The notes under the pieces are model-generated. The model searched no databases. It was not told where the DNA came from and saw nothing but the letters and a program-made list of their open reading frames with translations. 64,000 nt of DNA. It comes from Lytechinus pictus. Its lineage: Eukaryota. Where the stretch lies: assembly GCF_037042905.1 (NCBI RefSeq), contig NC_087251.1, forward strand, positions 46,130,001 through 46,194,000, written 5' to 3'. Below, one piece after another: positions 1-64,000 of the stretch. Within the stretch, counting starts at the first letter, position 1. The number at the start of each line of letters is the position of its first letter. Made by a program: the position numbers and the translations under genes.

Positions 1-1400
1 ATATCGCTTCTCGAGTTTGTCCTCTGGCTATCGACACTGGACAAACTCTAGTCAAATTGACCTGGACTTCATTGACGGAGTCTCAAGAGCCCAAGTGCAC
101 TAAGTACTGTAATACTGAGGAAGTTCAAGGATCTTGGCACACCTGGGGCTATTAAAAACTATTAACCAGAACTCTTAAAGATAAAAATAAATCACTTAGC
201 AGAAATCAGAGAAGAGCCACAGAGCAATTTGTCTCTTACATGTAAATCTCTTCAAGATTTCAGACGATGCCAAAGCGATGACTGGGAGATGTTTAGAATC
301 TTTCCATATCATCATGATGGGATCGCCACTGATTAAATCCTCCTCCTTCCCCATCTAAAGGTCATTAAACAGCAATTAAGAGTCTATTCTAATCAAGAGT
401 TCAAACATCCCCACACATACAGGTCTGTGTAATATTGATGGTTAGAATCTGAATTTTTTTTTTAAGGACTCTAAATCTATCCCTACATGTAATAAAGATG
501 GGACAAGCTGCATTTCTTTGAACAAAAAGAAGGTGTGTAAATACTGAAAAAATGTATCATTAAATAATAGGATTGAAACTTCCCCTAAATAATGCAATAA
601 TGGAGGAATTATGATCCCTTTATTTTGCATTAATCCTATTCTTTCATTTTGAAATAAGCACAAGATCAGTATCATCACAACAAACTGCAAAGAAAATAAT
701 ACAAAATTTTAAATGCATACAGTAATATTTGGCCTAAATAGTTCACTAACCCCTCCCATGCCCTTCCCTAAAACTTAAATCAAAAGGTGGTTGAACTTTC
801 AAACAAAATGACAAAAATTCATAATATCTAACCCCTCCCTAAAAATGAAACTATAGGTGATTGAACCTGGATACCGAAAACAATTTGATTATTTCTTATC
901 ACATCAGCCATCCTTGATCATATTTTGCTTTCATGAAAACAAACTATACCTTGAAGGCAAATTCTTAGATCTAGGTGGGGTACCAATGGGATTGGTCTTC
1001 ACAAGGTGACTCAGCCAGCCTTCTTCTGCTGCCCATTAAAATTGTGGCGAAGGATTTTTTTTTAACTTTAAAGGCCAAGTCCATCCAGAGTTGGGATGAA
1101 ACAACAAGGGAAATCAAACAAGAAGTTACCAAAAATGCCCCTTAGTCTAAAAAAATAACTAGTTTTTAAAATGGAAATCATTTATGATTTAGGATTGTTA
1201 GAACATTATGATTAATTTTCATTCCAGCTGACATCCAAAGTGCTATACCACTCCCAATAATACACATTATCTTTCATTGTTAATCATCAGCAATGTTAAT
1301 ATTCTGCTTTCATATCTACTGTATAGTGCATATCTTATCAGATTAACGTCCCTTCTGAGTGCTTTACATTTACAAGTAAATTATTTTGTTGAATAATTAA

Positions 1401-1962
1401 AGGTCAAGTCCACCACAGAAAGATGTTGATATGAATCAATAGAGAAAAAACAAACTAGCATAATGCTGAAAAATTCATCAAAATCGGATGTAAAATAAAA
1501 AAATTATGACATTTTAAATTTTCGCTTATTTTTCACAAAATGCTGAGTTACATGCACGACTAACTGTCTGAAATGCAAATGAATTATACAATATTTCAAT
1601 TTTTACAGATTTGACAATAATGACCAACTTGACTGAACTATAAAATGTTTAAACAATGGTAATTTCACATGTTCAGGATGGAATAAAACTTTGTTTCTCT
1701 TGCCAATGGAGAGAAATTAGAATATTTCATTTCATATAATGAAATACAAAAGAAATAGTAAGTGGGTGATGTCATCAGTCCCCTCATTTGCATACATGTA
1801 CCGACTAGGATGTGCAAAAGATTTTTTAAGAAATAATGTGAAACTTAAAAGTGTCATAACTTTCTTATTTTACACCCGATTTCAATGAAATTTTCAGCAT
1901 TATGCTTGTTGGATTTTTCTCTTTGAAATCAAATCAACTTTTTGTTGGGGTGGACTTGTCCT
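1401..1962. mobile_element. Non-autonomous DNA transposon (TTAA TSD, AGG termini; Kolobok-like MITE family A), copy 1
   Basis: TTAA|AGGTCAAGTCCACC ... GGTGGACTTGTCCT|TTAA with long internal inverted arms. Homologous copies start at 16803 and 59805. Confidence 0.8.
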
Positions 1963-2659
1963 TTAACAAGGAGATTCCGTGATTTAAATTGATTTTGTCA
2001 TATTCTTTACCAGTCTCCTTTTTTAAATAAAATGTTTACTTCTAGATTCATTCATTAAGACAGCTAGACTAATAATAATACTGTTTTTGAAGGGGAAGGG
2101 GTTACTAAATTTTGAACATGGAGGAAGTAAAGTTTTTTCTGTACCTCAATGCTTTACAGAAGGACCAATTAATTGCTCATAGAGCTACATTTATCTGCTT
2201 CTAACTGTTTCATTTTTTATATAAAGCATTTCTACTGAAGATCTTCTTTTTTTTTACAGAAAAAACAGTGTGTAAAAATCAAATACACTGGATAGTAAAC
2301 AGAAAAAATGTTTCAAACACATGATTGTAAATAGATTTTTTTTTGGATAATTAGCAATGTTCTCATTTAAAAAGTTATTGGCAATTATAGTGCATGCCTA
2401 TATACATGTATACATCAATGAGTCATTACAATGCAGACCGTGAAATCAATGTCAATAAATATTGATTGGATGATGATGAATAATTAACTTCACTGTCTAT
2501 TTGTGCAGTCAAATAGTTTTACACTTGGTGTTCAATACCTACAGTACATGTATGTCTCCAAAGTATAAAATAACATAACATGTGGCAAAATTTGCAGAAG
2601 TCAAGAGATTTCATAGCCATTCAAAATGCTCAAGGTAAACCTTATAACGTTAACCTATT

Positions 2660-2840
2660 CGTGTGTGTGTATTTGAGTTTTGTCAGACATGTATCAATCA
2701 GATATGATTATTTACGTCTGGGACCGACCTTTAACGTCACCATCCGAAAGACGTGACCAGGGTTCGAACTTCGAACCTCTGCATCAATTTGTAACTTCCC
2801 CCACATAGCTTGGATTACAGGCGCACGCCACAACGCCCAT
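2660..2840 (-). mobile_element. Short interspersed repeat family B (SINE-like); other copies at ~29975-30210, 48270-48365 (opposite orientation) and 51840-51985
   Basis: Shared block TTTACGTCTGGGACCGACCTTTAACGTCACCATCCGAAAGACGTGACCAGGG in all four copies. Confidence 0.7.
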
Positions 2841-4724
2841 TCAAAACAGTCTTGTTAGTTGTACCTACATACAGGTAGTACCGTAAGAAGTGGTTGAGGT
2901 AAAGAGCTTACGGTATCGGGTATGACACAAGGTAGGACCTATTGAAAGACTATGCCATATTTGTTTATCTTCATAATATCACTTCTCCTTTTCACAATTG
3001 ATCCATCCATATTCAATACATATCTTTGAATAAATCAATAGTTTGCAACCTGCAGGTCCTTTCCTCACATGGCAGTCGATACGCTGGGCCTATATGATAT
3101 AAAGTAAGTAGGCCAATATGTGCTGTAACTCTAATCCAATAATAGTGATGCCAGGCTACACGCATAGCATTGCACTTTTCATGAGTATGATATTGATTTC
3201 TTTCCCATACAATCATTATTACATACAGGCTCTCCAGACAGTCTGCTCATGTCATGGATTATGGTGTTATTACATCCCAAACAAGTCATACATTTTTGAA
3301 TTAGCATCAAATCAATTCTTCTATTTAGCGTAATTAATGGTTGATGATCTTGTCTGAATAAAAATGGGTCTACTTTATAAACAAAAAAAAGGGGAGGCCA
3401 GTGTACCAGTACATCATCACTTCAGCGTTTAACTAGACCAAATCAATGAGACGGTGGTACAACCTAGATATTGCAATTTGTAACTTCATATGAATTCATC
3501 GATTGATTTGATCCACTGTGGAATGCCAATGGCAGAAAGAGAGAGTCAAAAATCGCCCTTTTCATTCTGCAACTGTCCTGCGGACTGCTGACCCAAGCAA
3601 TACCTTTTCCAGTCTGCAAACTTTGATAACTCTTCGGATTTATAGCCATGGCGTAATTTCCTCCAGCAAAAAATTTATCCACATTGTGCTGCACTCAACC
3701 CAGGTGAGGTGAATGGGTACTCGGCAGGATTAATTCCTCGAATGCACTGAGTGCTGAAAGGCAGCTCGAGCTAAAGCCGGGGTAATAATATTAATAAACA
3801 ATGCGCCTCGGAATAGATCATTTCCAGATAGATGGCGCTTTATATATATATATGTCTTTACATACATGTAACTTGAGATTATTGTCCTGAAATTTAGTCA
3901 GCCATAAATTAAATAGTGTATTTCTTTTCCAGGAAAAACATACACCTGTATAGGATTGAAGGGCAAATTCTAACATCTGTTATTTCAATCAATTTTCACT
4001 CTTATTGACATTAATTTTGGGTAGATACTTTAGCATGCATGTCTGCAACTCACTAACACAAAGTGATCTGAAGACTGACCAAGAAAACTGTTATTGTAAT
4101 ATTTACATGTATTTAACAATTCGCATTGTTCATTGCTCAAGTTTACCTATGTTAATTGAATAGTACATTTCACTGGAACTGAATAAATATTGAATTGCAC
4201 TGAACTGTCTCAGAGGAGTGGTATGACCTTCATCACATGATATACTTGAGAAAAAAACTTATTCCAGCAAATTCAATTTACAGAAAAGTGAGCAGACAAA
4301 TGATAATCTTTTTACAATTGTTTTCTTCTTATTCTTCTGACACCTCTGTTTCTTTCTCTGTATCTCTTTCTCTCTCTCAGTCTCCATGTTATTTATACCT
4401 TTATACCTTTATACCGGATCTACTGGAAAAAAACAGTTGTTTCTGCAGACAAGTTTCCAGGTCAATCTTGTATGTTGTCTTCCTATCTAGAGTATTAAAT
4501 TTCTCATTCTGTGTCTGTGCCTGTGTGCTGTTATTAATTAGGGAATAGGGAGGGAAATGAGCTGAGGCAGTGTGGGTATTCATCAGTAGGAGGTTAAAGA
4601 CAAAATTACGATAAAATCATTCATGGAAAAATAGTACTATTCATTCTATAACATGATAATTACTAATACTGATCATTGCATTAAAAATTTATTCAAAGAA
4701 TAACAATAAGGGGGGAATTATTAC

Positions 4725-5540
4725 CTTCTGACTTTTTGACATTGCTCCAAGAGCTTTCATCTCGTGCTTGAGGTGCTTTCCTTCATTCTGGCAGACATAA
4801 CAGATCGGTACTTTACACATTACACAGTACATGCTTAAGTTCTCTTCCGTATGTTCCTGGCATTTCGCTATCTTCGGTGGAGTCTTCCCACTTTTGACTT
4901 TCAGGCTTCCTTTGGCAGGGGTTACTAAGCTGTGCTTGGCCAGGGGTCCACGGGCAGGGTGGCAACTTACACGGCAAGCACTGCAGTAAAATACCTCGCA
5001 CTGTTCGCAATAAACCGCAGCAACAGCGGCATTTTGTTCACATAACTGACATTTTATGATCAGATTCTGTGCCTTGCCATACCGTGAAACAATGGACTCC
5101 AGAACTCTGTTTCTGGGGAAGCTGTTGACCCCCTTTTCATCTAGGAATATGATCCGATGACATTGTGGGCAGCTGATCCTCATGGTATCTGGATTAGCTG
5201 GTGTAAAGCCATTCTTACCGACCCCGCTGGAAGCACGTGAACTGGAGCTCGAACCGCTGGCCTGGCTGGGTGCATAACCACCAGCAAAACTCACCCCGCT
5301 GTCACCATCACTGAAAGCGCTCAGGCGGTCGGCCTCGGGGAAGTCAAACGAGAAATCGTACTGTGTGCCGGTTGAGTTCGTCGCCTGCTGAGGCTGCTCG
5401 CTTGATGCCGGTAAAACTGCCGTTCCGTTAACTTGTTGAAGCGATAAAACGCATGGAAAACATATATTATGGGTACATGGTAAAATAACTGGATTCGTAT
5501 AAAATCCTCTACAAGCGTAACACCGTAATTCCTCCTCCAT
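4725..5540 (-). CDS. TRIM9: TRIM9/TRIM67-like E3 ubiquitin ligase, first coding exon (RING + two B-boxes); the rest of the gene continues leftwards, with no further exon identified in 1-4724
   Basis: ATG at 5540 gives MEEELRCYAC...CTHNICFPC. The RING is split by a long Ser-rich insert and ends CPQCHR. B-box1 reads CQLCE...CEQCEVFYCSACRVSCHPARGPLAKH and B-box2 reads CQEH..ENLSMYCVMCKVPICYVC. The exon ends at a phase-0 donor AAG|GTAAT at 4725/4724 (816 nt). Confidence 0.9.
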
Positions 5541-8539
5541 GATCAAAATCCTTCACAGGTATCTTCTCACTCAAGCGATGACTCCTTAACCCGTCTCCAC
5601 GGCGAATCTGCATCTATTCTCAATTTTGAACCAGCGCGTTACACCTGTACGGTGGTAGACTTGCCGTGGGTTTTCAGTCACTCGCTTTCAAAGGGGCATA
5701 ACAAGGGTAACGGTAAAATCGATGAGATATGGATTGGAGTGTCTGTAAACATTACGGCGGACAACGAATCATTTCAAGATTGGCGCTGGTAACTTTAGGT
5801 ATCGCGGGTAAACAGTTTAAAAATAGTACTGGGGGAGCGATGTTCCAATAATCAATTAATAAAATATTATGAAAAGACCAAGGAATGAAAAATGGGAATT
5901 CAAATGTTAATTCAATAGTTTTTTTTACCATACCATAAAATGCATTGGCCTACAAAAAGTGAAGGGTGAATTATCGCAGTTTCCGCATCTATCATCATTT
6001 GGTCTTGATACATCTCTTTAGGAATTTAGGCCCATATATAGGCCTACCCGGCAAATCCCCCCCCCCCCCATTTAATTACGATGCGCACTCATGTTTCTCC
6101 CGGGGTTATCATTATAATTATTTTATTCATTTTTTTTTTTGGGGGGGGGGGTAAGTGCCCCTACTGTTTAATCCTCGATTCCTCCCTAAAAAAATTACCA
6201 AGAGCAGCATCAGTATGCAGAAAAGGGAAAACATAAAGGGAAGGGGGAGAGTAGGAGGAGGAGGAGATGAAGAATGAATAAGAAGAAGAAGAAGAAGACA
6301 GATATAGTACATTATCTGTCTGAACAATACCCCTTCCACAAAAAAGGTATTGTTTAATCTCTAAATCGATCTTATGGAACTATGTAATTGAGACAAAATG
6401 ACAAACAATGCCTCATACTTCATTGGATTTGAATCATTAAGTCTATAATTTGAATCTAAACCTTCATTGATTGCAATGCAGTTTAGAGTGTAGATTTGTT
6501 AATCCGTCGAATCTCAGTGCGGCGGGGCCTTACATGTGCCTGTGTCAATCACCATTTGTATCACTTTTCTAAAATATTTGTGAATTACACAAATATTACA
6601 CCTTTTGGTTTTTGTTTTCCTGGTGACAGAATTTTATGTGATATATTGATGTCAAATACTAACACCTTGGGCCTGATCCCGGGACTATATATAGTGCAAT
6701 TTTTGGGACTCGCTAACCGTTTTTCAAAAATTTTCAGCCTCAGTGTGGTTATCATCCCATTAGGTCTCTGAATTCAATTTATTATTTGTTATTTTCCGTA
6801 GTGTTTTTTTTTGTGTGTGTGCAGTTTCTCTGTCCTGTTTTGTCCTGTCTTGTCCTCCTCTGTGTACACTGTCTTTGTTTTTTTTTTCCTGTTATTAATA
6901 TTCCGTCTTGTCTTGTCTAATCTATATTATAAACACTATCTGAATCGTTGTTTTGTATATTTTCTTGTATTCCATGGGTATGATAATGTAGTAAGGATTG
7001 TATTAAGTTTTATATAGTGCATAAAGCATACGAAGCTCAGTGACCCCATAAGTATTTTTCAATTGAACATTGTTAATTTCTATTTGTATTTTATAAATTT
7101 TAATCAGTTATTTATTTCAGGGGACTCGCATAAACAAGCGATGCTTTCCAGTGAGTTCAAATTTTTTCATTTCTGTTATTCATATTCTGATTTGTTCCTA
7201 CTTACTTCAGTGTAAATTTGTTTGAAATGAAGAAGCATAAATTCAATCAATCAATCACAATAGTGTTCAAATCTAAGTGCGAAATCCTTGCTTCTGTCAA
7301 CCTTAACCCTTCATTCTTTTTTCTTTTTCTTCGTACATTTGGAATTTGTTTGGAGGCTCTTTTTTCTTTTAACTATTTTCGTCTTTTTTTAAAGCATTTT
7401 ATTTTCCACATCGTTTATCATTGTAAAGTATTATTATTTTCATTGCATTTCATATGTTATGCATATGAGCTAATGTTAAAGTGCATTGTTTTTTATTGTG
7501 TAGGGCCCCTTTGTAAATCAGTTTCTTAATTGGAAGGGCTACTTTGATGAAATAAAACACGAATAATAAAAAAATAATAATAAATAAATAGATAGATAGA
7601 TAAATAAATAAATAGATAGATATAGATAGATAGATAGATAAATAAATGAACAAATAAATAAATAAACAAATAAATAAGAGGGGCCGCGGAACGGTTTTCA
7701 AAGTGGGGGGGGGGGCTGACCATGCAAAAAAATCTCAATCATAATTTTTACATTTTTGTACTCGGTTTTGGAAAAAGGTGGGGGGCTGAAGCCCCCCCCC
7801 CCCCCGCCCCCCAGCTTCCGCGGCCCCTGAATAAATAAAGAAATTAAAGAAATAAATGAATATATATTTACATAAGAATGCAGGCCCGTATAGGTCTTGT
7901 TTCAGGGGTTCACAAGAAATTTGTAAAAACAATCTGACAAATCCAAAATCTTTTTTTTTTTCAAAAGTATATCAACTGGAATACCATCAACATTTTCCTC
8001 CCAGAAAATCAGACAAGTAAAAAAAAAAAGCAAACAAAGAAATACTATAAAAGAAAAACGCAATCGTTTCGGGGGGGGGGGTGATCATGCCTTTTTTTAA
8101 TGGCTCGGGAGTCGGAATGTATAGGCCAATGGAAGAGCAAGGAGAGGAAAGGAGCAAGACAAGAGCGGGAAATGTGGGAAAGAGAAAGGAAAGAGAGATA
8201 GAGAGAGAGAAAAAAATCGCAAACCTATGTTGTGCTCGATCGGAGATGGCGTCCTATAAATTTTTCTCCCTGACCGTATTGGCTGCATCAAAATTTGATT
8301 TTCACTCTGACTGTACAGGGACAGTAGTTATCATGATTATGTAATCAGCAGGAGCGGATCCATGATTTACCAGAAGGGGGGGGGGGGCACATTTTCCCGA
8401 GGAAAAATTTGACAAGCAAAAACAAAGGTTTTCAACAAGAAAATCAGAACATTTCGTCCACGAAAAAATTTGACAAGCAACAAAAAAAAAAGAAAAAAGA
8501 TCTTCACTTTCAAAGGGAGGGGGGGGGGCACAATGCTGT

Positions 8540-11500
8540 TTTAAATACATACAAATATTTTCTAGTGTATATAAGCTCATACATTTTAAATTGAAATTCC
8601 CTCAACCTACTGTTTAACGTGGATTTACTAGGTCTTACGAATATTGTACGAATATCGTTTTCAGAGAACTTATAGATTCTCTGCAGGTTCCCAAAAGCAG
8701 ATGATTCTTCAAATTTTACATTTAACATGGCCGTGTAAATTTTTTTGGAGGCAATACCAATCAAATATCAAATCAGTGTCTTCACACGAATTATTTTTCT
8801 TCAAAAGACCGTTCAATGTTAATGGAATATTATTATATAAGTTTATGTATTTCGACTTCATTTAACCCTTTCCTTTGAAAGTCTCTATTTGATCTAAATT
8901 CGCCTTCATTATCAACGATATGATGAACTTTATATATATTTTTCAGAAATACATTTCTTTTAATTAAAGTACATATGTCCATCGATTCGAATAAACTTAT
9001 TGTTAAATATAATTATATTTCGCTTACATGTTTCTTTTTTAAATAAAAATCTTTCATAACCATCAACATTTCCATCATATTTGAATAAAATCTTGCCAAG
9101 AAAAATTCGTTTGCCGAAATCAGAGAAACGTTATTGAAAAATAAAGTAGACCTCCAATCTCTCGAGTTTGGTATTTAAAGAAATGTTTCCATCTCATCTT
9201 AGAATCTCCGAGTATAAGTCTTTTCATCCACATGATTCTCTGTGTCTAAATAAACGAAAATCTATCATTTTAAGTCACATTTAAAAAACATTACATTCCG
9301 TTTAAGTTCGTCTTTACCATAGAAATTTAAACGTACACTGTTAAAAAAACACCTGATTTTACAGGAAAAAAGAGAGAGGATTTTGCAGAAAGCAATAACA
9401 GAGTCATTCTGTAAATTCATAAAATATGAATTTTTCTGCAAAATTAACAGAACAGGTCTGTTTAAAAAGGGGAAAAGGCTGTTTTATTCAAGGAAATTTG
9501 TAAGATTCTATACACCAAATACCAATTTCCTGTAAGATTATAATACACAATCTGGTAAGATTACAGGTGTTCTCGAGAGTCGAGACTCTGCTGCAGGAAC
9601 TTCTTTTATTTTAAGGATAAATTTTCTAACAATGTAAGCCTATCAATTTCCTCAAAAACCCACAGTGGAACTGGAATAAGGGATAAAACATAATTTAATT
9701 TTGAGAGTACAAACGTTTTAATCAATTGTATTTTGCCCACCGTGTTAACAGTCTTTTCATTTTTGCTTAGGATCTCTTTATAATTTATTATTTCCTGAAC
9801 CTCCACATCTAATGAGAAGGTACACTGCCAAAATTCCGGTGTTGATTTAACACCAGCCCGGAATCTATATCTGTCCACACCAGAAAAGTATTGAAACAAC
9901 ACCAGTTTGGAATCAAACCGATGCTGTTTTAATACTAATTGGTATTGTATAAACACCTTTCTGGTGTTAGACCAAAGCGAAACTGGTGTTGTTTAACACT
10001 TCTCTGGTGTGGACATATATAGATTCCAGGCTGGTGTTATATCAACACCAGAGTTTTTGCAGTGTAATACCCAATATTTGAATAAATTCTACTAGTTTCC
10101 CAAAAGGAAATGAAACTTTTTCTTTCGAGAGGGGTCCCGCAATAGTAATATAAAAGTCTTGTCTCTATTTATTTTCAAACCCTAAATTTTCGCATAACAT
10201 TCAAACAGCCTTTCTATTCTATTAATTAATGCGTTATCTTTAATAAAAAAGAGTCATATCATCCGCAAATAGCAGATGTTTCTTCAGACTCACCAAAACT
10301 TTTTTCCATGAATACCATGCAGAGTCTCTGCGAATTTTGTTGGCAAGGACTTCAATACATAGTATAAATAAATATGGAGAAATTTGGTCTCCTTGCCTTA
10401 CACCTCTTTCAATAGTTAAGTACCCAGTAGATATACCTCCATTAAAAGCTTAGTGCACCATTATAGATTGTAGATCCATCTATACAGAATGTAGGAGCAA
10501 AACCAAACGTGTACAAAACTTTTAGCAGAAAAATATGGGATACCGAGTCGAAGGCTTTTTCCAAATTTATTGCTATCAGATATCCCGGAATATTCTTATG
10601 TCGAGTGTAAAAAATCATGTCATCTATAAGCCTTATAGCCTCACCTATGTTTCTATCTTTAATTAATTGCGATCTAACAAGTCGGATTTTTCTTTGGTTG
10701 CCTAAAATATATTCTTTTCAAGGGTCAGTATATCTTTTTCTAAATTATCAATTGTATTTTTTTTTACGTTGTTTTGCTTTTTTTCTAGCGTATTTCCTAG
10801 TAAAATTACCTATTTTCATTTTCATAAAATCCCATAAAAGACGTTTATCAAGTACTTCTTTTTTATTTCTTCTTTCCATCTCAAAATTACTTCTTTATAT
10901 TTTTTTGTGTTTTTCATCATTATATAAACTAATTGCTGCATGATCCGGAGCAATTGACGGGACTATGTTACATGCAGTTTAGAACAATTTCCTCTAATTT
11001 TGTGGATATAAACCAATCATGATCCAGTCTACTCTGCATTAGCGGATTAGCCTGTCTACATGTAATTTTTTTTACCATTCATTTCCCTCTATATATCAAT
11101 TAAGGCATGTTCATCTAAAAATACTTCAAAACTAGAATTGAATCTCGAATGAATGCTTTGTTTACAGATCTAAGTCTTTATCCCGTATGGTATCAAAATC
11201 TCCTCCTATATTAAAATCGGAATATCTTTTCCTTTGATCCCTTTTAAAGTCTTATTAAAAGCATAAAAACAAACTATCTGTTCCAATTCCTTTCCACGAA
11301 CAGTTAAATACACATTCGCCATTACCGCAACCCTTGTATAACACATTCCATAATAATAAACCTACCACCATTTTCTGTAACCACCTTTAAAACTTGAAAT
11401 CTAATTTTGAATCAACCAATGTCATGACCCCTTTACTATGACAAGTTCCATGACTTAAATATGCACTTCCGCGCCAGTATTTCTTCCATTTATCAACAAT

Positions 11501-11650
11501 CTTCTGAACTATATGTCTCTTGTAAAAATATTATATCTGCCTTCTTTTCTTTACACCAATCAAAAATCCTCTGTCTCTTCAAATCCTCCCGTATCCCTTT
11601 AACATTAAAAGAAATAAAATTACAAGCTCTAGATGTACCTATCATATCAT
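8540..11650 (-). mobile_element. Decayed L1/Tx1-clade LINE ORF2 (APE endonuclease + RT), interrupted by MITEs
   Basis: Minus-strand remnants: FISFNVKGIR...IIFLQETY (APE start, ~11500-11625), EKAFDSVSH (~10550), GVRQGDQISPYLFIL (~10390), LFADDMT (~10265) and GKIQLIKTFVLSKLNY. There are many stops and frameshifts. Confidence 0.85.
9823..10064. mobile_element. Palindromic MITE with CACTG termini, flanked by TA, inserted in the L1/Tx1 remnant
   Basis: CACTGCCAAAATTCCGGTGTTGATTTAACACCAGCCCGGAATCTATAT at the left is mirrored by ATATAGATTCCAGGCTGGTGTTATATCAACACCAGAGTTTTTGCAGTG at the right. TA lies at 9821-22 and 10065-66. Confidence 0.8.
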
Positions 11651-11846
11651 GAATAGGATAAAAAAGGGCACCTCTACTTGTCCAATAAATTATTCCAAGT
11701 GATGGTGAGGCACTACAGAGATAATGCTCTTTGGATATTTTCTGGAGTTATAATTCTAATAACACTGGATAGGCTATGGCGCACACACAAACACCCCAAC
11801 ACACCCACACTGTACTATCACACTTGACATAAAAAGGAAAGCATAC

Positions 11847-11892
<46 letters not shown>

Positions 11893-12439
11893 GGACTCCG
11901 CCATTTTTAAAAATCAACATTAACACTATTATTATATATAAAAAAGGGAAAAAGAAGAATCCGAAAGAATAATCAACCAAATTCTGTGTTTTAGCATAAA
12001 CTTTGGTTTAAGCCCTTGTCCCAAAACTTGACGGGCTATCAATGTATGTCAAAGCCAGACTTAAGATCAGCTCAGACCTTCATATAACATTGAAGTGAGC
12101 ACATGCATGTACTATGTAAGAATGAACCAGCCACTTGCAAAGACTCTTGGAAAGACCCTTTCGTGCAATCGGCCCCCGGCTCAGATCCTACCAATAAAAC
12201 ATTTTTGAGGAGGATATCGACTGCAGCTGCGTCGGAAGACCATGCAAAAAATCACCAGGAGGTTTTGATGAAGTATACCATAATAAAGGTGAATGAAGCC
12301 AACACACATGCTTGATCAAACCTGTCTATAAAATGAATTGAGTATTACCAGCCTGAGTTTTTCTTTATAATGAGTTCGGTGCATCTTGGTGTCCCACCTG
12401 CAGAAAACCGTGTTAGCGAAATTTTAGTAACGTCTGTGC

Positions 12440-12570
12440 CTCAACTCCCGGCCGCAAGACCCGACCCCTTGCCTGTGTAGCCGCGGGTTAGACTTCGAGT
12501 TCGAGTGTGCTGGGATTTCATCAATGCGTCACACACAGTTTTGTGTTGATCTGAAACTGGTCAAGGGACG
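12440..12570 (+). other. Probable non-coding first exon / promoter region of DCAF4 (5' limit approximate)
   Basis: A locally CpG-rich stretch ends in a consensus donor ACG|GTGAGT at 12570/12571. A matching acceptor TTTATTTTAG at 13950 lies 20 nt upstream of the ATG. Confidence 0.45.
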
Positions 12571-13970
12571 GTGAGTTGATATAATTTCACTGAAAATAAT
12601 GATGACGATATTCACCAATCATGACATGGCATAGACAGCTGGCAGCCATCTGTTTCGAGGAGTTTTTTTAACATTTTTTTTTTTTTTAATTCTCCTCGTA
12701 CACAGACGGCTCGCTAGCGTGCAGCCACCATTAGGGGACTTGCAATGCGAAATCCCCCCGTCGGGGCTCTTCAATTTTTGTCTTTAATTAATAAAAATTT
12801 TGAAAATTAACGCAACCAAAATGCAAATTAATATTCCCTCTTGGCATTAATTGCCCCAAAACGGAGAAAAATCAAGTTAAAAGGAACAAAAACAGTGACT
12901 TACCTCGGCTGTCGCGCAAATTCACTTCCCCGTTTTATCCGATCTTAAGTACATAAACATATGGCCATTGAGTCCCCTGTACAGATCGCGCTAGAACTTC
13001 GGTCTCTGTATTTGGTGGGTGAAGCCAACGGAGTTCAGCTGAACAACCACTAACAGAGACCGAAGCTTTTGGTCTAGACATGGCATGAAAGGGTAGGATG
13101 GGGGTTCGGGTCTCCGGACACTTTGACTTTATATTTTTGAAGCCTTCTTTTTTGTCTTTGGATTACACTAAAAATATGAATTCAATAGTTGTAATCATCT
13201 TCTATTTTGTTCTCTATAATATTTCCTAACACTTTGTACTAAAAATTTATGAAACTTAGCTTGTAAATTTTTCCAAATGACTTTCTAAAATTGATCGTCC
13301 GGACACACAACCTGTCCGGACACACAACAACTGGGTATATGCCAATAATTACCATGAATCATGATTACCGGCACTCATTCAATGAACAATGAACAAGGTA
13401 CCGGTACCTATTTTGCAAATTTATGAATTATGTTAAACATGATCATGAACAGTAACAACTAACATACAATAACATGAATGATTAATGATGATAATGGTGT
13501 ATGATGATTTCACTTATTTAGAATAAAGTTAAGTTAGAGATGCAACATGCCAAAGATCTATTTCATATCTAGATCTGTAATCTAAATCTTCCCCATTGAT
13601 TCTGTGGTAATTAGCCTGATCACATTAACATGGACATGGCCTGGGTATGGTTAAGTCCCCCAAATTTCCCCCTGTCTCTGTATATTCAAAATGCATTTGA
13701 TTTGTATTTAGACTTGTGTCTGTCCTCCAAGGTATTGTCATATTAAAAAAAAAACTTCGGTTCACAAGATTTTCCCTCTTGATTAAATTGACTCGGGACC
13801 ATAGTCATAGAGGATTTAAATCTAATAATTGTAATTGTATTAATAGAGACCACTCAGACCAGACCTCCCAAAAAGTACATATTCAAATTATTTACCCATT
13901 ATAAAAATCATAATTTAAAATAAATTTCTATCTTTTAAAGTTTATTTTAGGGCTTCCCAGATCTTCAGAG

Positions 13971-16900
13971 ATGTCTGCAGGAGGAGGAGGAGGAAGCAAA
14001 CGCAAAAGTGGACGAAGGAGAAATAAACCAACAACATGCAAGGACAGTTGTGAAAATGCAGATGAAGATCTAATTCAACTTGAATGTCAAGAACAAGAGG
14101 ACTCTCCAGGAACCTCACGTGAAGGCAATGCAGGGTCATCGACTGACAAGCCCAGCAGAGATCAATCATCAAGAGACCTTTCGTCTTCCAAATTTCCATC
14201 TTATTCCAAGAGAAAAGGCAAAATCAGATTAAAAGGCAAAAGCAGTTGCAGGGATGCAGATGACAATGTCAGCCAACCAAAATCTTGGCAACATGAAGAT
14301 TCTCTGACAACTTCTGCCACAGTGTCGTCAACTCCCAACCTCGGCACTGATCAGTCAACAAGAGACTTATCATCTTCAAACTTTCCTTCGTTTTCCAAGA
14401 AGAGAAAGAAAGGCCGGTCAAGAAAAGCCTCACAACATGCCAACTCTCAACCTGATCCAAATTCTTCACAGCAAAATGGACAATGCCCAAGAACCATTTT
14501 CAAGAATTCACAAAGTGTCGGGAATTTGGAGGTGTTGCATCTGGGCAATGCTGCCACAACCTCAACTTCCGGGACGAGTGGTAGTCCAGACGATGGAGGT
14601 GTTCAGGCAGATAGCCCAAATATTAAAAAGAAAGTGGCAGATATCCTTTGTTTTCAAATTATTTATTTCAGTAAATATTGTTGAAATTACTTTCTGATCT
14701 AGATTTTTTTGTTTGTTTCTCCCTTCATATGCATTATGTGTTGCTTGTATTGAAACCCCACACCTTATAATGGGCCTATAGTCCCTATAGAAAGACAACA
14801 TTTTAATAAAAGTGTTTTACAATAGTGCTTTTAAACCTTCTTAATAGTGGCTTTGGATATTTTTGCCCCCCCACCCCAGAAATTGTTGGTTCTGCATCTA
14901 ACATTTAAACAGATCTAAATTGAATAGTTCATATAAATTCTTCGAAGTGTCATTCTACTTAAATTCAATGAAGTGTAAATTTCAAGACAGAAAAAAATGA
15001 TTCCACTCATGAAATACACATTGGCTTGGAAAACAAATATCGTCATCTGGCTTTTTCTTATTTTGAGAATAATGGAATCAGGGCCCCGTTGAAGAAAAGG
15101 TACTATACTTTGCCATTGGATGGTAACTTCCCTGAAAATTTTGATTAGCTGTTTTGCATTGTTACCATGGTATTTACCATTTGATGGAAAAGTTACTATA
15201 ATAGTAACTTTTATGCAACGGTGCCCTGGTCACCAAACAATTGTAGAATGGGAAAAAATTACTCAGGGGCTCAGCTTGGGGAATCAATTTTGCCCCTGAA
15301 ACGTAAAAAAAAAGCTGTGGAAATTAAAAAAGGGCCCCAGGAAATTCCAATTCACTACAATGTAAAATATTATCAATTAGGCTGCTTTTTAGGCGGTAGA
15401 TAGTTCCTCCTTCCTTGACATAAATAACACAGATACCAGGGTTTTACTACGATGAAGAGAAGAAGAGATACTTCCGCATTCTTCCTGGCCACAGCGGTGG
15501 TAACGTTGTGACTTCTGAGACCATTCGTCAGAAAGCAGCCGAGAAGAAACGTCAATGTTACTTTGATAAAAGATATTTACCGGTAATTAAGGGATCCTTA
15601 CGAAAGGTAATGATACAGAACTTCTAGGTGAATATTTCATGAAGATTTTGTCTGTGATTTTACTACGTCACGGACACCTTGCAGCTGATCGGCAAAGAGC
15701 AAATTTTCTAAAAATGGGGAAAGATCACTTGAAATAAGACATTTAATTTTTTTTACCCAATTGTATCATATGACATTTCAATTGTTCTTTATTATTATCA
15801 TTATTATTGTTATCATTGGACAAATTTAAAGCAATTTTTACCTTATTGTTTGCGAAATACATTGTAATTGACCTACATGTAGCTGCAGACACAATTCTCA
15901 TTTTATTTCACTGGCTTCTTCATCTGTGGAAAAGTAATTCCATGTTTTGGGGCTAAAGGCATTCATATTGTTTTGTTTTGGATTGCAAGCCCTGACCTTG
16001 GTTGTTCAGAAAATTATGGGAAGTATATTTAATCTGTTGTTTATGTTTTTCTCTTTTTCCAGCAAATTATGGGATGAAGATTTAATCTATTAATGTTTCT
16101 CTTTATTCTAATTTATGGGAAGTAAATTTAATCTGTTCATGTTTCTCTTTGTCCTCATCACAAACTTGATCATAGGTGCCAACTATTAAAGTGGTGAAAT
16201 CTCTAGTTAAACTGCAGGAGAACAGAAGGAGAGGGAATTGTAGATCTTCTTACTTCAAGAGGTATGTAAGATAATCAAAGTTTTTAGATGATTTGTATTG
16301 GTACAAATTGATTAATGCAAGAATAAGAAACCCTGAAAAAGTAGCAAATGCTTCAAATCATAAGATTTTGCCAAAATGATGGGTGCTTGAATTTGTTACT
16401 GGTACCCGGAAATGAATGTCAGTGTAAATTCAGACAAGGGTTCTAATGTGCAGGCGTCGTGGTGTAGCAGTTCAGACTCTCGACTCTTAATCAAAGGGTC
16501 ATTTGTTCAAATCCCACCACCGCCTAGCATCCTTTGGCAAGGCATCAATCCACAATTTGCCACTTTCCACCCAGGTGTTAAATGGGTACCATGTAGGATG
16601 CAAAAAACCCATGTATTATGCCTAGCAATCGAGTCTAGGAACTCCTGCTGAAATGCTCCCAATGGAGTGGAGAAAGTGCATACATTGTGTGGGCATGCCT
16701 GGAACTGATGACCGCTGTAATAATATAACTTTAAAGCACCCAGAGATGCCGTTCGAATGTATGAAGCACTATATCGTTAAAAGCTGCATGGTGTTATTTT
16801 AAAGGACAAGTCCACCCCAATAAAAAGTTTATTTGAATAAAAAGAGAAAAATCCAAAAAGCACAACACTGAAAATTTCATTAAAATCGGATGTAAAATAA

Positions 16901-19900
16901 GAAAGTTATGACATTTTAAAGTTTTGCTTAATGTCACAAAACAGTTATATGCACATCCTGGTCGGTATGCAAATGTGGAGACTGATGACATCATCCACTC
17001 ACTATTTCTTTTGTATGTTATGAATTATTCTAATTTTCTTCTCATTATCAAGTGAAACAACATTAATTCCTTCCTGAACATGTGGAATTGGCATTGTTTA
17101 ATACTATGGTTCAGTCAAGTTGGTCCTTATTGTCAAATCTGTAAAAAATGAAATATTGTATAATTCAAACAATAAAAAACGAAAGAAATAGTGAGTGAGG
17201 GACATCATCGACTGTCTCATTAGCATGTCACTGAGTTGTGCATATCACTATTTTGTAAAAAATAAGCGAAACTTTAAAATTCCATAACTTTCTTATTTTA
17301 TCTCCGATTTTGATGAAATTTTCGGTGATATGCTAGTTTGATTTTCCTTTATTTATTTAAATCTACATTTTTCCTTTGATTATCTAGATTTGGGTTGTGA
17401 GGATTATTGAAATTCAAATATATATTTGTGTTTGTGTCTTCCAGAGTGGCCCATGAGAATGCTGTAAGGCAGATGGAGATAAAACCAAGCAGTCGGGTGT
17501 GTCCATTTCCTGATCAGTATTTCAGTGGTTCATCGGGATACATCAGTAAATTTGAGGTATTTTAAAAGAATCTTTAGACCTGAATAGCTTCCCAAAGTAA
17601 AAATGAAATCTCTATTGTTTTCACCAAATTTTGCACGATTACCTTGGTCCATGTTGAGACTCGATATGAAAAAAAAAATTCTTCATACAGGATATTGAAA
17701 TTTTTGCCAAATTGCGGTGACATTGATTCCAATATGAACATGGTCAGACTCTCATATCTACTTTTCTTTAAACCCTTATATGAACATTTCAATAATTTCT
17801 GAGAGGAGGAAAGTGTTTTGAATTTGTTGATTCATGACTATTATTGATATTATCAAACCTACAGTTGGATAGCAGGCAGAAGCATGTTCTCATGGTGTTT
17901 TCTGACAACTATTTAAGCAGGTAAAATGAATTCTTATTCTTTTAAATATCTTTACAAAGACTACTATATAGGCCTACATTAGGACAGGTCAAATTTCCTG
18001 TTGTATATTTCATGTGTAATCTACTAGAAGGGAATGCCAATTCCTGTAATTAATCTGCAACACAGGAATTCGTTGGGTGCTTGTCAATTTCATCCTTTAA
18101 TTATCATGTTTACACACTGCCCTTGCGAGTCTGCCCCGCGAGCCGGGGCAGACTCGCCTTTTTTATGTGTGTAAATGCGATTACCGTGTCCGGGCTTCAT
18201 TTTTTTGTTCAATCTAGAAATGTCTGGTCAATTTTTTTTTTCCAAGAAAATCATTTATTTCTCTCAATCTTTTATGAAATTTTTTGGCACACATGCTCAT
18301 AAGAATATAAGGAACATTATGAATTGAAAATTTGTGTGGAATTTAAGAAATTCATGTTTAATCTTTATTATCTTAAGTTAATTGTTTAGAGAATTGTGTT
18401 TATGTCACTCTAGTATTATCTAACTGATAACAAAGCAGGTAACTTTGTGTGCAGTTGGACAGAACTAAAAGATACATAATTGTTTAGTCTCAATCTTTTC
18501 ATTCAATAAATGTCCATAATTGCATTCCTTTTATTAAAAACCACAAATGAGATAGTGCTCATACACTTAATGATTAATATTTCTATTCATCTTGAATGAT
18601 GGATTATCTATGTTATTGTAAATGTGATTTTTATTATTATTCATACTCTGTACGTGCTATGGTACTTCTTGCTTTGAGCACCTCCATTTTCATTATTATT
18701 ATTACACTTCTTAATTCATATACAAGCATGTTTGCAGTTATATTGATGAAGCAGCAAAGGATATATCCCTATTGTCAAGATTTCATATTATGTCAAGCCA
18801 GGGTGCTACATAACTTTTTAGAAGCACTTGCCCAGTCGGGCAAGTACATTTTTAAATAGTTGGAATATACTTGCCCAAAAGTCTATTTCACTTGCCCGAA
18901 AAAAATCATTGAAAAAAAAAGTTTTACCTCTCCAAAAGAAAGTTTTGCGGTTTTAAAAACCATTGACCTTTTTCTCTCTTTTGACATGAACTGATCTACT
19001 TTGTTATTGCATTTCTTTTTCCAAAGTGATTTCATCTTGCCTGCCATGACCAAATTAGGGTCAATATATCATATCGGCCCTAATTTTGGTCATTCTACTG
19101 TGAGAATTTGGCTTGCCCAATTCAGGCAAGTAGTTTTGGTCTTTACTGCAAAACACTTGCCTGACTCTAACTTTTACTTGCCCCGGGCAATCGGGCAAGT
19201 GCTTATGTAGCACCCTGTTGTCAAGCATATTGTTTGTTTAATATTCATTGAAAGATTGTGGCAGGGTGAGGTGGTGCGCAGGAGAAGTCCAAAGACCGGT
19301 CAAGAAGAAGTGACCATCGCCAACTGGTCAAAGGTCAACATCTTGAACACACAGAACACCTCAAAGGTAACTTTATGTCTCACCTGCATAGCAGAGTGAG
19401 ACTATAGGCGCCGCTTTTCCGACGGCGACGGCGGCGGCGGCGTCAACACCAAATCTTAACCTGAGGTTAAGTTTTTGAAATGACAGCATAACTTAGAAAG
19501 TATATGGACCTAGTTCATGAAACTTGGCCATAAGGTTAATCAAGTATTACTGAACATCCTGCCTGAGTTTCATGTCACATGACCAAGGTCAAAGGTCATT
19601 TAGGGTCAATGAACTTAGACCATGTTGGGGGAATCAACATCAAAATCTTAACCTAAGGTTAAGTTTTTGAAATGTCATCATAAATTAGAAAATATATGGA
19701 CCTAGTTCATGAAACTTATACATAAGGTTAATCAAGTATCACTGAACATCCTGTGCGAGTTTCAGGTCACATGATCAAGGTCAAAGGTCATGTAAGGTCA
19801 AAGAACTTTGGCCACGTTGGGGGTATTTGTTGAATTGCCATCATATCTCTATAAGTGTATTGGTCTAATTCATAAAACGTGGAAATACGAGTAACCAAGT

Positions 19901-22900
19901 ATCACTGAACATCTTGTGCGAGTTATAGTAGTTTTCAAAATCAGCACTGCTGCTATATTGAATCGCGTGATGCAGGTGAGACGGCCAGAGGCATTCCACT
20001 TGTTTTCCTTACCAAACACTACAACTGGACTCTATATCTAGGCCTTATGATTCTGGTGATTCCAATTATTCAAAACAGAACTAGAAATACATGTATCCAT
20101 TGCATACAAATAAAAAACATTGATGTTTATAATCCTGTCTAATTAAAAGAAGCTTTCAAACCTTCCTGCTCATGTACATTGCAATCAATGCTTATTATCA
20201 ATAACATTGGATTTAATTAAACCTCCCCTATACTGAGTGAGTCAGAAAAAAAATGTCCCATCATTTTGGAGTTGTCTTGTCTGAATTATGAACATTTTAT
20301 CACTGATTTATTGATATGTCTTGAGAGATTTATTCTCCCTGAACAGTCAGTCGGCAAGCCCTCAAAAAGTGGCTTCTTTTATCCAAGTGATATTAATGAC
20401 TAGAGTGTTTTCGCATTGTTAATGAGCTTGGTGCGGACCAAAACACCTCTTTTTATTCAGCCATTGCTGCTCTAAATATTAACAAAATTTCATGTTTTTG
20501 GTATCTTTATACAAAAGAAAAATCATTCTTTCAGGTCATGTGTTTTAAAAAGATGTATTATAGCGGAAACTTTTGATCTAAAACATGAAACAAAATAATT
20601 ATTTTCATGCAACAAAAGTTGTTGTTTTTACCCTTAATTTCTGTTTGAGCACAAGTGATTTTTACATTATGTTAAAGCTGAAGATCTAAGCTTTAATATG
20701 ATATAATTTTTATATGAAGAGGTATTTTAGATGGGTCAGCAGCCAGTTTTCATAGGCCAAGTACATTTAGCAGCTCAAAAACAAGAATACTGCGCTCTGA
20801 TTGGTCATAGAGACCACACACCCATGCAAATTCCAATGTTCCCCACACTGGGCCTCTGAAGGTCACACTCACCATGTGGTAATCTCTTCAAATTACCCAT
20901 GCCTGTTGTTTTGAAAACGTTATTCAGCCAATCATAACTCTAGATTTTCTGCTACTCAGAAATTTCAGAAATCTCGTCTAGCATCTTGATGGAAAAGGCT
21001 GGCTCCTGACCCATCTAAAAGGTGTCACATATCAAGAGTGACATTGTATGAAAGTAGAGAGTTTGAGCTTTCTGATGATATAAATAATGTTTGTGCCCAA
21101 AACACAAAATTTTGCACAATTTGCAAAAGAAAACAGAGGAAGAAAACTCTGTTTGAGGCCTCTTTTCAGGCCTGAAATTCACCTATTTATCAAAATATTT
21201 TATTCAAAAGAAATAACCAGATATAAAAGAGTAACATTTACTCTTCCCTATGGTACAAAAATAATCAATTTTACTCAAGGAGAAAATGGTTAAATTCTTT
21301 CAGAAAAAAGTCTTACGATTTACAAGATTTTGTAGGGATATGAATTCAGCCACGAGAGGACTTGGATAAATCTGGCTCATTTGCTCATTAACATAGGGGC
21401 TTGCAGACTGACTGTGAATATTTTGGTACCATTTTCATGTGGATCATTGCATGCATGACCGACTACGAGACTACCTCTAGAAGGTTGTAGAACATGTTGC
21501 GAAGAGTTGCTGGGTTGCTGGAAGGTTGCGTAAAATAAAACCATGAACATGTGAATATGTGCTATTGGCTACGTATTTGCAGCTCTAATATGGATTAGAT
21601 GTATAATCCAATGAAATTCATGATGATAAATAATTGTAATTTCTATATATTTCTTTTCATCTCTTATATATGTAGGTAACTCATGCAAGCTGGGCTCAAG
21701 TAAGGGAAGGAGAAAACATGTATGCACTGTATCCTTATGACCACCCATCCATAGTTGCTTCATTTTCTTACAATTTGCCACAAGAAAGGGATAGAGAATC
21801 ATTGAATGTAAAAATTGGAGAACAGAGGATGAAATGAAAAGAGGGAGCAAAACCTGTTAAAGGGAAATTCACCCTGACAAAAAGTTTATTGTAAAAATAG
21901 CAGAAAAAATAATAAAAAACATTGGTGAACGTTTGAGGAAAATCCATCAAAGAATAAGAAAGTTATTAGATTTTTAATTTGTTGATTTGTGACACCACAT
22001 GTGAGCATCTCCCCCGTACATTGTGTAGTAAAAAATCAATGAACTGTCAATTTCTCAAAAAAATGAAAACAGTTTTTATTGTACCTTTGGAGTATCAAAA
22101 GACAAATTATTTTACACCTGCTGAAAGAAAGTATCAAGTCATAATGAACAATTATAAAATTGATATTTATGTATTTTATATTACATAACATATGGGGCAT
22201 CTCACGGGTGTCGATCCGCTTGCGCTTTCTATTCATTAGGGGGAGATAGCGCTTTGTATTATTTAGAGAATATTGGATGGCGAAGAAATATTGTACGAGC
22301 TGAAGAACAATATTGGATGAGTCGAGGACAAATCCAATATTGTTCTTCAGCGAGTAACAATATTTCTTCGCATAAATTCGCTATAAATTGGTAGTTTCTT
22401 AACTTAAGTTTTATTCAGATATGCTTTATCTGGTGGATCGTCAAACATAGTTCAACTTGTCAAGTGTCCAACAGATGAAGGTCAGACATCTGTGATGTAT
22501 TTTCAAAAATTTTTTCTTTCTTTCTTTTTTCTTTTTTTCTTCTTTCCTTTCCTTTCCTATCCTGTCCTTTCCTTTTTTTCCCTTTCCTTTCCTTTCCTTT
22601 TCACTTTCTTTCCTTTCCATTTTCTTCCTTTCCCTTCCTTTCCCTTCCTTCCTTCCATAGATTTATTAATTAATTTGTTTTATTTATTAATATATTTTTT
22701 CCCCGGGGGATGTGGGGGGGGGAGTTTGGGCATTCTGTCAAGCATTCAAGCACAGTAGTACTGTGCTGACATCTAATGACCAAAGGAAGCAACTCTGTGG
22801 AATGAGTTTCTTAGTTAATGAGGAAAATATATCATTGCTTTATATGGAAAAGTATAGATATACTTGCTTTGGAAAATGTGGCTATGTAATACCTACTTTT

Positions 22901-25900
22901 TCAAGCATTGTGTAGATCATACAGAAATATCCCCAAATCAAGAGAAAAAAAGATCAATATTTGAAGAAAAAAAAATAAAGGAAAATGTGGGAGGGTTTTT
23001 TTTTATGGGGGCAGGTATCCTCTGGGTGAGCTAAGATCTGAGAGAATCGTTACGTGGGAATCGTATACATTTGTCCTGATAAGGTTAACATTGTCATAAT
23101 ATGGTCAAGAGCACGCTCAAGTTAATCACACAATAGAGGTATCGTGGCTGAGTGGATAGGTCTCTGGACTCTGAACCCTAGGGTCTGGGGTTCAAATCCC
23201 ACCGCAGCATTCATGTTCTTTGGCAAATCATTTATCTACATTTGCCACCCTCCACCAGCTTATCCGGTATTAACAAATTTCTTGAATGCTTGAGTGCGCG
23301 ATCAGGGTAATCGTGCCTAAGCTGGGGTAATAAAAGGCAGTGCATGGAATCATTGTATTAAGCAAAATATAAACGTCACATTTTATTATCATTACCTTGA
23401 AGATGTACTGGTGTAATGTCTTTCATTAATGCTATCTTGTTGTTTTGTTTTGATAGATGGTATTGCACATATAAGTTACAGCTATAAATGTATCTCCAAC
23501 TCTGCATGGACATGTGCCTGGAGTAATAGCCCTACTCTTCCTGCTCATCTAGCTATAGGTAAGTGGAAATATTGGTGGTGATTTTTTACCTGATTGCTAA
23601 GAAAGCATGAATGCTTGTAAGCAAGCAACCAGAGGACCGACGGCTTAAGGTCCTCTCCGAAGCACCTGGTACTGAGGATTAATGCCTTACCAAAGGGCAC
23701 TAGCGCACCAAGTGAGAATCGAACCCGGGTCACCGGAATACAAGTCCCCCGCTCTACCGACTGAGCTATCGCGCCTCCTTAATGAGGAAAATATGTCATT
23801 GTAAATAGATAGAACTATGCTTCTGTTGACATCCCTTCATTTACGCCATTTTGTAGCTGTCTTCAAGGAAGGATGATCAGTGATATCTTTTTGAGTCAGT
23901 AAACCACCCAGTAGTCATTCAGTATACAGCCAGTATTCACGTTTCCAAGAATTGTTATCATAACAAATACAAGGGCTGAAAGCTTCTGATCAAGTTGCTG
24001 TCAATTGCCTGATGGTTAATGGTTTATTTTCAATTGGTCTAATGCCAATTCGTCCAATTACCAACCTGTCTGCTGTCATTTGGTCTACCATTTGGTCTAC
24101 CACTATCCACAGGGTCTAACTGTCATTTCGTCCACTCGCCATTTCGTCTATTATCCAGTTAGTCCAATAGCCATTTAAATTGTAATTGGACGAAGTGAAT
24201 GAAAAGAAAATGGGTATTACTATTAGACCAACTGGTTATTAGACGAAATGGTCATAGACGCACTGGTGATTAGACGAAGCGATTATTGGACCAAATGGTT
24301 ATTGAAACCAAATGTTTGTTAGACGAAATGTTGATGGACGCAATGGCATTAGACTACATGAACGTAGACCATGTGATGAGTGGACGAGTTGGCAATAGAT
24401 GAAGTGGCAATATACCTGGTTAATTTTCCATGGGAATGTTGAAATGAAAATGAAAAAAATGAAAATGAAAATCCATAATTTATTGTTCAAAATAGACATG
24501 AAATGAAATAGTCCGAAAATTTGCTTTGCCCAATTGATCGTGGGCCCGGCAGTCGCTGTGCAGCGCCAGATCGACGAGGCTCTATCCCTTTAATCGTTGA
24601 ACGCCAAACAGGGTAGCAGCAACTCCCATCTTTTAACGTCTTTTGGTCTGACGCGGCCGGGGTTTGAACCCCCGACCTCCCGGTTGTGAGACGGACGCTC
24701 TACCAACTGAGCCAACACACCGGAATGTTAATGACAACACTACAATGCAAGTACCCATTTTAAGGTCACAGATTAGAATCATAGGTCAGTTGAGGTCAAT
24801 GTTTTCTTATAATCCTTATGCATATGACGTCATCTCATAGGAATACAAGTAAATGGAGTTGTCAGAGATGCACCTGTGGCATATCACCAATGCATTCAAG
24901 GCAGTGGCTTCAGCCTCTAAGATGGCGGCATGGTGATGTTAGTGGATAAGGTCTATTACTGGACTTATCGATTTTGTGTAGGGTGTTCATATAAGGTCTA
25001 TTTTACCAATGAAACAAAGGCAAGACCAGTTGGACATGGTTGGCTTCAGTTTTTGCTGGGATGCACTAAAATTTCATTTGAGGTTACGTTCAATTTAACC
25101 TGCCATGTTTAGCCAAGTAGTTTATAGTCTCAAATCCTGGGTAGCAGATGGATTAAGATAGGTCGTATATCAAATTCGTTTAACAAAATCATAATCTTGA
25201 GAGGTCTGAATTGAAATTATTGTCAATTTTCTTCAATTTGTTATCTTCTTCTTTTTGTTTGTTAAAGTGAAGATTTTGTGGACATTCAACCATTTTCATT
25301 GGCAAAGACTAGCCTGCTTAGATATTCTTGATATTTTTAATTGGTCTAACTATGACTAGTGATCATAGATATAATTCTTCAAATTGCATACTACATGGGG
25401 CGTCGTGGTCTTGTGGTTCTGACTCACATCTTTCAGTCATAAGGTCGCCGGATAGAATCCTATCTGTGGCCTGAAATTTACTCACATCTTTCAGTCATAA
25501 GGTCGCCGGATAGAATCCTATCCGTGGCCTGAAGTTTACTCACATTGTGCTGCACTCAACCCCGGTGAGGTTAATTGATACCCGGCAGGATGGAGTTCTT
25601 GAATGCAATGAGCACTAGAAATGGCAGCTTGAGCTAAGACTGTGATAATAGTAATAATCATGTGCCTTTGAATACATTATGGTATTATATAAATGCCTAT
25701 TTTTATTATTATTTTTATTCCTGTGATCAGGATCAAGTCCACATATTTTCCTTGAATTACCTTGCTCTAACAAAAAGCACTAAGTAATTTCAAGTGCAAC
25801 TATGAACTTTATGCTATTAATGCCAGATCATTTTCTTATTAGTTTGGTTATGCCCAAGAGAGCTGTCTTCTGTATGTCATTATTATCATCAGCATCAATA

Positions 25901-28900
25901 TTTTTATAATTATCATTATTATTGAATGTATTAAATTTTAATTTGTTTGGTTTATTTCATTTCTATATTCACTTTTGTAAACATACAATTCAAAGAAACA
26001 TAGATACAAATAAATTACATAAATCAATAAAAATCAATCAAGCTTACACTTTCAAATTGGTAATAACAATACAAAAAATATACAATAAACAAAATCATTG
26101 ATAAATCAAAACCTTTTAAAACTAATTAAAGTATATATATAAAAATAATAATATTTACCCTGGGTAGCAACTTCAGTTCCGAAAACTGTTCTCCCAGCGG
26201 GCCCTGCTATTATTATTACCTGGCTAAGCTAGGCTACCGATTCAGGTGCACACAGCTTTTTGAGGAATTATTTCCTGCCGGTTCCCATTTACCTCACCTG
26301 GGTTAAAGAGAAATGCCAGTAGTTGCAGTAAACACTGATTTCATGAGAAAGTCTGTAAAACCAGGCTTAATTGTCAGTATATCATCGAGGATCTAGATCT
26401 GGTACAGTTACATAAACTGAACTTTGTGAAATCTTGAAATCTACGCTGAAAAATGTTCACACTGAAGATCACCAACACAGATAGGCACACGTGGGACAGT
26501 GTATTATTATTGCTGGAATAAAGACCCGACGGATGTGACCGGATCCGCGCTTATTTTGCTTATTTCTCAGCAATTACACAATTTCTTTCAGAATCCTTTG
26601 GCACAATTTTTTTATTCATACAAACAGACACTTGGGTGGTCATTATATTAGATTCTGTAAAAAGTCATTTTGAGATCGTTACCAAAACTGGAATTTATCT
26701 TTAAGTGCAGCACAATGTGGATAAATTTCTTGCTGAAGGAAAACACGCCACGGCTAGGATTCAAACCCACGACCCTCTGTTTGAAAGGCGAGAGTCAGAA
26801 CCACTAGACCACAACGCGCCTACAGTTGTCTATGTATGCTTATAAAAAGAAAAGAAGATTATGGTGGTGATGATAGTTAGGCCTATTATTATTATTGAAG
26901 TTGTTGTTGTCATCATCATCATTATCATCATCATCATTATTTTTATAATTATTATTATTTCTTCATTTTTATTTTATTTTTTTCCCTAGGTTCTGATAAG
27001 AAAGCACTAGTGATTGACACCCTCTCATCAAGGGACCAGCCTGTTTATACAGGCCGAAGTGATGTCTTTGCTCAAGCATTTTCCAGAAAGGTATTTCCAT
27101 GTCTGTGTTGTGTTCAGTGGGGTCTTCCTGCCTGGTATCGATAATTCTTTGTGTGGGTGCAGAACGCCCTTAGCGAAAAAAAGTAAGATGGTGAAAAGCT
27201 GTTGGTAATGGTATGATGGTATTGTTATCAGTGAAATAAATATGTTTCCAATGCAGATTTGAATTTCCCAAATTGTATCAACTTGCCTTAAATTGTGTGG
27301 GATACTATTCCAGAGTCCGGTGCTGCATGCGTGAACCATAAAACTTTGTTTTGGCAGCAGGTACATTAAATAGGTCCTTATGGAGTGATCTAAGATTCAA
27401 AAAAATTTTACCAAGAACTAAAACAATTGGATTGACAATTGATTAAGTTCATTAGTTATTTCTCGCTGCAACTTACTGCATTATAATGGAGATACATCAT
27501 CATTTACACATTTGTGAAAAAAGTGAAGCAATTATGATTTCACGTAATAACATAAGAAAAAGGATAATTGGGATATGACATCATCAGTCCACCTAATGAA
27601 TATTCATAAAGACATTCCAAGAACTGTTTTACCTGAATAATGAAAATCTTTAAAATTCAATAACTTCATTATTTGTTTAAGTTGAACAGATTTCTGTAGT
27701 CTTAGAGGATTTGCCTGAGGCAAATTTATCTGTAATTTTCACTAAAAACTGCAATTTATCTCTCTGTTTCTTCTCCCGATAGAGTCCTATTCTGTATAAT
27801 GGAACCCGTTTTGGTGAGGTTCTTGGGGCTGATCTGAGACTACCATCTGATCGCCATGGTAACATGACAACTCAGCTGAAGCATTGGGTCTCAGTATGCA
27901 GCCTCAAACTACTCAAAGATGAAAACTATGTCCTGGTCGGTGATATGGGCGGAGAGGTGAGAGGTTGTCGGTGATTTTGTTTTTTCAAAATGCCAGTTCA
28001 GAGTACAATCTGGGCATGTGCAGATGTTGGTCATTTGTACCCATATCTTAAAGAAAAATGTCTACTGACATGAATAGAAGATTACCTGACATAACTGTAC
28101 TCAATACATGCTACTAGATTCCAAACATCAAGCCTCAGTGGGTGATTGCAAGTCCGCTGTTGGTGTTAGAAAGACAATTTGGATTGCATTTCCTAGTATG
28201 AGATTACCCAAAATGATCCAGATTACAATATTGACAGCTCAAAACCTAGTGAGTGACTTTTCAGAACCAACTTAATTTTATGTTCGGTGCAATGCAAAAA
28301 AAAAATCATGTAAAAATTGGCCTAACACCAACACCAACCCCAAAAGCTCATCACCAAACTTGAAATCACCCATGATGATAAAAAGCTGGGGAATAAAATA
28401 ACTTGAGGTGCTTGCAACAGAAAGGAATGTGCTGAGTGCTACATGATTTAGAGAAGAAATTAAAAAAAAAATTAAACATTTTGAAAGAAAAATTATTTGT
28501 TTTTCTATTTGGAAACAACTATTGCAGTACAAATGTATTAAAGTAGTGAATTTATGTATCTTCATACAAATGTGCCTATATTACAAGACTACACTGCTCA
28601 GAATGTTGCATTGTGGGATTGCAAACTTGGCCAGATTTGAGCAGTTGAGGACTTGATGTGGTGCCAATACACGGCAGCCGGCTTGTACAGGCTTTAAGCT
28701 TATTAATTGATCATCTTCTGCAGATCAAACTTTGGGACATCAGGAAGCAGAGTTCAATCGTGCAAGAGTTCAAAGGTCACCGCAATGGGAGCCACCATCT
28801 TCCCGTCAAGATGGACTCCTCAGAGACCATCGTGTATGCAGGTGAGAGCAGGGACAGCACCAGGGTATTTTGAAGAGGGGGGGGGGGGGGGGCTGGGGGT

Positions 28901-29343
28901 GGCAATAAGACTTTTTTTCAATTGAATTCCATGAGTTAAATGACCTATACATCTCATTTCTATTTTCTTTCCCTCTTCCTTTTTCTTCAGTTTCTCCCCT
29001 TTTTCCTTCAGTTTCTCCCCCTTTTCCTTGTTTTCACGACTTGAACCCCCCCGTACCACTCCTGGATGAGACCATCATATTGCTAACTATCAAATCTCCC
29101 TTTTTTCCTTACTTTTTAACAGTTGGTCAGGATAAGTACACCCGGGTCTGGAGCCTGAAATCCGGTGACCATCTCCACACCATACCCTGTCCGTCGGCCC
29201 GCCACAGGGACAGCGCCCCCGTGGCCGTCTACTCCCAAGAGTTCAGTTGCCACGCCCAACCTGGCTTCTTCCTCGGCCAGGAGAGGCAGATACATTGGTA
29301 TCCAATGAGGACTCCAGAATCCCTTGACACCGAGATCGGATGA
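13971..29343 (+). CDS. DCAF4: DDB1- and CUL4-associated factor 4 (WD40 substrate receptor), 13 coding exons, about 680 aa
   Basis: Phase-consistent exons: 13971-14640, 15431-15606, 16176-16261, 17445-17556, 17865-17920, 19255-19366, 21676-21728, 22419-22480, 23457-23558, 26990-27090, 27783-27956, 28724-28841, 29123-29343 (sum 2043 nt). Peptides match DCAF4 motifs: EIPGFYYDEEKKRYFRILPGH, SAWTCAWS, SDVFAQAF, PILYNGTRFGEVLGADLR, GDMGGEIKLWDIR (WDxR DDB1-binding motif) and VGQDKYTRVWSL. Confidence 0.92.
14641..15430 (+). other. U12-type AT-AC intron in DCAF4
   Basis: The 5' splice site is ATATCCTTT at 14641, the branch site TTCCTTGAC at 15411-15419 and the terminal AC at 15429-15430. Splicing joins G+AG to make the Glu of EIPGFYYD. 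Confidence 0.9.
16453..16780 (+). mobile_element. tRNA-derived SINE
   Basis: Head GGCGTCGTGGTGTAGCAG...GTTCAAATCCC followed by the CCACCCAGGTGTTAAATGGGTACC core. Confidence 0.65.
16803..17377. mobile_element. MITE family A, copy 2 (DCAF4 intron)
   Basis: TTAA|AGGACAAGTCCACCCC start and the same internal sequence as copy 1. The right terminus is degenerate. Confidence 0.75.
18799..19217. mobile_element. hAT-like MITE
   Basis: TIRs CAGGGTGCTACATAA / TTATGTAGCACCCTG. TGTCAAGC is repeated on both flanks (18791-18798 and 19219-19226). Confidence 0.75.
19372..20004 (+). mobile_element. Helentron/DINE-1-like non-autonomous element
   Basis: Starts and ends in T runs. It has sub-terminal inverted repeats GTCTCACCTGCAT / ATGCAGGTGAGAC, a short extra IR (GTGAGAC) near the 5' end, a (GGC)n microsatellite, about 3 internal tandem units (AAGTATCACTGAACATC..AAGGTCAAAGGTCA) and a small 3' hairpin. 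Confidence 0.7.
20344..21414. mobile_element. Non-autonomous DNA transposon with 4-bp TSD
   Basis: TIRs CAGTCAGTCGGCAAGCCC / GGGCTTGCAGACTGACTG. TGAA is duplicated at 20340-20343 and 21415-21418. Confidence 0.75.
21729..22418 (+). other. U12-type GT-AG intron in DCAF4
   Basis: The 5' splice site is GTATCCTTA at 21729, the branch site TTTCTTAAC at 22395-22403 and the CAG ends at 22418. The phase-2 join keeps the frame (MYAL-YALSGG). Confidence 0.85.
23137..23390 (+). mobile_element. tRNA-derived SINE
   Basis: A box TGGCTGAGTGG and B box GGTTCAAATCC, then the family body. Confidence 0.6.
23585..23778 (-). mobile_element. tRNA-derived SINE
   Basis: Minus head GGAGGCGCGATAGCTCAGTCGGTAGAGCG...GGGTTCGATTCTC continues into a non-tRNA body. 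Confidence 0.65.
24000..24412. repeat. Foldback-like element made of ~20-bp subrepeats in inverted halves
   Basis: The left half repeats TTGGTCTA/TTCGTC(C/T)A and the right half repeats the complements TAGAC(C/G)A/TGGACGA. Confidence 0.6.
24515..24723 (-). mobile_element. tRNA-derived SINE
   Basis: Minus head CCGGTGTGTTGGCTCAGTTGGTAGAGCG...GGTTCAAACCCC followed by the body GTCAGACCAAAAGACGTTAAAAG. Confidence 0.65.
25397..25715 (+). mobile_element. tRNA-derived SINE with an internal ~59-bp tandem duplication
   Basis: Head GGGGCGTCGTGGTCTTGTGG. ACTCACATCTTTCAGTCATAAGGTCGCCGGATAGAATCCTATC occurs twice (~25422 and ~25480). Confidence 0.65.
26156..26820 (-). mobile_element. tRNA-derived SINE (family with CACATTGTGCTGCACTCAACCCAGGTGAGG core), split by a MITE
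   Basis: The minus-strand head GGCGCGTTGTGGTCTAGTGGTTCTGACTC...GGGTTTGAATCC carries A/B boxes. The same core occurs at ~3680, 16550, 23240, 25540, 29465 and 59125. Confidence 0.75.
26307..26700. mobile_element. TTAA-targeting MITE nested in a SINE
   Basis: TTAA at 26303-06 and 26701-04, with imperfect TIRs AGAGAAATGCCAGT / ACTGGAATTTATCT. The flanks rejoin as the SINE core CTCACCTGGGTTAAGTGCAGCACAATGTGG. Confidence 0.8.
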
Positions 29344-29358
29344 AGGAGCGATAGAGTG

Positions 29359-29670
29359 GGAGCTTCGTGGTCCAGTGGTTCTGCTGACTTTTGCCATTCA
29401 TTCAGAGGGTCGTGGGTTCCAATCCCAGCCATGGAGTTGAGTTCCTTCAGTAAGGGATTTATCCACCACATTGTGCCGCACTCAAGCCAGGTGAGGTAAA
29501 TGTGGATACCTTGCAGGAAGTAGTCATTCATGCCTGTATGCCTATGCACCTTGAAGGTAGCCGGCTACGGGCAGGGTAATATTGACAATAAAGTGCCTTG
29601 AGAACTCTAAAGAGTGGATATGAGTACTTTATTGTTTGCATTATTATTATTATTATTATGATTATTATGA
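29359..29670 (+). mobile_element. tRNA-derived SINE at the start of the DCAF4 3'UTR
   Basis: TGGTCCAGTGG / GGTTCCAATCC boxes, the family core and an (ATT)n tail, starting about 15 nt after the stop codon. Confidence 0.65.
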
Positions 29671-30289
29671 TTTCATAGTGCAAGACCGTCCTTCACTTTG
29701 ATTTCCTTTGTTTTCCTGACAGCCTTTTTCCTTTAGTAATAAGCCAGTATAATCTGCACATGGACAGTAAATGTCCTATGAACCAAAAACCCATCCAGAA
29801 AAGGAAGACTATTCTATGGAATACTGGTTGATTGATGGCTGTTTTTGCAAGAGCTCAAAGAAAGAACAATAGTTTGGTAGTCACTATTCCACAGGAGACC
29901 CCGTCTGTGAATAGTTCGTGCTCATCTGCATCAAAGTTTACTATAAACTGGTTTGTGTGTGTGGGAGTGGGTGTGTGTGTATTTGAGTTTTGTCAGACGT
30001 GTATCAATCAGGTATGATTATTTACGTCTGGGACCGACCTTTAACGTCACCATCCGAAAGATGTGGCCAGGGCTCGAACCTCTGCATCAATTTTGAACTT
30101 CTGCGCCTCGGAATAGTTCACTGGATCGATGGCACATAATGAACGCTGTTCTATTATTAACTCCCCCACATAGCTTGGCTTACAGGCGCACGCCACAATG
30201 CCCAGTTGTGGTGTATCACAAACCGAAGTATTATCATGAGAATCAAACGCAAGTATGCAGGTTATATATTGGGTGAAAGTGAATAATAT

Positions 30290-30737
30290 CCCATTTACAC
30301 ATGGACCGGTTTCATTGAGTCGGCCTCACGGTGGCATCAAGCTGTCTCCAAAAAAAAAAGAAAAATGTACACATAGCAGAAAAGTCGGCTTGACGCTGCC
30401 TTGAAGGTGACTTGACGACCCCCTGTTCACACATACGGTACGGCTGCCCACATCAGGGCCACTTGAAAGCGAGCGACACCGAGGTCAATACAACATAGCT
30501 AGATCAATGATTGCGCAAGCTTATGATGAAGTGACTCCCACGAGCCAACCCCAGTTCGCTTTGTGTTTACACATACGAGCAGCCGCCACCTCGAAGGCGA
30601 CCTCAAACCACCTCAAGAGGTGGACCGAAATCGGGGCAGCTTCAAGGCAGCGTCAATCCACTAGAGTGTTTACATATACGTTCAAGGCAGCATGAGGCCG
30701 GCCTACCGCCACCTTCACTCGTACGTGTAAATGGGGT
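30290..30737. mobile_element. Palindromic GC-rich MITE (PIF/Harbinger-like termini)
   Basis: CCCATTTACAC ... GTGTAAATGGGG ends, with mirrored internal blocks (TTGACGCTGCCTTGAAG / CTTCAAGGCAGCGTCAA). Confidence 0.6.
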
Positions 30738-31824
30738 CTATTAAAGTCTGCAACATTCTAATAATCCTACCTAGCTGTCAGGCAGGTAACAATACATGTA
30801 TAAATGAAGGCGAAGACTTGCATACATTTCTATAGAAGTTGATCTAGAGATACCAAATGGTGGAAGATGAAATGATAATGATGATAAAAATAATATGTTC
30901 ATTTATTGAGTTGTTTCAGAACGTTTGACAAGATGACTGCATTTTTAGTGAACTAGTGCATTAAGCTTTATTTGAATTCCAAGCTCCTTTGTAACTCAAG
31001 ATAAGAATGCAATTATATTATAGATATATACATTGAAGGAAGAGTCTTTTATTGAAAGATAATTCATACTCTGTCTTAATTCATCTCCAATTTCTTTTTA
31101 TGTGCTACATCAAAAAGAAGCATGTACTTCATTGCTCTTGTGCAATTATGTATTGTTCTTTTTTTTTGTCAAAGATGAATAAACATATTTTTTGTTGACA
31201 TAACAGACCAAGTCTTTATTTTGTTGCTATGGTTATTGTAAGAAGAATGATCCTTATTCAAGATAAAAGTAAAAATTTGATTGTTCAAGAGTTTAATGAA
31301 CAGCTAATTAAAAAATTACATGTTATATGTATATTTACTGGAATTACATTTTCTTCATCAATTTAGATAATACACTGATGAAACATATCAGCACCACCAC
31401 TTGTAAACTTCTTTCCCTAATACAAGAACACCAAAATCTTATTTATTGGTTATGTATTATCACTTTATAACACAGATTTTAGGCTACATTAGACCCCAAA
31501 ACAGAGATATTGGAAACATAGCTGAAAGGTAGAAATAGCAAAAGAGAAAAAGGAAGAGAGAAATAGAAAGTGAGGGAGAGAGAGAAATAGAAAGAGTGAG
31601 AGAGAGAGAGGGGGAGGGGAAAAATTATGAATATAAAGATAAAGAGAGAACACATGAATATTGCAAATCAATAATTAATAAGGACAAAACTTATTCTACA
31701 AATTTTAAGTGATCCATCCCATCAATTTATTTAAATTGCACCTTTAAATATACATATATTTCTTACAAAATAGATTTTTAGTATAGAAAACTTTGGTATT
31801 AATGTAATTTGTGAGTTGTAATTT

Positions 31825-32525
31825 AATTTGCAAATATATGCACATTTTGGATGCACACATTTGAAAATATCTTTATCATAAAAATTTTTAAAGATGTAAA
31901 CATGAATGGCACAATGTATTTTTTTTGCTCTTCACAATAATGTAAAAATACCACAGATAGTATAGAAATAACAAGAAAGAAATTATAACTCATATAGCAC
32001 CAAAATAACTGGTATCAATAAAAAGGGTGAAAGTTGTGCAGCATTCACCGTTGAATGCCATAAAAAAAGCTCAAATTTGCACTCTAAAATCGCAACAACA
32101 AAAAATCAATTTTATCTCAAAAGCTTGGATATGTTTTCTTCACCATGACAAATTTCACTATAAATGGCCTTAAATATTTTAATCTAATTCAATATATGCA
32201 CATTTGGATACACACATTTATAACATCCTTTATTTTGAAACATGTTGAAGATGAAAACATGAATGGCACAATGTTTGTTTTTGTTTGTTTGCTTTTAGAC
32301 AATAATGTAAAAATACTGTGGCTAGTATGGAAATAAAAAGAAAAATATATTTTAAGCACCAAATAACTGGTATCAATATAAAGGGGGTAAGTTGTGTGGC
32401 ATTAATCTTTGCATGCAATGAAAATGCTTAATTAAATTGGTTTAAAAATATAAACTCTGAAAGTGCAGAGCTTTTATAATAATTTGAATGTATTGTCTTC
32501 ACCCTTACAAATTTCACTGCATATG
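31825..32525. repeat. Diverged direct tandem duplication, ~355-bp unit
   Basis: AATATATGCACATTT..AAACATGAATGGCACAATGT..AATAATGTAAAAATAC..ATAACTGGTATCAATA..ACAAATTTCACT occur in the same order twice. Confidence 0.75.
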
Positions 32526-35190
32526 ATGACCCTGTAAGAAAATGGTATTCACTGCATTATGAGAGTATGGTTACAATGAATTGTGTAGTAAATGGGGGGT
32601 TATCCTGTGTTTAAAAAAGTGGATCAAGGAACAAAATTGTTTTACCCTGGAAATGTCACATTACAATTTTTATATCAAACAATGTATTACCCTATTGGAA
32701 ATAGACTTTCTTGAACGGCTTCAAATACTAGCTCCGGATATCCTGTATAACCTGTATTAGAGATATATATGTACAGACAACTACATTGGAAATTCCAGAG
32801 GATTAATAAATAAAATATAGCATCGTTTTACCCTGGTTTAGAAAGGATACTTTCGGGAACTACCTGTTTTTTAATAACGTATAGCAGTATTTCATATTCT
32901 TTTTCACTATACAATATACAGATACCTATATATTTTTTAATCAAAAAATTCTTGCATTCTGTATAGGGATAATTTCAATATCATGGATAAAGGTAATATC
33001 CATTTTAGTTTTTAAAAATCATGGTCTGCTCAAGTTGAAAATTAAAATGCAAATAAAAAATATGACAACATACAGCATATTTTTTCTTAAGAAAAGCACA
33101 ATTCATTGACAATGAAATTCTAGAAACATTAAACACTTGTAATGTATGAATTTAGGATATATGATAAGATTCCATTCTGAAATATATTGATATCTGTCAT
33201 CAGAAGGGACCCAAACTTAAATTATAGTTTGTAAGTTGTTGAAAGTGTGAGCTAAGTCGGACAAATCAGAAAGTCATGAAATTTGTAAATAAAAAAATAT
33301 AGTAATCATACCTATGGGGGTTTCTCATTGGTCATTAGGTGATGCCATTACAATATAGGGTATGGGGGAAGGGTGCTTATAGATGAGAAAACCACAAATT
33401 CCTCATAATCAAGTACAAATGGGAAAGAAGTTCCTAACACTGGTCACAATTTACTCAGCATAATGCAAATTGGCGATTTACACAGTTGAAGTGATCTCAG
33501 ATTTCAAACAGCCATTACTTCTTAATTCCTTGTCCGACATCGTTCAAACTTTCACCATTTTGCTATGGGGGATTCAAGGAATAAATGATAGGGTGATTTA
33601 TGATAAAATCATGATAATTTTATTGCAAAGTAAATTTTTAGGCATTTTGAACTGTCAGGTATTAAGACAAACTCCATGGGGGCTTTTCTCAACAAAAAAT
33701 AGCAGATAAATACAACCACAAACTTTTTGAAGAAAAAAAGTTGAAAAGATATGCATTCTCCTGAGGGGCAATTTTACGGGCCATTTCTAGACACCAGAAT
33801 ATATTTCCTGTTATTTTGCATCACTGTTAATTTCCCCTAAATGGTACTGATGGTCGTAGGCGGTGGAAGACTTTTTTTTTATTTGAGGTGGGGGGGACGG
33901 TCCCCCCTAATTCTTTTTGTTGATAACCTTTTTTTTTTGGCTTGTCAATTTTGTTTCCTATGCCCCCCCTAAATTCAGGTGGACCCCCCTAAAATTTTTG
34001 TGGTCCCCCCTAAAATTTTGGTTGATAACCTTTTTTTTTTTTGCTTGTCAAATTTTTTACCTGTGTCCATCCCAAAATTTCAGGTGGACCCCCCCCTAAA
34101 TTTTTTGGCTTCTGCCGCGAATGCTGATGGTTCAGTCTTCAGTTTATACATAATTTGAACCCCTGAATTCTACAATGGAACATTCTCAAGCTTGCAGGAC
34201 AACAAAAAGCCATTGAAAATCTCTTGTCAAAATCTGAAAGGGAATAAAAAAAATTCCCCTTTAGAATGAATTCCCCTTACTGAAGTTGTATTTCTAGACT
34301 ATATTCCCCATATGCTCCAAATTATACATACAAATAAAATGTAAACTAGAAGCCTGTTTTTTTTTTCTAATAGAAATACTGTTAAATAAATATTACTTGT
34401 AATTATAATAATACTGCATCTTGTACCAAGGTTACACCCTGCATCTGACTCCATTGTAAGTACCATGCAACAATCCTGGGGGGGGGGGGGGGACAGTGGG
34501 GCATGTCCCCCCAGTTTCGGAGAGGACCGTCTTGTCCCTCCCCCCCCCTAGATGGACCCAGAATCTCACAAAATGATCACCGCCAATGCCAAGCAGGGTT
34601 TACATGTTTCTCCCTGAGACCTTCAGAAAATAATTACTGATTACCGCTGGTGACAGTGAAGGATTAACTATAATTTTTTTAGGCAATTTCGACATACCTT
34701 TTCTTTTCAAGCAAAGCCGAGGAAAGATAGCATGTACATTTATACCTCCAACGAACCCAAGTGGGATTACATGTATTTCCTTTTATATAGGTAACTTTCT
34801 AAGTGTAGAAAGAAAGGGAGTATATTTCTGAATAATAAAAAGTTGCATCAGAGGGAAATCAAGTCTCTCCTTTTAGTGCGTCATGTGGTATTTGAGTAAG
34901 TGAGTGCCAGTGGAACAAACTTTTCTCCAAGCTAGTTGCAATGCACTTTTACCAAAGACAAGCAGTACAACAGATCTTCATTTTGCGCATATTCCACTAA
35001 TGATAACTTCTTTTTTTTCTTACTAAATAGACCATAGATATTATTAACCTGTAAGATCAGCAAAACAAAAACACCAACTTGTGTTTGATGAGCAAATCTA
35101 CAATTTATGTCCATGTGACAGTGGTTTTAACCAATCAGACAGCATCATTTTCAGTATATGGAATACAATAAATATCGAGCACTTCTTTTG

Positions 35191-37956
35191 TTAAACTGCA
35201 GATTCATTTGGTTCCATGCGTGACTTTGCTTGTCGTCTTTCCTTCAGCCGTCTGAGGGGTGGTTCCAATAGTAAGAGCCCGGAGGACACAATGAGAACTG
35301 ATCCAGCTACGTAGAAAGGTAGGTCGTACGAGTTGCTTGCATCGTATAAGGCACCTACAAGAGAGAAACATAGAGAAACAGAGAGAGAGGGAGGGGGAGA
35401 GACAGAAATAGTAGAGAGGGAGAGACACAGAATGAAAGTGGAAAATTTATTACAGAAAACTTTCATCAGTTGGGGATGATCAAATATAGCTGCTATCAAA
35501 TTTAACAATATCATTTTATATTGTCAAGAGGGGTTTTATAATTCACTGGGAGCTAAATATTTTTACGTATATTTATTTTTTTCTATTATCAATCAAGACA
35601 TTTAATTTTACTTACATCTGATTTGCACTGAATGAAATAAAAAATCTTCGCCATTGTATGATGTGTTATAGCGCCACCTTTTGACGTTTGCTAGCTAGTT
35701 CATTGCCAAAATATTATTTCTCGCCCCTTTTCGGCGCCATGTTGTAAAGACAATGTTTCCTCAATAAATGGTAGGCCCTAATGTAATTATTGCGATCGTT
35801 GCTGTCGTGGTGGCAGCGGTGGGATATGAACCCACGCCATCGAAATGACTGGTGCCTCAAACAAAGCAAAAACGACCATCATACCTGCAAAAACAGGGCC
35901 AATAAGGTCCCCAGCACCGGTGAAGGCATAGAAGATGCCTATAGCTCTTGCAAAGTACTTCATTCCCACATATCTCTTCAAGACAACAGGGTTGAGGGAT
36001 TTGAAAAGCCCCGCTGAAATTCCAAATAAAAGGGCAACGAAGACATACCTAAAATAGGATAGAAGGGGTAAAACGATATATTGAACAGAAAGTTAACCAC
36101 CGGTCAGATTGATGTGTTTGTTTTTTGAGAGAAGGGCCAAGAGAACAAAATATACTTGGTAAATCTAGGAAAGACTCTTTCTCTGACTTTTATATATATT
36201 GCATCTGTTTTAATCCCCAGTAAAATAGGGCAAAGAAAAAGATAGGAAAAGGCCCTTGATTTTTTTAATCTTATGAGCAACCACAGGAGCAACTAAGTAG
36301 CAACCAGCTTTAAAAATGTGGAAAGGGAACGCCATTTTTGCGCTTGTCCCAGTGACAGATCTAGAGGTGCGAGTTCATGAATATTCTGTAGTGTCCATTG
36401 GAAGGGGTGCACATTAATTTGTACTTTCCCCATTAAGCTGTTTTTCCTCGATACATCTCAGCATATCCTACTTCTTTGTCAGTCCTATCATTTGAAAATG
36501 TAGAATTTCAAGCCTAATAATTGTTATCAACGCAGTAATCGTAATGAAAGAAGGCTTTATGACAAACTTAGAATTGTCTTTCTAATAGGTGCCTACTGTA
36601 AGGCAACATCGGTATAGACTCACCATCCATATGAACTCCAAGCTCTGCTTACAATCATAGTGGCACCAAAGGCAATCACACACAGGACATAGAGATGTTC
36701 AGGAGACAGAAGATGGAGATCGACTATCCAACCACTCCCCAACCGTGCGATCAGATTGGCGATACCAAACACAGACAGGAGAAACGATGCAGACTGCTGA
36801 TCAATGCCATCGTAAACCGCACTCGCCACGAGGTGCGTTAATACCCCTGTGTAGCAAAGCCCAATCGCGATCTGACAAAGGTTAAATAGGCAGAAGCCGA
36901 CGTTGTTGCAGAAGAGACTGAGGCCGGAGGTACTGAGTCCTCTCTGGACGCGAGACGGACGTCGCTTTGAAGCAACGGTGGTGATTGGCGGATCATTTAC
37001 TTTTACTTTCACTTCATCACTCTGGTCCATGAGTGCTTCACTCTCGTTCGGGCCCGAGCGGTCACCAGGAGCCTCATCACTTTTACTCAGAACTTCTGGG
37101 ACACCTTCATTGATTTGCAAAGTGTTAGTCTGATGCTCTTTGGTATCAACCCTTCTCACATCTTGTTCCTTATTAACTTCTTGATCATCCAATACGCTTT
37201 CTGCTTCTGGAGTGTCATCAAGGCGGGATATTCGTGTTTCTGAATCATCATGAATCTCAATTTGTTCTTGAACACAGGAGTTCAACTTTGTTTCACAATG
37301 ATTAACATCCACTGAATGAGTTAAATTTTCATCAGGTAAATGGTCATTAATTTCCTCTAGATTAGTTCTTTTACTTTGGTCTCCATCTTCGCCTTTTAGA
37401 GGCTCCAGTTCATGGTTTTTGTTCTCATCACTGACACTCGGCTTTGACTTGGACTGGTTTTCCGTTGTCCTACTTTCCCTTGGTGGGCGGAATACAAGAG
37501 CTGCGATGAAGATGTGCAGTTGCATGCCAGATAGAATGAGCATCGCTCCCCGCCATCCGAACTGGTCGATGCATAATTGCAGAAGGGGCGGAAACAACAT
37601 CATGCCGATGCTTCCGCCAGCCAGTGCTATACCGTTCGCTCGAGAAAAGCCCTTCTTGAAGACATGAGCAATGGCCACTATGGCAGAGTTCCTGACTGCT
37701 CCAATGCCCAGACCTTTGACAAAAAAGAAGAAAGTTAAGGATACATTGGTGAAAATAACGTGCACTTTCAAAAGTCACATATTATTATTAAAACTCTTTC
37801 CAACGTACAGAAATACACACCCGATACTGTAATATCTACATTTTATGTATGTCAGCCAGGGCAATTTTGATCCTTATTTATCTATTCATCAATATGTTAA
37901 CTTACAAGGACTACCGTTTTTAATATTCCTTGCTTAACATGTCCTCACTGCTCAGC

Positions 37957-38000
<44 letters not shown>

Positions 38001-41000
38001 TTGCATTCATTTAGTCCACATAAAACATGGAAGAAAAACAACGTTTGGGCTTTACAAGGCTTTACAACAGGGGAGTGTTTCATCAACATTTTCATCCGAG
38101 TCAGATCTAACAACTTTCCTTGATTTCAATTGGCTGAGAAGCACTGTTTCTATGGTAACTGTCGGGTGAAATCGGGACTTGTCTGATAAAAGGTCTGACA
38201 AGTCCTTTCATGAAATGTTCCCCAGAACATGATCGAAGAATACAATGAGTGGAAAAGGTATACATTTTTTTTTTTTTCTTCGAGAATAATTCCTGCCTCC
38301 CTCTTCCCATACAGTTTTAGTATAAGCCTAAGGCAGCCTAGTTCTTGATTATAGAACTATAATTTTGGATCAAGCAATATAGGAAGAAACATTGATGATA
38401 CTCATGATTAAAATCCTATGTGAATGTTATGTGTCTAATTAAATCATACAGGAAATATAACACAACAATTGGTCATTACAAGATACGACGGTTCTCATGA
38501 GTCAGGTTGGACTCATTTTATATAGGCCTATTCAGTAATTCAGTGTACCAATAAAGTACTGATAAAGCTGACATAGAAAGGCTTCACCCTAAGAAGACTG
38601 GGGGCTGATTCAGCTGATTCAGCCCCCCCTCAAAATTTTTTGCAATAAATCCGATCGCGTTGCTCGCTGACTTTTTACTTTCAAGTCTCGCGCAACTTTT
38701 GAGACCAAAATTGTGACCCCCGGGTACGCGGTTCCGAAATTACGCAACATTTCGTAAGTGCATGCAGACCCAAATTGCTCAAAAATGTGAATTTGTGTAC
38801 AAATCCAATGCAAATAGTGTTTTTAGCCAAAATTTATAAATGTATCATTATTTTCCCTTTTACTGATTAAAATCAATTAATTCCATCAAGTTTATAGTCA
38901 AAATAAACTCATCGACAATTTTCATTGAAAAAACAATAAAAAACAAAGTCGAAAAACAAAGAAATACATAAGAAATTTAGAAAACAATAAAATACATAAG
39001 AAAATGAAGGTGATGTTGAAATTTTTTTAAGTACATTTGATCAGATCCTTATAAAGAGTCCGTGTACAAGAAAAATAGCATTTTAGCGGCATTATTTAGT
39101 AAATTAGAGCAAACTTTTGATTTTATGCATAAATTAGCATAATTAATTAGCATGAGATTTTTTGCAGAATTTGATCTTATAGTTTTCGAGATTATGCCAT
39201 GGGTAACGCACGTGCCAATTTTCGTCGCAGTCACGCGATCGACGGCCGAGATCATAAGGGGGGGGGGGCTGAATCAGCCCCCCCTCAGTCTTCTTATAAA
39301 ATAGCCAAGTCTATTTAGGGTAAATCGTCAGAACAACATCTAAGCATTTCTAAGCTTCATCAATCTATTAGAGTGTAAAAGACTATTTGTCCAATGTTAT
39401 GCTAAAAAAAAAATGGAAACCAGGAATCCTGGCATAATGTATCCTGGGCATATCAACAATTTCCCAAGTGGTCTATTTTTAGTTTTGACAGCTAGCCTAG
39501 GTTATCAAACGGTCCAAATGATATCTCGGACGGAACGGACTGGCTTTCAATCACTTCCTACATGGAATCCAGATACTCCAGTTCTGGGGCCGGAGCATTT
39601 CATGAAAGAATTTACTGGACATTGTATAAAATGCAACATTTATATAACGCTTAATACAAATGTTTCTAAACGGACCTTGTGGTTCGAAGTTCAGAGACTT
39701 ATCCACTGAGCCACAACACCTCTATCTGACAAGTCCTATTTTATCCAATGGTAAGCATGGTAATAGTGCTTCTCAGTGAACCTAAACTAGAAGAAAGCTG
39801 TTATGATCTAACAACTTGTAGGACAAAAGTGTTGATGAAATGCCTTCACAGTTTTCATACGACCCAAATATTTCCCACTTGCCTCGGACAATTAGCATGT
39901 CTTCTCTAGGCCTAAATGTACCCTTTTTCAAGGTTTCCACCATTATAAAGCCTAATCGCTCACAATGGCAGTCTCCCACATTTTTTAAAACTGTCACTGT
40001 GTTTAATGATTTATACATTTTGTTTATATTATTGATCCAATGCTTATACTACAACTATATTATTAATTTGATATACATTACATTTGTACAAATTACCTTG
40101 TAAACTTACATCTTACATGCATTGAATGCATAAATAAAAGCAATTTACCAATCAATCAATCAATCAGTCAATCAATCTCCTTAGGGCAATGAAATTTATG
40201 CATTACTACTTTAAAGTAAATCTAGAAGGTTTCCCACCTGTCAAGAATCCCATGGTAATACAAAGAACAATGGGGTTTGGGGCGAAGACACTTGTAAGTG
40301 TCCCAGCAACAAAGGCAACACCTCCATACAGACTACCGTAGTGGCATCCATATCTGGTAATCACGATGCCGGATGGAATCCCTGTTGAGGAAAGCAAAGT
40401 CACAGGACCACAATATAAACACAATTAGGAACTTTTTAGCAAGGGATGTAACTCAATTTTATTAATTTTATTTATCAGGTATATTAACCACTGTAAGGTG
40501 TGATACGTCAGTCACTATACTAGTATAACCTAATGATCATTATTCAAATTCTGCATCGGTGTGGAAACCAGTGGCGGATCCAAGGGGGGGGGGGGCACAG
40601 CCGGCCAGTGCCCCCCCCCTTTGAGAGGCACAATTAAAATTTGTAATGTAAAAATGCGTTAAAAAAGAAGAGTGCCCCCCCCCCCCTTTGAAAGTGAAGA
40701 CGTTTTTTTTGCTTGTCAATTTTTTCCTTGGGAAAATGTGCCCCCCCCCCCTTTGGAAAATCCTGGATCCGCCCCTGGCGGAAACGATTAATGACCTCAA
40801 TTAAGATGACAATATTGGTTGGTCACCAGTGCTACTCAAACTCTCATAAATTACGAATGAACATATCTTCACCAGACTTCTTAGCCCATCAGAACTACTC
40901 AAATTCCAATGAATTACGAATGAACGTAATATATCTTATCAGACTTATTTGCCCACCAGAACTACTCAAATTCTAATGAATCACAAATGAACGTATACAA

Positions 41001-41886
41001 TATCTTCTCCTGACTCATTCGCCAAACCTTAAATAATGAATTAAAGCCAAAAGGAATAATCTTTGAATTGTTATCTCTTTGTGAATACATTTCATGTTTT
41101 ATAAGTTCATATAACTAAGACAAGTCCTGCAGATGTCTTTCAATTGTCTTTCAGAGATCTTTTATTCAACAAGTGATCTTTCAGAATTCTTTCCATGGAC
41201 TCTCCCTGGTCTTACAATGATCTCTCATGAGTCTTACAGTGATCTCTGCAAAAATCTTGAGAGACTGTCAAAAGATCATGGAAAGACTAGTAAGAACTTT
41301 GAAAGTTCATAGAAAGACATCTGAAAGACCACCAAAAGACCATTTTCCTGAAAGACTGTTTTGAATCGTTTCAAAAAGTTTTAGGACTCATGAGGAACTC
41401 AAAGACTATTGAAAGATCCATCCGGAATCATGAAAGACCTCGAAGATCTTTGAAAGTTGATTGAAAGACCTTTGAAAGATCAAGCAAATTTCATGGTCTT
41501 ACAGCAGTCTTTCAGAAGTCTTGCTCTCTACGGAATGGGGGTATAAGTCTCACTCCAACGAAACTGACTCCAATCCACCCAGTGATAATAACAACGTTAT
41601 GGCTTTGATCGGTCTGGAGTCTTCTTCGTTGGTATGTCTGTAGCATCATAGAGATAGTGAGATCGGGGCAATACTGACAAATCGTCACATATTTCTCACC
41701 TGAAAGAAGTCCCGATGCTGCCAACACCGTCACGATCAAGCTGACCTGAGTCGAGGAAGTGTCGTAGTACTCCCGCCATTCTACCAGAAACACACCAAGA
41801 CAACGGTAGGTTCCCCCGAAGATCACCATGCTCATGTGAGCACACAGGAGAACTAACAAACGGCGGGCTTTGTGCTCCCCCTCCAT
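35191..41886 (-). CDS. Monocarboxylate transporter family (SLC16/MCT, MFS) protein, 5 coding exons, about 582 aa
   Basis: Exons 41886-41700, 40381-40238, 37713-36624, 36048-35885 and 35354-35191 have GT-AG sites and consistent phases (1749 nt). MCT motifs include LGVFLVEWREYY, ANGIALAGGSIG..FPP, FGWRGAMLIL, a large acidic central loop, ARLGSGWIVD and GPVFAGALYDASNSY. Confidence 0.9.
38586..39322. mobile_element. piggyBac-like MITE (CCCT...AGGG termini)
   Basis: CCCTAAGAAGACTGGGGGCTGATTCAGC is mirrored by GCTGAATCAGCCCCCCCTCAGTCTTCTTA...TAGGG. Confidence 0.55.
40569..40776. mobile_element. Short G/C-tract MITE
   Basis: CAGTGGCGGATCCAAGGG / CCTGGATCCGCCCCTG termini. Related fragments lie at ~8346, 33860 and 44015. 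Confidence 0.6.
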
Positions 41887-42307
41887 CTATCGTCGAGGTT
41901 TCTTGGCAATGTCTTGCTGATAATAGTAAAAGTTTGCAGAAATGTATTTACTTTTGAAGAATACAGAGAATATCATAATGAACAAACGTCGTATTTTGTG
42001 AAATCCTGCAATCTCTTAACACGATTTCTTGTCAATGGTTTTCTGATTTTTTTAAAGTTTACAGAATTGTTTGCTCGGAGGAATACAATAATGTGAGAAA
42101 AAGGTCGTTTTTGTGCTTTCCCGCCGTCGCTCAACTTGGTTCACTCGTAATGTCTTTCTGCTATTGGTAATTAAACGTTTACAGATATATTTATTTTGAA
42201 GAATACAGGGAATATGAGAATAAAGAAACGTCGTGCCTCGTGCTCCCATGTTCAAAAAGTTAACAGAGATGCCTATTTTTAAGAATATAAAGAGTAAGAA
42301 CAAACAA

Positions 42308-42615
42308 TTAATAATAATAATAATAATAATAATAATTAGACTTATATCGCGCCAAATCCACTCTGTAGAGTGTTCAAGGCGCTTTTTAGGAAATTATAAA
42401 ATAAATTAAGAAGAATTGAACAGAAATGTTTTGAGGTAATGTTTAAAAGTTTCAGAAGTCAAGCATTGTTTGATGTTTTGAGGGAGGCTATTCCATAGCT
42501 TAGAGGATGAGTAAACAAATGATCTTTCACCCCAGGTTTTGGAAATTTTGGGGGTAACAAGAGAATTGGAAAAGGAGGAACGTAAGGATCTTGAAGGGGT
42601 ATAACTTTTAAACAA
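42308..42615 (-). mobile_element. 3' fragment of an L2/CR1-group LINE
   Basis: YTPSRSLRSS...WGERSFVYSSSKLWNSLP...FKHYLKTFLF C-terminus followed by a (TTA)n tail. Confidence 0.75.
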
Positions 42616-43243
42616 TTAAAGGTCTACTTTGTGCTTTACCTATATCTCTCAAAAAGATTCATTGTCACTGTTTTTTCTGAAAATGTTAAAATCAACAGAA
42701 TTATTTGCTCTGATCGAATATTAAGAACACGAGAACAAGCAGCTAGACGTTGTACTTTTTGCCTTTCTCTACATCTCTAGACTAGGATCCCTGTTCATAT
42801 TTTTAAAATTTGCATAAATATTTCATTTGAAGAATGAAAAGAAGATCTTAACAAACGTTTTGTACTTTGTGCTTCAGCTCCATCTTTAAAGTGCGGTCAG
42901 TTCTTTAATAAAGTCTTTCTGATCATGGTTTAATTGCAGGAATATTTTCTTTGAAGAATACAGAGGATATGAAAACAACGAAACGTCGCATTTTGTGCTT
43001 TCCCGCCATCGGCCCATCGCCCAGGTTCCTTATGTTAATGTCTTTCTGATCATGTTTAATGTTTACTAAAGAAATATTAGTGTAAAAAAATATGAGAACA
43101 GACGTCGTACTTTGCTTTTACTCTGACTCTCAACAAAAGTCCTAGTTAATGTCTTTCTAATCATGCTAAAACATTACAGAAATGTTTACTTTGAAAAATA
43201 CAATGATATATGAGAACAAACGCTGTACTTTGTGCTTTCCTTC

Positions 43244-45647
43244 CAGGCCCAGTAACCGGAGGGAGGTGGTGCCAACCCCGCCGCTTGCCAATAGAAAAAA
43301 AAAATCCTGTTTTTAAGTCAATATGCACAATTTATTCTGCACGCGATTCGATTTTCATTATTTTGTTATAGCGAGAAAATCAATTATGTATCCTAATAAA
43401 TGATTACCAAAAGTGCAGAATATTGAAGAAATGTTCAGCTCAGGCCACGCGCTCGAATCATTATTTTGATTATTTGAGATATGTATCCCATTCCTGAATT
43501 CCAACTAACAATCTTTGAAATATCCACTTATCAGGACTGTAGGCATATCAATTATTTTCAGCGGGGGGGCATTCGTATTAATTGTTTAGTTTGACATTTG
43601 TCCTATTCATAATTTCAAATGGTGCTTAGAATGTCCCGTTGTTAAAACTAAATTTCCCGCCAAAATTAAGCTCGCGCATCTCGCTTACATCATACAGTAA
43701 CAAAAAATGTCCTCTTCATAATGGTCCTATAAAGTCATGTTTGAAAGCGTTTAACACGATCAAATCGATCTTCACGCTCACACTAATTCGTTTCTTTATT
43801 TAAAAGCGTGCTAACTAAAATGTCAAATTTTAGATTGGAATATCAAAAATTTTCAGCTCGCGCTTTGCGCTCGAATAATTTCTCTAGCAATTAGACTCTC
43901 ATCCTTTTCATGATTCCAAAACGTGAATATAATATCCCGCTTTTAGGAACCTAGCAAAGGCTCGCGCTTCGGATTTGCAATAATTGTTTAGTGAACGTGT
44001 ACACTATCTTTCAGAGGCGTCGATCCGGCTGGGGGGGGGGGGGGAGCGATCGCCCCACCAATGAAAATATTGGGGTGGCAAGCGTGTCGCTTTGCCCCCT
44101 AATAATTCCGTGAGTGCAAACATAAAATAAAACTGTAATGTTACACAGAAATCAGCAAATTAACCGAACACAATATAACATTTACTTTTTCATCTATAGT
44201 ACAGAACAAAAATATGATTTCTCCGCGCGGGAAATGATATACATTTACGCAGAAATCTCATTGAATATCATAGGCATGGAATTCTTTCTGCCAATAAATA
44301 AACAAGAAAATGGCAAACCCCTTTTTTATAGGCGGATCCAGGTGAGTTATGTACATCTCTAAATTCATTCTAACAAACTACTTTAAAAAACCCTTTCCAT
44401 GACAAATTTCCAAAACTCATTCCATGAAAAATTTCGGCTCGAGATTTGCGCTCGCATCGATTGTTATAAATAAACATTAACCCATGCATCCTATTCATAG
44501 TGCTTAAAATGTCAATTTTCCAGGCGTTAATAGGCCTATCAACAAATTTGACTCTCTCATTAAGCTTATTAGATTAATAAATAAGATAATATTATATCCA
44601 CGAATTCCTAATTATCAAATTGTCCCTTTTTTCAGATTGGAATATCGACAAGTTTCATCTCGAGCATATTATGAAGATATTATGTCTTTAAAATACCCCG
44701 GTCCCAAATAAAAATAACAATATATCAGCTCGCGCCTGCACCATTTATTCATTGCGATCCATATTCACTTCACAATTTCCTTCACAGTGATTGAAATAGT
44801 GCATAAATTGACTCTTCTTCAGATCGGAATATCATATTTTTTTCATTATAAAAGAAATGTATTTAGAATGCCCAGAATCCAGTTCGCATTATTAATGTAG
44901 GAAGATACCCAATTACCCATCCTTTTCATGATTTCCAAAACATTAATAGAGTGTCCCATTTTTAGGTCTGTCAATTTTTTCCCGCTCGCATTAATTATTT
45001 AGTTATATACCTATCTTGTTCATGATTATATACAAAAAAGTGCCTAGAATTTCAATTTGTTAGGTAGGAATAACAAAAAATTTCTGCTCGCGCTTCGCGC
45101 TCGCATTATTTGATTGTTGAATTATGTTTTGTCTTTATGGCAAAGTACCTTTCGTCGCCCCTGCTATCTTTATTAAAAACGTCCCTAAACTGTAATTTTT
45201 TTCAGATCGATGTAACAAAACTTCTGCTCGCGCTTGCATTATTTTGCTTGGTGAGATGTGTATCTTCCCCATGAGTCACTGGCTCACTGCAAATAGTCCT
45301 TTTTCCTGTTTTCATGTCAGTATATTTAATATTTCAGCTCGGACTTCGCGCTCCTTTAATAATATTGTTTACTTAGATACGCATCTTCATCCAAAAATGC
45401 TCTGAGAGTTAACTTTTCAGGTCTGAATACCAACTATCAAAAAGTTTGAGCTCGCCCTCGCATTATTTTTTTTTTAAGCAGCCGATATGGGGATCACAAC
45501 GTAGGTGAATTTTCTTCCCCATACACTCCCCGTATTGGCGAAAGCTGGATCTATATACCCCGGGACGTAACATAACTGATCATTAACTAGAAGGCTCATA
45601 ATCTATAACTCGGAACCCCCTAATAGAAAATCCTGGAAACGGGCCTG
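43244..45647. mobile_element. Composite non-autonomous element with internal ~100-bp subrepeats
   Basis: Imperfect TIRs CAGGCCCAGTAACCGGA / TCCTGGAAACGGGCCTG. The motif TTTCAGCTCGCGCTTCGCGCTCGCATT recurs many times (e.g. 43851, 44430, 45081, 45222, 45332). The SLC16-derived array resumes after the element. Confidence 0.6.
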
Positions 45648-47736
45648 CCTTTCATCTCTGAATTACATTCCTTGGCAACGTCTTCCTGATCAGATTACAA
45701 ATTTAACGAAATATTTCTTAGAATAATATAAGGAATCAAGATATGGGAACAAACAACGTCGTATTTTGTACTTTGTACTCTAAATTAGAATCCCTGTTAA
45801 TGTCTTTATATTTTAAATGTCACGTTGATGAATTACAGAAATAATTAAGGATAAGAGAGAACAAACGTACTTTGTGCTTTGCCTCTATCGGTCATAGCCC
45901 AAATGAGCTTCTTGTTTTCTTTTTGATGATATTAATATTTGTTTCTTTGTTTCATCATAATGGGAATTAACATGAACATTTTTATATTTCTGCACGGTCT
46001 GAGTAAGTTTTAGGAACCAATAATCTGTACTCTAAGAACGGCATCTTCTGTTTGGTTTGCTGAAAATAATCGCAGTCGTGCCAAAATGAACATATATGAA
46101 GAATGATTTTGATAACTATTTAAGATTTAAACGATACCGTGCAGGTCAGTTTTAACCAGCATGATGCACAAACATTGTACTAGTTGATAGTTTTGCTTTC
46201 ATTACTTTGTATATGAACTGAATTATCTTGACTCCTTGATTCATCATGCGCGTATATAAGTTGGAGCCGTGGCAAATAAATAATCAAACAACAACAAAGA
46301 GGTCACCGAGACCAAAATACACTTGCATGAAGTAATATCTGGTTATAATTAAACCAACACACATAGTGTCAAAAACTGATAAATTAATTAAAAATTAGAA
46401 AAATAATGAAATAATATTAAGAGAGAGATAGAGATAGAAATTCTTTCGTCCGAATTCATCACTCCTATTTTCTCAAATAATGCACAAAATCATAATTTGA
46501 GTTTCTCAATTCTTACCTGATAATTTTGTTTCTGTGATGAAAAATGTGATGGGGACGTTACCTCTGAATCCTCGTTCCCGAACTGTAACAAAATTAAACG
46601 TTTCATGAAATTGTCCACGGTCATGCGACATTACCTCTATTACATCGTGGCAAAAATACTTCAGGACATATACATTGGAAATGCTTGTAATATCAAAAGT
46701 AGCAGATAAAAAAATACAAACATGTGGAGCCTTGATTTGTTGAAATATAATGTAAGAAACTGCCAAATGGATCAATTCCCGCCAGGCATATAATTTCAAG
46801 GAACAGCAGTATGGTTCGCAGAGTGTAATGCTTTATCGATGTTGCGTAATATATCGGATATTATTTTCCAGAGGGAGAATGCACTGTACGTATGGTGTGA
46901 CTAGACTTTGTACTGTACGTTCCTACCACTCATCCTACTGCTCGCATCCCGGCATCTATCCATGGTTTAAAGGTAAAGATCACGAAATATGATCGTTAAG
47001 AACCGGTTGTTATTGGTGCAATTATAGTTATCAAAATAGTATAGCAGAATTCACTCAAAAACATATCACATACACTCGGAGTTGGAAGCCTATCTATAAG
47101 GAACATTGTAGTTACATCATACCCGGGCTGCCGGGCATCATACTGCCCTAGCTGGGTGAATGTCAAATAGATAGCCCAGCATATGTATGCCATGCCCCGT
47201 GCTATGCCTACGTGAATAAATATAATAGACAGATATGCCAGTAGAATCATGAGAACAGATATAACCCAGCATATACACAAGTTACGTATATTATAGGCCC
47301 ATTATAGGCCTACATGAATATATAGACAGGTAGATCTACCTCTCCCGAGCCCCTGTAAACAAATATTACTCGGTCGGTCACTTGAACCAGTAATAAGAGC
47401 ACTCACGAACAAATGGACAATATCGTCTGCGTTGTACTGTCCACTCTATCCTATGCATGGAAGCGGTATATTATATTCCCTCTTCGTACGCCATCCGATG
47501 TACTCACTGATTGGTCGGCGTACAATAAACAGATCTCAGTGGATGGAGTGAACAGATCAACATAACTCCTTGAGCGAACCATGGAGCAAGCTCCATTAGC
47601 GAACAATGGAGGAGAGAATAAATAATGGAATTACGCCATCTGTAGGCGACAAAAGCTCGGGTGGTCATGATCAGCGCTGTGGCGTGCGCGTGCAATCTAA
47701 GCTCGTGTGGGGGAATTTACAAATTGATGCAGAGGT

Positions 47737-48270
47737 CCCGGGGGGGCACTCGACCAAAAAAGTGGTAGGGGTGTGCCGCGGGAGAGGCAAAAAACGGGGG
47801 CCTGAAGCGGGCTTATTGTAAAAAGGAGGGTCCTCGGAACGGGCTTCGGAACTACAAATGTTTGTGAAAACGGGGGTCCTCGGAACGGATCTCCGTATCT
47901 CTGTGAGTGCGTATGCATCCATACGGAACGGGCAATTGTGCATGACGCAGCTAGCGCGGCCTCCGCCGGGTGCGCTCGCGCTTAGGCGATGGTCGAAAAG
48001 CGCTCTACGGCCGCTTTTCACCAAAATTGTAGCAGATCAATGCGACCGGAACGGCGTAACGAAAAATATGCGAAGCTTTGGAGCGGATTTCTTTCTTCTT
48101 TTTTCTCGATAAGAAGGAAATGCTATGCCTTGGAGCGGCTTTCTTTGTTGTTTTTCTCTATAAGACAAAAATGCTATGCCTTGGAACGGAAATTTGAGTG
48201 TAAAAATGGGGGTCCCCTCCGCGGCACATACCCACTATGCATTGTATACTGAGTGCCCCCCCCCCCGGGG
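47737..48270. mobile_element. GC-rich MITE
   Basis: CCCGGGGGGGCACTC / GAGTGCCCCCCCCCCGGG inverted termini. Confidence 0.6.
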
Positions 48271-51200
48271 CAGAGGTTCGAGCCCTGGTCACGTCTTTCG
48301 GATGGTAACGTTAAAGGTCGGTTCCAGACACAAAAGATTATATCTAATTTATACACGTTTGACAAAACACGCATGGATGTTGGTGACATGGGGAAATTAT
48401 ATCCATGGTCTTCTTATAACGCCCGTTCTCGTGCTCTCTCAGAAAAAGAAAAAAGAGAGAGGCTCTCCAGGCTCTTTTTTTTCTTTTTCGTTACCATTGG
48501 CGATTCGAAGACTTAAATATTGTTATTGTTAAAATACAAGGACAAAGATTGATAACATATTATAATTGTGATAGATTTTTGACAAAGTGATACGACGGAT
48601 AATTTCTTTGATCAACCGGAACATCACAGTTCTTGGTATAGAGTTATAATTGTTCCACCATTATTACTGACATCGTATTTTTGTGTCAGATCCATCTCCT
48701 TATGCTGGATTAATGAACACCATATAAATTCTTTTTTTTAATACTATGTGGAAGAATAATCCAGATAAATTAGATGGGAAACACGTTGTAGGTGCACATG
48801 AACAAGGGAGCCCGAAAGTGCCAGACATTGAATTTTTCAATATGTCATTGAATGGACTTCATGACTATTACTCCTGAGCCATTTGCTCCTACCCAAAGTC
48901 ACACATTTAACCAAACATATTAAAACGTAAATTCATAATGTTCGTCGAGCTTTCAATTATCATAAATGTGACATAGTTATCATGCTTATGAAACATAATA
49001 TCAGATATTCCATAAATAGCGAGTGTGTGATTTCATCGACTTTGTCATTTGAACATCATTTATGTTGTGCATAACCCCGGTTATAACCATGAAAAATGTT
49101 TTAGAAAGATTAAGTAACCTCGAGGTGTCATGAATTCCAAAAAAAAATCCCATCCGATTTTAATGAAAATATTCAATGCCTGCTTGTTTGACTTTTTTTC
49201 GCAGTTTATTCAAATCAATTTCTTGTTGGTATGAAATAGACCTTTAAAAGCCGAGCCTCCTTTCTCAAATTCGATACAAACAATAAGTTACACTTACAGT
49301 CATAATCTATACCGGAGAATAACATAGCATCACACAAGGATTTAATATTTGTATGACTTTGATCAAAATTTACACTGGTTGACATTTCATTATTTTTTCA
49401 ATTTAACGCTACTTCGCCAGTATGTTGCAAATCAGGTTGAAAAATACCAACATGTAAAACTGGTGTGGTATAGCTTGGTAAAAATATAGACATGTAGGTT
49501 GGTCATTTTATGCAAGTGACCTTAGAGGCTTTCAACATAATTAAATATGAATAGCACTTTTTAACACTGACGCGCGTATGACATTTTTTATTTAGACATC
49601 ATTTATGTTTCTGTATTTCGTTTTTATATAATGTAGCACCTCGATTCATCAGAAAGTGTGCATATTACTGTTATTATTATTGTCGTTATAATAAATAAAA
49701 TCATAATCATAATAGTAATAATTACTATTATCATAACTTTTTGTCATTAAAATAATAATAACATTATCATTATTACTATTATTATTATTATTACTATAAT
49801 GATAATAAGTGATGATACTACTTTTGTCATTATTATTATTATTGTTATTATGATAATGACAATAATAATAATAGGCTTTCAAGTTGGTTACGATTTGCAT
49901 ACATTCTGACATTTCGCACGTCCATACATCACAAACCCCCTTTTTTAGGAAGCATTACAGATGGCTTTATTTTTTTAAATTTTATTCAATTCGATGTGAT
50001 TTATTTGTCAAGTCTACCCATAAAAGGGTAAAAATTCATGTGCATGCTAGCATAACGATCCACCTTAACTTTTATTCTTCATACATTCCCACCTGCAGCT
50101 CCGAGTAATAATAATAATAATAATACATATGATTTATATAGAGTAGAATGCATAACGCTTCGTTTACACTACTGCTTCTAAAGTATGTGAGTGACTTTTT
50201 GAAAGGTACTCTCTCATAAAGGCGTGTCTGATGATCTTTTTTTTTGGGGGGGGGGCAGTAGGATATCCGTGCCACTTTTGAACCAATATTGCTCAAAATG
50301 TACGTTTGGAATTTCCAATGTTTACATCAGTGTAATGTAGTTATTACCATTCTGTCTGTAAAACAACATGCATTTATTGATAAGCGAAAAAAGAAACATT
50401 TCTGAATATTAATTATTGAAGACAATTCTTGTAAAAAGCAATACTGTATTAGAGTATTAGAAAAATGAACTTTATCCGTTGACCCCCTTTTGTATTTCTT
50501 GTTTACGTGCAGGGGCCTGACTTGACAGACTGAATATCATACACCAACGCAAGATGATTATGGCAACCAATGTATTTAGATTAAAACATAAATGATGAAC
50601 CTAGCAACAGAAATGGGTAAGCGGGAGAAAAGGTAGCCTCTTGTCGAGACCCTGTCGGCTGCTTTCTGAGCGAACATGGCGAAGCAAGCTCAAGGGAGAG
50701 AGCGAAGCAGAGCGCCTGGCTCGCGCCAGGCCTAATTCGCTTTGCGAATTAGGAAATCCCCATGAGAGTTTAGGAAATCCCCATGAGAGTAATTAGTATA
50801 CATCTCTATGGAAATCCCTCACTTCGCTCGGGAAGCAGCCGCCAGGGCCTCGACAAGAGGCTAGAGAAAAGGTGGATTCTGGAAAATTCATGATCTTCTC
50901 TGTGAAGAACAGGGGCGCATTTCATGACATCAATACTAACTATTTTTCACGGACTGTGTTATAAGCTACAGAAACCCTTGGATCTGATTGGCTCAGGGTA
51001 AAGTTGTCAGTGAAAATCACTTAACTGTTGCTTCATGAAACCGTGTAAATTTAAGAAAGTGGGGAAGGAATAAACTTTCGGCGAGACCCATGTGTTTATG
51101 AGCGGAATAGAAATAAAATGATATAGGAGAAATTGTAACAGAATTATAAACATAGAAAATTTGAAAACGTTCTCGCTAATCAAAATTATTATTATTTTGA

Positions 51201-54099
51201 AAAGATGTTTGGTTGGCATACTTTATCTCTAAATGTTTGACAGTTCTTATTTTAAAAAATCAGTAATAGGCTTTTGAGCTACAACCAATCACCAATAATT
51301 AACATTCGACTATTCTCTTTTTCTCTTTAACATTATCTTTTTCTGGGGGGGGGGGGTGGGGAAGGGTGGATATATTTTAGGACGGGTTGTTTTGTCCTAT
51401 ATCAAACTATATTTTTTGATGACTTCGTATTTATTTTGTGAGTATATTACTTCTCTTTCATTTATTTATTTTTCTCATTTGATTACATATATCTGTATTT
51501 GTACTTTGTTATTTTGTTATTTTTTGAGGGGCCCACATTGTACAAGCATTGCTTTTTAGTGGGTCCCTTCATTTCCATCTTAATTTAATTTCTATTGAAA
51601 AATAGTATACATATTTAAAACCTACAATGTGTTGCCCAAATTGTCTAAGTGTTTTTTTCACAACATATGTATTATTATTTTTTTTGCAACGGATACAAAT
51701 ATTTATGTTTATATATGGTATACAATTTGTTTTTGTTTGATGGAAGTGAAATAAATAAATTTGAATTTGAATTTGACTAGAATCTGCATTGCTGTATGCA
51801 GGTTTGTAATTTTCTTTGCGATCGTGAGTGTGATTGTGTCAATCAGAAATGATTATTTACGTCTGGAACCGACCTTAAACGTCACCATCCGAAAGACGTG
51901 ACCAGGGCTCGAACCTCGAACCTCTGCATCAATTTGTAACTTCTCCACATAGTTTGGATTGCAGGCGTACACCACATCACCCAGTAACGTTGTTGCTTGC
52001 TTCCCGAGCTAAAGTAAAGCCCTGCGCATACTATGCGATCCGATGCGACGTGAATTTTTAATAAATCGCATTTTGCATTAAATGTGACATTTCCAAGAAG
52101 CAAATTATATCATTTGAAGTTCGGCATAATGTTAGGAATGATTAAATCATAATTTTGCTTTGCGGCAAGCCCTGTGTTCGGAGTAAAGTCCAAATCGGCT
52201 TCATCAAGTCGCAGGCGATGATGACGTCATTGCGATTTGGAATGATTTTGCTTTTATACTTATATTACAGGAAGGCTCGAACTTGACTGACTTCCGATTT
52301 CAGTGGTCCTATCACAATTCTGAATTGTGATTGCTAATTAATATTTTATTGGTTGGAATGTTCATATCAAGTGTTATTGCAATTTCTTTGAAATTCGGAT
52401 CGCAATGAATCGCATAGTGTGCGCCGGGCTTAACGAATCCTATACGACTTCGAAAATCCGTCGAAAAGGGTCCCGTTTTAGGTACCCAGGCATCGTCAAT
52501 GTCGTTTTGGTAGAATGCTTGCCTTTTTCAGAACCAGTCGTCGACAATCACCATCGATGATAGTCCCTTTCTTATTGGTCGCGTAATTTGCGTTATACAG
52601 ATTGCGCCTTTTATGGGTGCAATAAAATTAAACCTATGTTCATTATAGGAAAATTATTCTTTATCAAGTGCTTTCGTATGTCTCTTTTGTGCCGTGTATA
52701 AAACTTGTTTATGTGGTTGCCACTTGAACCTTTTTGATTACCAAATCTACAGTGTCAAAATCTATTTTACGTATTTAGATTTAGAAAATGGAAAACATAA
52801 TTATCAGCCATACCAGAATTAAAAAAAATCAAATTGTGTCTGAAAGAATTCACGATATATTTCAGGAAGACCCTCGTAGAGCAAGATAGTGAATTTATGA
52901 TTTCAGTTAGCTTGCCACAGAATTTAATAAAAAGATGCCGATTTTCTCACTCAAGGGCCGTGACATATTCATGTCATATCAAAGTAACACACCAACACAA
53001 AAACACGCCAGCGGAAGAAAAATAGCAAAAACAAGTAAACTCCAGACTGGCTCATATTTTTCCCCCGAACATATACAATTTTTGTTATAACTCCACGATG
53101 CCAATTTCATCTTCTTCCGTGTCGTTGCGTAGATTAATCTAGTGAATTAAACTATCGAGTAATTAGTGTATCCAATCGCGTTGCTAGGCATTGGAAGGGC
53201 CTACTATATTAATACAAAGCTTCGCAATGATCGTAGAATATTTTTCTACGATTGATCCCATTTACTATACAATGTACAATCAATCGTGAAAATCAAGCGT
53301 ACGATTAATTGCTAACCTTTGTGTTACGGGACTATGATGATGCGTTCAACTGCATGGTTGAAAAAGGGCGCGTGCCAGTTGACAGGGCGAGTCATGTTCA
53401 ATGTATCTCGCATTAAATGGTCGGTTGAAAACGGCCGAGAAAGTTCGATTTAATTATTGCGATAATCTACCCGATGGCTAGCATTACGCCCGTGCGGACC
53501 GAACCTTCTCGAAAGACCGCGTATTGTAAACGTGAATATATGTATTTCGATCGAAATAGATATGCTTATTGGCAAAATGTAGTTTAGGCTTGCTTCATGT
53601 ATTTACTTTGTATTTTTTTTTTATAAACGACCCAAATGAAACAGTGCTGATAAGGCTACCGTTTTTAAATATATGTTATAAATCGATGATATAAAAAGTC
53701 TAAATAAAAAAAAAGACCTTAAAACATGGTTCATGATCGAAAGCAGTGTACAGCATTAACTTTTAGGTTAGGAGTGACACTGGAAAGGATTAATATTGAA
53801 TATTTGCAAAGATGCATTTTCAGATTGTTGTCAATAACATCTCGCTTTTGAGTTTTTTTTTTAAATAAAGAATATAAGTTTGTGAAAATACATTTTTACA
53901 TTATTTTAGGGATAGAAAGATATGAAAATATTTGTTGTCCCGAGTATGCAGAATGAAATTAAGAGTGAAATATTAATGATTATTTTATATGTAATGATAA
54001 GTATTCTTTCTCTAGTGTCAACTTTATGAAATATCGCATATACATTTTTTTTTTATCTTAAAACAAATCAAAATCTGAAACGTTACTACCAATAATTAT

Positions 54100-57000
54100 T
54101 TTTTTAGTTTTCATCCACTTTATAGTTCATAGTTCATTTATTTCTTCCTTTCACAAAAACATTCATACATGGTAGTTTAAAACAAATGATAATAAAATGA
54201 ATAGCAATATTGTCAGCGCTAAACATAATTAGGTTGTTACATAAATCATATATCATTTACATTACAGAGTAGGATTCCGGAGACGAAAGTTACATAAAAT
54301 TTCACATTTTGAAAGAAAGAGACTTTAAAAAAGCTAGGCTTGTCAAGGCGAGGTCCCCAATAAGGATACGATAAGTGTATAGATATTTTACATACTTTGA
54401 ATAAGACTACACATCTAAATCTACATATGGAAAGAAAAGGAAAGAAGGAAATACAGAGAGAAATTAGCAAAAGAAGGAAAGAGTGAGAATATACATGAAT
54501 TTATATACAGAATGAAAAAGACATAAGGAAAGATAAGAGAGGGATTATGAAATGATGAGAAAGGGTTTATATACAAGGGAGAAAAGTCGTTGAGATGGCA
54601 AAGAGAGAGAGAGAGTTATATAGCAGGTATAGGGGAAGTGTATAAGGGAGTTTATAAGATAAACGCCAAAAGAGGAGGGGAAAAAAGAGGTATACAAAAA
54701 AAACCAAAGGATTATAATAAATAATGTATTATACACTAAATATTTTGAAGAGTTTTAGCATAACCTTTCAGCTTACGTTTAAAGACCGACACACTGACAG
54801 AATGAGTTACTTCAATGGGAAGTGTGTTCCAAAACTTGGGACCAGTAACGGATAATGTATTCAGAGCAAAGGTAGTTCTTACCCGTGGTATATGAAGAGC
54901 GGCTGCTTGTATTGTGTTATGATTATGAATTTAACAGTTTTAATGAATAGTTGAGCCAATGCATTTGGGAGAGTACCATTTTCAAAATCATACATGATTG
55001 AACCCAACTGCAAAAAATAGATATCCTCTAACTTCAATAATTTATTACTGTGAAACAAAACATTAGTATGAGCACCATAACTAGCATGAAAAACAATTCG
55101 AATTGCCCTTTTCTGTGCGATAAGTTTCTTTTCTAATTGTGTTCTTTGTGACTTCCCCCACGCCAACACTCCGTAATTAAGATAAGGTAAAACTAGAGTA
55201 GAATATAGAATAAGCAAAGTTTCTTTTGGTACAAAAGAACACAATTTATATATTACACCAGTATTTTTTATATGACTTTACATACACTGTTGCAATGAGA
55301 CACCCAGATCAACTCCTCATAATGTCAACATTGTCAAATAATAAACCTTGTGGTAATACTGACAGAGAATTACTAAAAAGCATATAGTTAGTTTTCTGAA
55401 GATTCAAAGACAACTTGTTTGCATGGATCCACTGAACTACATTTTCTAGTTCGGTGTTAACCGTTGCTGACAAGGTATTGGGATCTTTATGAGAAAAAAA
55501 TAAACTCGAATCATCAGCAAAAAAAATGAATGACAAAACATCAGATGACAGGCTAAAATCATGCATATACAGTATGAAGAGAAGGGGGCCAAGAAGAGAT
55601 CCCTGAGGGACGCCACACGATATGGTTTGATAACTTGAGTCGGTTCCATATATTGTTTTCTGTCAGTTCAGGAACTCCTGAACCAACTAAGAGCTATGCC
55701 CCTAACTCCATAATACTCTAGCTTACTTATTAGAATTTCATGATCAACCGTATCAAAAGCTTTTGAGAAGTCCAAGAAAATGCCTATCGTGTGGTGATGG
55801 TTATCTAAAGATCGAACCACTTTATCAATGAAATGCAGTATAGCATGGGTAATGGTATGTTTTTTACGAAACCCAAACTGGTACTTGGAAAGTAATTCAG
55901 TCTGTTTGAAAAAAGGTTACTGTTCTATTGTATACAAGTATTTTCCAAAATTTTTGAGAAAGATGTCAATAAAATAATAGGTCTATAAATACTGACTGTT
56001 TTAGGATCACCCTTTTTTAAATTGGCACCACTTTAGCAATTTTCATTCGTCTTGGCACAATGCCAGATGTGAAAGATAGATTAAAAATGTGTACAAGGGG
56101 ACTCACAATACCATGCACGATATCTTTAATCAGCTCATTTCTAATACCATCAAACCCAGGACTCTTATTGCCTTTCAGCGAGGTCACAAGTCCCAACAGT
56201 TCAACTTCATTTGTTGGCAGTAAAAACAGGCTTTCTGTATTCGTCTCTGGCATGAATTCATGGAAGTTCTTTATCTGACATCTAGATATATACTCCTAAA
56301 GTTTCAGCCCAACATTGCAAAAGAAATCATTAAACTTTTCTGTAATAATTTGCCTATCTTTCACCGGACAACCATTTACATTTATACATTTAATATTGAT
56401 AGATTTTGTGGGCGATTTAAAAATACTTCTGATAACTTTTCCAAGTATTTTTTTATATTTTTGAACGTCATCTGAAAACGAGCAGAATAATATTGTTTCT
56501 TAGTAGCACGTAATAAAGAGGTAAGGATGTTTATATAATTAGCATATTTTCTTCTATTTGAATCAGAACTTCTCTTTTTATATTGATAGTATAATTTGTT
56601 TATCTGTTTGATAGACTTTAATATTGATTTAGTTATCCATGGCATACGTGGAACTTTATTGTAGTTATTCTTCTTATATCCAACCAGTACCATTTTCATC
56701 ATAGAGCTGCATAAATTTACTGAAGAAATTTTCAAAGGCGTTTTCAACATCTTGATCTATAAGAACATCATTCCAATTTGTTGTTAGTAGAGCTTCTCTC
56801 AAAGTAGCAACATTTTCTGCAGTACTTTTGCGCACAGCTTTCCTGTCTTTGGATTTACAATGTGGTCTCTCTAAAGACAAATTGCAATATACAGGAAAGT
56901 GGTCTGATGTATCAGATACTATTATTCCAGAGGATGGATATGGTTGCACATTACAAAAAATATTGTCAATTAAAGTACTTGAAACCTCTGTGATTCTGGT

Positions 57001-58546
57001 TGGTTAAGTTGCAATAGGGAGAAGGACATTATGGTGTATTCAGGAAAAGGTCAACTTGAGGGTCACTATTACAAAGTAAGAGGTTCAGATTATAATCTCC
57101 CATGAGCTACACTGATTTTCCAACTAAAAGTGGATTGTTCAGTACGGACTAGTGTTCATTTACGAACTCATTAAAGTTTGAATACCATACCTATAATCTG
57201 ATTCTTTTAGCCAGAGTTATCGATCTCAACAGAAACAGTTTCTAGATGATCAGACATATATAATATTAAGGTCCTGATGAACCCGGTACTCTATTTGGGA
57301 AGGGATATACAGAGCAACGCCTCCCCCTCGTTTGCTTGTCCGATTATTATTTACAAGATTATAACCAGAAATTGTAAAAGATTAATGTCGTCTTCACTGG
57401 AAAACCATGATTCAGTGATGCCAAGTGTTACCAATCCTGTACCACTATTCTCAACAAATCTTAACATTGTGTCAAAATTCTTACATATACTACGCATGTT
57501 TATGTGAAGTAGAGTAATGTTACGATTTGCACTGTTTGTTGTTGTTTCAACAAATTGTTCTTCAGTTTGATAATTACATTTTACATTAGGAATATCATAA
57601 CCATCATACAAATTGCTCACATTGTCTTCGTAAAAACTACAAATTTCTTCATCCATTTTGAGTCATATTGAAGCTGAAGGTGCAACATTTTCAATAACAC
57701 CATTTGCCAGTCATTCAAACATAAGAAACATATGTATAGACGTTCATGAAGAATGCCGAAAGGAAGAGAAAGAACCTGGCATTTACTTGAGTCAGGTCTT
57801 CCTTGATTGATTTACGCGATCCGGCTAACTTGCGTCGATTAGAAATAACCTCTACCCGTTTCTGATATGAGGAAAACCGCACAAGGATAGGCGACGATGA
57901 GCTTGCGGCAGCTGACGGGCCTTGGATCGAATACGATGATAAATTTGAATATCGTCTCTTGAGATGGTAATCCCAAGAGAAAGAATAACATTCGTTGCCT
58001 CTTCATCTGTGTCCTCCTTCTCCTTCTCTGGTATCCCAAAGAATCGAAGGCAGTTTCTTCTTGAGAACTGCTCCTGAGCAATTAGCACCCTGTCGGTATT
58101 GCGGAGCCGCTCGTCTTTCTTTTGAAGGTCCTCCTTCAGACTCTTCAATTCCGTAGCCGACACTTCTTTTCCTTTCTCAACATCAAAAAGCCTCCCCTCC
58201 TGCCTTTCCAGCGCTTCTTCTAACTTAATAATCCTCTTGGCCTGACCCGACACAACTGCCTCCAGGGCAGCCATCTTGGTACTGATGTGGCCACATAGAA
58301 TGTCAATAATTTTGTTGTCCTTCAGAAGGTCTTCCAAAATGGACTGGACGAGGGATTCCCTTTCCTTTGCAGATCGTGTAGAAGACATAATGGATGATGT
58401 CAGTTTTTTATTATTATAATGGACTGGTATATCAATCCGGATAGCGTTCTTTGGGAGTATAACGATCAAAGATGGATTAGCGTGAGCTGGAGATCGAACC
58501 CCAGATTCTAGTCAGGCTCCTTACCACTTGACCAATGGCACATCCA
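54100..58546 (-). mobile_element. Near full-length, inactivated CR1-type LINE (ORF1 + APE/RT ORF2 + 3'UTR); 3' limit approximate
   Basis: ORF1 (ATG 58388) has a coiled coil and EQFSRRNCLRFFGIPE. ORF2 remnants are TLLHINMRSI, GITESW, SDHFPV (APE), then [41 protein letters not shown] and GPKFWNTLP (RT). There are many frameshifts. Confidence 0.9.
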
Positions 58547-58893
58547 CTGTATACATAAAAAAACAAGTGCATACCTATAGTTACCAAGAATACGTATAGC
58601 ATTTTCATTTATTTGAATGCAGGATAAAGGAGCATTATCGTCTTGTCGATTAAATATCTTGTTCATGGGCATAGGTGTCGCGGCCGGGGATCGAACTCCG
58701 GACTTTCCATGTATAGTCAGGCGCCTTGGATCACTCGACCACGGCACCTATACATATTTTTTCCCATTATGTTTTTATTAAGGATTTCATTCAAATAAAC
58801 TCAAGATAAATTCAAACAAAATTGACAAATCTTCACTTCATATCAATAACAAAATACACAGACAAAAAAAATGAAGCAAATAATCATGGAATG

Positions 58894-58948
<55 letters not shown>

Positions 58949-58980
58949 TTGTTTTCACCATATACATACACACCCATTCT

Positions 58981-59012
<32 letters not shown>

Positions 59013-59024
59013 AATATACTTTGT

Positions 59025-59285
59025 GGGGGCGTCGTGGTCTAGTGGTTAAGACTCTCGTCTTTCAATCTGGACGTGGTTTCGATTCCAAGCCATGGCGTGT
59101 TTTCCTTCAGCAAGAAATTCACCAACATTCTGCTGCACTCAACCCAGGTTAGGTAAATGGGTACCGGCAGTAAGTAATTCCCCAAAAAAGCTGTGCGCAC
59201 CGGAATCGGTAGACTAGCTTATTAAGTAGCGCCTTGAGCACCTAGCAATTTGGATACGTGCGCTATACAAGTCCTATATTACGAT
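59025..59285 (+). mobile_element. tRNA-derived SINE
   Basis: GGGGCGTCGTGGTCTAGTGGTTAAGACTC...GGTTTCGATTCC plus the family core. Confidence 0.65.
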
Positions 59286-59647
59286 ATATATATATAAAAC
59301 AATCAACAAAATGAACGAAGAATGGCCGAAGAATATTCCACCTTTACTAGTTTATTTGAATCTTCAGAAAGTGAAATGAACATGCATATTCTTACCAAAA
59401 AAATGCGTTGCGTAGTAACTGCATCATTATGTTAACATGAATACGTCATAATCAAAAGGTATGCGTTGCCTAGTTACCGCAATTTTATTTTGACATAAAG
59501 ATTAAGACATTTCATTATTATTCTTCTTCTGTCATTACTTTTTATATATATATATATATATATTCTTTTTATATTTTTATATGTACAATCACTGAAATAA
59601 TAAAAGGCCAATTCTCCAATCAAATTCGGAGAGGAATACTAAAAAAT

Positions 59648-61086
59648 CAGGGTCTATTTAGATTCGGTTGGAAAGTGTCTATGAAGTATTTTTATTTTAT
59701 TTTCCGTTCGTTTTCATTATCTGTCTTTAATTTGTAGAAAGGAACCACGTGGAACTCGGGACTAATTCCTTTCGCACATGTTGATATGTACTTATTTACA
59801 TTAAAGGACAAGTCCACCCCAACATAACAAGTTGTTTAATAAACAAAGAAAAATCCAACGAGCATACCACTGCAAATTTCATCAAAATCGGATGTAAAAT
59901 AAGAAAGTTAAGACATTTTAAAGTTTTGCTTAAATTCAAGAAATAGTTATAGTCACATCCTGGTCGGTATGCAAATGAGGAGACTGATGACATCATCCAC
60001 TCACTATTTCTTTTGTATTTCATTACATGGAATATGAAATATTCTAATTCACTCCCCATTCTCATGTGATACAAATTTAGATTTCTTCCATGTGTAATCA
60101 TCATTTTTTAAACATTTTGTGGTTAAAACAGGAAGTATTGTCGAAGCTGTAAAAATTGAAAGATTGTACAATTTAAACAATAAAAAACAAAAGAAATAGT
60201 GAGTGGGGGACATCATTGACTCTCTCATTTGAAAGGCACTGAGTTGTGCACATAACTGTTTCTGAAAAACAAGCGCAACTTTAAAATGTCATAACTTTCT
60301 TATTTTACATCCGATTTTGATGAAATTTTGAGTGTTATACTTCTTAGATTTTTCTCTCTTTTATTCAAATAAACTTTTATCTGGAGTGGACTTTTCCTTT
60401 AAGAATTTGATCCTTTTCTCTCTTATAATGTTACGGTGAAAGGTCATTTTATTTCACAAAATGCCTCCCGTTTCTCCGATATAATATTTTCCACATCCGT
60501 TACAAGTCAAACAGTAAATTAAGTTGCTGGATGTGCTTGAGAATGAATCTTTTAATTTGAATGTTTTTTGTTTACCATCTCAAAAATTTAGCGTATATGG
60601 GCACGTTTTACATTGTTTATCATTACACTTTTTTCGTCCCTCCTTTTGGTTTCCTAATGATGCTCTTGTCAATTTTTTTTTTCAAATCCGGAGCTTGTCT
60701 CCTACATGCAATATATTTTTTTATCAAATATTCTCTTAAGTTCAGCATCATTATTCAACAGGGGCATTATCAATTTGATAAAATTTGAAAAATCTCCATT
60801 ATTTGGGTTATAATTATGTATAAACGAAAACAATATTATCCAATTGATCAATCTTTTTCTTCGTTTGTCTTAGAATGTTCTGTTTTATAGATCGTGCTTT
60901 CTGTGTGCCAACTTAGATAAGATCCTTTGGATATCTCCGAAGGATAAGAATTTATTCCAATACCTTATGAAAATCTATAAACAGACGTCTTAAAGAATAC
61001 GCTGTATATCATCATATATATGTGTGGTTATGTACTTGTATTATACAAAAAATAGGTTTATTTTTGAAAGATATTGGTTTTAAATA
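59648..61086 (-). mobile_element. Penelope-like retroelement remnant (RT thumb, Cys linker, GIY-YIG endonuclease)
   Basis: Minus-strand translation gives LILRRYPKDLI (~60930), GRKKCNDKQCKTCPY (~60600-60640), SSNLIYCLTCNGCGKYYIGETG (~60465-60535) and, after the MITE, FYKLKTDNENERK..YFIDTFQPNLNRP* (stop ~59648). Confidence 0.85.
59805..60398. mobile_element. MITE family A, copy 3, inserted into the Penelope GIY-YIG coding region
   Basis: TTAA|AGGACAAGTCCACCCC ... GGAGTGGACTTTTCCT|TTAA. Removing it rejoins ...QILNVNKYISTC on the minus strand. Confidence 0.85.
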
Positions 61087-61272
61087 TGTACATAAAATTA
61101 ACATGAGTAAACACAAGTTTGTAAGCACGTAAGAATTCTCGCGATCACATACACTATTTAAAACCAATATCTTTCAAAAATAAAAACCTATTTTTTGTAT
61201 AATACAAGTCCATAACCACACATTGATATACAGCGTATTCTTTAAGACGTCTGTTTATAGATTTTCATAAGG
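60963..61272. repeat. Long near-perfect inverted repeat (~120-bp arms, ~70-bp spacer)
   Basis: CCTTATGAAAATCTATAAACAGACGTCTTAAAGAATACGCTGTATATC...GGTTTTAAATA (60963-61086) is the reverse complement of 61156-61272, apart from small indels. Confidence 0.9.
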
Positions 61273-61505
61273 CGGCTGCCATTCTTATTGACTTCAACGA
61301 CTTAAATTACGACCTAAATTAGCCTTACTTAAGTTGTTTGTACATTTGTTTGTACATTTATTTGTACATTGTTTTTCTTGTACTTCAGATACCCGAAGAA
61401 GGCCCAAATATGGCCGAAAACTTGTTGTGAATAAACTTGATGAACTAAACCCCGGCTACGTCGATTGCTTTATTCTCGCTGTATCTACATATAGCATCCT
61501 CTAAA

Positions 61506-61539
<34 letters not shown>

Positions 61540-62449
61540 TATAGTATCATCCGGCTGGTGGTTTCTGCTGGCAAGCTGACAAATTATATAATTTTGATAT
61601 GGTTGCCAAGATGAGCGACACAAAAGAGGTGAAAGAACGGTGTGGATAGGGATATAAACCCATCTAATGCCTGAGGCTTAAGCTTGTCATGTCTATTGAA
61701 TGGTCATAGCATACGACGGAGCGGCAAGATAAGGAAGGAAGGATGTGACACATCTTTGCTCGGACTCACCTTGGAGATAAGATCGATTGAGGATAGCATC
61801 ATCTTTGGTTGCATGCACCTGTCTCATCGTTACCCACACCGTCCGACGATCTCTCCCCTGGCAACCGCTGACGTGCGATTGTTTATTAGCAACCTGACTT
61901 CCCGCTTTTTTAATATTTATGCACACGACACTCCCTCCAATGATGAGAGAGAGAGAGAGTTGGATAGTAATGGGTTTGAGTCCCAGGCGCCACTTTTTTA
62001 TTGGCAGGGTTCGCTCAGTTGGCGGCTAACAGAGCTTAATATTTACCACTCAGCTTCAGGCGTTGATCAAAATCGCTCAGTTATAATACGACGACTATAG
62101 GTCATCTGATAGACAAGCATTATCTCCATCGTGTGTATTTGAATACAGGATAGATACTGGACGATTAAGCTATTTTGTATATCTATGGTTTTATTCTTGA
62201 TATATATTCGTTCATCACACATCGATACGTTGAGTAAGGAAATAAATTTGAGACAACCGAGATTGCCCGATGCATTAGTATAATGCAATATTTTGTGGAC
62301 GAATTAAGATGATTTGACAATGTAGAGTGTTGCGATGAATAACTACATGGATGGACAGTGTCAATGGTTGTGACATAAACCTATTGGCAGTACTTTATCT
62401 GCATGATTCGGAGGAATGATGTGATTTTTGTTTGAGAAGTCATCATCTC

Positions 62450-64000
62450 ATGAGGCTTATGTTACCATCTGCCGGTGGAGAAACTGAACATTCCATGTCA
62501 TTCCCAACGAAAAACCGGCCTCTTCCCCCTGTCCCTACCCCATCCACTCCAGCATCAAAACCACCACCACCACCCTCATCCAAGGAATGGTCCCCGCTAG
62601 CTTCAGTGCCTGCCAGCAGCATGGGGTCACCGCAGCAGCCTCCGCCAGGTCTAATATCGGACGCCCAGTTTGAAATCAACCAGAATGTGGTGCGTCCAAC
62701 CACTGTGGACGGAGCCATGGATTGGATTAACCGTCATAAGCCACAGATAGACCAGTTCTTGAACCTCTTGGAACAGTATCCTCAGCTGGTACAATCGGAC
62801 AAAATAAACTCGGAGAAGAACCCCCTTCCCCCTATCAAAAGGTCTTTCAGTGAATCTGCTGCCTTCCCGCCTAAACAGCAAGATAGTAAGTTGCAAAGGC
62901 AGAGTCGTCTCGGTGGCATAGTTGGACGCAGAAGGCATGTTAGCGGGGAGACCAATGGGAATAAACCCTCGACAATTAAGGGGGATGAAAACATGAGACG
63001 AGATGACCTAATTGCGGGAGAGCGATATATCTATGTCTGCGATGTGCTTTCAGAAAGCGAGAATTCATCAAATCAGTCAGATAATGCAATCCCATCAACC
63101 TCTTTACCATCGGCTCGAGAGAAAATCGTCACCGCGTTATCATCTTACTGTTTCGTGCGTACAGGCCCTGATAGACTTCACAGCGAGTCTGAATTCGTTG
63201 AATTAACTCACACAATAGCACATGCCGATGCTTTTATTTTGCTAATGAACAGTCGTGTCCTGGCAAGTGGAACGTGTTATCATCAGCTAGCAGTAGCAGC
63301 ATCGTACGGTGTACCTATCATATCTGTCCGGGAATCGGGCTTCAAACTCAACGAGCCAATGCCACCAGAGTTGCAGGACATCGAGATCATTCCCCGTTGT
63401 ATCAGGACGACGATTTCGGAATCACAAGGTATCCAAACCGATGTCATCCAAGCAAGGGTAACATCAAGGGACAATACCGATCTTCACGAATCACAGTCAA
63501 GTGGATTTCATTCTGACACCGACGGAGAAGACAGCGCACATCCGAATCTTTCGGATTTGATCACCAACTGCTACAACGACTCTCTCATTTACGTTCCAAA
63601 CTTCCACAACTCCTGCATATCAAAACTACTTGGAAAGCTTTCCGAATACCTCGGTGAGGCGTACTTAGACTATGAAGTAAGTCGCCAGGTCAACGGCGAG
63701 GAGACTGCCTTGATAAATGATCGGATGACGATACCTCAGATTGGAAAAACTGCAAAGACGATAGAGATCCCCGCTCTTAATTTACTTTCCAAGTCGACCC
63801 GGACCTCTGCTGGGGAAAATGAAATAGAAATGCCGTTGAAAGGGGATGTTTCAAATCTTCCTGGGACACCAATGTCAACTGACTGTTCGACTGGCACGCC
63901 AAATTCCCTCACAAAACTTCCGCCAATTACAAAGGCTACTGCAACAACTGGAAAATCAAACGTTGCAACCACTAACACGCAACAGAAAACTGAAATATCC
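62450..64000 (+). CDS. Uncharacterised protein with Pro-rich N-terminus and divergent TIR-like (SARM1/TIR_2-type) domain; ORF runs off the window end
   Basis: An in-frame TGA at 62417 is followed by ATG at 62450 and 517 codons without a stop to position 64000. It is absent from the ORF track, presumably because it has no stop in the window. It contains RYIYVC...ELTHTIAHADAFILLMNSRVLASGTCYHQLAVAASYGVPIISVRESGFKLNEPMPPEL...SLIYVPNFHNSCISKLLGKL. Confidence 0.8.
   Translation, partial: MRLMLPSAGGETEHSMSFPTKNRPLPPVPTPSTPASKPPPPPSSKEWSPLASVPASSMGSPQQPPPGLISDAQFEINQNVVRPTTVDGAMDWINRHKPQIDQFLNLLEQYPQLVQSDKINSEKNPLPPIKRSFSESAAFPPKQQDSKLQRQSRLGGIVGRRRHVSGETNGNKPSTIKGDENMRRDDLIAGERYIYVCDVLSESENSSNQSDNAIPSTSLPSAREKIVTALSSYCFVRTGPDRLHSESEFVELTHTIAHADAFILLMNSRVLASGTCYHQLAVAASYGVPIISVRESGFKLNEPMPPELQDIEIIPRCIRTTISESQGIQTDVIQARVTSRDNTDLHESQSSGFHSDTDGEDSAHPNLSDLITNCYNDSLIYVPNFHNSCISKLLGKLSEYLGEAYLDYEVSRQVNGEETALINDRMTIPQIGKTAKTIEIPALNLLSKSTRTSAGENEIEMPLKGDVSNLPGTPMSTDCSTGTPNSLTKLPPITKATATTGKSNVATTNTQQKTEIS

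Follow-up and report, generated by a model that had tools for sequence, protein, structure and literature searches.

The window, by which we mean the whole 64-kb stretch of DNA analysed, carries on its plus strand a gene for DCAF4 (WDR21), a ubiquitin-ligase adaptor known for DDB1 binding and an H-box. The predicted protein is 93% identical to the L. pictus protein P0002 over 514 amino acids and 86% identical to the L. variegatus protein P0003 over 665 amino acids. All seven matches of a protein search were echinoderm and six were named DCAF4, the nearest being those of Lytechinus pictus and L. variegatus; by these likenesses the gene is Lytechinus-like. Membership in the DCAF4/WDR21 family is indicated by the PGFY[YF]D block and by the DCAF4 beta-propeller, the latter through P0003, which scores 172 bits against Beta-prop_DCAF4 (PF23761, cut-off 27). 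The N-terminus encoded by the first coding exon is Ser/Lys-rich and poorly conserved. Pfam gave no match in either exon flanking 14641-15430, and the best 60 of 270 matches in a PDB search were generic WD40 proteins only. Residues ~512-810 of P0002 leave DCAF4 and enter a retroelement-type endonuclease domain, at a place corresponding to window intron 27091-27782; this part of P0002 has no match in the 64-kb window and probably reflects either inserted sequence or a faulty gene model in that public assembly.

Table 1. Features of the DCAF4 locus, in window positions
Feature	Position	Strand	Details
DCAF4 coding span	13971..29343	+	13 coding exons, 680-aa open frame from ATG 13971
Non-coding first exon of DCAF4	12300..12570	+	contig pieces 12300-12569 (X15) and 12454-12569 (X1); joints to 13940/13950
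5'-UTR intron, major type GT-AG	12571..13950	+	two acceptors, 13940 and 13950, 10 nt apart
First coding exon	13951..14640	+	ATG 13971; ends one base into codon 224
AT-AC U12-type intron, site 1	14641..15430	+	790 nt, phase 1, codon 224; RNA joint and motifs
U12 5' splice site ATATCCTTT	14641..14649	+	0 mismatches to RTATCCTTT
Multi-copy interspersed repeat inside site-1 intron	15040..15313	.	limits are bin edges
U12 branch site TTCCTTGAC	15411..15419	+	0 mismatches to TTCCTTRAY; predicted branch A 15418
AC acceptor followed by exonic AG (decoy major acceptor)	AC 15429-15430, AG 15431-15432	+	sequence and RNA joint
Second coding exon	15431..15606	+	begins with the conserved IPGFYYD...RYFRILPGH block
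Second U12-type intron, site 2 (predicted)	21729..22418	+	GT-AG, 690 nt, phase 2, codon 422

RNA from 4 of 21 recorded runs was aligned to 12300-16400 at 90% likeness. X19 and X20, which were assigned by species label, are raw reads (the sample is ~6% of each run, and a joint was called at a threshold of 3 reads per run), and X15 and X1 are contigs. The alignment joins 12569 to 13940 in both contig sets and 12569 to 13950 in raw reads (3 in X19, 1 in X20), the cut being taken at +1 for each of them. The first exon reaches the edge of the stretch covered by the alignment, and its 5' end is thus undefined. Exonic first mates map to the minus strand, so that, given the usual library type, the RNA is that of the plus strand.

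Elsewhere in the window we noticed a multi-copy repeat in the UTR intron (12574-13395), an element with 109-nt inverted arms (16822-17371) and a weak tRNA-like match, probably SINE-derived, at 24649-24721. The minus strand carries a RING/B-box (TRIM-type) exon at 4692-5552 and an MFS transporter exon at 36623-37774. On the plus strand, 62420 to 64000 is occupied by a frame of 527 codons that opens with a Pro/Ser-rich part and has no Pfam match.

The intron that separates the first two coding exons (hereafter site 1) had been proposed in an earlier note to be a minor-spliceosome AT-AC intron that has a U12 donor at its first base and a branch motif shortly before a terminal AC. Both motifs match their consensus exactly, and the proposal is borne out by them together with the RNA described below. 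TTCCTTGAC is the sole match to TTCCTT[AG]AC on either strand of the window, and its predicted branch A sits 12 nt before the last intron base, 15430. Between the branch motif and the intron end there are only 4 pyrimidines in 11 nt, without a distinct polypyrimidine tract, in keeping with the optimum of 11-13 nt from the 3' end, without a pyrimidine tract, given for U12 branch points in the accessible part of PMC3584512. Taken by itself, the donor octamer is unremarkable, with 1 occurrence on the plus strand against 2.5 expected. Under a second-order Markov model of the window, the chance of finding donor and branch motif at the ends fixed by RNA is p ~6e-7. Among 13 introns of the gene, site 1 and the site 2 described below match the U12 donor with at most one mismatch, and the other 11 have 3-7. 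On the minus strand, GTATCCTT/ATATCCTT motifs at 18764, 32850, 37744 and 54369 show no exon context and were taken as chance occurrences; the one at 37744 falls in the intron tail preceding an MFS exon. The repeat inside the intron draws reads on both strands with many other letters and loose ends, and contig depth there runs from hundreds to thousands.

Joining 14640 to 15431 makes G+AG, a Glu codon, and yields KKVA-E-IPGFYYD, as had been foreseen; the vertebrate motif cited for comparison, ELPGFYFD, is indeed present in human protein P0163. Six acceptors were tried with the AT donor, and only 15430 both stays open and restores Glu-Ile-Pro, four of the six reaching stops. Acceptors 15399, 15403, 15428 and 15432 were ruled out by frame or lost residues as well as by the RNA joints, and AG 15439 leaves an open frame from which E-I-P is deleted. 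Retention of the intron would bring a stop at 14682-14684 and a product of 237 amino acids that ends ahead of every conserved DCAF4 block, and either acceptor adjacent to 15430 shifts the frame; failure to splice correctly at site 1 would therefore be costly.

The joint from 14640 to 15431, which skips 790 nucleotides beginning with AT and ending with AC, was found in three of the four runs and two of three studies, with a total of 6 raw reads and 1 contig: 3 reads with 3 starts in X19, 3 reads with 3 starts in X20, and in X15 a contig of depth 15 with 174 letters on its short side. For X1 no such joint was called; its two contigs end at this place, each leaving a few letters unplaced (14 and 15), a pattern compatible with that junction but not proof of it. 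Thus, the intron is excised exactly at AT...AC, between 14640 and 15431, and the junction yields full-length DCAF4.

The idea that the exonic AG at 15432 would mislead gene predictors needs qualifying. The public L. pictus and S. purpuratus models both have the junction Glu, so the predictors were not misled there, whereas models of other species disagree at this point. The L. variegatus model has Lys, as is expected of a phase-1 junction when the final base of the exon differs. Models of amphioxus (P0017 vs P0159), mussel (P0031 and P0179 vs P0180) and brittle star (P0012) conflict or are truncated at site 1. Intron ends read from a Gln or His before Ile or Leu in truncated proteins (Amphiura, Ptychodera, amphioxus, Mytilus) are suggestive and not diagnostic, because Gln occurs there likewise in Haliotis models and in Holothuria P0014, a protein taken from a Logan contig of 3.2 kb.

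We hold with little doubt that 14641-15430 is a constitutively spliced, U12-dependent AT-AC intron at an ancient, class-switching site, and that its gene retains a further, predicted U12 intron. Its U12 class is assigned from sequence. By this assignment U11 would recognise ATATCCTTT, U12 would pair with TTCCTTGAC and bulge A15418, and U4atac/U6atac with U5 would catalyse splicing. The acceptor would be picked by its 12-nt distance from the branch point, so that AC 15430 beats AC 15428 and AG 15432. No minor snRNA gene lies within the 64-kb window; for S. purpuratus, the supplement of PMC11347168 records U11, U12, U4atac and U6atac genes and 274 minor introns.

An ordinary GT-AG intron that runs from a nearby GT to AG 15432, with the U12 motifs present by chance, is compatible with the frame, since GT 14322, 14517, 14532, 14601 and 14634 (5 of the 19 GTs in 14300-14700) are all in frame with that AG and the use of 14634 costs only three codons. 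One spiralian-like group of loci, moreover, appears to use the equivalent AG at +2. The RNA decides against it: among 15 of 16 joint rows none starts at any of these GT donors (14532 and 14634 included), none ends at AG 15432, and the pairing of the two that the earlier note had named as its refutation is absent, so that, at a detection floor of 3 reads per run, the recurrent AT-AC joint rules out this splice pattern as the main form, though it may occur as a rare side product below that floor. Glu is kept at the junction in the L. pictus and S. purpuratus proteins, and the small joint chance of the two motifs also weighs against a GT-AG intron, which we consider highly improbable. Equally improbable, in our view, is its removal, as an AT-AC intron, by the major spliceosome. 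U2-dependent AT-AC introns do exist, as in sodium-channel genes (PMC1557818 and PMC2831892, in the portions available), and the first coding exon ends in CAG, a good U1 context. However, U2-type AT-AC introns have G at +5 (PMC2831892, same portion) and no U12 branch site; here +5 is C, the U12 donor and branch site are perfect, and pyrimidines are scarce at the 3' end.

A regulatory role could be added to the U12-dependent reading, with slow splicing at site 1 throttling DCAF4 output and the second minor intron reinforcing the effect. The retention product would be truncated by a stop. Minor introns as a class show ~2-fold higher retention on average, according to the accessible part of PMC4615840, and Table S6 of PMC11347168 lists the human DCAF4 site-2 intron as responsive to U12, U4atac and U6atac morpholinos. 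The earlier remark that such introns are often rate-limiting holds as a class average, but at site 1 no retention was seen: all four runs have a depth of 0 in the two intron bins outside the repeat (14766-15039), and the depth of the boundary bins is accounted for, by our own arithmetic, by the exonic bases in them. These figures come from low coverage, with exon bins reaching at most 10x, and a 2-fold effect could not be detected at this depth; the next intron, a major one, is just as devoid of raw reads, and 0 of 6 junction reads bounds retention, again by our arithmetic, only below ~40%. We regard the throttle as an unlikely addition.

The second minor intron, site 2, had escaped the earlier note. 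Its donor, GTATCCTTA, has at most one mismatch to the U12 consensus; a branch-like TTTCTTAAC at 22395-22403 has one mismatch, with its A 16 nt before the intron end, beyond the optimum. The predicted junction agrees with homologous proteins. Several public vertebrate models read through the site-2 donor.

Human and mouse DCAF4 have one catalogued minor intron each, the human one at chr14:72947192-72951797 (PMC6717393, also PMC7507305), and the supplement of PMC6717393 gives the donors as TCT/GTATCC and ACT/GTATCC. The urchin site-2 donor, ACT/GTATCC, has the same context, and by sequence the catalogued intron matches urchin site 2 and not AT-AC site 1, which differs from it in codon and phase (codon 224, phase 1 vs codon 422, phase 2 at site 2). 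In one alignment urchin codon 422 shares a column with the leucine of the vertebrate His-Ile-Leu; in another the two are one column apart, because echinoderms have one extra residue upstream, and anchored on the Gly five residues downstream they are the same. The donor of another human DCAF4 intron, 72939903-72940251, is presumably the human equivalent of site 1. Table S6 of PMC11347168 lists that second intron as major_hybrid, a class which, in our own reading of the accessible part, is named for a major-type 5' splice site; Table S8 of the same paper has 'no_ortholog' for S. purpuratus in its DCAF4 column.

To follow both sites in other lineages, we scanned metagenomes, in which 283 stretches matched, 105 were confirmed and 80 loci were kept, many of them near-duplicates or fungal-like genes without an intron at site 1. 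Taxa were taken from the nearest named proteins, and introns from genomic motifs and open frames. Site 1 was scored as U12-type when two signals went together, namely a U12 donor whose phase-1 frame had 40 or more open codons and, 9-18 nt ahead of the same acceptor position, a branch motif with no more than 2 mismatches. By itself the open-frame filter discriminates poorly: the 9 upstream donor motifs include 6 that are open in phase 1, against 4 for phase 0 and 3 for phase 2. Six of 79 assessable loci passed. One of the six (L042) is a false positive, in which the upstream donor belongs to a thiamine-pyrophosphate enzyme gene and the real donor is major-type, ~100 nt upstream; the U12-type donor at 4058 of this locus lies in that neighbouring plant gene.

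L001 has a predicted U12 AT-AC intron of 231 nt at site 1. Its best identity is with the brittle star Amphiura (76%), and we call it echinoderm-like only tentatively because mammalian proteins are equal on bit score. Site 1 holds a predicted U12 GT-AG intron in three spiralian-like loci (L004, L005 and L022) and in the coral-like L044, whose nearest protein is from Pocillopora. L038, L039, L060 and L007 carry the branch motif on contigs that lack the donor. Two vertebrate-like loci, L002 (nearest Crotalus) and L003 (nearest a teleost), have their intron at the same place, marked by major donors and pyrimidine tracts. Read by eye, 7 of 8 plant loci have, in the same phase and just a few codons past the start, a donor of the major type. 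A further spiralian-like group apparently has a YAG two bases downstream of the old acceptor, preceded in some cases by an in-frame stop; candidate GTGAGT donors in phase 0 turned up in 2 of the 17 loci examined. In L006 (1300-3208) and L013 (359/413-972) the acceptor has seemingly moved two bases onto a formerly exonic AG; both have phase-0 major donor candidates, and the L006 exon ends in CAT right before GT. The bivalve-like L007 has at 185-208 a U12 branch motif 11 nt before an AT and 13 nt before an AG, so that its intron may end either in AT or in a shifted AG.

At site 2, U12 donor and branch motifs are present in 7 of 19 loci scanned, namely L002, L044 and five plant loci, several other loci ending before the site. 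The site appears to fall within one long exon in L004, L005 and L007. In the reptile-like L002 the site-2 intron (8411-9682) starts with AT, where the others have GT; its homologue-matching end, AA, is 13 nt from the branch A, and an in-frame AG offers an alternative at 10 nt.

These comparisons indicate that site 1 was inherited, that it was U12-type in the cnidarian-bilaterian ancestor, and that its GT-AG and AT-AC ends have switched since. In the sampled vertebrates and plants site 1 is major-type; the position is an old one, and in vertebrates a change to the major type seems to have taken place. A broader reading, which we put forward tentatively and as a whole, is that both intron positions of DCAF4 date from the plant-animal ancestor and were minor at the outset, and that site 1 displays every proposed route of turnover. 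Under this possible history site 1 would be AT-AC in echinoderms and GT-AG U12 in corals and spiralians, one spiralian group would have escaped the minor spliceosome by a two-base slide onto the exonic AG, and a switch from GT-AG to AT-AC may have occurred, against the direction usually proposed. Human-centred catalogues would then miss site 1 because vertebrates converted it.

For the gene itself the junction fixes the model: without 14640/15431 the conserved portion of DCAF4 goes missing or is truncated, and for several invertebrates the public models conflict at exactly this place. For intron evolution, site 1 is a clear example of a minor intron that cannot be seen when one starts from human, DCAF4 having two minor introns in sea urchin and coral and one in mammals. 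Urchin embryos accept morpholinos, so it is testable whether a pair of minor introns throttles a gene more strongly than a single one does.

We found no paper on the site-1 intron in the literature searched; WtMTA, IAOD, MIDB, bioRxiv supplements and subscription journals lay outside that search and may list it. DCAF4 is not mentioned in the main text of PMC2831892, PMC7367187 or PMC10639083 and has no row in the searchable supplements of PMC10639083 and PMC4066798. Because the site is major in human, human-anchored orthology tables cannot list it. The intron is otherwise an ordinary, textbook AT-AC minor intron whose host gene and species we did not find in the searched literature, and it leaves the known picture of minor splicing unchanged.

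Set beside known systems, site 1 shares with the canonical U12-type AT-AC introns of animals and plants (PMC3584512, part seen) the donor, the branch site, the 12-nt spacing, the AT-AC ends, a non-zero phase and the missing pyrimidine tract; the signals are identical, and only the host gene and species are absent from the searched portions of the papers. The catalogued human and mouse DCAF4 intron belongs to the same gene family and resembles urchin site 2 in donor context and position, but it lies ~200 codons further on than site 1 and begins with GT. The three states of site 1 by lineage resemble published U12 subtype switching and U12-to-U2 conversion (PMC2831892, PMC1557818 and PMC7367187, in the parts available), as does site 2, which begins with AT in a single reptile-like locus and with GT in the others. 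Subtype switching was recorded there in 36 clusters (PMC2831892), the order proposed in these three papers runs from AT-AC through GT-AG to U2, and the title of PMC10639083 argues that minor-intron evolution is largely neutral.
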